Source: Epiperipatus broadwayi
Lineage: Eukaryota > Animalia > Onychophora
Length of the DNA stretch: 64,000 nt
Direction of reading: 5' to 3'
Assembly (NCBI GenBank): GCA_028023455.1
Contig: JAQFVV010000007.1
Location: forward strand, 6,572,001 to 6,636,000
Positions 1-64,000 of the stretch are shown here, one piece after another; position 1 is the stretch's first letter; every line of letters starts with the position of its first letter. Below the pieces are notes generated by a model, which was given only the letters and a program-made list of their open reading frames with translations, ran no database searches and had not been told where the DNA came from. Both the position numbers and the translations under genes were made by a program.

Positions 1-284
1 ACAGTATAAAAAGAAACAAACTAAAGCTTAGCTTTCTTTGCATGCAAATTCAGAAAGAATAAGCAAAAGTAAAAATGATTCTAAAATTGTAATAAATATT
101 TTAATAATATTGATGATAATGAATGATTTATGATTTAGAAGCTCGCAACATTTTTTTTTTTTTGCTTTTACCAACTCTATGCCACTTTTTGTTAGTAAGT
201 AAAAGATGCCAGATAATAGTTCTAATAAATCTCTATCCTCTGCTGTCTTATCCAATATCAGATTACTTTCAGATGTATAGATTT

Positions 285-412
285 TATCAGTGAGGAGCTT
301 TGGATTTTAGAACAGTGCACATGGAACTTTAAAATCGAATGCATTGTCACAACCTCAAAGTTCTCCACCAATGAAAGCCATGAGGTTGAAACTAATCTGG
401 GGATATGAGATA
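285..412. mobile_element. Old fragments of repeat family A (HHR-bearing arm), both orientations
   Basis: atcagtgaggagctttggatttt matches the minus arm. atgaaagccatgaggttgaaactaatctggggatat matches the sense HHR region of the copies at 21.6, 35.1 and 56.7 kb. Confidence 0.6.
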
Positions 413-999
413 GAACAGCAAAAGAAAGGAATCATGGTTGCCATTAAAACAGCAACATGTAAGCTAAAGTCATGTGATACTTTATTGATTTAGGCTCACA
501 AGAAGTTTAAGCAATAGAAATAACGGAAGGGTCATGAGGTCACTGGCATTGAGCTTCAAAATCTGCCAATCTTCCCCTGCATCAAATCATATAATAGCAT
601 TTATTATACATTTCTTTTTTACTATGCAGTAATTTTTTATTGCAATGTAAAAAGTGAATAAAGAAGTGATTTAAATATTATTCTATGGTCATAGACAATC
701 AACACATAAAGGATAAAAAAGTAAAGAAAAACTATAATGCAAGCAATACATAGGAGCATATTAATGATGTTGCCTTTAAAGAAAAATAACAGAAATAACT
801 TGAAAAGATGTTGAAAAGCAGAAAAACAGCTTTAAAAGGAAATATGGTCTATTAATTAATTACTGATTAATTGTAATTATTATAGTCCACTTTTCTAAAG
901 TACAATTCATATAAATTGTTACGTTTTTATTTACTATTGTAAAACTCACTCCATTTACCACTTTGATATCATTCACCTCAGATATATAGTAATGATCAT

Positions 1000-2200
1000 T
1001 ACTATGACTAGAAGCCACCATACTGAGCAAAATTCTTGGAAGTACCTTAGCTGTAATTGATAGAAATGCCTGCTGCAATTTCATCCATCTTTTTCATTTT
1101 TAAAAATAGGAACAATAAAAACATTGCTAAAATCAGGCAGCACAATTTCACAGGTCCATATATTTCTAAAAATCCAAGATTTGGAGCTAACATATTAACC
1201 ACATATTTAAAATTTTCTCCAGATATTTCATCAGCAGCTTTCCATTTTTAAGTGTACAAGAAACTTTTATTTTCAATAAGCTGGATGTTTTTGTCCAATA
1301 TATGTCATGTTAAGCAGACATGGTATGTATTATGAATACACTTCTAAAAGTCCAAATTAGAAATTTTAGTGTTTAATAACCATATGAGTGGAAGAATTAA
1401 TGTAAATTTTTTGAGATTATGATTGAAGTAACATCCATTTTTTAATGGAATTATCATTTCAGTTTTGAAGTGTATTTATTCAGTGTTCTATTCAACATCC
1501 AGAATATAATTATAAGTTCATGAGTAATATGAATTCTTTTAGATCTGGATATACAATTATAATATACTCTATTAAATTTCATTGTTTCAAGCACAAATAC
1601 TTTCATATTTCTTTATAGTAAGTTTTCTGCATAAACAAAATGTTCATAAAAATCAATGTATGTCTTATCCAAAAATTCCATAACAGCAGACTATTTGAGT
1701 CTATAGCATCAATAATTTTACTTTTTAATAACTTTTGGCCAAAATCCCCTACTTATAACATCCCACACATTACAGTCTTCAAGAAGAAGAAAATTGATCT
1801 TTTAATAGTATTTTGTAAAGTGATATCCAATAGAGAATGAAACTTTATTTCTTTGAATAGCTTGAATCTAACTTTGGAGCATGTGCATTGATAAATAATC
1901 ATGATGAAAGCCAAAGTTTAACACCATTAGCCTTTTATTGATGCAGCATGGAATTTCAAGAATATAAGATACTAAATTAGATTTCATAGCAAATCCAACA
2001 GCATGCATTCTTCTTTCACTGGTTGATCTGCTCTTCTGAAAAATCTTGTATCCATCCACCTGTTCTATTAAACTTTCTGGAAGATGAGTTTTACTAAGAG
2101 CTAGTATATCCATCTTAACTCTTGTTAGCTTCTTAACAATCATTGTTGTTTTCCATTCAGGTCTTGAAAGAGTTTGCATTAAGTTGAGTTTACATATAGC
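1000..2200 (-). mobile_element. Decayed RTE-clade LINE (APE endonuclease plus start of RT)
   Basis: ORF 1868-2179 (TLSRPEWKTTMIVKKLTRVKMDILALSKTHL...HAVGFAMKSNLV...INKRLMVL) resembles the RTE APE N-terminus. 1000-1250 reads KAADEISGENFK...PDFSNVFIVPIFKN...LSITAKVLPRILL, an RT start. Frameshifts and stops present. Confidence 0.8.
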
Positions 2201-2629
2201 AGCTACATTATTAGAAAGTAGTGATGATTAACATAAAAACCGCTATTCTCATGAGCAGTCATGAATAACATGCCCTATATTAGCTGCCTCTGGGTTACAG
2301 TAAGTATATATGCACAAGTGATGTTATTAGAAAAAAATGCATAGGCAAATCTATCTAAGCTTACATCTCATCATTCTAAATTCTATACTTTTTATTTATT
2401 TATATAATTTCTGCTTATGTTTAAACTGAAATCACAAAACAGATCAGGTGAGAAAGTGCACATCAGCTATTACTTATTAATAATAAAAATAATAGTAAAA
2501 CAATTTTGAGTTGCTATAAATGTAAAGATGCTTATATATCTGAAATTGTAATGAATTTTAATGAGTTTGTAAATAATTCTACTTTTAATAGGAAGAAAGA
2601 ATGCATGCGGATTTACTGCTCAGGTGTTC

Positions 2630-2720
2630 GTAAGAAATTTGAGTGCCAGATCTTCGAGCAACAGAATCAGTCCTGAAACTTCCCGATCCCAAATTGGACA
2701 CTGTACCAACTATATCAAAA
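2630..2720 (-). mobile_element. Degenerate tRNA-like SINE head
   Basis: Minus strand atagttggtacagtgtccaatttgggatcgggaagtttcaggactgattc has spaced A-box-like and B-box-like segments. Similar weak heads at about 20850-20930 and 53800-53870. Confidence 0.3.
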
Positions 2721-3469
2721 TTCATGGGACACTTTACATAGTTAATATTAGTTTAGGTATATAGCACCTATTACATATATACACATTGTGCTTTAGTTGG
2801 TATCAAGGGGATTAATATCTGTATACATAATTATTAAAATTGCTTTCAAATAAATTATATACAAGTGGTGGAGAATTATTTAGGATATAAATTGTGCTAT
2901 TAGAGTTAAAATGGTTTTATAGGTTAGTATTTAATTGAGTGATTGATTTATTATTTATTAATTCTTAAATGAGTAAACTGTATGATTAGTAATAACATTA
3001 AAAGTCTAAAACAAAAGTAGTCAATAAAATAATCAAAAATTAAATAAAACACAACTAAAACAGACTTGCTAAAGAAATAAACTCTAAAATACAACCAATA
3101 GTTTCATTGTTGCAAGCAGATTTCTCAAGTGTAAAGGACTAACACATAACAAATTTATACTACATATTATCCACAATCCTACACATCCTTAATATTAAAA
3201 AAAAAAAACCGTTTAAACAAGTTAATTGCTTCAGAATGAAATTTTTAATAATAAATATTCTTTAATTCTTTTAATTTCATTTCTTTCAAAGAAAACAATC
3301 TTAGCCTCATCAAAACTAATAGTGTGGTCTGTATCTCTTTCATAGATATATAAAGCAGAACTAAGCTATTTATTTCTAACCTTACTTTTATTCTTTCATT
3401 TAAACTCAAAACTAGTCTGACCTATATATATCTTCTTACATCATTCTAACAAAAATTTCCTTTGTATTT

Positions 3470-3800
3470 TTTAATGTATGAATTTTTTTCTACAGTACAA
3501 GCTTTTTCATACCTGTACTTCAATATGTAATATATATGGGGGGTTTGAACTCAGACTTTCACATGACCCTCAACTATCCACACTATCTCATACTGCTGAC
3601 ACACTTGATCATACACATGTCCAAAAGATAAATAATCACCAATATAAGTCTTTCATGCTAAACCAACACATCAGTTGGTCCAGGTTATTATCTCCACACA
3701 TATATACACTCAATGTTCAGCTTATATTAAGATAGCCAATCTTCATACTTTAATGGACAGGCTTCATTCCACTCCACCCTACAACTCGTCAGCCATCCAT
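3470..3800 (-). mobile_element. Repeat family B copy (HHR-containing SINE/retrozyme-like)
   Basis: Aligns by eye with copies at 5.1, 19.3, 19.8, 35.8 and 60.8 kb. Minus strand ggaccaactgatgtgttggtttagcatgaaagacttatattggtg is a decayed HHR. Confidence 0.8.
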
Positions 3801-5074
3801 TGTATTATTTAATAAATTATTCAAAGTAATACTCATTTTCCAAGTAATTTTCTTATTTCCAAATAAATTACTATTTTTATTCACAATTCTAGTTTAGTTG
3901 TGAATTTAGAGTAATTTGGGTATTAAAGAACAGATCACATTGTAATTTTAATGACCAGTGGTTACAGTACTGTAGGTAAGGTTATTATGCTAAATGTGAC
4001 TAAATATATAATTGAAAGTGCAAGGGGTTAACCTGCAATTAATTTTATTTATTTTGTTGTAGGGATGTAATTTAAGTTTTGAGAGATTGGGCTAAAGCAG
4101 AAATGGCATTTAAAAAACCAAAAAAAAAAAAGGAATAGAATAAAAATAGTTGCTCTAAGGCTGAGGAAGAGTCCTCTCTTTATGCTGTCAATGAGAATGA
4201 TGAATAAAGCTGATTGGTTCTTATTGATGTAATGAATTTTATGGCTTATCAAATGCCTAATGCTGAGATTTATATCTGAAGTTATCAATTTTTTAATTTA
4301 TATTTTATATTTCTACTGATGTAATTATTATGGGAAATGAAAAAATAATTAAACTGTGTTTGTAAACACATTATTTATACTTGAGAATAGGATTGTATCA
4401 AGAAATAGCCTTAATAATTCACACTAAATATATTAGACTTTTTTCTAGATAACAGAAACATCAAACTAATAATATTTTCAGTTTTCCCTAAGATTCTCTT
4501 ATTTTGTACGTACACTGTGGGTATATATATATGTAGTATCAGACAAAATAATAGATAATAAAACAAAACACTGGAATTAACTTTGTAACTTTCAATATAT
4601 CAACATATAAATAAATAAATAAATAGCAGCTATACAGCATGATTGCCACCTTGAGTAGCATTTAGGGGTAATTTAAAAATCAAAATCTCAATATCAGACA
4701 ACATTAATGTTCTAACATGAGAGGTCAAACTTCCTTAATTTATATATACATATATAAATATTAAATTTTCCCTTGTATTTGTAATTCAAATTTGTAAACG
4801 TATGTTCGTCTGCGTAATATATATTTACATCATTACATTGCGTAATAAATTATATATATATTTATAAAATATTTTCTTTATTTTTTTTATAAATATGATG
4901 GATAATTTATATATTAAAGAAATATAATGTATAAATGTACACAAATTATGGAAGGTCACCGACTGACTATTCACACTGGAATGTTAATGTGATATTGATG
5001 AGATTTTGATTTTTAAATTTTAACTATGAATGTTATTTAAAATGGACAGTTGTTTTTTATTTATATATATTAGA

Positions 5075-5350
5075 GGGAATTTGAATACAGACAAACTCTC
5101 AACTATCCACTTCATTCTATATATCCAATACACATTGTCACATACATGTGAAAAAGATAAATGATTTCCAATATAAGTATTTCATGATGAAACAGTACTC
5201 ATCATTTGGTCCAGATCATCATATTCCACACACACATATATATAATCAGAGCTCAGTTTGTATTAAAATAGCAAATACTGTATTCAAACTTTAATGGACA
5301 TGCTTCAATCTTCTCTCACCTACAACTTTTCAGCCATCCATATTATTGAA
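5075..5350 (-). mobile_element. Repeat family B copy
   Basis: Minus strand ggaccaaatgatgagtactgtttcatcatgaaatacttatattgg, plus the shared 5' block tggatggctgaaaagttgtagg. Confidence 0.75.
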
Positions 5351-5379
5351 AATCTTAATATAAATTGAGTACTGATTAT

Positions 5380-5560
5380 ATATACATATGGGAAATGATT
5401 TTAGACCAACTGATGAGTGCTAGTGCAGCATGAAATAGCAATATTGGGGATCATTTCCTTTTCACATGTATGCAGTCATGTGTATCAGTTATATAGGATA
5501 GAATAATTGACTGAAGGGAGTTTGAAAGTCCGTGTTCAAATCACCTCTGATTACATCTAA
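5380..5560 (+). mobile_element. Repeat family B copy, head-to-head with 5075-5350
   Basis: gaccaa CTGATGA gtgct agtgc agcat GAAA tagcaata ttgg (core 5410-5416), followed by a B-box-like gtgttcaaatc. Confidence 0.7.
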
Positions 5561-5759
5561 AGTTCATTATATACATTATATTTCTAATTAAATATTTATA
5601 TATTAGAATATTAAAAGTTGAAGATGAATGCTAATGTTTATAGTTATCATATGGCTCTATCACATGACTTCAACTTACTCAATATATATAGTTCACAGCA
5701 AACTTGTAGATAATATCATTAAAGTTTATCTTATTGTTTCAAATTTGAAATATTAAATT

Positions 5760-7640
5760 GAATTATGCCAAAGGCATAACAAAAATGCAAGCCATCACCG
5801 ATTATCGTATTGGTTGCACTACTTTCCAAAAATGATTGTGAAGTAGCCATTGAGAAAATTTAACAAACATATATTTCATCATCATTCTGAATCCCCAAAC
5901 GATGTTGATTTTGATAAGCTTTCTTTCTGTCAAAAAGCTGCCTGCTTTTCCAATTTCATCCATTTGGTACAAAATATTTTCTTGGATCAATTTTCATTTT
6001 TTAAAATATAAATCAATATTTGTGACAGTTTTTATTTTATTAATTCTTTTTGAGTGATTACTGCCATTTCAGTTTCTTTTGCTTAACCATTACAAGTCTC
6101 AAATATTATCTACATTCTTATTTTCTTTTTATATGATCTTCTGTAGTTGTTTTGATCTTTTAAATTATTAAAAAAAAATGTATGAGAGAAAAAAATGTAT
6201 TATTTTTTCCTAATTATATTATTAATATGCACACTTGTTGGGGATACTTTTCCAGTTCAAACAATTATATTTTGGGGAATTGTTGGCCATGTTTCAGGGT
6301 TGCTGATGAAGGAAACTATTTTTGAAATGCATGTATTCTGCAGTGCAATTTGTCAATATTTTTGATCTCATATGACAGTCATAGAACAAATGTATTGCAC
6401 ACGATGATTGGATCTTTAGATTTATTTGCATTTGATTCAATATCACATGATTGATTGCTGATTATATATTCTTGTCTAGCAGCATAACAGTGGGGAAAGA
6501 AAAAGAACATATAATTCAAGGTGTGTTACTTCATATCAGTATCCAGACTGGTCTCATAAACTCTTAGTCATGTTTCAGAATCTAATTGTCCATCATTAAA
6601 CAAAAATTTTCCAGTTGGTTTATGTTATTATGAAAACATCTTATTACAGACTTATATACAATTAAATATTTTGTCCTTAATTTATTAAATTCACATTTTA
6701 AAGATAATATCCAACCAAGCAAAAAATTGCTAAAGATTTTTTCCCCATCATTGGATAATAAAGCAATTGAATTTTTGAACATCAAACCAAAGAATTTATA
6801 GATTGCATTCAAGGTGGACCATTCTTTGAATTGACAAGACAGTAGTATATCATTAGAATATTGTAAATATAAAAGAAACTCAACCACCAACCCTATATCA
6901 CATCTTAATGCCTGTTCATAAGGATATCCATAAATATTACCAAAATCATTAGTATAAAAATAAAAAATGTAGAACTAACCTTTATTCCTATTTAATACCA
7001 GTTTATATTTCAGTCACCTTAGACTTTCCACCAGCAGTAATATCATTTCCTTTCATTACATCATATAGAATTTGGATAATATGAAGCAATTAAGCACAAA
7101 TGCCACAAATGTAATAATATGTTGGACTATTTCAATCAACTATCATTAAATGTTGAATGTCTAGAAAATTTTAAACTTTATTTAAACTTTTCCAAATACA
7201 AATAACTGTTAATAATAACATACAAATAGACAACACAAGTTAATAGATTACACAGTAATATTCTCCACTGTCAGTTAAGTGGAAAATATTACCTCTGGAA
7301 ATGTTGTGTAATTGACTAACCTGAGGTGTTTACTAACCTGTGCTATCTACTAGTTTGATGTTATTACTAACAGTTGTTTGTATTTGGAAAAGTTTACATA
7401 AAGTTTAAATTTTTTCTAGATATTCAATATTTAATATCAGATGATGGAAATAGTCCAACATATTATCACACCTAAAATACCATCATCACAAATTTTCAGG
7501 CAAATGGCCATAAATCATTTCACTTAACTGAGATAAATTCTTTGACCAAATTGTTAAAAGCTACATAAAAATGGCATCTTTGCCTATAACATTTTTCTTG
7601 CATTTGTCAGATAGCAAAAATAATATCTTTGGAATTTATT
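5760..7640 (-). mobile_element. Decayed RTE-clade LINE RT and C-terminal region, interrupted by later insertions
   Basis: Minus-strand translations RQMQEKCYRQRCHFYVAFNNLVKEF (cf. QEKCREQ...LYMAFIDLTKAFD), IIQILYDVMKG...TGIK, and LQYSNDILL...LNAIYKFFGL (degenerate YADD; ORF 6582-6890). Confidence 0.7.
7105..7475. mobile_element. Foldback element, family C (about 140-bp inverted arms)
   Basis: 7110-7240 is the reverse complement of 7350-7470. Further copies at 18320-18520 and 20690-21030. Confidence 0.75.
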
Positions 7641-10600
7641 ATTTTTCTAAAATCACAAACTAAAATGTCTTTGTTTAAAAGAAATAAAATTATTACTAGT
7701 TACACCAAGTTAAAAAAAAGATAAAATTTTAAAATAAAAATTTATTCAATAGACAGTGAAGGTCCACTATGCTGGAAAGATTATAAAATAACTTCATTAC
7801 AGATTTTCAGCTCAGCACTGTTTTCGATCCAGCCGGTTATATTCATAGCACTAAAATACGTATATAGAAGAGAGAACTTATAGGTTAATTAGTATGTAAG
7901 TTTATGAATTTAAACATACCACTTACGAGATAATGCAACGCACGAGTCTTTTTTTATTTATCGCGTGGGTATTATTTGCACTAACCACGCAACTTTGATA
8001 TAAGTTTATTTATTATTTATAATGAAGGAAATCATCAAACTCATTTAGAAGCCAAATACGTTATAATAAGGCGTATAATGACAGCTGACTGTATCGCCTA
8101 CTCATTTGTATGATTTTTCAAACCTTGATAAGTTGTATATGCACTATTTACTGATCGAATTAATATTAATTTAACTTTTATGTTATGCAAATAAAAAACT
8201 ATTAACTACTAGGTTGAATGATTAAATAAATATCTACAAGACTAAATCATCATTAAAAACTTTTTAGCAGAAATAATTTTATAGCAAATAAAACATTTAA
8301 ACCAAATCCGTACATTTTTTTTATTTAACAAATTGACATACAGTATACAGAACATGATGTGACTTCTTAGGTCAAAGTTGATAAAATCTGACAAAGAATA
8401 AAAAGAAAAAGATTTTGTCGATGTTTACTTAATATTACATTTACGGGTCTTTGAGATAATACGAAGTAGAAAATTTGATTGTGTGGCCATTTTATAAATG
8501 TTTTAGAATCACCATCTTTAATGTATAAAAACTTAAATTTATCTTTTAATTTGAGTTCATCTAATTCTTAAAATTCATGAAAAATTAATAGTTAAGAGAT
8601 CAGCGATTCTCATTTTAACAAACCTCTCTAGCAATTAATTTGTTAAATATGAAATTATTCAAAACCATCTTATCAGTTGAAGAACCGAGGAATAAATAAT
8701 AATAAACTTTAATTTTTACATCCAACTGTTAAAACTAATTTGCATAACTAATGACTGAGATGGAAAAAAGTTTTAATACAACTGGAATTGATAGCAAAAA
8801 CATTTAAATTAAATTGCTTATGCAAACCAAATAAAACAAAAATAAAATGCTAATACTCGTAGACAATAAATATCAATAAGTACAGAACAACAACTATATG
8901 CTGTTATATGTAATATTAAAATTTTATTGATGTTTTTATATATTACATTTTCATGGCTGAATGAAGTAAATAGGGGAAACAAGCCCCCCCCCCCAATCAT
9001 CATTTAATCTTTTCCCAGTCACTAAAAACTAACTATAGGCTAAGCACCTATGACATAACATTCAGTCATCTGATCAACTCAGATTACTACAAACTTGCAG
9101 CTAATGATAATTACATATCCATTTTCTGATCCTTGTTGCAATGGATTTTAAATTGATTAGTGTCAAACTACCATAAATTTTCAAAGTTCATCTGTTCCAG
9201 ACTTGAAATTTTTGATTATTAGCATGGCAGCCAGATGCCCAAGCAACAATGACTTCTATTATATTGTGTGGAATTGTTATGATTTGGTATAGTATGGTAT
9301 TTTTGGCTTTACTACATACATTAGTAGCTCTTTATCAGTATTCCTCAAAGTAATAGTGTTACATAGAGGCACTCCAACCACAGACTATTTGAACATTTTG
9401 GATAAATCAAACTTGTTTCATAGTACTAACATTGTTTCAGCATATTCCTATTAATCTTCAAATTGTATAGATTACGTGATCAAATATTGGTTTAGATAAT
9501 GATGCCTCTTTTATGAACTCCAATCAAGTTTTTTTAAATATTACTGATTATTTGCATAACATTCATGAACAGTATATTAAAAGCCAATGTTATCAACTGA
9601 TCTCTCTTGCCCATAAGGTTCATTTTTATAATAATAATTTATGCTCTTGATATCATTCAGTATTATTGTGATTCTATCATTTGAAGAATAATATATAAAA
9701 TGTGGAACTTCATAATGAATATAAAGATCTGAAGGCAGAAGTTTAACAACTGACAAGAAAACTTAAAAATAATTGGTGAATTAAAATTCCAAAGTCATTC
9801 ACTAATTGTGGACATGCTAGATCTTTTTTAATGCACTAAAAACAACAAATAGATCTGACAAATGGCATCACAAGTCTATTAGATCCAGAAATGACACTTT
9901 CTTATATAATAGTAATAATAATTTGAACAAGGAAAAGGAATATGTTGATCTACCTTTTGAATAATGATACAGGAAATGAAATGACGACTTTCAATGATAT
10001 ACTCATTTTATCTACTTATTTGGATTTGGGATTTGGGTAAAGATATTTAGTGAAGTCAAAAGTTTTTTGTAATCATTTCTTTCGATGTATTGAATGATTG
10101 CTAGGAGGAAATGAATTGATGTCCTGTTGTTATTTAATGATAGAATAATATTGGCATATATTAACAAATTTAATATTATTTGTATACTCTAATGTGCAAT
10201 GGATGTGTTTATTTATACTCAAACATGCATCACAATGGAATCATTTCATTATTTGTTCATAAGTAGAATATTTTGTATTCTTAGACATACATGTGTGTGC
10301 ATATATGTATATGAATATTTAATATTTGTTACAATTTGGATATCTGGAAATTATAGACAATGCCATCTATATAGCGTATTACTTTTCCATCTGTTATTCA
10401 AAATCAGAATGATTTATTTATATGTAGAATACTTAACAGTCCTTTAATTTCATTTTTATTGTTTTTATTTTTAATTAATAAAATTATCTATCATTGTTTT
10501 AAGTTATTCCAGTGAAGTTATTTAATATTAAAATAGATCTAAAGTATTACATATTTGTATTTTCTTTTATTCACAGCCTCAGTCTTTAGGGTCCTTGTAT

Positions 10601-11082
10601 CCCAAGTTAGTCATAAGAAATCATGGCTAGTTTATATAGATGTTGGGATATATGTTTGTATTTTGACATTCAAATAAAGTAAAAATCAGATTTAAAGTCC
10701 ACTCAATTTATGATAATTATTATTTTACTGATGACCAGTGTGCTTGAGTACTCATTGGCCATAAGCATTGATGATCATCAGCATGTATAAGGATCCGAGC
10801 ATTAGTTTTTATAATAGATATTTTAGCAGTTAAATATGTGCATCCAAATGATTGTTTTATATTTTGCCCTAAGTTTGACAGTGGCTAGTTACCTTCTTTA
10901 AATTCAGTCACAATTGATGACTGTTGATTATTCTTGTTAAATGATGGTGATGTAACTTATTATTCGTGTAATTATTTCTTTTGTCCAGTGCTGATTCTCT
11001 GCTCTTATTTACTGTATTTTATTTATTCTATGCAGATTATGACATTTTTTATATCTTCATGCCACTTTCTTTTCATACCATT

Positions 11083-11085
<3 letters not shown>

Positions 11086-11113
<28 letters not shown>
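11086..11113. repeat. (TA)n microsatellite flanked by ttaca and tgtaa
   Basis: Directly visible; forms the palindrome ttaca(AT)n tgtaa. Confidence 0.85.
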
Positions 11114-11116
<3 letters not shown>

Positions 11117-14100
11117 AACCTCTGTCCTCTCCCTCCCCACCTTATACATCATTAACAGATTTAATAAGTATTAAACAAAATTTTAAAAAAATCATTAGCA
11201 ATTTGTAAATTTGAAATCATAAACATAACAAATGCATGTTCCTGTTGTACATTACCCATGACAACTGATCTTTTAATTTGTGTACTTATTAAAAAATATG
11301 TACTTATATAAGGCCCACTATTTCCATGATTCCAGATAACTATTTAAAGTTTTAGAACTAATGACAATGAATAAATGAGATTGCATATATAAAAATATAT
11401 AGATATAAGGATTATACACATATAAAGATTATCTTTTAGAAATTTTAAAAAAGTTTAATAGTGATGGCTTTCATTGGAAAAAGATAGTTGAAGTTAGAAT
11501 AGAATGATCTGTAACTTAAAAAAAAAAAAAATCTTGCTTTATAAAAGACTAGATGATAACATTGCAAAATTTCATTTAAACACACTAAAAATAGCGTATA
11601 ATATGGCAGTTATAAATGATTTATTTAGTTACTTCAAAGTTATGATAACCATACTTAATTCCTATTGGCTGGCAGTGATGATGATGATTACCATAGTAGT
11701 TTTCTTTATCTTATGTATATACATATAGGTTGTGTGTGCATAAAAATAACGCAAATTTTCACTGATTTTTTAAATAGGCAAATATGTTTTTACAATTTTA
11801 ATGTTTTAGAGATTATCTGGCTCAAGGACCTGCGGGCACCACTAATGACGTCTAAGATTTGCAAGATGCTCTTTGACATGAAAAATATTCTAAGATTTTC
11901 TATATCTATTTTAATAATTTTTTAAGACATTTTTTAAATGAATAGAAAAAAATATCAAATATCTGAAATTCAAAAATTAAAAAAAATAAAATATTATGAA
12001 AATAATATCATATATCATGTTAGTTCATAAACCATATTATGATTAATTCTTAATTATGTAATTTCACAATAAATACAGTTTTTTGTTTTTTGAAAATGAA
12101 AGTTTTATTTCATTTTTTTTATGTGTGTGGATAAATAATAAGAAATATTTCATTATATTAAAATATATTTAATATGTTTATATTCTTAAGTTGTAAATAA
12201 CCTTATATTTAAATCATCAACTCACCAAAAAAAAAAAAAAAAGAAAAGCCGGTCATAAGAAGTTATATTCTATACTCCTTATTATTCTTATAGAGAAGAA
12301 TGTATATAAGCTATAAATTATGGCCCGCAAAGATGGCAGATTTTAAATACTCTAATTAAGCATAGGAGAAGGTATGAGGCTTGAAAAATCGTGATTTTTT
12401 TGACGTTTTTAGCAAAAAATCTTGTGTAGCAATTGTTTTGGTTAAAGTAAATTTGGATTATTGATTGTAAAGAGTCAGTATTTTGTATTTGGTCAGATCA
12501 AAATAAGAATATTAAAGACATAATTAATGTAATTATTAAACTGAAATATTTTAAAGATCAAAATGGTTTTAAAATATTTTTTCATTACTAGCTAAGCTAG
12601 TAACATATAAGAATGGAATAAGGGGTCCTCATAGATAGATTGAGATGATGACATACTTGTATCAGAAATTTTGGGAATTTATTCCAATTAAATTTGAGAT
12701 TGGAATTACATACTATTTTAACTGATTTTAATTACAAAATGAATAAAACCAAAGTTTTATGAATGAATTTAACTGGTTGAAATACTTGTGAATTTTACTG
12801 ATGTGAGGTTAAATTTTTGAACTCTACCTATAGAAATAATGGTGATGTGATGTATAGTATTTATTTGACTTAAGAGTCCCCTAGTGTAAGGTTGAGTAAT
12901 CAATGAATTCTAGATACTAATGCTATTATATCCACACTTCTAGACTATTTTGTCAGTTGAAATCTTGGGATCCAGTGCATCTATATTTTTCAGAAATCAT
13001 AATTACTAACCAATCATTGGATTGTTAGTTTTAATCTATAAAGCTAGATTATCCAATCTTAAGTAATTCAAAAGCTAAATTAAAAGAAAAATGTGTTTGA
13101 GAGCAGTACTAATAGCACAGGAGTCATGCACATCTTCATCATTAATGCTTAGAGCACATGCATTGGATCAAAGCAATGCAAGGTGGCTTCTTTGACATAC
13201 TTGAAAAATACATTGGTATACAATGATGTAAAAACACCAAATAATAACATCATCATTAAGATTATCAATTAGTGATAAAATTAAAATATGTAACAAACAT
13301 TCGATTCAAATTATTTTTTCATTGAAAAAAGTCAAAATCTTTAGATAGGCTTTACAAACTGTCACTATGGGCCATCTTTGCTCTATAGGCTGTGCTTTAA
13401 GTAGCTCTTATGTAAAGGATTAAGAGATGTCAATTACATTTATAAAGTGCATTAATTCCAGCTTTCAATCCTAATCTTCACTGAGGAAGGAAAATGCCAG
13501 AAACTGGTTGGTCTGGAGATGAGAATTTTATTGTACCATAATATACAAAATCCATTGACTACTCAAATTTACATGATGCAGCTGATTTTGGAATAGAATG
13601 AAAACAACTGCTCTTAGAATTATATGAGTAAACATAGGAAAGCTCATGTGATATTAATGCTATATGAATTTGTTCTTAGTATCAAGCTAACAGTTTGAAA
13701 CAGATTGCTCTGTAATAAAGCATATGTTAAAGTGAAAGTCATGTGATATATTATTGATATAAAATCAAGGAAAATGTCTGGACTGTGTCTGTTAATTCAA
13801 AAACTTAAAAGGATGAGCAAAAAACTTTACAAAATACCTCGTGTATTTTGGATATCATTGTTAATGTCTTTATTACAGTTTAAGACTGAGATCTACATTA
13901 AGGTGATAAAATAAATTTTTTAAGCAGAAGACAAATTATCACTGATGATGATGAAGTGATGATAAATAGTCATTGATTAGTCATACTACCTCTTAGTTTT
14001 TCTATCTTTCTTTGCACAAAAGATTAAGCACATCAAACAAGTCTGAACACATTATTAAGATATATTCAAAAATGGAAATAAAGGAAGGTCATTATGCTGT

Positions 14101-14319
14101 TTCTTTTTCATATGAATTGTAAAATAAATCAACAAAAATATCGTATATAATAGTACTTTGTGTAATAATAGGTTAATGTTTAAAATAGATATTCAACATT
14201 TGGTAAGGGCATAAAATCATGTGCCCAAAAATTTTTTTTTATGAATAATTATTACTATATATATATATTATACCTGTTATATATGATATTTTTGTTATTA
14301 TTTTTTATTATTTATATAT

Positions 14320-14501
14320 TGCTTACAATAACTCCCCTCATATACACTTTAATGCAAATTTTTTAAAAATTATTCCTTTATTTGCCTGACAGTTTTGACT
14401 GTCCTGCAGTCTTCATCAGAGCTACAATATTGAATGATATAAACATATAATGATTACTTCATATACATATAAAAATATATATGGGGGAGTTATTGTAAGC
14501 A
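14320..14501. mobile_element. 182-bp TIR element (TG...CA, ATAT flanks) with an internal HHR relic
   Basis: TIR tgcttacaataactcccc / ggggagttattgtaagca, with atat on both sides. Minus strand 14384-14423 reads CTGATGA a GACTG cagga CAGTC aaaa ctg tc. Confidence 0.8.
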
Positions 14502-15307
14502 ATATATATGAATATATGAAGAAATGCAAAGAAAGGAAAAGGAGAAAAATAATATTTTTTATTACTACAATAATTCACAAGTTAGATTCTCAAAAAATAA
14601 TTTAAACACTCTTGTAAATAACATCCATCTTTTCTGTTATATGATCATGTATTTTGTCATCTGGCAAAAACAGATTAGCATTGACATAAAAAAAAAGGTG
14701 GGCATTATTTACAAGTGTATTTAAATGAGTCTTTGAAAATGAACTTGTGAATTATCTTAGTAATGTTTTCAAATTTGTTAGTTCTGTAAATCAAGTTATA
14801 TTTTTAACATTACATATTTAATAAACTAAAATTACTTACATGTTTATTAAAATCATATATTGATGAATCAAGGTGCAGTATTGAAAAAGGATTAAAAAAG
14901 CATGAATTATTATATAGGCATGTAAAAAGTAAAAATAATAATGATTTAATATCTGCTTCAGTTTTCTTGGATCATGAAAGACCATGTAAATATAAATTTA
15001 AGTTTGAAATTGAAAATGTATGATTCTTCAGGAAGAGAGAAACCATAATAAATGAAAAATTGAGGAGGCAATTTTAATAAATAGTAATAAAATAAATATA
15101 ATTAATAGACAAGCTGCTAACATTAAAATTTGGTATTCATAGGATTTGAGTTGATGACATTTGCTTCTGTTTTTGTAAAATTTTGGATTTAATGGCAGTT
15201 GGGGCAGGTTAAGAAATTAATGGGAAATACTTCTATGGTTTAAAAGACTGTATATAATAGTTAATTATCATTATATATATTATTTTTATTATTATATATA
15301 TATATAT

Positions 15308-17565
15308 TGTAACGATCCGGAGAATGAGACTTACCGTAATCTGCACTACGGGGCGCCATCTAGGCATTTGAACCTAGAAAAATTTATAAAGTAGGCAGAT
15401 ACGTAAGTCAAAAAAAAAAAAAATTTTTTTTTTTCCTTTTTTTTTTTTTTGATTCCGGTCGTTAGCCCATGTCACTAGCTCAGTGGAATAGCAGAGATTT
15501 AATAATATCATTTACTAGGATATAAAAGAATAAAGTAAGCCACTGCCAGTAATTCACATACAAACATTTATTTATGCACATATATATAAGGTTTAAAATT
15601 ACTTTAGTGATTTACATTTAATTTAACATTTAACATTATTTTTTTTTACTTTGATTTTACTTTAATTTACATTGCATTACTATTATATTATAAATTTACA
15701 TTTTTAATCAAGTTCGCACAGATGGGATTATATTAACCTGTTTAATATGTTGCTATAGATCGGTTACATAGATTTCAACGGTCAAAAACATTTCAAAGTA
15801 AACATAAACGATCAAAATACAAAGTTATTGATTACTGACAATTGCAGAGGGAAATATAAGAAACCCTCTAGTATTCATCGTAAGATACCTGCATCGTCAC
15901 CAATAACTTAAAAGACATCCGAATAAATACCTTTTAGATACTCACCGTAAGGTATCAGTATTTGTCGAATGTCTATATATTTTGATCAAATATGAAAACG
16001 CAAACATATTTAACCGATAGCCAATCTATGCAAGCGTCTATAAACAACTTAAATTTAATAGTTTTATAGGCTCGAGCCTGAATATACTATATAGATTTGC
16101 ATTCGAAAATAAAATATTCTATCCCTATTTAACCCTAGGCAACACATTTCGCAATCAACCGGCGCCAATCCATCTGATACATTCATGTATTCAATGTAGC
16201 ATGATACGACAACACAATTATATTGTCAGGAATGTACATCTGAACAATATGAAGAAAGAAAAACGACATTGACTCTCCACCCACAGGAATGTGACATCTG
16301 TGGGCAAGTAGATCAATAAACTAAAAACTCCATAGGAATGGGCTGCGGTCTTCTGCCGACTTACAAACCCATCCATAGGCAAACAGAGGGTGTGTGGCGT
16401 ATTTTATAATCCTGCCCGTAGCGGATCTCATGCTACACCTACTAATTACATAAATATATCCAATCCATTGAACCAATTCAACCACGAAATGAACAACCCA
16501 AGATTACCCTCCCTTAATTATCTTTACAAATCGATACAGCCATTCACGCCCGACTCAAGTTTAACATTTTTTTATAATTTATTTAACGGAAAACAGAAAT
16601 CATAACAACTTAAAGAACAAAATTAAATAAATAAATAAATAAATGGAAATGATTTTACAAATTAAATACATTAAATAAAATTATAACCAATTAATAAATA
16701 TTGTTGGTCAGATAGAATAATATTAAAATCATTTTAAATATGAAAAGTTTTTAATTTACTGTTCATAAATTTTAAAGTTCTTACGGTTATTGAAATAGTT
16801 CATCCTATTATATTCCTGGCCGTTTAAACGTGAATTCCCACGTCGTCCGAAGATTAGTATCCGGTTGATTTATTTATTTATCCTTTGGAGATTTTGTTTT
16901 TCGTGTAGTTGGTCCTCATTGTATAAACGATGGCCCATTTTTTTCTCTTTCTTAGCAGAACTGAAGGGATTGAAGCTGTGCGTCTTTTTCAATCCCCCCA
17001 GCGCTAACACCTAGCTGTTACATCGTCAATAATCAATCAATTTCCAGTCACTCACTAACTATGCTTTCCAAAACTTGTCCTTTTTATATTTTTGTCAAAG
17101 GATTGAATTAACATTGCGTCATGGATGTAATGATCCTTTCGCTGAGGTCCGATTTCCCAAATGGATTTCTTTCATTGGCTAATCCGTTTCTATTGTTTTC
17201 TTTCTATCTGACTGAAGTTATTTCATTTAAATGCTCAAGGCTGGTTTACATTTAACTAATTAACAATCATTTCCATTTCTAATTAATTACCCTGTTTTCC
17301 AAATCAAAAATATATTTAAAGACAGATTTAGAGATATAATTTTATCTCCAAATCTTTTTAAAATTTAGTTTTAAAAATACCTTTTTCTTTAATAAAAATT
17401 TTATTTTAATAATTTTTATTATCTGTGCGACTTAATATATAAGAGTTTAAGACGATATTTTAATTTCAATTTTTAATTTTTAAAGAAAGTTTTTAAATGC
17501 GAACTTTTTATTTTAACTTGTTTAATAATTATATATAAAAAAACAATGTAACGAACGTCTGTGCA
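15308..17565. mobile_element. 2.26-kb TG...CA insertion in (TA)n with ATAT flanks; LTR-like or unclassified
   Basis: Starts tgtaacgatccgg, ends cgtctgtgca, with atat on both sides. Visibly richer in CpG than its flanks. No RT, integrase or transposase motif recognised. Confidence 0.55.
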
Positions 17566-18191
17566 ATATATATATATATATAACAATAAAAAAAATATAT
17601 ATATACACAGATATCTAGGTGGTACTCTATGTGATTTGGTCTGGAGGCAAAATAGTGGACTCTGGAGTTCAGGGTCCATGAACCATGGTTTCACTTTGTC
17701 ATCTCTATTGCTTAAAGTTCATATAAACTCCTGATCAATAAAATATTTTATTATTATTTTAATGATATACATATAATGTCTAGGTGCTCTGTAGTAATTC
17801 AGTATAGTGGTAAATTCAGAATCTCATAGTTAATGGGTCATGACCATACTGCATTACTTTCAGCAAGTTTATAAACTCCTAAGAAATAAACTGTTCAATT
17901 ACTTTTTTACAGTCAAGAACAGAAATTCCAAATAAAAATGTGAAAAAAATGCTGCCCTAATATCAAAAATCACTAAACATTGTTTAAAAACTACCATAAT
18001 AACATCAAAATTATGGAGTATGTAAATTTTTAATTTAACATTAAAATATATAAATGTAAAGAGTTTTCATTAGATAAAATTCAGTGACAATAAAAAAAGA
18101 AATAAATAATATAAAAATTAAAGAGTATAAAAACATACTCTACACAAATAATAATCTGTAAGTAATAAACAAAAAAAAAATTATTGTATTA

Positions 18192-18194
<3 letters not shown>

Positions 18195-18284
<90 letters not shown>

Positions 18285-18300
18285 CAACAACAACAACAAC
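18195..18300. repeat. Compound microsatellite (AAT)n(AAC)n
   Basis: Directly visible; explains the poly-Y/poly-C ORF 18140-18364. Confidence 0.95.
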
Positions 18301-18319
18301 ATTCTTCTAAGCATTTTAA

Positions 18320-18520
18320 ACCTGAAGAAGAGGGGAGAGTAATACCTCTCAAAATGTTGTGCATATACTAACCTGTTTGATGTGCTATTACTAACAGTTG
18401 AATGTATTTGAAATATTTAAATAAAGTTAAATTTTTCTAAAGACATTCAATACTCATATTAGATGATAGAAATAATCCAATGTATTAAAAATACAACTAG
18501 AACACCATCATCATAAACCT
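18320..18520 (+). mobile_element. Family C arm starting with a PLE-type HHR relic
   Basis: CTGAAGA agagg ggagagtaata cctct c aaaa tgttgtg at 18322-18360, then the same body as 7290-7470. Confidence 0.65.
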
Positions 18521-18934
18521 TCAGGAATCCATATAAATAATTTGTATTAGTGATTCATTAGATTATAGAGATTATCCACTTGATGAATAATGTTTTGGTA
18601 GTGCAATTTTTATTACCCCACACTCATGTGGGGTGGTGAAAATAACATTACAGAAATATTATTCATTAAGGGTATTATTCTATTGGAAAACAATATTTAT
18701 CATTTACACAGACATACATTCATTCTGCCTTATCAGGCAACTGAGAAGAAAAACCATAGACATTCCTGATCTTACTCAGAGGTAAAAAGCCAATAAACTT
18801 ACCATAGTGACTATTGCATGTTGGTGAGTGAATGGAGTAGACATCAGGAATTTTCCCTGCTCAGTTCCTTTAAGGCCTCCAAGAGGAATCAAAAGATCTC
18901 CTTTCAGTTAATAGCAAACTCCTTTCTGCAGACA

Positions 18935-19070
18935 GAAAGAGACCATATGTGAGATGGATGGATGAAATAAGAAAGTGTGCAGGGGTGATGTGGAGAAGAG
19001 AAGCTAAAGATCAGAGAATTGGAGAGCCCTTCATCCTGCAATGGATTGATAATGGTTGATGATGATGATA
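18935..19070 (+). mobile_element. RTE LINE 3' end with (GAT)n tail
   Basis: RPYVRWMDEIRKCAGVMWRREAKDQR followed by ggttgatgatgatgat. Homologous to the reverse complements of 27990-28285 and 60325-60722. Confidence 0.85.
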
Positions 19071-19289
19071 ATGTGTATTATTCCATACTTTCAAAAATAG
19101 ATGTTAGTTTGATTATCCAACAGTCTTCAACTCCTACACATTTTTTTTATTTATTTTATAAGTCCTCATGGAATAATAAAGTATTGTATTTGCATAATTT
19201 TTAAAAATGCATTGGAGTGACTTTTTCTATTAGTAAAGAAAAAAATATTTAATAGTTCTTCTATTATAATCAAATAACAATAGTACAGT

Positions 19290-19680
19290 TTGGTACCAAT
19301 GTGGGCTTTGAGCATTCTATCTTCAGATTTTCAATGAAATGGATGGCTGAAGAGTTGTGGGGTGGAGCGGTTTGAGCTTGTCCATTAAAGAATGAAGATT
19401 GGCTATCTTAATATAAGATGAGCTTTGATTGGGTATATGTGTGGAGATGATAATCTAGAACAACTGACGAGTGCTGGTTTAGCTCAAATATGCATATTGG
19501 TGATTATTTGTCTTTTCAACATGTGTGTGATCAAGTGTATCAATAGTATGAAATAGCATGGATAGTTGAGGTTCATGTGAAAGTCTGAGTTTAAGTCCCC
19601 TATATATTACATATCAGAGTGCAGGTATAAAAAGCCTATACCATAGAAAAAAAATCATTTATTAAATATAAATGCTTTTA
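19290..19680 (+). mobile_element. Repeat family B copy (first of a tandem pair)
   Basis: gataatctagaacaa CTGACGA gtgctggtttagctc aaa tatgcata ttggtgattatt (core 19464-19470). Confidence 0.85.
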
Positions 19681-19759
19681 AGGACTGTACGTAAATGGAT
19701 TATGTCTTGTACATGAGAACTCAGAGTGACTTATAGTCAACATGGTTAGGATGAGAAGG

Positions 19760-20115
19760 TTGGCACTAATGTGGGTTTTGAGCATTCCATCAGATTTTCA
19801 ATGAAATGGATGGCTGAAGAGTTGTGGGTGGAGTGGTTTGAAGCCTGTCCATTAAAGTATGAAGATTGGCTGATTGTGTATATGTGTGTGGAGATGAGAA
19901 TGTGGACCAACTTACGAGTGCTGGTTTGGCACGAAATATACATATTGGTGATTATTTGTCTTTTTGACATGTGTGTGATCAAGTGTATCAGTAGTATGGG
20001 ATAGCATGGGTAATTGAGGGTCGTGTGAAAGTCTGAGTTCAAGTGCCCTATATACTACATATCAGCGTGCAGGTATGAAAAAATCTGTACTGTAGGAAAA
20101 AATTCATGTGTAATA
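19760..20115 (+). mobile_element. Repeat family B copy (second of a tandem pair)
   Basis: ggaccaa cttacga GTGCT ggttt GGCAC GAAA tatacata TTGGT gattatt (19905-19957), then gtcgtgtgaaagtctgagttcaagtgccc. Confidence 0.85.
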
Positions 20116-20689
20116 AATGTAAATATAATATTTCTAAAAATATATATATAAATATTTAATATGAATTATTTTGTACGGATAATTTTAATTCTCCAATCAA
20201 TATTAAGTGCTCAAATATAATCGATTGTTCTATTTTTCTTTAAAGTTTTTTTTTGTTTTTATAGATCATAATTATAACATTCGTTTGTTTTATTTAAAAC
20301 TTTTTAAAAATTCTTTTAACTTTTAAAACACAAAGAATTAAGCAGTATATATTTTATAAAATTTATATGAGTAAAAACATCTCCCAATCCCAAGTTAAAA
20401 GAATTACGGAATGAATTTTCTTTCGTAGAATTTTTATAGAACGCACTTCAATTCCGAATGCGACTGAAACTAGACGCTATGCTCTCCCCTTCCCTTCTCC
20501 CACCTCTTCCCCCCCCCCCCCCAATTTCTCCACTAAAAGACGTCGAAAGGACAAGTCTTTAATACATTTAGTAATTTTTTTTTGAAAAATCTTATAATTC
20601 TAGACTTTTATAATTTTTAACCATAATGTTAAACGATTGAACCCAGCCTTTGTCTAAATGTTGGTGATGATGGAATTTTAGTAGTAATT

Positions 20690-21030
20690 ATATAAATGAC
20701 TTTTTTAGAAAATTTCAAGCTTTATTTAAACTTCTCAAATACATTTAGCTGTTAGTAATAGCGCACAGGTTAGTATATAATATTTCAAGTGAGATTTGTT
20801 TTCCTTTCTTTTAGTATTGCTGGCCTGACCAGTGACAGTAATAATATGCAAATCGAACTTGGACCTTTAGATCCATGAATATTGAATTTAAGGTAATATT
20901 ATAACCAACTAAGCTACTCCGTCAAAGACTAACTTGTCTGCTCTTACCAACAATTGAATGTATTTATAAAGTTTCAATTTTTCTAAAGACATTTAACAAT
21001 TAATACTAGATGAAAAACATTGCACGATCA
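20690..21030. mobile_element. Family C foldback with a tRNA-like insert in the centre
   Basis: 20700-20800 is a minus arm and 20925-21030 a plus arm. Minus strand gtagcttagttggtt...ggtccaagttcgatt lies between them. Confidence 0.55.
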
Positions 21031-21047
21031 TTTCATATGCTTACACG

Positions 21048-21345
21048 TTAATAAGAGTACCAAACTCTCCATGCAGTAGTGTCATCATGTGCAAGACTTT
21101 GAAGTCAAACGGATGCAAAAATGTTTGTGCATAAAATCACTATATAGTTCCTACTCAACTAACATCCCAGATTAGTTTCTAGCTTGTAGCTTTCATGAGT
21201 AAAGAGCCTTAGATTTGGAAGCATGGCACCTTGATCTTAGGATCTAGTGCAACTCTCCAGAAAACCACCTTGTAGCTATTTGGTTACCTATAAAACAAGG
21301 AACCCAAAATGAAAACACCATAGTGTTTCCAATCCAAGCTTATTT
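21048..21345 (-). mobile_element. Family A single arm
   Basis: Clear homology to 21502-21740 and 56275-56500. Confidence 0.8.
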
Positions 21346-21501
21346 GCTTGTATTGCCATATAGATCTGAACTTATTTCAGCATCTATACATTTTGGTGTC
21401 TTTGTTTTTTAAAAACCAGTCACCATTATCCTATGTGCAGGATATGTATACTACTCATCAACATATCACATCATCACCATTTCATATACTTGCACAGGCT
21501 G

Positions 21502-22014
21502 TTAATAACAGTACCAAACTCTCCATACAGTAGTGCCACTAAGTGCAAGCCTTTGAAATCAATGGATGCAGGAAGATTTGTACTTAAAATTCCTATCTAG
21601 GGACTACACAACAAATATACCCAGACTAGTTTCTAGCTTGTGGCTTTCATCAGTGAAGAGCCTTGGATTTGGAAGCACTGCACCTTGATCTTAGGATCTA
21701 ATGCAAACTCCAACAGCCACCTTTTACCTATTTGGTTAATTATGGTGCTTTCATCTTGGGCTCCTAGCTTCATAGTTAACCAAATAAATAATAGATGGCT
21801 GCTGGAGGGTTGCATTAGATCCTAAAATCAAGATGCAGTGCTTCCAAATTCAAAGCTCCTTACTGATGAAAGCCATAAGCTAGAAACTAATATGAAGATG
21901 TTGGTTGAGTAGGCACTAGACAGGGATTTTATGCAGAAACCTTCCTGCATCCATTGATTTTAAAGGCTTGAATTTGGTGTTACTACTGTATGGAGAGTTT
22001 GATACTTTTATTAA
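21502..22014. mobile_element. Family A foldback (two inverted arms of about 235 bp)
   Basis: ttaataacagtaccaaactctccatacagtag ... ctactgtatggagagtttgatacttttattaa. HHR-like motif in each arm (minus core 21647-21653; plus core near 21862). Confidence 0.9.
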
Positions 22015-22379
22015 TATTAGATAAAGGGAGTAGTCCAGAAAATAATTACATCTATCCTTATCTGTAAACTTATTAATAGACACTTAATTTGATGTAAAAG
22101 TTCCAAAATGAATTTGTGCATCCATTTTGTATTTTCTTCTTGTTTGATAATTTACATTTGAAGGTTTTCTTTTCAAACTGTAACCAACTTATGACTGCAA
22201 GTTTAAATAATCTTGAATTAAAACATTTTTATTTAGCCCCCCCCCCCCCAATATTAGCACAATTGCATTTAAAAATCAAGAAGATATTAAGAATTTTAAT
22301 TCTGCTTCAAATTTTTTGTTGATTCTCTAAAGACTAGAAAATATATGTTTTAAAAATAGTAGAAAGATGTTTTTTTGAA

Positions 22380-24560
22380 TTTGCTATTGTCAGATAATGG
22401 ATAGCCATTGTGTTATATTGAATGGAATAAACTTTTAAGTTCATTCTATTATTGTAAAAAACAAGCTTTCAGAAAAAGTGGTAAATATTAAAATAGCTAT
22501 ATTCTACTTTTAAAAAGAAATCCAAATTATATAGGTTCAGCTGCAATACATTTACTGCAAGTTGAAGAGAAATCTAAATCAATTTACTACAAAAAATTTG
22601 TGAGATTGACATTTCTATAAATAATTAATTTATCTAAGGTTATATTACTATGATGAAGTGTTCAACTTGATAAATATAGAAGTAATTTGCAGTTTGTATT
22701 TCAACTCATCACACAATACTAATTTTCTACCTTAACATATTCTAAGTAAATTCTAAAATATTTTAGAGTACTCACTTTCAATGCCATTTTGCAATTTTAT
22801 TCAGATCATATTTAAATGGCCTGTATGCCTATAATTTGATTGCAAATCATGCTGCAAATACTTCAAAATGAATAGTAAAAATGATATGTTTTCATTATTA
22901 TTAATAAATGGCAGGAGTTATCAGCAAAATATAAAGCTTAATGGTTCAAAAGTTAAATTGCAGAATTCAAATTGCACAAAATGGCAGCACTTGTTTAAAT
23001 TTTATGCATCAAGCTGAAATGATTGTAAAAGTATTTTTTTTTGTTTTCAGAATTTTTTTCAATCATTTGTTCTAGCTCTCATAAAATTCCTCTAAATAAA
23101 TTTCACAGCATGTTTAAAATTAATTTTTAATAATAAGTTTGTTCAAAAATAGTTTTATTTTGCCAAACACATTATTTAAGATGTAGATTACATTAATAAA
23201 AATTAAATTTTGCAAAGTTAACTTTAATTTAATTATGTTACTTGATCTCAGAAGGATTAAATAGAAGCTACCTACATTTTAAAACTGATTCATATTAAGT
23301 TGATAACTATCTTAGTCAAAAACCATTAAGATTATGTTTTCATCACTGAAAGTTCTTAAATACTAATCATTAAAATATTTTTTTTATAGATTGCATTCAA
23401 ACATTCTGTAGATTATTCTTTAAAATGGAGAAATAGTATATTAACCCAGAAGCTAAAAAAATGGAGTTCTTATTTTTGCTTTTAATCAGATCAAGTTAAA
23501 AATAATAGCGAACAAATCTACAACTATTTTTAGGGTTGCTTTATGAATTCATCTGAAAACTTATCTAAAGACCATGATCATAAATATAAAAAACAAAGTT
23601 GAATCTAATAAACACCATGTAAATTAACCTTCTTTTTCAAATGCCTTAGATAATCCATAATCAATCTGCTAATATTTAATTGAAGTCAAAGACAGGCAAA
23701 TCAATTTATTGATGATGATAATAATAAAATACATAAAAATATAAAGTTTACAATAGAAATAAAAACAACAATAAATACTTAGGCATTTCATCTAATAAAA
23801 AAATTTAAAATAGAGAAAGTAATGGAGGAGAAACAATAGAGCTGATGATATCTGCTATATTTTGTTTTAACAGCCCTTGTATATTTTGTACATAGTAGCT
23901 CAGGTTTGTTGATAAACTTTGATTACAATAGAATGCGTGTTGTTTATTAAATAGAAGATTACAGTATTTTTCATCCCATCCATATATATTTTGCAGCAGC
24001 TTATTTATATGCATATAATGCACACATATATATGCACAGCTTAAAAATAAAATTCCTTTGGAGTATAATGGTGTATATGAAATTCCATATGGAGTTTGTT
24101 TACAATCATACATTGGACAGACTTATTGCATAATAAACACTTTTTGGCAGTTAAAGAAAAATCCCATTAATCGACCATTTATTCACATATAAAATTAATT
24201 AACCATGAAATCAATTTTAATAGAACATATATTCTAACAACAATTGAACAATATGATCAGAGACTGTTAAGAGAAGCTATACAGATTTTTATAAGATCTA
24301 AGAGCAAAAATAAAAAGTGTGAATTAAAGAAAATGTACAATATTTGGAAAAAGCTATTGGAGAATAAAATATTTTATAAAACTTCTCAACCAATAGAATT
24401 TGAGAATGAGGAGAAAATAACAAAGGAAAAAATAATGATTTTAAATCTCGCATACATTATTATGATTTGAGAAAGAAGAAACTCTGAGGAAAGCACTTGT
24501 TATTGTACTGAAGCACCAGCTATTTAGCTTTTATATTTTTATTACACAGAAGCTTCTGGA
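22380..24560 (+). mobile_element. Highly decayed Penelope-like element (RT, GIY-YIG, HHR-like tail)
   Basis: Scattered motifs only: SDNG-AIVL (cf. ADKGNAIV), INGRSYQQ..L..GS (cf. FNNKYYKQ..GLAMGS), RLLREAIQI, and ctgagga aagcac ttgttatt gtact gaag at 24484. Confidence 0.4.
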
Positions 24561-25380
24561 AATAATACTATGAATTCATTTATCTGTAAGAATATTAGAA
24601 TCAACATTAAAATTATAGTGTAAACAAAATTAAAAAGTCGTAATACTGTAGTTATTAATAACAAATTGAAATGGTACATTTACTTATATGTTTACTGAGT
24701 GTGTATTTATTTATTCACGTTCATTCAAAGATCTTAATAAAGTAAAATAAATAGTGAAAATTTTAATTTCATCACAGTTAAATACATTCTGGGTGGCATT
24801 TTTTTACTTCATTGACTTTATTTATATATATATAAATGTAATATCAGTCTCATTATCAGAGTCTACACTCACCCTAGTTGTTTTGACGTTTTTAATTCTG
24901 TAGGTTCTTTATTTCATAAAACTTTTATCATTACACTTAGAAAACATTAATGTAGATCAAATTCTGAAAGAATAATATGGGGAAGCTTTTAATGTAAGTT
25001 TAAGAAACATTATTGAAAAACATGGCTGCATGCGATAGTTTGAAATGGAAAATGGTTACTGCTTTATTGTAAAATTTGTTAAATTTATGAATTTTAAAGT
25101 TTTGGTTTTTAAATATAATCACTTGTGGTGTTTCAATCTGGAATTCTGCTATATCATAAAGTTTATTAAATTTGCAGATATTAATGTCTTTGCTTGTTGA
25201 TTTGCATGTGTTTACAATTATGGTACTAAATTGTTTTTAAATCATGAAAATCATTGTTAAAAAAATTCGTATTTGAGAACATTATATTTACTAAAAAAAA
25301 ATTGGTTGTTATTATACTGAGATTTATAAAATATAATTTTCAATGTTTTTATTATTTTCTTGTTTTTATTTTTTTGTTTA

Positions 25381-26621
25381 TAAACCTGGGTCTCATTTTA
25401 TGCAGTAGATAGGTTCCTCAGAAAATGTGCACAAAAGAAATCGCATAAAAGCAAAGCAACAATGTATAATTACTTCAAAATTTGCATAAAAAAATAAGAA
25501 AATAAAATATGACTAAAAAAAAATTTCAAATTTGCAAAAAATTGATACAAGACAAACTTTTTTTATTAACTATAGTATTTAATTTTATTCAAAACAATAT
25601 ATTTTTATGCATAATTTACATTTTTTTCATACATGTACAGTATTTTAATTATTATCGCAATTTGAAACATCAGATTTGTCATGATGTGATGTGATGTGAA
25701 GTACTGTAGCTTCTCCTTAAATGAAGTCAAGAGGAAATTCAACTAAAACATTTTCCAATCGCTGTTAATCCTTCCCATTTCGCTAAGCGATCTAAAATTG
25801 ATATTTTTGTTTCCAAAGAAATTCATTTTCTTGGGTGTTTTTTCCTCTCCATTAGGGTAAACTAAAAGTTTAAAATAAAAATAAGGATTTACGATAATAA
25901 AAAGACACCTACTCACCACCGTTGGGCAAAATTTAATTAAAACTAACAATTAAAAATTAAATTCTTATTTTTGTTTTTAATTTTCAATGCCGTTTAAAAA
26001 TCAAATTTCATCACTTCACATCACATTAATTTAAGATCACATTACATAATTTTTAAATTGCTAATTACAATTAAAAATCAGATTTTAATTGTCAAATTTA
26101 ATTGTGCCCACCACTGTTACTCACCTTTTAAAAATAAACTTGTGAACACTAAATGATTAATTGATTACATACTCTTTTTATAAAAAGCAAAAATAGAACG
26201 TGATTTAAAATGCAAAAACAATAACATACATAATATTTTTCACCTATAACATTTGAACAGATTTATATTACAATCTTGTAAAAATTAATGTGTGTATATA
26301 AAATAGGGAAATCCTGATTTTAGGTGAATTATGAACTTCTTTATTGCATAAATCTATTACAGTACTATTATAAAGCACTGAAAATATTGAAATTATTAGA
26401 TGGAAGTTAAACTCCGATAATGCACTATTACTTTAAATATAATGTGAGTGCATGAAATTTATAATATTTAAAGTAATAGCACATTATCGGAGCTCGACTT
26501 CTGATCTAATAATTTTTATTGCATAAAAGAAAATCACATACGAAGATATTAAAAAGAAACATGAATCACATAACTTTAAAATTGCATTAAATAAATCCGC
26601 ATAAAATGAGATCCAGGTATA
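25381..26621. mobile_element. Non-autonomous TIR element with TA flanks (pogo/Tc1-mariner-like)
   Basis: Left ta|taaacctgggtctcattttatgc pairs with right gcataaaatgagatccaggtata|ta. Contains nested inverted repeats and a (CATCA)n LINE-tail fragment. Confidence 0.6.
26393..26515. repeat. Hairpin with arms of about 48 bp
   Basis: attattagatggaagttaaactccgataatgcactattactttaaatat versus atatttaaagtaatagcacattatcggagctcgacttctgatctaataat. Confidence 0.8.
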
Positions 26622-27199
26622 TATATATTGATAGCAGATAAATGAAGCTTTGAGTACTGATATAGCTTGATTATACATAGAAAAACAAATAATAAATATA
26701 TTTCAAACTGGTTTTCAATATGAAATATAAAATTAGAGTATACATTCAAAAATACACAAAGTTAAAAATTATTGCTTTAATAATAAAGCATTTGAAAAAC
26801 AAAATTAATAATAGAAAAACTTAAAAATAATTTTCATACAAAAATATTAAAAAGAAATATAAAAATTATAGAAAATAAAATAAAAAAATTGACAGTAAGA
26901 AAGTTAATATGAAAGATAACAAAAACAACAAAAATTTAGAAATAAAAAATTAACAATAATAAAATAAAAAGTATAAATAAAATTATAAACATATTAAATA
27001 CAAAATATAGTCATTTAATATATATGATAAAATGCACAAGTCTCTTTTAGAGTTATAATTATTTATTAAGCACACAGGAACATGGTTTGAGAGATCCCTC
27101 TATTGGCAAAATAGAGATATTGCTTGACTATAATAGATTTCAAGGCACATTTGATACAGGTTATAGCCTGTCTTAAAAGTATTTACAAGTCTCTTATAT

Positions 27200-27770
27200 T
27201 TTTTAGAATAATTTTTATTTTATTTTTCTAGCTGTTTCAACTGACTTGAGCCCTTCATCAGAGATATATAAATATTTTAGATTTTATTATATATGTCATA
27301 AGATATCAGTTTCAATCATAATACATTTAAATAGTTTTGTATGAACATTTAAAATGATTATAATTATATATAAACGTATCTTCCAACATATAAAACAAAT
27401 TTTAAATCTTATATTTTATATATAAAAAGCAAATAATTAATACCTATAAATTTAAACACAACTGTTCCTTAAAATTATATCGTGTGTTCTTAGTATAATT
27501 TTAAAAAATAGTTGTGTTTAAATTTGTTATTATTAGTTAATATTTATTTCTTTATATATATAAGGGTTACGGTATAAAATTTGTTTTGTATGTTGGAAAA
27601 TATATTTATTAAAAATTATAATCTTTATATATATATATATGTAAGTTATGTTGACATTAATATTTTATGGTATGTAATATCATAAAATATAAAATATTTA
27701 CAAATCTCTGATAAAATGAAAGTTCTAAGTCAGCTGAAACAGAAAATTAAAAAAAAACAACATTTTAAAG
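27200..27770. mobile_element. AT-rich foldback (arms about 260 bp) with HHR-like motifs at the outer ends
   Basis: Arms symmetric about 27485. Minus strand ctgatga agggctcaagtcagtt gaaa cagc ta (27228-27262) and plus strand ctgataa...aagtcagct gaaa cag (27708-27742). Confidence 0.7.
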
Positions 27771-27989
27771 TACAAAAAAAAAATGAAACATTTATTATAG
27801 TATAGGTGATTGAAAAATTAAGAAAAATGAAGCCATTATTACATATACTATTTAATAGATATTAAAATAATAAATAAAAAGAAAAAAGTCTAATGGCTTT
27901 TTAGAAAATAAATAATTTACAATAAAGATATTAGAATTATGTTAATGAGGTTTATGAAATAACTAACTAACAATGCTATCTAAAAATAG

Positions 27990-28285
27990 TCATCATCATC
28001 AACCATTATCAATCCACTCAGGATGAATGTTTCTCCAAGTTCAATCCATCTTCTCTGATCTTTAGCTTCTCTTCTCCATAGCACCCCTGCACACTTTCTT
28101 ATTTCATCCACCCATAATACATGTGGCCTCTTTCTGAGTCTTTTACAATCCCTTGGAATCCAGTTTATGATTTCAATTGTCCATCTATTATCATCTCTTC
28201 TAGCAATATGTCCAGCCCAACTCCACTTCAGCCTTTTAATTTTTTCAATAAGGTCAGTAACACCTGTTTGTTCTCTTACCCATAT
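27990..28285 (-). mobile_element. RTE LINE 3' end
   Basis: Minus strand REQTGVTDLIEKIKRLKWSWAGHIARRDDNRWT...WVDEIRKCAG, with (GAT)n tail. Confidence 0.9.
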
Positions 28286-29230
28286 ATTGCATACAAATAA
28301 ATATATTAAAGAAATAAAGAATTCAATTAAAACAAAGCTAAAAAAAAAAATTAAAACAAACAGATTACAAATGTAAGAGAAAAAGAAAGATTAATAAAAA
28401 GTCACTGGGAAAAAAACATTTAGACTTAATATGAATACAGATTCAGTTACAAAGACTTACTTATTGATTTAATAATTAAGTTCTTACATATATTTGTAAT
28501 ATATGATTTGTCATTAATTTAATAAACTATAAAGTATTAAATATATAAAACAATTTAAATAGTAGTAAATAGAAATTATAAATAAAATATTCAATAAATA
28601 ATTTATAGAGTTGATAATTTTTCTTATAATATTATTTTTTAAAAAAATATTGTAGATCTATTTATAAAAAGTAAAAATAGAGGGAGTTGTAAAAAACCTC
28701 TGACTGACTTGCCATGCTGATGTGGCTGTTTTGTTCAGCAAGATAAGTTAAAGTAAATATATATATTTGCGAATATCATCAGAAAATTTCATTACTACAA
28801 TAATTGTGTACTTACTATGTGAATGTGGAGAGAAAATTGGGCCAAAAGGCATAGATTTAATTGGATTTAGAAAGATTGGAAATAATATTGCTACTGTTTG
28901 GAAAGTGTTTCATTATGCTATTTTAAATATAGAAGTAAAAACATTTTTTTTGTGGGGGGGGGGTTTATTGTAAGGAGGTTTTATAATTAAGTTGTACATA
29001 AGGTTAGTTGGTTTTTAGTAATTTTGCTACTAAAGAATTTTTTAATTTAAGAAAAGAAGTAATTTATTTGAGAAAGAAGATAACATTTTGAGGCTTAAGG
29101 TTGGGAAATGTGTTTATCGATCACCATTGTAAGAAAGTAAAGTTTGTCTCCTTTTATATAAAAAAAATTTGAAAAATAGAAGAGGAAGCATAAAATTAAG
29201 TAGAGAGTAGGTGACTTGAAAATAAGAAAT

Positions 29231-30124
29231 ATGGATTGCATTTGTATCCCACAATGCTTATATAATGGTCAGAAAGAAACTAGGCATACTATGGTAGAGG
29301 GTACCATATGTAATGAGATTTATCTTTTGAAATGCTTAAATAAGACTCAGAAGGATATAACAGATTTATAGTTGTATAGACAATGTGTAAATATGATAAA
29401 AGAGGTGAAAAAGTCATTTATAAGTGTAGATAGTTTAAAGAGAAAGTCAGGAGAAATGGAGCAAATTATAGTTGAGAAAGATAGGATAGAGTATGTATTT
29501 AGTGACAAGAGATATGGATAAAAAATAAGTAGTGTGATAGAGATGGTTAGACAAAGAATAAGTAAGATAGAAGAAGAGGTAACAAAAACAAAATTAAAAT
29601 TATTAGAAATGAATCATAAAGAAGTAGATAAGGAAGTACAGAAGATGGAAGAGAATATTACGGATGAAGTAGGGAAAGTAAACTATGAGACAGAATGTGA
29701 AGATATAATTGCAAGGGAAAATAAAAACAGGTCTATAAGAATATGCCTTCCTGGAGCTAGAATTAGGGTTGTTACAGATAAGGTAAAGAAACAAGGGAGT
29801 AGAGATGTGCATATTATGGTAGGGACAAATAATTTGTCAGAGTCATTGGACAGAGTAATAAATGAGTACATAAAATTGATTAGTATTTTGAGTAAGATTA
29901 AAGAAAGACTAGGAATAGTTGGATTATTATCAAGATTTGACAATAGGCATATGTTAGATAGGGTATGGTCTATAAATGAAAGGTTGAAAAAATTGTGTGA
30001 GAGAAATGATGTTATGTTTGTGGAGGTATGGGATTTTTTTATTATTAAGAGGGAGTTATATAGTAAAAATGGATTGCACTTAGCAAAACTAGGAAGTGAT
30101 GTTTTAGGGAATTTGGATTTATAA
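29231..30124 (+). pseudogene. LINE ORF1: PHD-like Cys cluster, coiled coil, SGNH/GDSL esterase (2 in-frame stops)
   Basis: MDCICIPQC...TICNEIYLLKCLN...QC is in frame with ORF 29534-30124, which has CLPGARI, HIMVGTNNL and GLHLAKLGS (SGNH blocks). Confidence 0.8.
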
Positions 30125-30329
30125 AAAAATGTAGTTTGGGAAACTTATAAAGCTGAGGTGGGGTTTTAAATTGCAGTGTTATCAAAAAGAAGAAGAATGG
30201 ATAGGATAATAAGAAATAAACAAAGGGTAGCTGATTTAGATATAAATGTAGATGTAGAGAGGGAATAGGTCTGTAAAATTAATGGTAAGCAAGTTATTTA
30301 TAAATGTAATAGAGAATGAAGAGTCAAAA

Positions 30330-33300
30330 GAATTTATAAAAGAGTTGTTAGGAAAAAATAAATTATTAAATTCGATATTTGTATACACAATGTGACAGGA
30401 GATCAGAAAAGTGGCTGGAATAAAATGAAGAGCTTGAGGTACTAGAAGTAGTGGAAACACATCTAAGAGAAGAAGAAGGACTTATATTAGAAGACTTGGT
30501 ATGGCAGGGTATAAATAAAAAAGCAAAAGAAAAAAGGGTGGTGGTATAGAAGTTATGACAAAAATATTTAAATATTATTAAATGTCAAGAACATCTGTGA
30601 TTTGACATAAGGTTAGAAAGACAAGAATGGATGATGACTATAGTGTATATAGTCACTACAGATAGTCAAACTATAATGGAGTGGAACAGTAGAATATATA
30701 AATGCCAAGTTAGGGATGTATAGAGTTTCAAAAAAAAAGGGAGAAAATAATGGTTACTAAAGAAATTGATGATGTAGATAATAAGAATGGACAACTTTTG
30801 AAGAATTTTTGTCAGACAGTAAATTTGAGCATTGGAAAATTATCAAATATTTATGAGGGACAATACACATAATCTAAAACTAATATATTTCACACAATAT
30901 GTTATGTATTAATAGAGAAAGAGGAAATGAATAAAGTATGGAAAATTAAAGCGTTTGATAATGAAGAGAGAGTATGTAATTGTGAACATAATTTCTTTAT
31001 CATAGAAATAGTTAGTAATGTGATGGAAAATAGTAGTAAAATATAAAGGTTAGTGAAAGATGTAGATGGAGAATGAATGATAAAAATAAGTTAGATGAAT
31101 ATAAAATAAAAGTTGAAAAAACTACAGAAGAGTTGGTAGGAGATGAATATAAGGACTGGTGTGGTAAAGTAGAAAAAGTGGCAATTAGGATTTTAGGTGA
31201 GAATATTTAGAACAATAGAAGTAATTGAAAAGTGAGAGTTTGGACAAGTGTAAAAGAGAGAATGTGTGCTTTTAAGAACAAAGAAGGTGAAAAAGATGTT
31301 AATGTTAAATGATAAAAGTATTTTAGAAAAGAGAAGTTGGCTTAGATAATTATAGAAAGAGAATGAAATTAAATAGAAAATTGTTGGAGGATATTAATAA
31401 AAGTGGAAGAGATGGGAGTAAAAAAAATTGAAAATACATTAAAAGAAGGCATGTAGGAAAGAAATAGCATTACTAGATGATTAGAAGATTTAGAGACATT
31501 TACTAGATGATTAGAAGATTTAGAGACAACCTTAACTAAATATGTAATGGATATAGAAAAGTTGTTAGATGTGAAGAATAGATTGATAACAAACATAAAA
31601 GCATACAGTGATGGAAATATTAGGTTTACAAAAAATGAACTGAATGAGGCAGGGAAGAAATTAAAAGTGGAAATGCAATAGGTTTAGATAGATTGGCAGC
31701 AAAAATGATAATGAATTTAGAACATATGGCAAAATTAAACCTATTATCATGTTTTAATAAAATGACACAAAAGTGAGAGAATTTCCAGATATCTTGGAAT
31801 AATACAAGAGTAGAGCTACTATTTAAAGGAATGTATAAGGATCATAGAAAATTAAAAAATTATAGACCAATACTGATAACATCAATGTTATACAAGGTTT
31901 TCACATATATGGTGGTTGGAAGGGTCACAAAATGGATGGAAGAAAATAATATAGTGGGAGAAATGCAAGAAGGTTTTGATCAGATATGGATATAGAAGAT
32001 AGTTTATTTGTAGTTACACAACTTATAGATATGAGAAAAATACAATTAGACCATTATATAAATTTTTATAGATATAGAGAAGACCTATAATAGAGTAAAT
32101 AGAAATAGATTAAGGATAAGTTTAGTAAATTTGGGAATGGATGGAACTTTAGTGGGTCTTATTAAGAGATTGTAAGCAAATAATTACTATATGTATCAAT
32201 TAGGGAATATAAATCAGTTAAATTTAAAAATGGAGTGGGAGTAAGGCAAGGATGCCCTATGTTACCTTTTTTTTGTATTTGAGAGAAATGGAGAGAGCAA
32301 TAGAAAAACTAGGAAGAGGGGTAAAGATACCATTAACAGGTGGAAAAGGAGTATATATATTATCAGGTCTTTTATTTGTGGATGATGTCTTCTTCTGCAC
32401 ACAAAAAAGAGGAAGATATGGAAGTTATGCTGTGGCATGTGCAAGGGTAGGTAAAGAGATGAAGATTAAATTTAATGAAGAAAAATAAAAAGTAATGATG
32501 ATTAATACTGGGGAAAGAGAAGACAAATTTTTTTTATTGGGGGTTATAAAGTTAAGTGTGATGAATAGGTATTATTATTTGGGAATTGTCTTAAGTAATC
32601 AGAGAAATAGCTTGGATGAATGGAAAAAAAATTGATAAAAGAAGCAAAGAAAAGAAAAGGACTGATATAGAAATTAACAACATTTTTATATAATAAGTAT
32701 GATCTAGCTATAGTTGTATGGAAGGGAATAGGCAGTAGCAGGTTTAACATGATAATGATGCATTATGTGTTAGTAAAGGGGTGTTAGATTACTTAGAAAA
32801 AATGCAGAGAGAAGTAGGAAGACATAAATTAGATGCAGATGTGTGGTTGGCAAAGAAGGCAATTCAAGGAGAAATGAGATGGTCAAGTTTTTATATGAGA
32901 GATGTAAAAAGCAAAATGAAAATGTTTGGTTGATTGCAGTTTATGGATAATAAGAGATAGCCAAAATAGTATTTAAAAATTGGATTATGAGTAAAGGTCA
33001 GGCAACAAGATGGGTGAGAAAGGTAGTATAATATGCAGAAGATTTGGATAAAAAATTTATATCAGTATACTTATAAAAAGATGGGATGATTGTGTTAGAA
33101 GAATTGTTGAGCATTATAATGGGAAGGAATGGGATATATTAATAAAAAATAGGAAGTAGGAGAGATGGAGAACTAGTATGAAGAATAAAAAGAGTTTAAA
33201 TATATATAGAAGTAAACAGTATATTGGGTGTGAGTTAAGTTAATTTATGATAATAGCAAGGAAAGTAGTTTACTGTTTAAGGCTCAAACAGAATCTTTAG

Positions 33301-33600
33301 CAACAAGGGAACATACACATAAATGGAGAAATGTGTGTGATTTAGTCTGCAAGTTATGTAAGGAAAGCATAGAAAATATTAGGCATTTGTTAATTGAATG
33401 TAAATGCCTACAAGCAGAAAGAGTACAAATAATGTAGTTGTGGAAGAATAAATATAAACACAGTGATTATATGGAAAGTAGGTTCTTGATTTTTATGCTG
33501 GCTTTGGGAAAAAATAAGAGGAATTTAGATATAAAAGCCATGGAGTTGACAAAGATTATATTGTGGAAATGGGATGGAGCAGAATAGATAAGAATAGGGG
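30330..33600 (+). pseudogene. LINE ORF2 relic: APE endonuclease, RT, C-terminal Zn finger
   Basis: LEVVETHLREEEG...K(R)GGGI; YRPILITSMLYKVF; FIDIEKTYNRVNR; GVRQGCP; LLFVDD; CKLCKESIENIRHLLIEC. Many stops and frameshifts. Confidence 0.85.
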
Positions 33601-34526
33601 AAAAACATAGGGTGGAAAATGAAAAAGGAAGGTAAGGTGGCTAACAAGTTTCTCTGGGCATAGGGGCTGAGAGATTCCTAAGTCTGACACAGGAGAAGTC
33701 ACAATGCATTGCATCATATCACATTGCATAAACATTTTTTAACAGTTTAAACTTTTATTTAAGTAGTGAAAAGAAGTTAGAAAAAATTTAATTTTAAATA
33801 ATTTAAATGTTATAGCATAGATATTTAAATGGTTATAATATAGCTGATATAAACAAAGTTTAATGCTTATAATATTTGAACAGTAATATTTTTCAAAATT
33901 ATAAATTCATTGAAAGCAGTCAACTCTTAGTCAATACCAATATCAATAACAATCAACAATCTCAATCTGTTGTCAAGGCGACCTCCTTTAACAAAAAAGT
34001 GGAAATTCACCTCTATTTATGGTTTAATATGTTTATATAGATATTAAAGATTGTAATTTGGCCAAAAAGAAAGAACTATTGATATAAAGAAGTTTAAAGA
34101 AACCTAATTAAACAGGTAAATATATCTTGCTCTGAATGCAGATTGACAAATAACCAATTATAACATTCATATTGCAATTATAACTTTCAAACTGCACTTC
34201 TATAATGTATTATTTATATAAATAACGCTATTAATGCTCAAGTCTAGATAGGTTTGTAAGTGTAAATTCATAGAAAGCAATCAACTCTTATGCAGTACTG
34301 ATATCAATAACAATGAACTATTTCAAAACATTTTCAAAAATAATCTATAAAAAGTATAGAATGCATTTAAAGCGATTTAAATTTAAAGTTAAATATAAAA
34401 GTGAACATTTAGGTATATGTAATATGATATAAATATTAAAATTAATATAAAAATCAGATTTGAATTTATTTATTCTTTGCATATTTTAATATGTATAAGT
34501 AATTGATTTTGTTATGCATAATGTTT

Positions 34527-34800
34527 GTTAAAACAGTAAAACTCTCTCCTGAACGTAGACCCACTCAGTTCCAACTATAGTAATCAATAGATGCTAAAAG
34601 GTTTTTGCCAAAATTCCTATCTAGTGCTTACTCATTCATTATCCCCAGAATTGTTCCTACCTTGTGACATACATCAGACTGGGATCACTGAATAAATAGA
34701 CACTAGATAAGGACTTGTATGGAAACCCTTGTAGCATCTATTGATTACTATGGTTTGCACTGAGTGGCACAACTGTATGTAGAGGGTTGCTATTGTTTCA
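34527..34800. mobile_element. Short family A foldback
   Basis: Arms of about 120-150 bp. The plus arm begins at about the predicted HHR cleavage site. Confidence 0.7.
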
Positions 34801-34929
34801 ACAGCTTGTGTAAGCATAAGAAATGGTGATCATGTGATGTTTAGTAGTTTAATACCACTTTTGACCAAAGAATGATGATGACTATAGTTATAAAAAAACA
34901 AAAACAAGATTTAGAGATACTAAACTGGG

Positions 34930-35271
34930 GTCAAAACTGTATGACCATAAAAGCAAATGAGTTTGGATTGAAAACATTTTTGTGTTTTCATTTTGCTTTA
35001 TGGTTGATTTAAAAGGTAAAAGGTGACTGCTGGAGGGTTGCACTGGATCCAAGATCAGGGTGCAGTGCTATCAGATTCTAGACTCCTCACTGATGAAGGC
35101 CACAAGCTAGAAACTAGTATGGGGATATTGGATGAGTAGGCACTAGATAGGGATTTTGGTGCAAAAACTTTCTAGATAGAGATTTTATGCACAAGCCTTC
35201 TGACAACCATTGATTACTCTAGCTTGCACTGAGTGGCACTACTGTATGGGGAGTTTTGCCTGTTTTAATAA
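34930..35271 (+). mobile_element. Family A sense arm with HHR motif
   Basis: tcctca CTGATGA aggc cacaa gcta GAAA ctag ta tgggga (35084-35125). Confidence 0.85.
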
Positions 35272-35779
35272 CAATTCAGAAAATGTAGTAATTGCCAAAG
35301 ATATTTTGTTTATTGTTCTTTATTAATATACAATTATTTGTAAAATTCTTTCCCCTTTTCATAATGTTATATCTCTTTTTGGTAAAAGTTCCTTCTTGGT
35401 AAGGTGAAAATAACAGCTTTTAATACTAACTCCCTATTCTTTATTAATAAATCTATTCTTTTATCCCATTACTTACCACTATAACACTCAACAATCCTCC
35501 TAACACAATCATCCCATCTTTTGTACAAATATACAGATATAAATTCTTTATCCAAATCTTTTGCATACCGTATTACCTTTCTCACCCATCTTGATTGATT
35601 ACAGTGAAACACTGCCCTCTATCAGGAATAAGTTCATTATGAGATTGATTTAACTACCATCTAGTAGCCACTGAGGAAAGATAATTTTACAAGATTCACA
35701 TAGATATTATCAAGAAATTCTGATTAACATATATTTATAAAAAAAGATTTGAAATACCAGACACTCTTAAACTGGAGCC

Positions 35780-36065
35780 TAATTGTAAATATAGGAGATT
35801 TGAACTCAGACTTTCAAGCCACTTCACTATCCACACTATCTCATACTACTGATACACATGACCACACACATGCAGAAAAGATAAACAATCACTAATATGC
35901 GTATTTCATGCTAAACCAGTACTCATCAGTTGGTCCAGATTACCATCTCCCATACATATATATAGCTAGTGCTCAGTTTATATGAAGATAGAAAATCCTT
36001 ACACTTTAATGGACAGGCTTCAACCTACTCCAACCTCCAACTCTTCAGGCATCCATACCATTGAA
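35780..36065 (-). mobile_element. Repeat family B copy
   Basis: Minus strand ggtaatctggaccaa CTGATGA gtact ggttt agcat GAAA tacgcata ttagtgattg (core 35923-35929). Confidence 0.85.
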
Positions 36066-38029
36066 AAAAGGATGCATATAAACTTATTCCTCATTATCAT
36101 TTTTTGAGTTTTATCAGAGTATCTTTATCTCAGCTTTATAATATGTATCATCCACCTAAATATTTCTTTGCAAATAATTCTTTCATAGACAATAATTATA
36201 TACAGTATACATTATATGTAATATATAGGATATATGAGCACAGACTTCTAACCAGTTACACATTATATTAAAACCCCCATCTGCGTGTATATAAATTTAA
36301 TAAACAGCTAAGAAGAAAAAAAGAACTGCATTCACAATGATTTTATTAAAATTCTTATATTTTAAATGTGACAACTATTAAAAGGTAACGTTTTTAATTA
36401 AAAAAAAAACAAGTACCAACTTCCAATCACCTGTCTTTTCTTAGTACATAAATAAGTAATTAATATGCATCTATCAAGAATGATTACCATTTTCTTCTGG
36501 GAATACATAGTTTTTGCTTTTGCATAATATTTCTCATTTTAACAAGATTTTTAAAATTCTAACTATCGAGCAACTGTAAATTCTTTGGGGGGGTGATTAC
36601 TTAACACTTCATGTCCAATATACATTACATTAATGAGAGGCTAATATTTAAAATGAGTACTTTATTATGTAAAAAAATATATTTTCTATGTATGTATGGA
36701 CAAGACATACACATTTATAAATTATTATATTATTGTATCATTTGTGATTTGCAATAGTAATATATCTCGTTCAGCTCAACAATGGTGATGCAAGATCATT
36801 GGACAATGCCCGTGGGATTTACTACAATCGTAGGGTGATGAATTTGTGGTAAAGCTATATTGATCAAAGTTCAAATTGTAACTTGTGTCAGTTGAATAAC
36901 ACAAGACATCCAAAACAATTAACAAGTTGATTATTTTCTTTCATTTATTGGTCAATGAAGTCAGAATTGGCCTTCAGGTATTTCACAAAATTCCAATAAG
37001 AGCAATCTGTAAACAATCATTGAACACAGAACCCACAATTGATTTTCTTGTAATGTCTGTGAAGAGAAAAAGGACCACCAATTAGCAATTCTTGTGCAAA
37101 AACAATTAATATTCATTGATTTTATTCCTTAATTGAAAAATAGAAAGGAAGCCATGATATATATTTTCACAAATGTTCATTGACAATAAAATGGCACATG
37201 TCCACCAGTTATTACTTTTTTTCTTTTTTTGTCATCTTTACAAAATATTTGAATTTATCACATGTCCTAAGACTGAAAGAATAAATTGCTCAAAACTTCT
37301 ATTCTTGTTGTACTGCTTTTACTAGATCTCAAAAACATCCACTTTTCTTAATACCTTTTCACAATCTATAATTTAGATAGTTTCAACTGTTTAGCAGACT
37401 TCTTCAAATGCTTTGAAATGCCTCTTCAACAAATCTTTCAAATTACAATCTAACAATTACCATATTGATTTAAAAAAAAAATTAAAAACAATTTTTTAAA
37501 ATTAATTTTTAGTCTATAATATTGCAAAAAAAAAAACAAACAAACAAAAAACAAAACAATTTTTTTTAAATTTTTTAGTGAAAAAAAAAGTTCCTAAGAA
37601 TTAAAATGACTTCATGTGATTTGCATAAATCATTGTTCTCTGTAATGATCACTGTATAATTGAATTTTACTATTAAAATCATAATCTAAATACCTACATA
37701 TTATTTAAAAAAATTAACAACAACAAACAACAAATGGTCGTGAAAAGTTTTAAAAAAATACTGCAGTCAAATTTTAAAAATATTGAAAGTTTGGTCATTT
37801 ATAATTATGCTGTAATAAATAATTTACTTCACCAAAATTCATAATAGCAATTATACTGCACTTCAAATGCTTCTTGATGAAGTTAGAAAAATCATAGTTA
37901 AATATCAGGTTTAGCACTTTTGAGGTCTTTTAACCTCATGCTCATAGCTGAAGAATTAGAAATGTTGTAGTGTTGTTGACATTTGCTAATATATGTAGAT
38001 TAGTCTTCATATGCAAAACAATTTTACTA

Positions 38030-38830
38030 TTCAAAAGATCAATCAGCTTGACCACTTCTTAGAGATAGAGAAACATGTATGTGTCTTTTCAATTAATGGC
38101 ATGTGGATTGTTTATGATGTAGTATGCCTTTTTTGTTTTTCTTTTGCAGTTGTTTCTCTCAGTACACACATCTGAGGGCTGGAGGATTCAAACTGTGTAC
38201 AAATATATTCTAATGTGAGAATAGCCTAATAATGTACATGTTAATATGGACCACAATATTTTGAGTAACTTTCTTTTCTTTCTTCAGGTATTGCTAGACT
38301 TTAGACTTATGAAATATTGAATTTAAGATAATACTTCAACCAATTAGGTTATTTTGTCAAATACAACAGTAATGGTTCTACATACTTATTCATGAGGTTC
38401 CTTCTGGTTTCTCCATTTTTTTATTTTAAGAGCTGACTAATATGTCCAAATATTGTTCATTATCACAATAAGTTGACTTAAGGGATTATTTTTTCATTGC
38501 TATGTGAGCAGCTTTATTACATTTTTTTATTTTTATTTTTTCATATTTGTGCAATATTCTTGTGTTTTCTCATTTAAATATATGTTCTATGACATTTTCA
38601 TAATGTGCTACTTCAGACACAACTGTCTTTTCCTCTAATCATTTTTTGTTATGACTACTTTCACCAATGTATATCTTTTCACATTCACATAGTATTTCAT
38701 AGAAGCAGTTTTGGTTTTTCAGCAATTCAAGTTTAAGTTTTATAAATATTAAAGTTTCTTTCAGTGTGTTATGGTTCTAAAAAGCTATCTGATATTATAC
38801 TAATTGCTTTTGGCATTTTTTTGTTGTAAA
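38030..38830 (-). mobile_element. Penelope-like element relic: GIY-YIG endonuclease and pLTR region
   Basis: Minus strand NCFYEILCECEKIYIGES...SEVAHYENVIEHIFK*ENTRIL, then the HHR-like ctgaaga...ttactc aaaa at 38255-38287. Confidence 0.75.
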
Positions 38831-38839
38831 AAAGCATTG

Positions 38840-39460
38840 AAGGTATTATAACATTCATATATGTCAGAAATAGATGATCTAATGAATGTCTGCCATCAAT
38901 ATAATATTAAAAGTTTTCAAACTCATAGCACCCTGAAAGAAATCCTGAGATCTACAAAATGTAAACATGAAATGCTGAAACACAAAAAATGCATCAGTGA
39001 AATAGCATGTGAATGTAAAAGGACAAATATAAGTGAAATGACCACCACATTGAAACATGATTAAGAGAGTATAAAACAATGATTAGAGAGGATGAAACAG
39101 ATATTCTTAGAATAGTAGTTCTTGAACATATCAATAATTATATGTTTACTCAGGATAACACAAAAACACTGGGAATGACCAATAATTTCATAAATCAATT
39201 TAGTGCAATAATCCATGATATTTTAAAATTACTTATTAATACTGCCCTTAAAATGGGGAAGATGGATGAAAAAAAGAAAAAAAAAACCCCTTTTAAATAA
39301 GATGGTTATCTTAGACAGAGTTAACTATTCACTATTCATTAATCCAAACTTTACCAGTTTTATGCTGACACTGATCAGTCAAGCAGCCCTCAAGGAGAAG
39401 AAGAGTGAAATATATTTAAAACATTATGTTCCAGATTTATTCAAAAACTATATATAGATA
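38840..39460 (+). mobile_element. Penelope-like element relic (GIY-YIG), head-to-head with 38030-38830
   Basis: ORFs 38861-39064 and 39079-39300: FQTHSTLKEIL...KKCISEIACECKRTNISEM...DNTKTL. Nucleotide similarity to the minus copy is visible. Confidence 0.7.
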
Positions 39461-39983
39461 AAGTTGAATTTTTCTAAGACCATTTATCATTTCAAGTACA
39501 GGCTGGAAATAAACCAGCATATAATTACATGTACCCACACAGATATAAATTATTAAAACTACAAAAAGACCCATGAAAAGTCTTTCTTTTGCTTCATGAT
39601 CTGATAACACAGTAACTTTAATAAAAATGATTTTGAACTTTTTAAAAAATGATCAGTTAATTTGCAGACTTTTGCAATTATTTCATTTCACGTTATAAGT
39701 TTCTATATTACAAATGTACATTATTTAAAGTTGATAAACTAATTTGCTCCCTGATATGTATTATGTATAATAACTCATGTTTTGATTACAATAGAATATG
39801 TATTGTTTACTGAATTGCTTTTGTGCAGTCTTTTTCAACAGAATACAGATCCATTTCTATATGTGTCATTATGTTTATTTAAATTAAGATTATAATGGGA
39901 AAAAATGTAGTTATTTATAATAAATTGATAACCCATTTACATGTATATTTACTGCTTGTGGGTTCACTCATTCAAAAAATAAA

Positions 39984-40213
39984 ATAATAAATTGTCCAAG
40001 CAATTCACCACTGTTACACAATGCTTTATTTACCATCCTTTTCTTACAGTTTACAGTTTCAATTGCCCCAGCAATCTTCTTCAGAACTTTATACTTCCCA
40101 ACCTCCAGTTTTGAAGAAGATTGCTGTGGCAATTGAAACTGTACTCTTTAAGAAAAGGGTGATAAATAAAGCATTGTGTAAAAGTGGTAAAGTGCTTGGA
40201 CAATTTGCTATTA
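39984..40213. mobile_element. 230-bp foldback with a PLE-type HHR motif in each arm
   Basis: Arms of about 100 bp. Minus 40048-40088 reads AGTT CTGAAGA a GATTGC tggg GCAATT GAAA ctg ta AACT. Plus copy at 40107-40147. Confidence 0.85.
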
Positions 40214-40389
40214 TATGATATGCATTTGGCAATGCAATAAGAAAAAGTAGTTATTATACTTCTTGAATAAAATAATAAATTTATTGTAGAGCATTTTGCT
40301 AAACAATAGACTTTCATCTCATTATCAGAAAACTACAGTCTTTCGACATCAGAATTGATATAAAATCCTCTACTTACTATTACTATTTT

Positions 40390-40885
40390 CGATAACTGTA
40401 TTGTGAAAAACTTTCTTACAATTTGTTTTATTTTATGTGCTTAGCCAACTTTCAACTCATATGACTCATATACATAGCATAAATTGCAAATTAAAACTTG
40501 GTGTATATATGTTATCACTGCTTATTTACATAAAATTTAAATATGAGATTTAATTAGGGGAAACATGCCATCTTTTTGAGAGGGACATGCATGATTCTTT
40601 TTTTATTGATGGAATTTTTGTCATTTAATATGTGCCATGTCTCCTTAATTTTTTGCTTAAAGTCATTGTGTTCAATGCCCATTATGTCAACAGATGATTG
40701 CATGAAAGAATAACCAGTTGCAGAAAAATATTAAAATTTTATGTAAATGAGCAATAATAATATATATACACCCACACCTAATCTACAATTTATGCTACAT
40801 CTATGACTCATAGGATTTGGAAGTTGGCTAAGCACATAAAATAAAACAAATTGTAAGAAAAATTTTCTCAATATGGTTATTGTAT
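40390..40885. mobile_element. Foldback/MITE-like element with inverted arms of about 110 bp
   Basis: ttcttacaatttgttttattttatgtgcttagccaact... is mirrored by ...agttggctaagcacataaaataaaacaaattgtaagaa. Confidence 0.75.
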
Positions 40886-41496
40886 ATTTATAATTACAAT
40901 AATTTGAGTTAAAGCATATAATTTTATAATTATATTACTATTTTCAGGTTATCTTTTAAACTATTAATACTTTAAGTTTTCTGATGTAATATAAGAATAT
41001 AGTTCTTTTTTTATTGCTTAAAATATACTTAATTAATTTTATTAAATTACATAACACTTTAGCTTTACACTTAAAAAAAGTTATTATGCAAAATACTGTA
41101 AACATCAAATGCACTTTCAATGTAAACTAAAGAAATATTTATAAGAAAAGTGATTTCCTATAATGCTCTGAGATAGAGAAATGGTTACTGCTAAATGGTA
41201 ACATTTATTCTACTTACAAATTTTAATATTTTTACTTTTATTTTATTTACTTCCTTTCTTTTTTATTTATACTTTCTTTTAATAACATATAAGTGAAACA
41301 AAGTATACAGATACAGAAAATATCATATCCTCACTATAATTAAAATAGCTATATGAAAAATGTCTTTACTTACAAATGAACAATCAAAGAATTTCAATTG
41401 TTTGAAGCCAGTCCTTAATGTTATTTTATCTCTGCCATGCACATATATAAAAATGTATGTCTTATGATCATCATTCATGCTTATAGAGTGAGCTGT

Positions 41497-41670
41497 TTAA
41501 CACAGAAGCAAAACTCTCCATACAGTAGTACCATTCAGTGCAAGCCAGAATAATCTATGGATGCAGGAAGGTTTGTGCGTAAAATCTCTATCTATACATA
41601 AACCTTTTTGTATCCATTGATTATTCAGAATCTTGCACTGAGTGGCACTACTATATGGAGAGTTTTGTAA
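41497..41670. mobile_element. Minimal family A foldback (terminal 80 bp of each arm, no HHR)
   Basis: aaactctccatacagtag... / ...ctactatatggagagtttt. Confidence 0.8.
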
Positions 41671-42149
41671 ATGTATATGTAATACAATAAAGAGAAATAA
41701 TCAAATGGTTTATCACTTGGGAATTTGAAAAAAGTTCAAGCTGAAAATGCCAGACCTGGGGCATATTCCATAGAATTTTAACTGCAGTCTGCTACATCAC
41801 ATGACTGACCAATACACATTGGTAATTAAAATACTAATATATACATTTTCATTCTATTTCTTCATCAAAAAATGAAATAAGATGTATATTTGTTAATATT
41901 TTACCCACTATTGTTTATGTTACAGATTTTTTGTAAAAATTAAAATATACATATACACACACCTCTAAAACACTATGAATATATTATTCACTAAATATTT
42001 GGGCTAGGGATAATATCTACCTTAATAAATGATTAGTAAAAGTTATTAATATATTTTCCATAAAATAATTGTATCAGAAGTTGTGAGTGCAAAAAATTTA
42101 AAACTTGTCAATTAAACTATAGTAATTTGCTATCTATATACATAAACTG

Positions 42150-42270
42150 AACAAATAAGGATACGTGTAAGAGAATGTGATTTGAGCCTATTGTTGAATG
42201 CTGGTACAGCACAAAATGCACATCTTGGGGATCATTTAACTTTTTCACATGTCTTTGAATATATGTTTAA
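42150..42270 (+). mobile_element. Old family B fragment
   Basis: agccta ttgttga atgct ggtac agcac aaaa tgcacatc ttggggatcatttaactttttcacatgtc aligns to the family B HHR region. Confidence 0.5.
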
Positions 42271-42528
42271 GAAATGTATGATGAAATAAAAGTTTAAAAT
42301 GTATATATAGAAAATTTAAATATATATTATATGAAGTTAAGATTAAATATCTCTAAAAAAATGCATATATGAAATCAAGTTGTAAAATGTTATATGGATT
42401 ACTTAAAAAAGTATATGTTTCTAATGTATCTATGGTGTGAGAATTGTTCTGAATTCTGGGATGATCAGTGGTTATGATAGAATTGGACTAAGGTGGAAGA
42501 TGCACTGGGATGAGAATATAATTTGTCA

Positions 42529-42591
<63 letters not shown>
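42529..42591. repeat. (TA)n microsatellite
   Basis: Directly visible, interrupted once by ca. Confidence 0.9.
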
Positions 42592-42594
<3 letters not shown>

Positions 42595-43149
42595 CTATTG
42601 AAATTTTATCACCATTTCTCCTATATCTGGGCTACAAATATAGAGACAGCAGCTTATTCACATTGCAATGTCTCCATTTTAACTCTGTAGTTTAATTCAC
42701 ACACACACACAAACATAACAAAGTTGGCATATCTTTAATAAAACATTGGTAAAACATTTATAAAACAATAGCCAAACACTTTTTTGTTGACAAGAATTTA
42801 TATAGTTAACTTTATACTGATTACCTAAAAAAACTACGAACCTTCTTCAGCTTTTTGAAATGTTTTATTTAGCTCTATCAGAGTTTGAGTCCCAGGAGTT
42901 TGAATCTCAGGCTATGAATAAAGGTGATGTACAATCAATAAATCAAGAGATATTTTAATGAAAATAGATTTGTATGTAATCACTAATTATTAAAAAGAAC
43001 TTTATGGAGCAATGTTGTATATCAATCTTCCATATCCTAAGATGAGAGTCCGAATCTAGATCAGGGAAACTTGAACTTTTACCAAGGTTTTTTTTCTTCA
43101 GGTGGATGGTCCAGAGTTAATGGAATAATACTCAAATCTTGATCTGCTG

Positions 43150-43330
43150 GTGATTAGAAATTTCAGCTTACAATATTGCTGTTTCAGCAGCAACAGTTTC
43201 TTTTAACACAGCTAAGCATCTATTAGTTACTAAAGCTTACAATAGGTGATCTGCTATGGTGAAAGAATAAAATTATGCTGCTAAAACAGCTATGTGTAAG
43301 CTGGAGTCAGGTTTAGGAGTCATGTGATAT
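43150..43330 (+). repeat. Unclassified dispersed repeat (family D)
   Basis: The block gcatctattagttactaaagcttacaataggtg recurs at about 51270-51330 and 52520-52565. Confidence 0.55.
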
Positions 43331-44859
43331 TTTATTGATTTTATACAAATTCTGGCTACAGGAGAATGGTACCTGTAGTGGTTAAAAACTAAAGGCCACA
43401 TAATATATAGATTGTGAACTAGTTTCTGATCTATATGACTATATGAGCAAGATGACTTATATTAAAAACATTTATGTTTTTCCTGTTTGGACTGACAGTC
43501 TAATAATTAAAAAGAGAGATAAATGATGGCTGCAAAAAGGAAGGTCTATTAAGCCCTAAGGATTTAGATTCATAATCTTAAGATCCAAAGCTCCAACTAT
43601 GAAATTCATGAGCTTGAAACTAGTCTAGGAATTTTAGCATTGGACAGGCGTTTATTAAGCTATATCATATGGAATCTATTAATTATTAAAGTTTATAATT
43701 ATATGAAGTCAAGTGTTCAAACTAGGGGGACAGTGAACATCATTAGATAAATGAGGAGAGGCTGAGACAGGTTAGTGCCAGTGGGATAATTTGTGGTCAG
43801 CAAACTTCAGAAAAAAAAAGTTCTTTAAAAAAAATGCAGCTTTATTATAGCAATACTAGCTCACGAATGTGATAAATTATATTGTACCGCATAAGGAAGT
43901 GTTTGAGAAAAAAAAAAGAAGAAAAGAAAGAAGAACGCTATTGATAATCAAGATGCACTTAGAAATTGAGCGGAAATCTGAAAGCAATTCTAGCCTCGTA
44001 GGAAATACAAAGAAAAATGAAAAAAATTATATGGATTGGAAGAACGATAGTGAGAGAATATTTCATTTTAAATGCTATTCCATATTTCCTCCCAGCGATG
44101 CCATTATTAACCCTTCAAATGCTAAAGCGAAGAAAATCAATCCGAAAAATTGAATTAAATCAAAATGATTTCAAAACTACTTTGATTTTACAATAAATCA
44201 ATATTTGCATATTCATTTTAAATAAGATCAATTTAGAAGCAATGAAACACGTCAGAATTATAAAAGAAAAAATTATAAAAATAAATCGTTTTGAGACCAG
44301 AGTATGATTTTTGAGAGTTGTGTGTAGACATTAAGATGAAAGTTCTTATTTGATTTATTATATCGCAAATGGAAAATAAATCATAATTTTATTTTTGCTA
44401 AAAAAAAAGAAAAAAGAAGAAAAAACCGTGGGAAGGTAAATAAAATATTAGTTAAAAAAAAGTAACACGAATTAATATTTTCATTTTTACACTTATGCGC
44501 TTTGATCAAGAATGTACACTACATAATACGATATTCAAAATGTTTATAAGTTTTTTTGATAATTTTAAATGTTTATAAGTTAATAAAATGATAGTCATTT
44601 TACTTTTACGCACGCGCATGCATGTGGAATGTTTTATTATTACGAAGATTTTTATTAATATTTAACAATTATTGACTTTTTGCGTTCTAAAGTAATTTCT
44701 GGCAAAAAATAATAAACGGCAACGAAAGACATGTTTTTGCAACTTATTTTAAGCGCAATTCCTTATTTATTCATTCTACCACTATAGCCATAAATTTGAC
44801 AATCATTAATTATAAGGTTCATGGTTTGTGTTTATCTACATATACTTAAGCCAATAGAA

Positions 44860-45110
44860 TTAAATTCCATTTATGAAATAGATGTGTGCAATGATTATGA
44901 GTCATCTTAAATCCATTGGTGAGATTTGTGCAACATCTAGGAAGAGCAAATCAAATGTCTTTACAGCTAGATATGGAAAATAAATTTGTTTGAAGCCTCA
45001 TAAGTTCATTTTCATGCCATAATTCTTCATCTGTAGGTTTGGGTTGAACATCAGACAGGGGATTTTGATTTGAGCCAAGTTTAGGAGGCCAAATTCTTAT
45101 CCTGAGTTTA
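44860..45110 (-). mobile_element. Decayed APE-endonuclease-like LINE fragment, homologous to 51790-52060
   Basis: The two loci align at nucleotide level. Translations GMFN...LDLIFNITEVSPTDSG resemble the APE C-terminal GDFN...LDL...SDH region. Confidence 0.4.
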
Positions 45111-45239
45111 TAGCAAATCAGATTTACATATCATTTTCTGTATCTGCTTTTGTGAAGGAATGTGTGAAAGAAAAAGGGATCATTGCAAAGAAACAGACTT
45201 GAGTGCATAGTAAACACTGAATTTAACTTTGTTTGCTGG

Positions 45240-45600
45240 TAGTAAAAACTGCAGTACATTACAATTGTATTTTTGTTTTATAGTCAGTACACTGGTACTC
45301 ACCTGATGTTTAACAATAGCCAGGATCTTCTTTACTGGCCAGTAATTAAAGACATAGCTAGTATTAATGTAAGCTATCTACTTAAAAAAATCTTAGGTAT
45401 CACCTCAGCTTAAACTTTACATCAGGATATGGAGAATGGTACATCAAGCACAAAACTACAAACTGTATTATACTGCCTTGGTAGTTAAGGATATGCCCAT
45501 TTTATCTCTTCATCTTTTCTTTTAAGTCCAACAATGGAGCATTTAATATTAGATACTTTTTCCAATTCATGCAATTTTTCTTCACCTGAAAGTGATCTGC
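45240..45600 (-). mobile_element. RTE LINE APE N-terminal relic
   Basis: GEEKLHELEKVSNIKCSIVGL (cf. LEEEL..IKWDIIGLSEVRR). Confidence 0.55.
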
Positions 45601-47539
45601 AGTTGTAAGTATATAAATAAATGAATGGAAACCTGAGTTTGCCATCAGGGAATTCTTAGCACCCTCTTAGCTGCCAACTATTTGCATTGGTTGACATTAC
45701 AGAGTTCTGTAAATAAGAAACATAATTTAGTTTTGTCTGTCATAATTGTAAATCTCTATTTAAAAAAAAATCACTCACATGCAAGTTCATCCTGCCTTCA
45801 AGAAAACTCAACTAATACTTTTGTTAAAAACTATGGGCAACTGAGAAAAAAGGCCATGGTATTTTTTAAACAGCTAAATAAATTTCCATGCTGTCTGATG
45901 AATGATGGAAAGCAGCCTGTCCATGTTTGTTAACTATATAAATAACCACATAGTTATAACAGTTGCAATAATAAAAGAATGTGTAGTGAACATTAGGAAT
46001 TTGTTCTGCTCAGTTGCTTTAAGGTCTCAAAGATGAATCAATCTTTTAGTTAACAGCAAACTCTTTAAAAATCTGCAGCCTTCATAATGGGCAGAAATTA
46101 CTTGCTTCATAATACACTTTAATAACTTTTTGCAATCAGAACTTATAATTGTTTAACATAGAAATACAAGTGAAAACTATCTTTTACAAAACATTAATAA
46201 AAGACAATGCAGGTACTTTAACTACTGACAATGAAATTACCACTTTCTGAATTCTCAGTTACTAAACTACTGTTATAGTCTTCTAAATTAAAACAAACAT
46301 TTCTCAAAATGATTAATTATGGCAAACTATTAAGATATCTCATGCATTCATGAAATTATTATGGTTTACTTGACAGTGATTAATTTATAGATACCCTACA
46401 CACATAACCATATTTTATAGGCACAAGCTTAAATCCTCAAATCTTATAATTTACTTTGAAAATCCTTGCATATTTAAATAATATCTTTCATTCTTTAAAA
46501 GACAAAATGTTGCTCGTTTGTATTCTTATTTATTTAAAAAAATTAAACTAAACTTAGTAACATACATAATATTTCCTTTTGCATTTTTGTAGGTCTAATT
46601 AAGGCCTGTTTATGTATGCCTAATTAAATACGATTTCATAATTGATCATGCATTTTTATATACAGTAACAATATTAATTTCATTCTGAAATTTCAATGTG
46701 TTTATCAAATTTAGGTTTATTTATATTGAAAAGCATAAGAATAGATGATCCTCTATTCTTTAGTTTTTTAAAGAATGATAGATTTATCTAATTATTTGAC
46801 AGCTAGATGGAATTTATTAATATTTATAACACTTATATGCAGTAAAAAATATTTTATTAAAACATTTGGCAAATTTAAGCAAAACTCAAAGATTGATTAA
46901 TTTATAAATAATACAAAAATTGTTATATTTAAATTCTAGTATATATAACTTAGTTACAAACTACAAGGCTTTTAAATGGTTCTTAACATCATTTGGAGGG
47001 ATAATGAATCATGCTTTTTTTAATTTTTGACAAACATTTTTGATATCGCTCTTTTTTGCATAACATAGAAGGACTTGCAAACAGGATTAATTTTAGCTGG
47101 ATTATTTGCTGAATTAATCTCCTGCTCAAATCCATCTGTGTTTTACTGTAATATATAAATGGAGAATTGGTGTGATTACATTTAATGGAATAAATAATAT
47201 TAATTTATCTTTAAAGTTATTTATTAAAATCTGAAAGTTATTAGAAACTTTGAAGACTTTTGGAATCTTTGTTCCATTGATTCCATATGTACAGAGACTT
47301 CTATACATCTGGAATCAATGGCACTAAAATCAAATCCTTCTCTTTATTTTTATTTGTTTACTATTTTTAATAACTTACTAAATATTTAAGACATTTATAA
47401 ATAGTCTTTCTTCTATAACTCCATTTCAACATATCACCAACAGAAAACTTGAAATTTTGCTATCATTTCATATTTACACAAATGATATTCCCTAAAAAAA
47501 TGCTCAAAATTCTGCATTTTTATATGCTTTCATGGCCAT

Positions 47540-48030
47540 TGGGTTTTAACTTATCATTATCATCTTCACACATTACTTATTTATTGAGGATAAAGAATTC
47601 CCAAAGTTTAATCCAGTTTCTCTGATCAACAATCATAACACCAACAACCTGAATTTTATTCATCCATCTCACATGTCTTTCCTGTGTGGGCCTTTATATT
47701 TTCCATCAATATAAACCAGATCAGCTCCATTTCAATCTCTTGATTCTTTCATTGATTTCAGGGATACCTGTTTGTTCTTTCATTCACATATTTCATTTTT
47801 GATCTTTTTCTGTTAATACACATCTTTCCATACTTTGTCAAGAAATCTGAAGTCTTTGTATTACTCTTTTTTTAAGAATACAATCCATAAATAAGAACTG
47901 CTAAAATACATATATTAAAACCCTCCTTTTCAAAAACAGGTATATTTTCTTCTAATATTAAATTGTTTCTATCAAAAGAAATTCCATCCATGTTTAATTC
48001 TGTAATGAATTTCATCCATTATGTTCCCAT
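47540..48030 (-). mobile_element. Old RTE LINE 3' region
   Basis: Similar to 27990-28285 (acctgtttgttct, tcatccatctcacatg). Confidence 0.6.
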
Positions 48031-48743
48031 CTGTGTTAATAAACTGACTTAAATATTTTATTTGTTTACTTCTTTTAATTCATGATTATTCATTTTTATT
48101 TTAATTGGTTTACTGATCATCTTACAATCCAATAAATAATTATGTGTTTGTTATTGTTATTTTTACATTCAATTATTTAATTTTTTGAATTGCTTATGCT
48201 CAGTTGTTCATTTTAAGTATATATTTTTATTCAAGTTCTCAAATATCTATATAATGATCTGCAATAATGTACACAAACAGTCACCAAATTTTTTATAAAT
48301 AATATAGAAGTAATTATTTGTATAATTTTATATCCTATACTGCAAATCTTTATATACTTATTTTTGTTTAGTGCTTTAAACTGCACAAACATGCACATAT
48401 AAATATCATTTTAATTAACATTTACAGTTATATATTAGTAGTAATTTATCATTTCTTGGCAAAATCAAAGGTTAAAGTTTATCTCTATTTACATGGATAT
48501 GATCTCATTTCTATTCTTTATTATAATAACAATCCATTGAAATATTTAATTCATCACATACAACTCTCTGGAGATGTTTAAAATATTATTTGCAGAATGT
48601 CAAAAAATATGTTATTCTTTCACATTTGCACATCTATAATAAATAGATTTCTGGGCTTAAATCCATATAAGAACTTGGGTTTGAAATAAAAGTGGATCCC
48701 TTTCACTTCAATAAAAAATTCCATCAAAAAGCTATTATAAATA

Positions 48744-50156
48744 CAGGCAGTTCCCTAGTTATGAACATTTGAGTTATAAACATTTCCCTATTACATAGAG
48801 TTATAAACATTTCCCTATTACATAATCACTTTTGGACCTTAGATCTTTATCTATGCAAATACTTTCATGTATAATTAGTGTTATATACTGTAGAAAGAAA
48901 TGGGTATTCAAAATTGTACAGTATTTTAATAATTAAAAAAATCCCTTTAGTAATTAATGCTACATATTTACAGTATCTGATTAAAAAAAACTATTTACAT
49001 ACATTCGTAATTGGATTTTTTCTAAAGAAAGATAAACTTTGGAATTTAAAAAATAATTAAAAGTATATTTTAGAGAACAATAAGAACTTATATAAAATAC
49101 AGTAAATCTTCCCATCTCTCTGACATTAATTACTGTTATTGTTAGCATTATCACTGAACAACAGAATCATCTCGTTTTTAAAAATAATTTGTGCATGATT
49201 ATGTTACATATACACTGTACATATTTCTGTTTTGGTGGATTTTTTTCATTCTTATTAATTAAAAACATAAATGAGAAACAAAAAGCAGCAGTGTTGATAC
49301 AATCAAAAAGAAATTGAAGTTTCATAAACCCTAAACAGTCGAGACAAAAATTGATATAATTAGACATTCTGAAAATAGTGAATCTTTTGCTTCAATCACA
49401 TGTTCATGTAATTTAAACTGATCAACAAAATATACAATTGTTAAACACAAGAACAAAATTAAACAATATGTTAAAATTGTGGAAATATTTCTTCAAAGAT
49501 TGATTCAAAAAGACATGGCAGAGAAATGGATAAAATGGAGAAATCTTTGGCTTTAAGGAATGAAGATCAATATCAAAAAGGCATCCCAGTGAGTTTATCA
49601 ATTATTCAGGCTAAGGCTCTTTGTTTGGATAAAGATTGGAAAAAAGAATTAAAAAGAAGACTCTGCTGTTGAGTTTGTAGCAAGCAATGTCACTGATGAA
49701 GATATTGAGCAATCTCACTCAGAACCTCTGTCAAATGAAGACTTGATTAAACTACAAGAGATAAATGAAATACAAAATGAAAAAGAACCTGATAATGAAC
49801 TTATTGTTAAGAGTTTGACAATCAAGAATATGAATGAAGCCTTCATGCATCTTAACAAATTTTTGACTATCATGGAAGAATGTGATCCCAATGGAGAGAG
49901 TATATCTCATGTATGAAGGGCAATAGAAAAAGACACTGAATGTTACAGAATTCCTTATCAAGAGAAGAAAAAGAATACAATTCAATTAACACTTGATAAA
50001 TTTGTAAACAAAACTCCAGATATTAATCAATAAAGAATAAATATGGTATTTTGTAGACCTTTTTGAAGTTTTTTTTACATACCTCCACTTTCAAACAATT
50101 TTAACCTGCAAACACACACCAGGAACCAATTAAATTCATAACTAAGGGACTGCCTA
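48744..50156 (+). mobile_element. Internally deleted Tigger/pogo (CENP-B-like) DNA transposon
   Basis: TIRs ta|caggcagttccctagttatgaa and ttcataactaagggactgccta|ta. Protein relics DQYQKGIPVSLSIIQAKAL (HTH) and SHSEPLSNEDLIKLQE...QLTLDKF (C-terminus). The DDE core is missing. Confidence 0.9.
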
Positions 50157-51102
50157 TATATGAGATAACTTGTTTAGCCACAGGAATTGTCATTTAGTAA
50201 TATTTGATCATTTCTTGGCAACATCAAAGATTAAAGTTTATCTTTGTGTACATGGATTTGATCTCATTTCTATTCTTTATTATAATAATCCATGGAAATA
50301 TTTAATTAAACTTGTGTTAAAAAAGTGGTTATTTCTAAAATTGAGTTAAGTGGATAATGTAGCATTCATCTAATATATATCTAATGTAAATTTTTCATAG
50401 CAGTTTTATACAAAATTAAAAGTGTGTGAAGCACTTGAAAGAGAAGCAGTTTTATAAAAAGTTTTAAGATGCTCAAATAAAGGCTGTTAAATGAATGAAG
50501 AATGTTTGAACTACCTCCAGTTTGTGGTGACAATACTTCAACTGATATTGTTGCACTACAATAAATGTAACATTCTAGAGCTAAGAACTTTTGTGATTCC
50601 CTTTTACAACAAAAAATAATCCACAACTCACCATTATAAGATATTTATAATAAGTGCAAGGAAAACCACCTACAATGTATGATTAGATTCTGATTGTTAT
50701 GCATATCTACATTCTTAACTGAACCAAACTGCAAATATTTCAGTAAAGAATGATTAGTAAATATCTCAACCTTATCAAAAATTTTATTTTCTGTAATCCC
50801 ATGACATTTTTAAGTAGTCTCTACAAAACAAATAAAATAAGACTAAAAATAAAGTCAACAAAACCCCATTTGATCTGAGCCTATTCACTATTTTCAAGTA
50901 ATAAATCTTCTGTCTTGGGATGTTTTATTAGTTATCAACAATTCTGGATAAAAATTACAAATTCTTACAGTTAATAAAAAACTGAAGACTCCAAAATATA
51001 TAGACACTGAACTAGTGTCAGATCTATTAAAAGCAGGTTGGCTAAGTTATTTTTGAATTTCAGTCTGGTAATTTGATAATAAAAAGCAAGTAAAAGGGAC
51101 TG

Positions 51103-51240
51103 TTATTAAACAGGCAAAACTCTCCATACAGTAGTGTTTGACAAAAAAAAAAAAAAACATAGCAAAAAAAAAAACAAAAACAGATGCACTAGATCCAGAT
51201 ACTAAATTCATCAATAATGAAAGTCATAAGCAAGAAATGA
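51103..51240. mobile_element. Family A fragments
   Basis: ttattaaacaggcaaaactctccatacagtagtg plus a decayed sense HHR piece. Confidence 0.65.
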
Positions 51241-51789
51241 GGATTGTGCAGCATTGGGTAGGAATTTACTAAGCATTACCATCTGAAAACTAATGATTAC
51301 TCAAGCTTACACTAGGTGGCAGATCTGTTATATAGGATAAACGAAAGACTGAAATTAAAGAAAAGATAAAATAAACTTCTACAAATAATCAATTCTAACT
51401 TTGACAATAGAACCCATTGGATGATATTATGATGCTGAAATAAATTTCAGGATGAAGTTAGGATTAAAAATATCTATTAAATTTTTTTTTTACCATAGTT
51501 TTAGAAAGCACAATTTATTTATTGTACCTTTACTTATGGGGATAAAATTTTTTGACATGTATAACTAACTACTCACAGAAATATTATGTATTGATCTTTG
51601 CATAATGGAATATAGTATGAAGATTATATATTTATTTAGTTAGTTAGTTCTATGAATTGTTTTAGGTAGCTTAACTATTAACAAAATATCACAAATGATC
51701 CTGTAGTAACTTCAATCAGGTGATAAATTCTTTAATAACATTATTAAGTATTTCAATTCTGCCTTTATAGCCATAAACTCACCAATCTA

Positions 51790-52060
51790 ACTATGATTCA
51801 TGGTTTGGCCAAATGAATGTTAAATTTATGAAGTAGATGAGTGCAATGACCACATATCATCCAGAATCTGTTGGTGAAACTTCAGTAATATTGAAGATCA
51901 AATCTAGCTGCCTTTCCTGTCAAACTAGCAAAAGACATTTGTTTAGAACTCCATAAGAAGTCCATTTTAATGCCATAATCTCTTCAATTGTAGATTCTTG
52001 GTTGAACATTCCAGAAAGATGAACTTGATTTGAGACAGATCAAATGGTGAAACAACATCT
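51790..52060 (-). mobile_element. Decayed APE-like LINE fragment, homologous to 44860-45110
   Basis: Aligns at nucleotide level with 44860-45110 and shows the same APE-like translation. Confidence 0.4.
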
Positions 52061-54809
52061 CTAATTGTTGGCATTATACATAAAACCAGACAACTGTACC
52101 TAGAAAGCAGACTTCATTTTATTGAACTCCTAGTTAAAGACAGTAAATTATGAAAATAGTAAATATACCCAATTAATGATAAATTATAATGAGAAAAATG
52201 AAAAAAAAAATGTCATAAGTGGATGACAAAAATTATGTGTGGTAAGAGTGAATTAAAAAAAAAAAACAGAAAATAGTTTATTACAAAGAAAGACTTTAGA
52301 TCTTCCCTATTTTGTTTTAAAAAACAAACAAACTGATATTTTAAAATAATGTCTTTTAAATTCAATAAAATATTATGTCTCTGTCACATGATTCCAGTTT
52401 ACACATTGCTATTTCAGCAAGTCTTTTTCTTTCACAATAGATGTCAGATGATAATGCTTACTAAATCCCTAGACTAACCTGAGAAGAAGAGCCTTGCACA
52501 GTGATTTATTACATATCAGGCATCTATTAATTACTAAAGCTTACAATAGGTGGCATAGGTGTGGTGAAAAAAATCAGCATTATTATCTCGTGATGTGACT
52601 AAAATAAATAAATATGGGACATCACAAAATTAAAAAAAAACAGATTCCTTTAATGTGTAATTTTTTCAGAGTAGCTTTTATTATTTATTGTTCTAGTTAA
52701 AAATGTTATGAATAATTACGATATATAAATATCATGAAAACAGCCTATTATATTATCGGGAACCATATTAACATTGCAATTGCATAAAGCGTTTTCAACA
52801 CCTTCAAGTTTTGCAGTTAAGAGCTTTCAAACAGATTTAGAAAGATTTTCTACCATATTAAAATACAAGAATAAGAATAATATATGAAACTTGGATAATA
52901 AAAGTTGAAGTATATTTTGGTAAATAATATCCGAGATAATCACTCAAATTTTAAGAGTAAACAAGTCACATTGCGCAACGAGTGGTTTATATACGTAAAA
53001 TATTCTAATTTGCTTCAAAATGGTTAATAATATTTCCAATACATACACACACACACACACAGAAAAGACGTTTGAACTCATAGTTTTCATTCTCTAGATT
53101 TAATAACGCAGACGCATAGGAATAATATATTATTTTTTTGCCTACACTGCATATACTCTCCTTTTTTTTCTTTTCTATATAGTAGATATAAATGATTTAA
53201 ACACTCATTCAGGGGAAAAAAATCCACTTTCATTTCCAAAGAAATGCAAACATTTTTGATCCCGGTTAGTTGTAAAGGGCATTTCATCAGTTCTTGTTCT
53301 ACGATTAGAATTTATTTGATGATATTCAATTTCACATTCTGATTAGAAGTTGTCACAATCCTATTATCATGAAGAGCCGGTATAAATCTTTTCCTCAGAC
53401 AGTTTCCATCTCCGGAGTAGAAATCTATGGATCATAAAATATATGGGTCAAATTGCCCCAACACGTAGTTTAAAATTTCCTCTTGAATAATAGTAAATAA
53501 AACTGCCAAAGAAAATTGTTCCTGCATTTTTTCAGCCTGCTGTTATCTTTAACTTTTCGCAGAACAGCGGGCCGTAAGGACAGAGAAAATCTCGCATTTG
53601 AAATTCATTAGTAAAAATCTAAATGTCAAATTTCTGCTTTATTTAAATATATATGTTATAAGATGAATAATTGAAATATATTGTTAGACGTTAAAAAACA
53701 ATAAAGTTCAAATTTATTTTAATAGATTTCTGTGAGTTTCTTCTATTGTTAAATAATAAATCATTATATGGTTTGTGATATCGAGCACCAAAGCGACAGA
53801 TTGAACTACGAATCGATTCAGGTCTTTAAACCTCTGAGTCCACCACCTTGATACTAAGCCAGAATACCGATATTAATATTCAGTTCAGATTTCTCTATCA
53901 ACCCACGGTTGTTATTTTTTTTAGCAAAAGGATAATTTACTATTTTTCAGATTAAATGCACAAATTGGGAGATAAGTTTAACAATAGCATAAACCTTTAT
54001 TCGACTTTTTATGAAAAAAACAATTGATTATGCTCTATTTAGTAGTCATATTAAATTAAGATTAACCAAACATAAGCAAAAAGTATTCTAACCCGTAAAT
54101 TAAAATATATATTCATAAACGCATACATGACATCTTATGTGTTGTAATAAGTTATTAGAGGTAAACAATATAATATATATGTAGAAACAAAAATTTTAAA
54201 ATGCCACCCAACATTAAAGTCTTTGAAGCTATCAAGATTTATACAGAAACAAAGTTCAGCCAACACTTCTGCTTTGGGAATATTAAGTTAAGCTTATTGT
54301 AATGTTTTCTTTACACCTATAATGAGTAAAATTTCATTGTTGCAGTTAGCAACATAAATTTTCTTACTGACATCAGACATAGGAGTTTGTCCAAGATTTC
54401 AATATTGTTTATATGGCAATCAGAAACATTTTCCCAAACACTTTTACAATATTTGTAATAAAAGTTATAAAAAAGCTGCATAGATAAACAAATAAAAAAT
54501 CTTTTGATCTCTCTTTAAAAGAAATGAATTTTAATGTTCAACCGATATACACAAGCCAATATGGCAACATAACTAATAGACCTTAACTACAACATCAGTT
54601 GAGGTTTTTGAAAATAGGATAAAAAGATGCATATAGTATATAGAAGCACTTTAAAATGCTGGTTGAAGAAGCTGTTAATGCCAAACAATCAAAATGAGTT
54701 AATCCAGGCTAAGCGCTTTTGAGGTATTATCCCTCATAATCATAGCCAAAATAGTAATAGTTGTTGTGATAGTATGTAAATATTAATTCTCTGTCATATT
54801 TACAATCAT

Positions 54810-54950
54810 GACAGACCTAAGTAAATGATGGCCCTCATCTCATCCCTAAAAACTGTAAAGACAACAGTTGTGGAACCAAGACAGACCCTAACAAATGATG
54901 GCCCTCATCTCATCCCTAAAACTGTAAAGGCAACAGTTGTGTAATCAAGG
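54810..54950. repeat. Tandem duplication, 70-bp unit x2
   Basis: gacagacctaagtaaatgatggccctcatctcatccctaaaaactgtaaagacaacagttgtg starts at 54810 and again at 54880. Confidence 0.9.
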
Positions 54951-56274
54951 CAGAGGGTGCTAATAATCATGATTGCATATTATGATGACATTTTAATTAA
55001 TTACCTGCACTAAAGACTACTCTTAAACAGAGGAAAATCTCAAGAATTATTTAAGATTAAATAAGATGTTTTGAATTTTGTAAAAAAAAACCAAGGTGAA
55101 CAAAAATTGGCTTGAAAAGTTCACATGTACTTCAACTCAAAGGCACAGATATTGAAGCATAAGTGAGTAAAATTTATTATAAATAAAAAATGAAAGAATT
55201 GCATTATGAAGATGGATGTTATTTCAGATAAAGTGATGAATTTAGTTATTTAACATAATGGGAAATTCAAAAGACAAATAATTCAGATTTATAACAAATA
55301 CATTTTCATTCTGATGAAGTAGGAGATTTTAATTGAGATATACAAAAATATTTTATTCTAATCATGTGACATTTTTGAATTGTCAAGAGAAATTTTAAAA
55401 TTAAAACTGAAAAACAACTGAAATATGAAAATACTGTGAATAAATACAGATATGAAGACAAAAATAGAAAAGCAAATAGAATTATGAAATTTGTGAAAAT
55501 AGATGTGGCATTCAAATGAAGATACAGCTGTTGGAATATATTTTAAATAACAGAAAATATATTTTAAGACTGTTAATCGAGTCTCCTTAGAAAATGATCA
55601 TTGAATACTAAGATACAATATAGATATTAGAGGACAAAACAAAAACTATTAAAAGAAACACTATCAGTGATTGATAAATAAAAGGAATAATCAAATAGTT
55701 AGGAAGTTCAAACACTTACACAGAGGCTAAACTCTTCATACAGTAGTGCCACCCAGTGTAAGCCAGAGTAAAAAATGGTGATCATGTGAAGTTAAGTTCA
55801 AGCACTAGTAGTGTTTCAGAATAGGGTTGGCCCAAGTACCTTAGGCTTCAAAATCTGACACTATCATTACATCAAACCATCCAGGGAATTCCTAGATTTC
55901 AGAAATATTCAAATAAATTTATATCAATCATTTTAAAATATGTATGAAAGCTCAGATTTGACTGAGACTAGTAAGAAGACATTGATTCTGTATTAAATTC
56001 AGCTTCTTAGATGGCACATATTACAAAATGGAGCAATTTGACAGTACATTTTTAACTCTGACAAGGCAATATATGAAGAAAAAATTATTTTCTTAGAAAA
56101 AAATGAATATCTGGAATTTTGTAAAATGATATAAAAGAAAGTAAATGATGATACATAAAAATATATAACTATGAATTGGAAAAAAAAAGGCTATAGAAAA
56201 AAATAAAAACTATAAAGAATAAACCACTAAACATCACATGATTACCTCCTCTTATGCTAGCACATAACTGTTAG

Positions 56275-56817
56275 TTATTAACAGGCAAAACTCTCCATAC
56301 AGTAGTGCCACCCTGTGCCAGTCAGAGTAATCAATGGATTCCAGAAGGCTTGTGCATAAAATTTCTATCTACTCATCCAATATCCCTAGACTAGTTTCTG
56401 GATTATGGCCTTCGTCAGTGAGAAGCCTTAGATCTGAGAGCATTGCACCTAGATATTAGGATCTAATGCAACCCTCCAGCAGCCACTTTTTATCTCTACT
56501 TAACTACAAAACTATATAAGCTATTGAGCTTAGATTGAAAATATTATTGTGTTTTCAATTTCATTCTCATAGCTTTGTAGTTAAGTAGAGATAAAAGGTG
56601 GCTGCTGGAGGGTTGCATTAGATCCTAAGATCTAGGTGCAGTGCTCTCAGATACAAGGCTCCTCACTGACAAAGGCCACAAGCCAGAAACTAGTCTGGGG
56701 ATATTGGATGAGTAGGCACTAGATGGGGATTTTATGCACAAGCTTTCTGTCATCCATTGATTACTCTGGTTGCCACAGGGTGGCACTACTATATGGAGAG
56801 TTTTGTCTGTTTAATAA
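56275..56817. mobile_element. Best-preserved family A foldback (arms about 250 bp, two HHR motifs)
   Basis: Near-complete inverted repeat. Plus HHR 56660-56701 tcctca ctgacaa aggc cacaa gcca GAAA ctag tc tgggga; minus HHR core ctgacga at 56412-56418. Confidence 0.92.
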
Positions 56818-56959
56818 TTCTCAAGGATAATTGAGCATTTTGATATAACAATAAGGAGGCAATTATTATTAAAAAATGATGACATTATGAAGAGTCAATT
56901 TTGTAACTAATTATATATTAATATAAAATAAGAAAACAAACTAGCCCTCTACAATTACA

Positions 56960-58265
56960 ATATCCTATGAATTGCTAATGAAGTAAAATATAAAATTAAA
57001 TCTATGCAGCTTGGAAAAACTTTAAAAAATGATGCAATTATTATTATACAGTTAAAAAAAAGCAAATAAAACAATTTAGAAATTGTTGATAGAACTCGAT
57101 ATTAAATGCCTAAATAACAAAGATATATCAAATGTTTAGAAAACTGTAGTAGAGAAATTAATATTTAAAAAGATAATATTAGAACTTAGAATTATATTTA
57201 TATCAGTTCTATATAAAATCTTTATTAAGATCATATACACAATACTTTGGCCTAAAACTAACAAAAAAAAATCCCCAACAAACTGGATTTAATAGTCTTT
57301 TTATTTCAGAAGATTGTGCTCAAATATTAAATGAAGTTACAAATAAAAACAATAAATATGAGCTGCCATTATGTATTGGATTTGTAGATTACAAGAAGGC
57401 ATTGGATGTATAAGAAGATACAATCCCAGATTATTCATACTCTAAAGAATATTTATAACAACAGTTATTAGGTTACATGTGATACTAAGAAGATGAACAT
57501 TGAGAAGAGTATACAACAATCTGATTATGATATATTTCCCCCCAAAAATTATAGCTGTTTTACATGAAGTAAATTGTGAATTAAAATAAAAAGTTAATGA
57601 ACTAAAAATATGTGGAAATTATTTAACTCTTCTCGAGTTTGCAGATAATGAGTGGTTTTTGCAAATAAACCACCATAACTTCAAGAAGCATTATGAGTTA
57701 ATGGGCAATGATTTTTCAGATAATTAAAAGAAAAACTACAAATACATTTGGTTAAATTACTAATGCAGATACAAAATAATTAATAAAATTTAATTATAGA
57801 ATTAGACTTAGATGGAATACTTTTGGTAGAAACTATTTTAATATCAAAATGTAATACAATATAAAAAGAATTTTTAAAAAAGTAGATGTATTTTATCAGT
57901 TCTTGAAAATGGATATGAGACTTGACTGCTTAATAAAAAACAGAGACTTCAGTTGATGCAATGAAATATGGAAAGATGTATGGAGAAAGTAGTAATGAGA
58001 AATCAAAAACAAAATACATGGATAAGAAAATGTGCCTCTGACATTACTGAATAATTTAGAGGCTAAAATGGAACTGGAGAAAAAAGGATAATGGATGGTT
58101 TTAAACTTATCCCCAAAGAATGTAAATGACTACTAAAGAAACTTTTGTGTAAGATGAATAGATGGCATAAGAAAATTTGCTGGAAAGTTAAAGAAGAAAA
58201 GCTGTGGGTAAAAAAAAGACACAAAAACAATGAATTTTGAAAAAGCTTTACTCTTCAACATAATG
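56960..58265 (+). mobile_element. Decayed RTE LINE RT and C-terminal region
   Basis: ELPLCIGFVDYKKA, LEFADN (cf. LRFADD), GWNTFGR, and a Q*NMERCM-like segment. Confidence 0.75.
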
Positions 58266-58962
58266 ATAATAGTCGAAAATAGTGAGTTATAAGAAAAAAA
58301 ACTGTAAATAAGTTTGAAAAGATGTTCACACCAGTCATTATGTGTAAAACGTTTTTTTTATTATACTAGCCGTAATAAAAAATGTATTATGCATTATGAT
58401 TGGAGCAGACATCTCTTCATTTTCCATTTAATTCAAGGGCTGAGTTAACTTAATTTATTATATATTTTGATGTTATATTTTTTAATTAGTTTTAAATGAT
58501 ATTTTAATTTAAATCTTTGATTCTGTCTTGATTAGTATATAGCCATATTGGAATAGGCTAGCTAATAAAAGTGATTGTGGCACACTGAATATTTTAGCTT
58601 TAACACCAACTGGACGCCATTACAGTATTCATATAATGTGTAGTTGTTATATTTGGGTGGTTTGTTGACAATGCTTTATGGCTACCAAAGGAAATTATTC
58701 TGCACATGCGTATACAATGCAGAGCAATTTGACATTTTTTTCATGGAATTTGACAGGCATGCATAATGGCATCCAATTTAAGGTCTTCACCTATTTATTA
58801 CATAAGAAAAAAAATTATAATTAATAATTAAGAGCAAATATTTTTTTAATTGGCAGCCATAATACATAGAGTTATTTTAATATTTACAAATTACCTTCTA
58901 GATAAAAACATATACAATAGACTCTTGATTATCCAAATGTCAATCCCCCAAAACATTGTTTT

Positions 58963-59052
58963 CTTTTTAGTGTCAAAGCGTCAGCCGGGAAGCGAACCCC
59001 GGGACAACTGTTTATAAGGCAGCTGTGCTAACCACTCGGCCATCAACGCTTG
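58963..59052 (-). mobile_element. tRNA-Gly-derived short retroposon (tRNA-like body 58977-59049) with 10-bp TSD
   Basis: GCGTTGATGGCCGAGTGGTTAGCACAGCTGCCTTATAAACAGTTGTCCCGGGGTTCGCTTCCCGGCTGACGCT closely resembles the metazoan tRNA-Gly(TCC) scaffold, but the anticodon position reads TAT. TSD acattgtttt at 58953-58962 and 59053-59062. Confidence 0.8.
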
Positions 59053-59436
59053 ACATTGTTTTTATAAACTTTCATCGCCTTTCTCACACACAAAAAAAAT
59101 TACACCACCCATGTTTTGCTAAAATACTTCTGCATTTTAATCTTTTGTTTTTCTGTTTATGCAAAAAAAAAAAAAAAAGGGGTGATTTATAATTGAAACA
59201 AGTATATAACTTCAAAACAAATGTACTATATACTTTTTTTTAAACAAAAAACAACAACATTTAATTATCATTTATAAACTGTTTTGAAAATCAATTATTT
59301 TTTTCATAGTCAAACTTTGTTTAATAAAAACTGTGTACCTCATGCATATTTTATCCAAATTATTAAATTAACTCAACTAGTCTTGGTTCACAACACTTTA
59401 TGTAATTGACATTTTAATGTTGTAACTATAATAATA

Positions 59437-59550
59437 GTCTTGCGTTGTTAGCCGAGAGGTATCGCAGCCGCCATGCAAGTTAGTAGTTGGTTGCTGACGG
59501 TTGTGGGTTCGCGTCCCGGCCGATGCTATGACACATGGAAAAAAAAAAAA
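59437..59550 (+). mobile_element. tRNA-Gly-derived short retroposon (tRNA-like body 59442-59527) with A-tail and 13-bp TSD
   Basis: Same scaffold with an insertion of about 18 nt after the anticodon loop. TSD aactataataata at 59424-59436 and 59551-59563. Confidence 0.8.
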
Positions 59551-59639
59551 AACTATAATAATAACCTCAATTTACTCAATTCTTTATTTTAGCACAATAT
59601 GTGATAAAATAAAGTGGTTCTCTATTCTAGCGCCAACTA

Positions 59640-59932
59640 TAGTAAAGATGAGTAATCAGATTTTAATCTCAATCCTCTTTGATAAAGATAAAAAGCCGGA
59701 AACTGACAGACGAATGGTTTTTATGTTGGATTTGGGAAAAGATAAAGGAAATTTAGATATGAAGGCCATAGAGTTGATAAAGATTATGTTGTGGAAATGG
59801 AATGGAGCAGAATATGGGAAAACTTAGACTGGGGAATGTAAAATAGAGTAGCTAACAGGTTTCTCTGGGTATAATTGCTGAGAGATTCTTGACTTCGTTT
59901 AAGGAGAAGCTACAGTACATCACATCACCACA
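59640..59932 (+). mobile_element. 5'-truncated relative of the 29-33.7 kb LINE (3' end with CATCA tail)
   Basis: aatttagatatgaaggccatagagttgataaagattatgttgtggaaatgg aligns to 33520-33575; ends catcacatcacca. Confidence 0.8.
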
Positions 59933-60324
59933 TCTTTTACCAGATTCCTAATCATTACAAAATTTTCTTTTAAATAACCAGTCCATGACTGACATTAGAG
60001 CTAGGGTACCAAAATAAATGCTTTCTTTTAAAAATATATACAGTATATATATTACTTGATAAAAACAGATAATTATATAATTTTTATATTTAATTTCTTT
60101 ATCTGCGTAAGTTGTTGGCATGTATGTATGGATGTGTTGATTCTGAATATGCGCGGTAGTTGATATTGAAATAAGTGATAGAAAATATTCTTTTTGTCAG
60201 TCTTATGGCAATTATTTTTCGTGGTCTGCGAAAAATATTTCTTGATTTGATAATAATCATTAAAGTTATTTTTATTGAGTTTTATTATTATTTTCAGTAA
60301 ATAAAAAACTAATTCTAATAATTT

Positions 60325-60722
60325 CACCATCATCGGTAACCATTATCAAGTCGCTGCAGGATGAAGTTCTGTCCAAGTTCAATCCATCTTCTACAATCTT
60401 TAGCCTCTCTTCTCTACAACATTCCTGCACACTTTCTGGTTTCATCCATCCATTTCACATGTGTTCACTTTCTGGGTGTTTTACAATATCTTGGAATCCA
60501 GTTTAAGATTTCAATTGTCCATCTATTCTAGCAAAATGTCCAACCCAACTTTTCAATCTTTTAATTCTTTCAATGGTGTCAGTAACATCTGTTTGTTCTC
60601 TTACCTATGTATTACATTTTTGATCTCTGCTTATCTCCATACTTCTTTGAGTGGTCTGAAGTCTCTATATTGCTCTTCTATTAAATGTCCAAATCTCAGA
60701 TCCATAAGTAAGAACCAAGTTT
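60325..60722 (-). mobile_element. RTE LINE 3' end
   Basis: High similarity to 27990-28285. Confidence 0.88.
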
Positions 60723-60789
60723 AATTCTATGATTAATTTTTTTCTTCTAATAGATATATACAATCTAATAATTTATATATACTAAAATG

Positions 60790-60985
60790 GATATATGAAT
60801 TTTTTCCATAGTACAGGCTTTTTCATACCTGCACTTATATATGTAATATATAGGGGGTTTGAACTCAGACTTTCACATGACCCTCAATCATCCATACTAT
60901 CTCATACCGTTGATACACTTTGATCACCCACACGTCGAAAAGATAATGTGTGTGATCAAGTCTGAATTCAAACCCTCTATATATT
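60790..60985 (-). mobile_element. Family B 3' fragment with a short inverted piece at its 5' junction
   Basis: The minus arm stops about 10 nt downstream of the predicted cleavage site. It is followed by plus-strand gtgtgtgatcaagt-ctgaattcaaaccc. Confidence 0.75.
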
Positions 60986-61429
60986 AAATGGATATATGTA
61001 AATCTTGTGGAAGGAAATTGGATATATTACATTTACACGCATATTATATTGTAAAGTTTCAAAAAGACGTGAATAAAAAAGAAAAAAATGGGGTTTTGAA
61101 TTTTGGAAGCAAAGAACTCGTGTAAAAAACGAAAGTAAAAGGTGTATGAAGTACTACAGTTTTTTAAAATAAAAAAATCTGATTTAATTTCTATAAAGTA
61201 ATTGAGACTTCGGTAGCAACAAAAGCAAGAATTTTTTTTTTTTTGTAATATTTTGCGACAATATTTTTTTCTTTATATTTGCATATAATATAAAAATGTT
61301 ATTAGCATAGAAATAATTAATTTGCTTGTAATTATTTATCAATAAAAAAATTAAGGAGATATTAATTTCTACATATATTTAAATCTTATATAAAGAGGTG
61401 CAATTTTGTTGCCTATCCCGGAAAGCCAA

Positions 61430-61495
61430 AAAATGTCACGTCAGCTTTGGCTGACATAATTCACAATTTAATATTGGTCAGCCAATGGATAACTA
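61430..61495 (+). promoter_or_regulatory. Possible promoter motifs (CRE-like tcacgtca, CCAAT)
   Basis: tgtcacgtcagc and agccaatgg lie in a locally CpG-retaining stretch. No downstream gene could be established. Confidence 0.2.
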
Positions 61496-62520
61496 CTTAG
61501 CCTTAATCAAAGACAACGGTGGACAAAACCTGCATTATAATAAGCCTTATGAGCAACAGCTTATTCTTCACTTTTCTATAAAAAGCTGTGAGAAAAAAGC
61601 AAGCTATTTTAAAGTTGTTTTACTATTAGCTATATATATATAATTCATCTCTAAACGGTTATATCTATTGTTCAAATATTAAAATTTTCCATCAAAGCAA
61701 ATTATTAAACTTTAAATCCATCCTGTAAGGGTTAGTTTCTTGTAGCGAAAAGTCAAAAAAAAAAAAAAAATTCAAATAATAGCAAAACATAAAAAAATCT
61801 ATTATTGGTAAAAAAAAAAACTAAGGGTAGAGAGAAAGAGAGAAACAGTCACAGTATGGGATTTAACTTTTTTTTTTTTTTAGATAATGGAAGCCACAAT
61901 TCAAAACAATGATGAAGACATACTGGTTTAGAAAATTGAATAATACATCTCATCATTCAACTTGGAAATTTGTTAAGAGAAATATACTCATGAAAAGTGA
62001 TGGAAGTTAAGACCATAACCCTTTATAGAGCACAGTATAATTATTGTCCGTGCTCACGATTTTATATAAATAATATATAAGGCACTGAAAGTTTCATAAT
62101 GTAAAATTTTTTAAATGCTATGAAATGTGAAGATTTCAGCTCTAATTATCATCTACAATACATTTTTTTATTACAACTGTCATACTACACACACAAAAAA
62201 CGGACAAATTGTCTGCAGGAGCCATGCATTTCAGGAATAACTTATTTTATCAGCTGTCTTGAAGCTCTGCCAACTATCCATATCAATGTGACAGCTGTAT
62301 GACAACTTTAATATTATAATGACAACCAACTTAGTATCAAAACATAAATTCAAGTTCTATATCAATATATTTTGACTTATAGTACTCTTCATTATTGACA
62401 TATTGTTGTTTCTCACCACAATACTTGTGCATATGACATTACTCACTCTACCATATGACATTTATATTTACCTGAACATATATTGTCTATATGCAGGTAA
62501 TACTTGAGACAATATATTTA

Positions 62521-63638
62521 TAAGGTGAACCAGAAAGTAATCAATTTTTTTAAAGTACATTTTAAATATAAATTTTATTAAAGAAACAACATTATTCAAT
62601 AAAAAAGTTTTTTCTTTGAAGTCAAAAAATGATATTAAACTCCTTTGTACATCACCTTGCTAAGGGAAAGTTGTATTTCTTATGCTGTGTTCTAAGGACC
62701 TGAATTAAAGGACAATATCTAGCAAATATGGAAGATGTGCTTTACATTCTAACTGCTTAATTTTTCTTGAATCATTCTTGCAGAATATGGTTTTGAATTT
62801 TTTTGCTGCAATATTACCTCTTTTTGACTGACAAGTACAGGACATTTAATTAATAATGCTTGATATAGTCTCTCTAACTGTTCACAATAGATAGCTGCTG
62901 TGATAGTCTTACCTCATTTCATGAGTTCATAATTTCTTAAATATCCACCAAATGCACAACAAAAACTTTTGTGGATGAAGTCCATTTTTAGGTATTGGAA
63001 CTGGAGTTTAATTTGGAGAAACCCATTCTTTTTTGCATTTAATATTTTTATAGAGCATCCATTTTTTATCACCAGTCACAATTCATTCCAAAAAGGGGTA
63101 GTTTTGTTGTCTTATCAACAATAAATTGCAAATCATCTATTTCTGTGCTTTACTGTTGTCTGACAGTTCATGTGGTACCCATACCCCTGTTTATGAACTG
63201 CTAATTCTTATATGATTTGTTTTGGATCTGATTCAACAAGGGTCTTAAGAACATTGTCATTTAGAGTAAGAAGCCCTTCAGATTAAGGACAATCAGAGAG
63301 ATCAATTTTCTTTACTGCAAATCTCCTAAACCACCATTGACATTTGTTGATCTTCAATACATCTCCATAAGTTGAGCAAATGATTTTGGTAGCCTCGTTG
63401 GCATTTTTTTTTTGTGAAACAAAAACAGCATACAATGACGTAAATACTGCTTTTCAACTGTAAAGTCCAACCTATTAAATAAAATAATCTAAAATTTAAA
63501 AAAAAAACATACTTTTTAAATAAAAAATGAATTCTACTATTTAAATAAAAGTCCCATTTAATAATTTATGGTTCATTTGAATTAAAACAATCGGGTAAAA
63601 ATGAACTATTAAAAATAATTACTTTCCAGTCTACCTTA
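62521..63638 (-). mobile_element. Decayed mariner transposon with TA TSD
   Basis: TIRs ta|taaggtgaaccagaaagtaat and attactttccagtctacctta|ta. Minus strand YLRHCMLFLF...WWFRRF, GVWVPHELS, IVTGDKKWMLY, PKNGLHPQK. Confidence 0.92.
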
Positions 63639-64000
63639 TACTTTTAATCTAAGTGCTATTTAGTTGTTAATCAATACAGTACTATTTATCTTCAGAATGA
63701 AGGGCAACATGGTACAATGTTAGACATCCATTCGTAATAATTGTAGCCTGTATTGAATCTGGGCTGAAAAACTTGAAAAAGCAAGTCTAAGGTTTTTCTT
63801 TCATGTAGACAAATCTAGCACTCTTAGCTAACATTTCAACACTGATTATTAAATGGGTATTAGCTATTTTTAGCTAGGGATAGGACTATTTAAAGATTCT
63901 ATCTCTTATTGCTTTTATTATGTGAAAAGGCTTGACTTACCTAGTAAGCTTTGTAGAAAATTTTGAATACAATTGTAATCTTGCACCAACCATAAAGATT

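Follow-up and report, generated by a model that had tools for sequence, protein, structure and literature searches.

A foldback repeat with hammerhead-like motifs in Epiperipatus broadwayi as the probable insertion footprint of a non-coding Penelope-type retroelement

The foldback repeat at positions 56275-56817 of the window (the whole 64,000-nucleotide stretch of Epiperipatus broadwayi contig JAQFVV010000007.1 analyzed here) belongs to a repeat family of very high copy number, family A. We infer, with a probability of about three in four, that family A is a non-coding, non-autonomous Penelope-type retroelement mobilized in trans by the enzyme of a Penelope-like element (PLE). A preliminary description of this DNA had presented family A as a foldback repeat. 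The foldback is real, and it is the footprint of a head-to-head insertion rather than the basic unit of the element. That unit is about 454 nt long and is made up of a tail (~36-60 nt), a spacer (~90 nt), a short hairpin and a ~250-nt body that ends in ...GGAGAGTTTTGCCTGTTTAATAA. The body carries a motif resembling a type I, dimer-type hammerhead ribozyme, and whether the motif has any part in the spread of the family is a separate question on which the likelihoods are lower.

Results

Anatomy of the foldback

The foldback measures 543 bp, with two arms of ~245 nt, 88-93% complementary and each bearing a hammerhead-like motif, around a centre of ~53 nt (Table 1). As the preliminary description had proposed, this arrangement was returned both as an inverted repeat and by BLAST of one arm against the window, where 56275-56515 and 56569-56817 align at 88%. 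Within it, the inner arm pair (56369-56515 and 56569-56715) is 93% complementary over 147 nt, and the outer pair (56280-56371 and 56720-56811) is 88% complementary over 92 nt. The surrounding DNA is AT-rich, the window having 27.7% G+C, and CpG is strongly depleted (observed/expected 0.26).

The 56-kb copy is itself degenerate, as the motifs of both arms deviate from the family consensus, and the right-arm core, in which G8 is changed to A, is expected to be inactive. In a computed fold, the RNA of this foldback forms a single hairpin (-405 kcal/mol, z = -39). Each strand of a foldback has only one motif in sense orientation, and the pair would not dimerize within one foldback transcript; as such a transcript folds into a hairpin of ~250 bp, its one sense motif would be buried and unable to fold. 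Dimer-type cleavage is conceivable only between separate RNAs or in tandem transcripts, such as one read from the minus strand at 21 kb.

An A-rich module of ~120 nt, which includes a tail-like part, is found at 56154-56274, 56853-56985 and 35272-35397 (reverse) with ~60-68% identity. It flanks the 56-kb foldback on the left and the right in the same orientation, and it also flanks the 35-kb unit. The module was considered as a target duplication of the 56-kb insertion, for which its copies are too diverged.

No PLE coding remnant was found among the open reading frames tested in the window. The sole frame of at least 120 aa (29534-30124) has a weak match to a GDSL-like lipase (E = 1.3e-05, which does not reach Pfam's cutoff), and none of ten others matched a reverse transcriptase or a GIY-YIG domain.

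Table 1. Family A features in the window (position 1 is the first letter of the window; motif boxes are given as RNA)
Feature	Position	Strand	Description
Tail	56215..56274	-	One-sided extension past the 3' terminus of the main (minus-strand sense) arm; common to the ends 21440-21501, 21012-21047, 34791-34850 and 41461-41496; absent at the opposite outer ends
Main arm	56275..56515	-	Minus-strand sense; 3' terminus = 56275
Left-arm hammerhead-like motif	56383..56424	-	Box CUGACGA; C.U mismatch in stem II, C.A mismatch in stem I
Foldback centre	56516..56568	.	Holds the unit's own short hairpin
Inverted arm	56569..56817	+	Plus-strand sense; 3' terminus ~56817-56820; without tail
Right-arm hammerhead-like motif	56660..56701	+	Box CUGACAA (G8 to A)
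Composite insertion	21012..22016	-	Direct repeats with 454-nt spacing, 87-91% identity; inverted arms 85%. On the minus strand: inverted arm (22014-21765), centre, arm with intact motif (21729-21502), tail (21501-21440), spacer (21439-21354), second unit (21353-21048), tail (21047-21012)
Hammerhead-like motif	21618..21659	-	Matches the full descriptor
Paralogous composite	34531..35310	+	Direct repeats with 469-nt spacing; short head-to-head pair (34531-34677 / 34679-34790), tail, spacer (34851-34943), full unit (34944-35271), diverged tail
Hammerhead-like motif	35084..35125	+	Matches the full descriptor; GUA for GUC at the cleavage site
Short head-to-head insertion without motif	41461..41668	-	36-nt tail, then arms of ~98 and ~75 nt
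Solo 5'-truncated copy	55716..55793	-	Last ~78 nt of the arm, without tail
Arm fragment	51103..51136	-	Terminal 34 nt of the arm
Old, decayed head-to-head copy	194..438	.	Junction at about arm position 46-58
Old, decayed copy	43515..43685	+	
Matches to GAAACTAGTCTGGGGA	0.39, 21.16, 21.62, 34.64, 35.11, 43.62, 56.38 and 56.69 kb		At most 3 mismatches

Insertion hallmarks of the copies in the window

Copies were recovered at every place named in the preliminary description (0.4, 21.2, 21.6, 21.9, 35.1, 43.6, 56.4 and 56.7 kb), and at 34.6 kb as well. Twelve of the 15 arm matches in the window reach the 3' terminus, that is, arm position 237 or beyond, and their 5' starts lie at arm positions 1, 1, 2, 4, 6, 21, 98, 111, 124, 152, 186 and 216. 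At the 56-, 21.5-, 34.5-, 41.5- and 0.3-kb copies an inverted, 5'-truncated copy sits directly at the 5' end with a different junction each time: central at 56 and 21.5 kb, ~96/128 at 34.6 kb, ~152/175 at 41.5 kb and ~46/58 at 0.3 kb. The fragment at 51103-51136 adjoins an A-run and an old, weakly matching arm piece (51182-51328), and 51103-51328 may represent one more decayed insertion of the head-to-head kind.

Beyond the terminus TTA(W)TAA, a tail is found on one side of the copies (56L, 21.0L, 21.5L, 34.5R and 41.5L) and never at the opposite outer end; in all 4 of 4 head-to-head insertions it is restricted to one outer end. Its length is 36 nt at the 21.0- and 41.5-kb copies and at least 54 nt at the 56-kb copy, within an overall range of 36-60 nt. 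Part of the tail could pair with the subterminal ~30 nt of the arm (21455-21595 and 34700-34845), to which it is complementary, giving a hairpin whose loop would be the terminal ~37 nt; the arm-tail pairing appeared in two of three folds, with energies no better than those of shuffles. Tail plus spacer was also considered as a decayed inverted arm, for which the local alignment is not significant (z about 0-1).

Two loci contain head-to-tail tandems, and the composites at 21.0-22.0 and 34.5-35.3 kb both read inverted arm, arm, tail, ~90-nt spacer, short hairpin, arm, tail. The spacers of the two loci are homologous (z = 11 alone and z = 23 with the tail). Tandem Repeats Finder detected nothing here, the copies being too diverged.

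The solo copy is flanked by a 12-nt direct repeat (11/12 positions; 55704-55715 and 55794-55805), for which we estimate a chance of ~0.004, given that one repeat copy abuts the terminus. The 5' part of this copy resembles tail sequence. A candidate 13-nt duplication (12/13; 20999-21011 and 22010-22022) surrounds the 21-kb composite and a candidate 10-nt duplication (9/10; 41451-41460 and 41669-41678) the 41.5-kb copy. These two are individually weak in AT-rich DNA, as ~5% of cases in a null trial reached 13 or more; each of them leaves a tail of exactly 36 nt.

These features bear on how the family moves. Long terminal inverted repeats are what a foldback MITE moved by a DNA transposase (with a TA, TTA or TTAA target) would have, its hammerhead-like string then being coincidental. 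Such an element would also account for the short derivatives at 34.5 and 41.5 kb that keep both termini and for the TTA(W)TAA at every arm end in AT-rich DNA, where a short palindromic target duplication is possible by eye. However, the tail is one-sided, the tandems include a spacer, and the junctions are variable and asymmetric. Moreover, a one-ended 78-nt copy carries a 12-nt duplication, the candidate duplications of 10, 12 and 13 nt are not of constant length, conservation of the arm terminus is lowest in its outermost ~12 nt, and the motif has a chance expectation of only 0.0056 per 64 kb. We therefore regard a MITE as very unlikely. The preliminary description had set fixed MITE-type terminal repeats and target duplications against its own reading; long inverted repeats are indeed present, but duplications of one fixed length are not.

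Less likely still is a SINE-like element mobilized by a LINE rather than by a PLE. The copies are short, non-coding and 5'-truncated with variable target duplications, as those of a SINE would be, but we found neither a poly(A) or simple-repeat 3' tail nor a tRNA-like part, and head-to-head arms with a one-sided tail have been described as PLE-specific (PMC8557442, PMC11167929). Taken together, the truncation, the variable junctions, the tandems, the one-sided tail and the duplications of 10-13 bp favor a Penelope-type element, in line with the earlier proposal of a protein-free PLE parasite that annotation would call a MITE.

The hammerhead-like motif

An alignment of nine arms gives the consensus UCCUCA-CUGAUGA-A-GGC-CACAA-GCC-A-GAAA-CUAGUC/UGGGGA (the slash marks the predicted cleavage site), which agrees with the consensus first proposed. 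With up to 3 mismatches, GAAACTAGTCTGGGGA occurs 8 times in the window where 0.27 occurrences are expected. The pattern CTGATGA-N(8-20)-GAAAC occurs 4 times against 0.10 expected in the window, and this search picked up the 21.9-kb copy. One of these four matches, at 27234-27261, is without stems and was set aside as chance.

We built a full descriptor that calls for the box CUGANGA, three or more pairs in stem II (with no more than one position left unpaired on either side at the base of this stem), GAAA, a helix III that is self-complementary and ends in U, H17, and at least 5 of 6 pairs in stem I. Only the 35.1- and 21.6-kb copies match it, and 0.0056 matches are expected per 64 kb (7 in 1260 simulated windows of Markov-1 sequence of the same composition, both strands). 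With pairing at 10.1-11.1 required, the resulting strict descriptor matches no copy in the window.

The core box C3-U4-G5-A6-N7-G8-A9 is present in the consensus and in the 21.6-, 21.9-, 35.1- and 56.4-kb copies. The 34.6-kb copy keeps CUGAUG and has U at A9, and in the downstream motif of the 21-kb locus G5 is changed to C. G12-A13-A14, A15.1-U16.1 and H17 are found as GAAA-CUAG-U-C/U, the A15.1-U16.1 pair being kept in all nine copies. The family consensus and old copies still have the two core boxes, A15.1-U16.1, the GUC site and the palindrome. The G10.1-C11.1 pair, on the other hand, is absent: seven of the nine copies have A.A in its place and two old copies (0.4 and 43.6 kb) have A-U, as the preliminary description had cautioned. 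Stem II has 3 pairs only, and helix I has 6 bp. That CUGAUGA might be a mere CpG-decay product of CTGACGA was considered; position 7 is free in hammerheads, so such decay has no bearing on the motif, and the box CUGACGA of the left arm at 56 kb is likewise permitted.

Among the nine related copies in the window, 76% of helix I/II cells are paired, versus 18-44% in slid registers. Covariation of stems I and II, which had been put forward as a check, is not significant among these copies, since 161 of 500 shuffles score at least as high. Only at pair 10.2-11.2 is a compensatory series present (A-U/G-U/G-C), and the G-rich 3' strand of stem I accepts C/U changes that are not compensated. A stem-neutral pattern run against metagenomes yielded 91 loci, none of them family A, and the copy set for covariation thus stayed at the window copies. 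When young and old copies are aligned together, 20 columns are invariant, and 13 of these lie in the motif or immediately next to it (arm positions 101-134). The young copies by themselves conserve the motif (0.79-0.86) no better than other segments of the arm (0.85-0.93).

Rfam returned no hammerhead at its gathering threshold or at E up to 10, a blank that carries no weight since the same search missed the canonical dimer-type motifs used as controls (L023, L048 and L080). In cofolding of 51-nt segments, the double-hammerhead fold is not the minimum-energy structure, an outcome that does not decide the matter because the core is non-canonical for nearest-neighbor energy models. Our reading of the motif as a putative hammerhead draws on the improbable match to the full motif and on its context, rather than on covariation.

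Two further sets of sequences were noted along the way. Metagenome contigs L023 (319-360 and 1046-1087), L001 (2090-2263) and L080 contain canonical type I hammerheads with the same ACUAGUC helix III. Tandems of these metagenome hammerheads are 727 and 1373 nt apart, and in L001 two form a head-to-head pair at a distance of ~115 nt, with an additional U preceding helix II in the manner of published PLE motifs. In the window, an unrelated repeat, family B, forms a tandem pair at 19290-20115 with a period of ~470 nt and CUGACGAG...CGAAAU-type boxes; it gave no Rfam hammerhead match even at E up to 10.

Abundance beyond the window

Contigs of four public runs from three organisms, one labelled DNA and three labelled RNA, were compared with 55800-57300; one of these organisms is also the source of the DNA runs that best cover this stretch. 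Matches to the element at 85% identity or more were found in 2,774 to 18,510 contigs per run; the family thus has thousands of copies in contigs from several related species. The summed depth of the arms is ~10^4 times that of the unique flanks, which is a rough figure and not a copy number. Depth ratios in the RNA-labelled runs resemble those in the DNA run, and no RNA run was listed for the tandem locus at 21 kb.

At the positions where the 56-kb copy departs from the core, most of the family conforms to it, with G at 56671 (position 8) in 78-90% of the depth and T or C at 56670 (position 7). Tail depth is 6-44% of that of the adjacent terminus, which fits an optional extension. The two arms are linked by 285 distinct joints (15 listed and a further 270 counted) at many different coordinates. 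One common loose-end consensus, at 56511, agrees in 22 of 26 positions with the end of the spacer in the 21-kb locus. The spacer-hairpin junction therefore recurs at 56511, indicating that the tail-spacer-hairpin-body unit is common in the genome.

In the short copy at 34.5 kb (34677-34681), the sense arm starts at C17/U1.1, at most 1 nt from the predicted cleavage site, and the inverted arm continues for another 30 nt across the core. Only one such case was seen, and there is no enrichment at the equivalent position, 56696, among the read joints listed.

Discussion

The insertions of family A closely resemble those described for PLEs. PLE insertions show strong 5' truncation and often partial tandems, an inverted 5'-truncated copy often lies directly at their 5' end, and a tail of 30-40 bp is often present at one end only (Craig et al. 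2021, PMC8557442). In vitro, the tail of the lizard PLE PAc was traced in 2024 to two adjacent reverse-transcription start sites, and the PAc enzyme cuts and extends both target strands (PMC11167929). Truncation, partial tandems, the inverted copy and the optional one-end tail are all shared by family A, which differs in having no ORF and in the tail of at least 54 nt at the 56-kb copy.

Based on this published behavior of the PLE enzyme, a family A insertion may form as follows. The element RNA would be copied in trans by a PLE reverse transcriptase/GIY-YIG endonuclease that cuts both target strands, each end then priming cDNA synthesis on element RNA. The two cDNAs would meet head to head with their 3' ends outward, giving the foldback. 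Use of two alternative reverse-transcription start sites would leave a tail on one outer end only, and templates longer than the unit would produce head-to-tail partial tandems. Tandem transcripts would contain two sense motifs ~454 nt apart, which could use the ACUAGU palindrome to pair with each other and cleave at GUC/U.

The motif in the body may be the family A version of the type I, dimer-type hammerhead of PLE terminal repeats and animal retrozymes. Minimal dimer-type hammerheads occur in PLE terminal repeats in thousands of copies, mostly solitary or truncated, and opposite-strand pairs 100-700 bp apart are known from Schistosoma (Cervera & de la Pena 2014, PMC4209133). Like these, the family A motif is of type I with a very short palindromic helix III. 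The published PLE motifs are defined by features that include G10.1-C11.1 and a palindromic 15.2-16.2; they keep G10.1-C11.1, usually with one extra nucleotide on the 5' side only, and have a helix II of 6-8 bp (PMC4209133). In contrast, family A has an unpaired A on both sides (A.A), a helix II of 3 pairs and a helix I of 6 bp, and in its helix proportions it is nearer to canonical animal type I hammerheads than to the PLE motifs.

Animal non-LTR retrozymes are tandem units of 150-450 bp with type I hammerheads (Cervera & de la Pena 2020, PMC7229834), and they are proposed to be non-autonomous offshoots of PLE terminal repeats (Li et al. 2026 preprint, 10.64898/2026.07.22.740005). Retrozymes and family A alike are AT-rich, non-coding units with one type I hammerhead motif, arranged head-to-tail. 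Family A, however, forms partial dimers only and no long arrays, with ~454 nt its unit lies at the top of the retrozyme size range, and loop-loop tertiary contacts are not recognizable in it. Judged from sequence, family A appears to fit the picture of PLEs and retrozymes at every structural point tested, apart from G10.1-C11.1 and the lack of an autonomous partner in the window.

Mobilization by a PLE enzyme does not require that the motif be active. In the same Penelope-type retroelement, the motif could be a catalytically dead relic, or it could be kept for another role such as recognition by the reverse transcriptase, self-cleavage having no part in the spread of the family. We take this to be a serious alternative, with a likelihood somewhat short of even. 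In its favor, A.A has replaced A-U at 10.1/11.1 in the most prolific lineage; two of the three old copies have A-U. The short stem II, the lack of covariation among the window copies and the ordinary conservation of the motif among young copies also favor it. Furthermore, PAc insertion in vitro takes place without hammerhead cleavage and no RNA-seq reads of PAc end at the cleavage site (PMC11167929), and the minimal hammerheads of animal PLEs have low activity in vitro (PMC4209133). On the other side are the core features retained in the consensus and in old copies. In addition, a mismatch at the base of helix II need not abolish cleavage, as the axolotl HHR_Amex2, which like family A is mismatched there (U.U in the axolotl motif, A.A in family A), still cleaves, and better as a dimer (PMC7229834). 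On this balance, it is possible that master copies of family A cleave, but we would put the odds a little below even.

We consider a more far-reaching proposal unlikely, namely that A.A at the base of helix II is a still-active natural hammerhead variant, in which a purine-purine pair stands in for the near-universal G10.1-C11.1 at very high copy number in several related species, or that the foldbacks are sources of long hairpin RNA for small RNAs that police this and related ribozyme elements.

Whatever the state of the motif, the window illustrates how a Penelope-type footprint of head-to-head arms, one-sided tail and partial tandem, all within a single stretch of DNA, can pass for a foldback MITE. 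Repeat annotation of the source genome and its relatives will accordingly misfile family A, despite its very high copy number. If the A.A variant cleaves, it would be a natural data point on what change is tolerated around the hammerhead core. If it does not, family A would support the view that PLE-type elements may spread without ribozyme cleavage.
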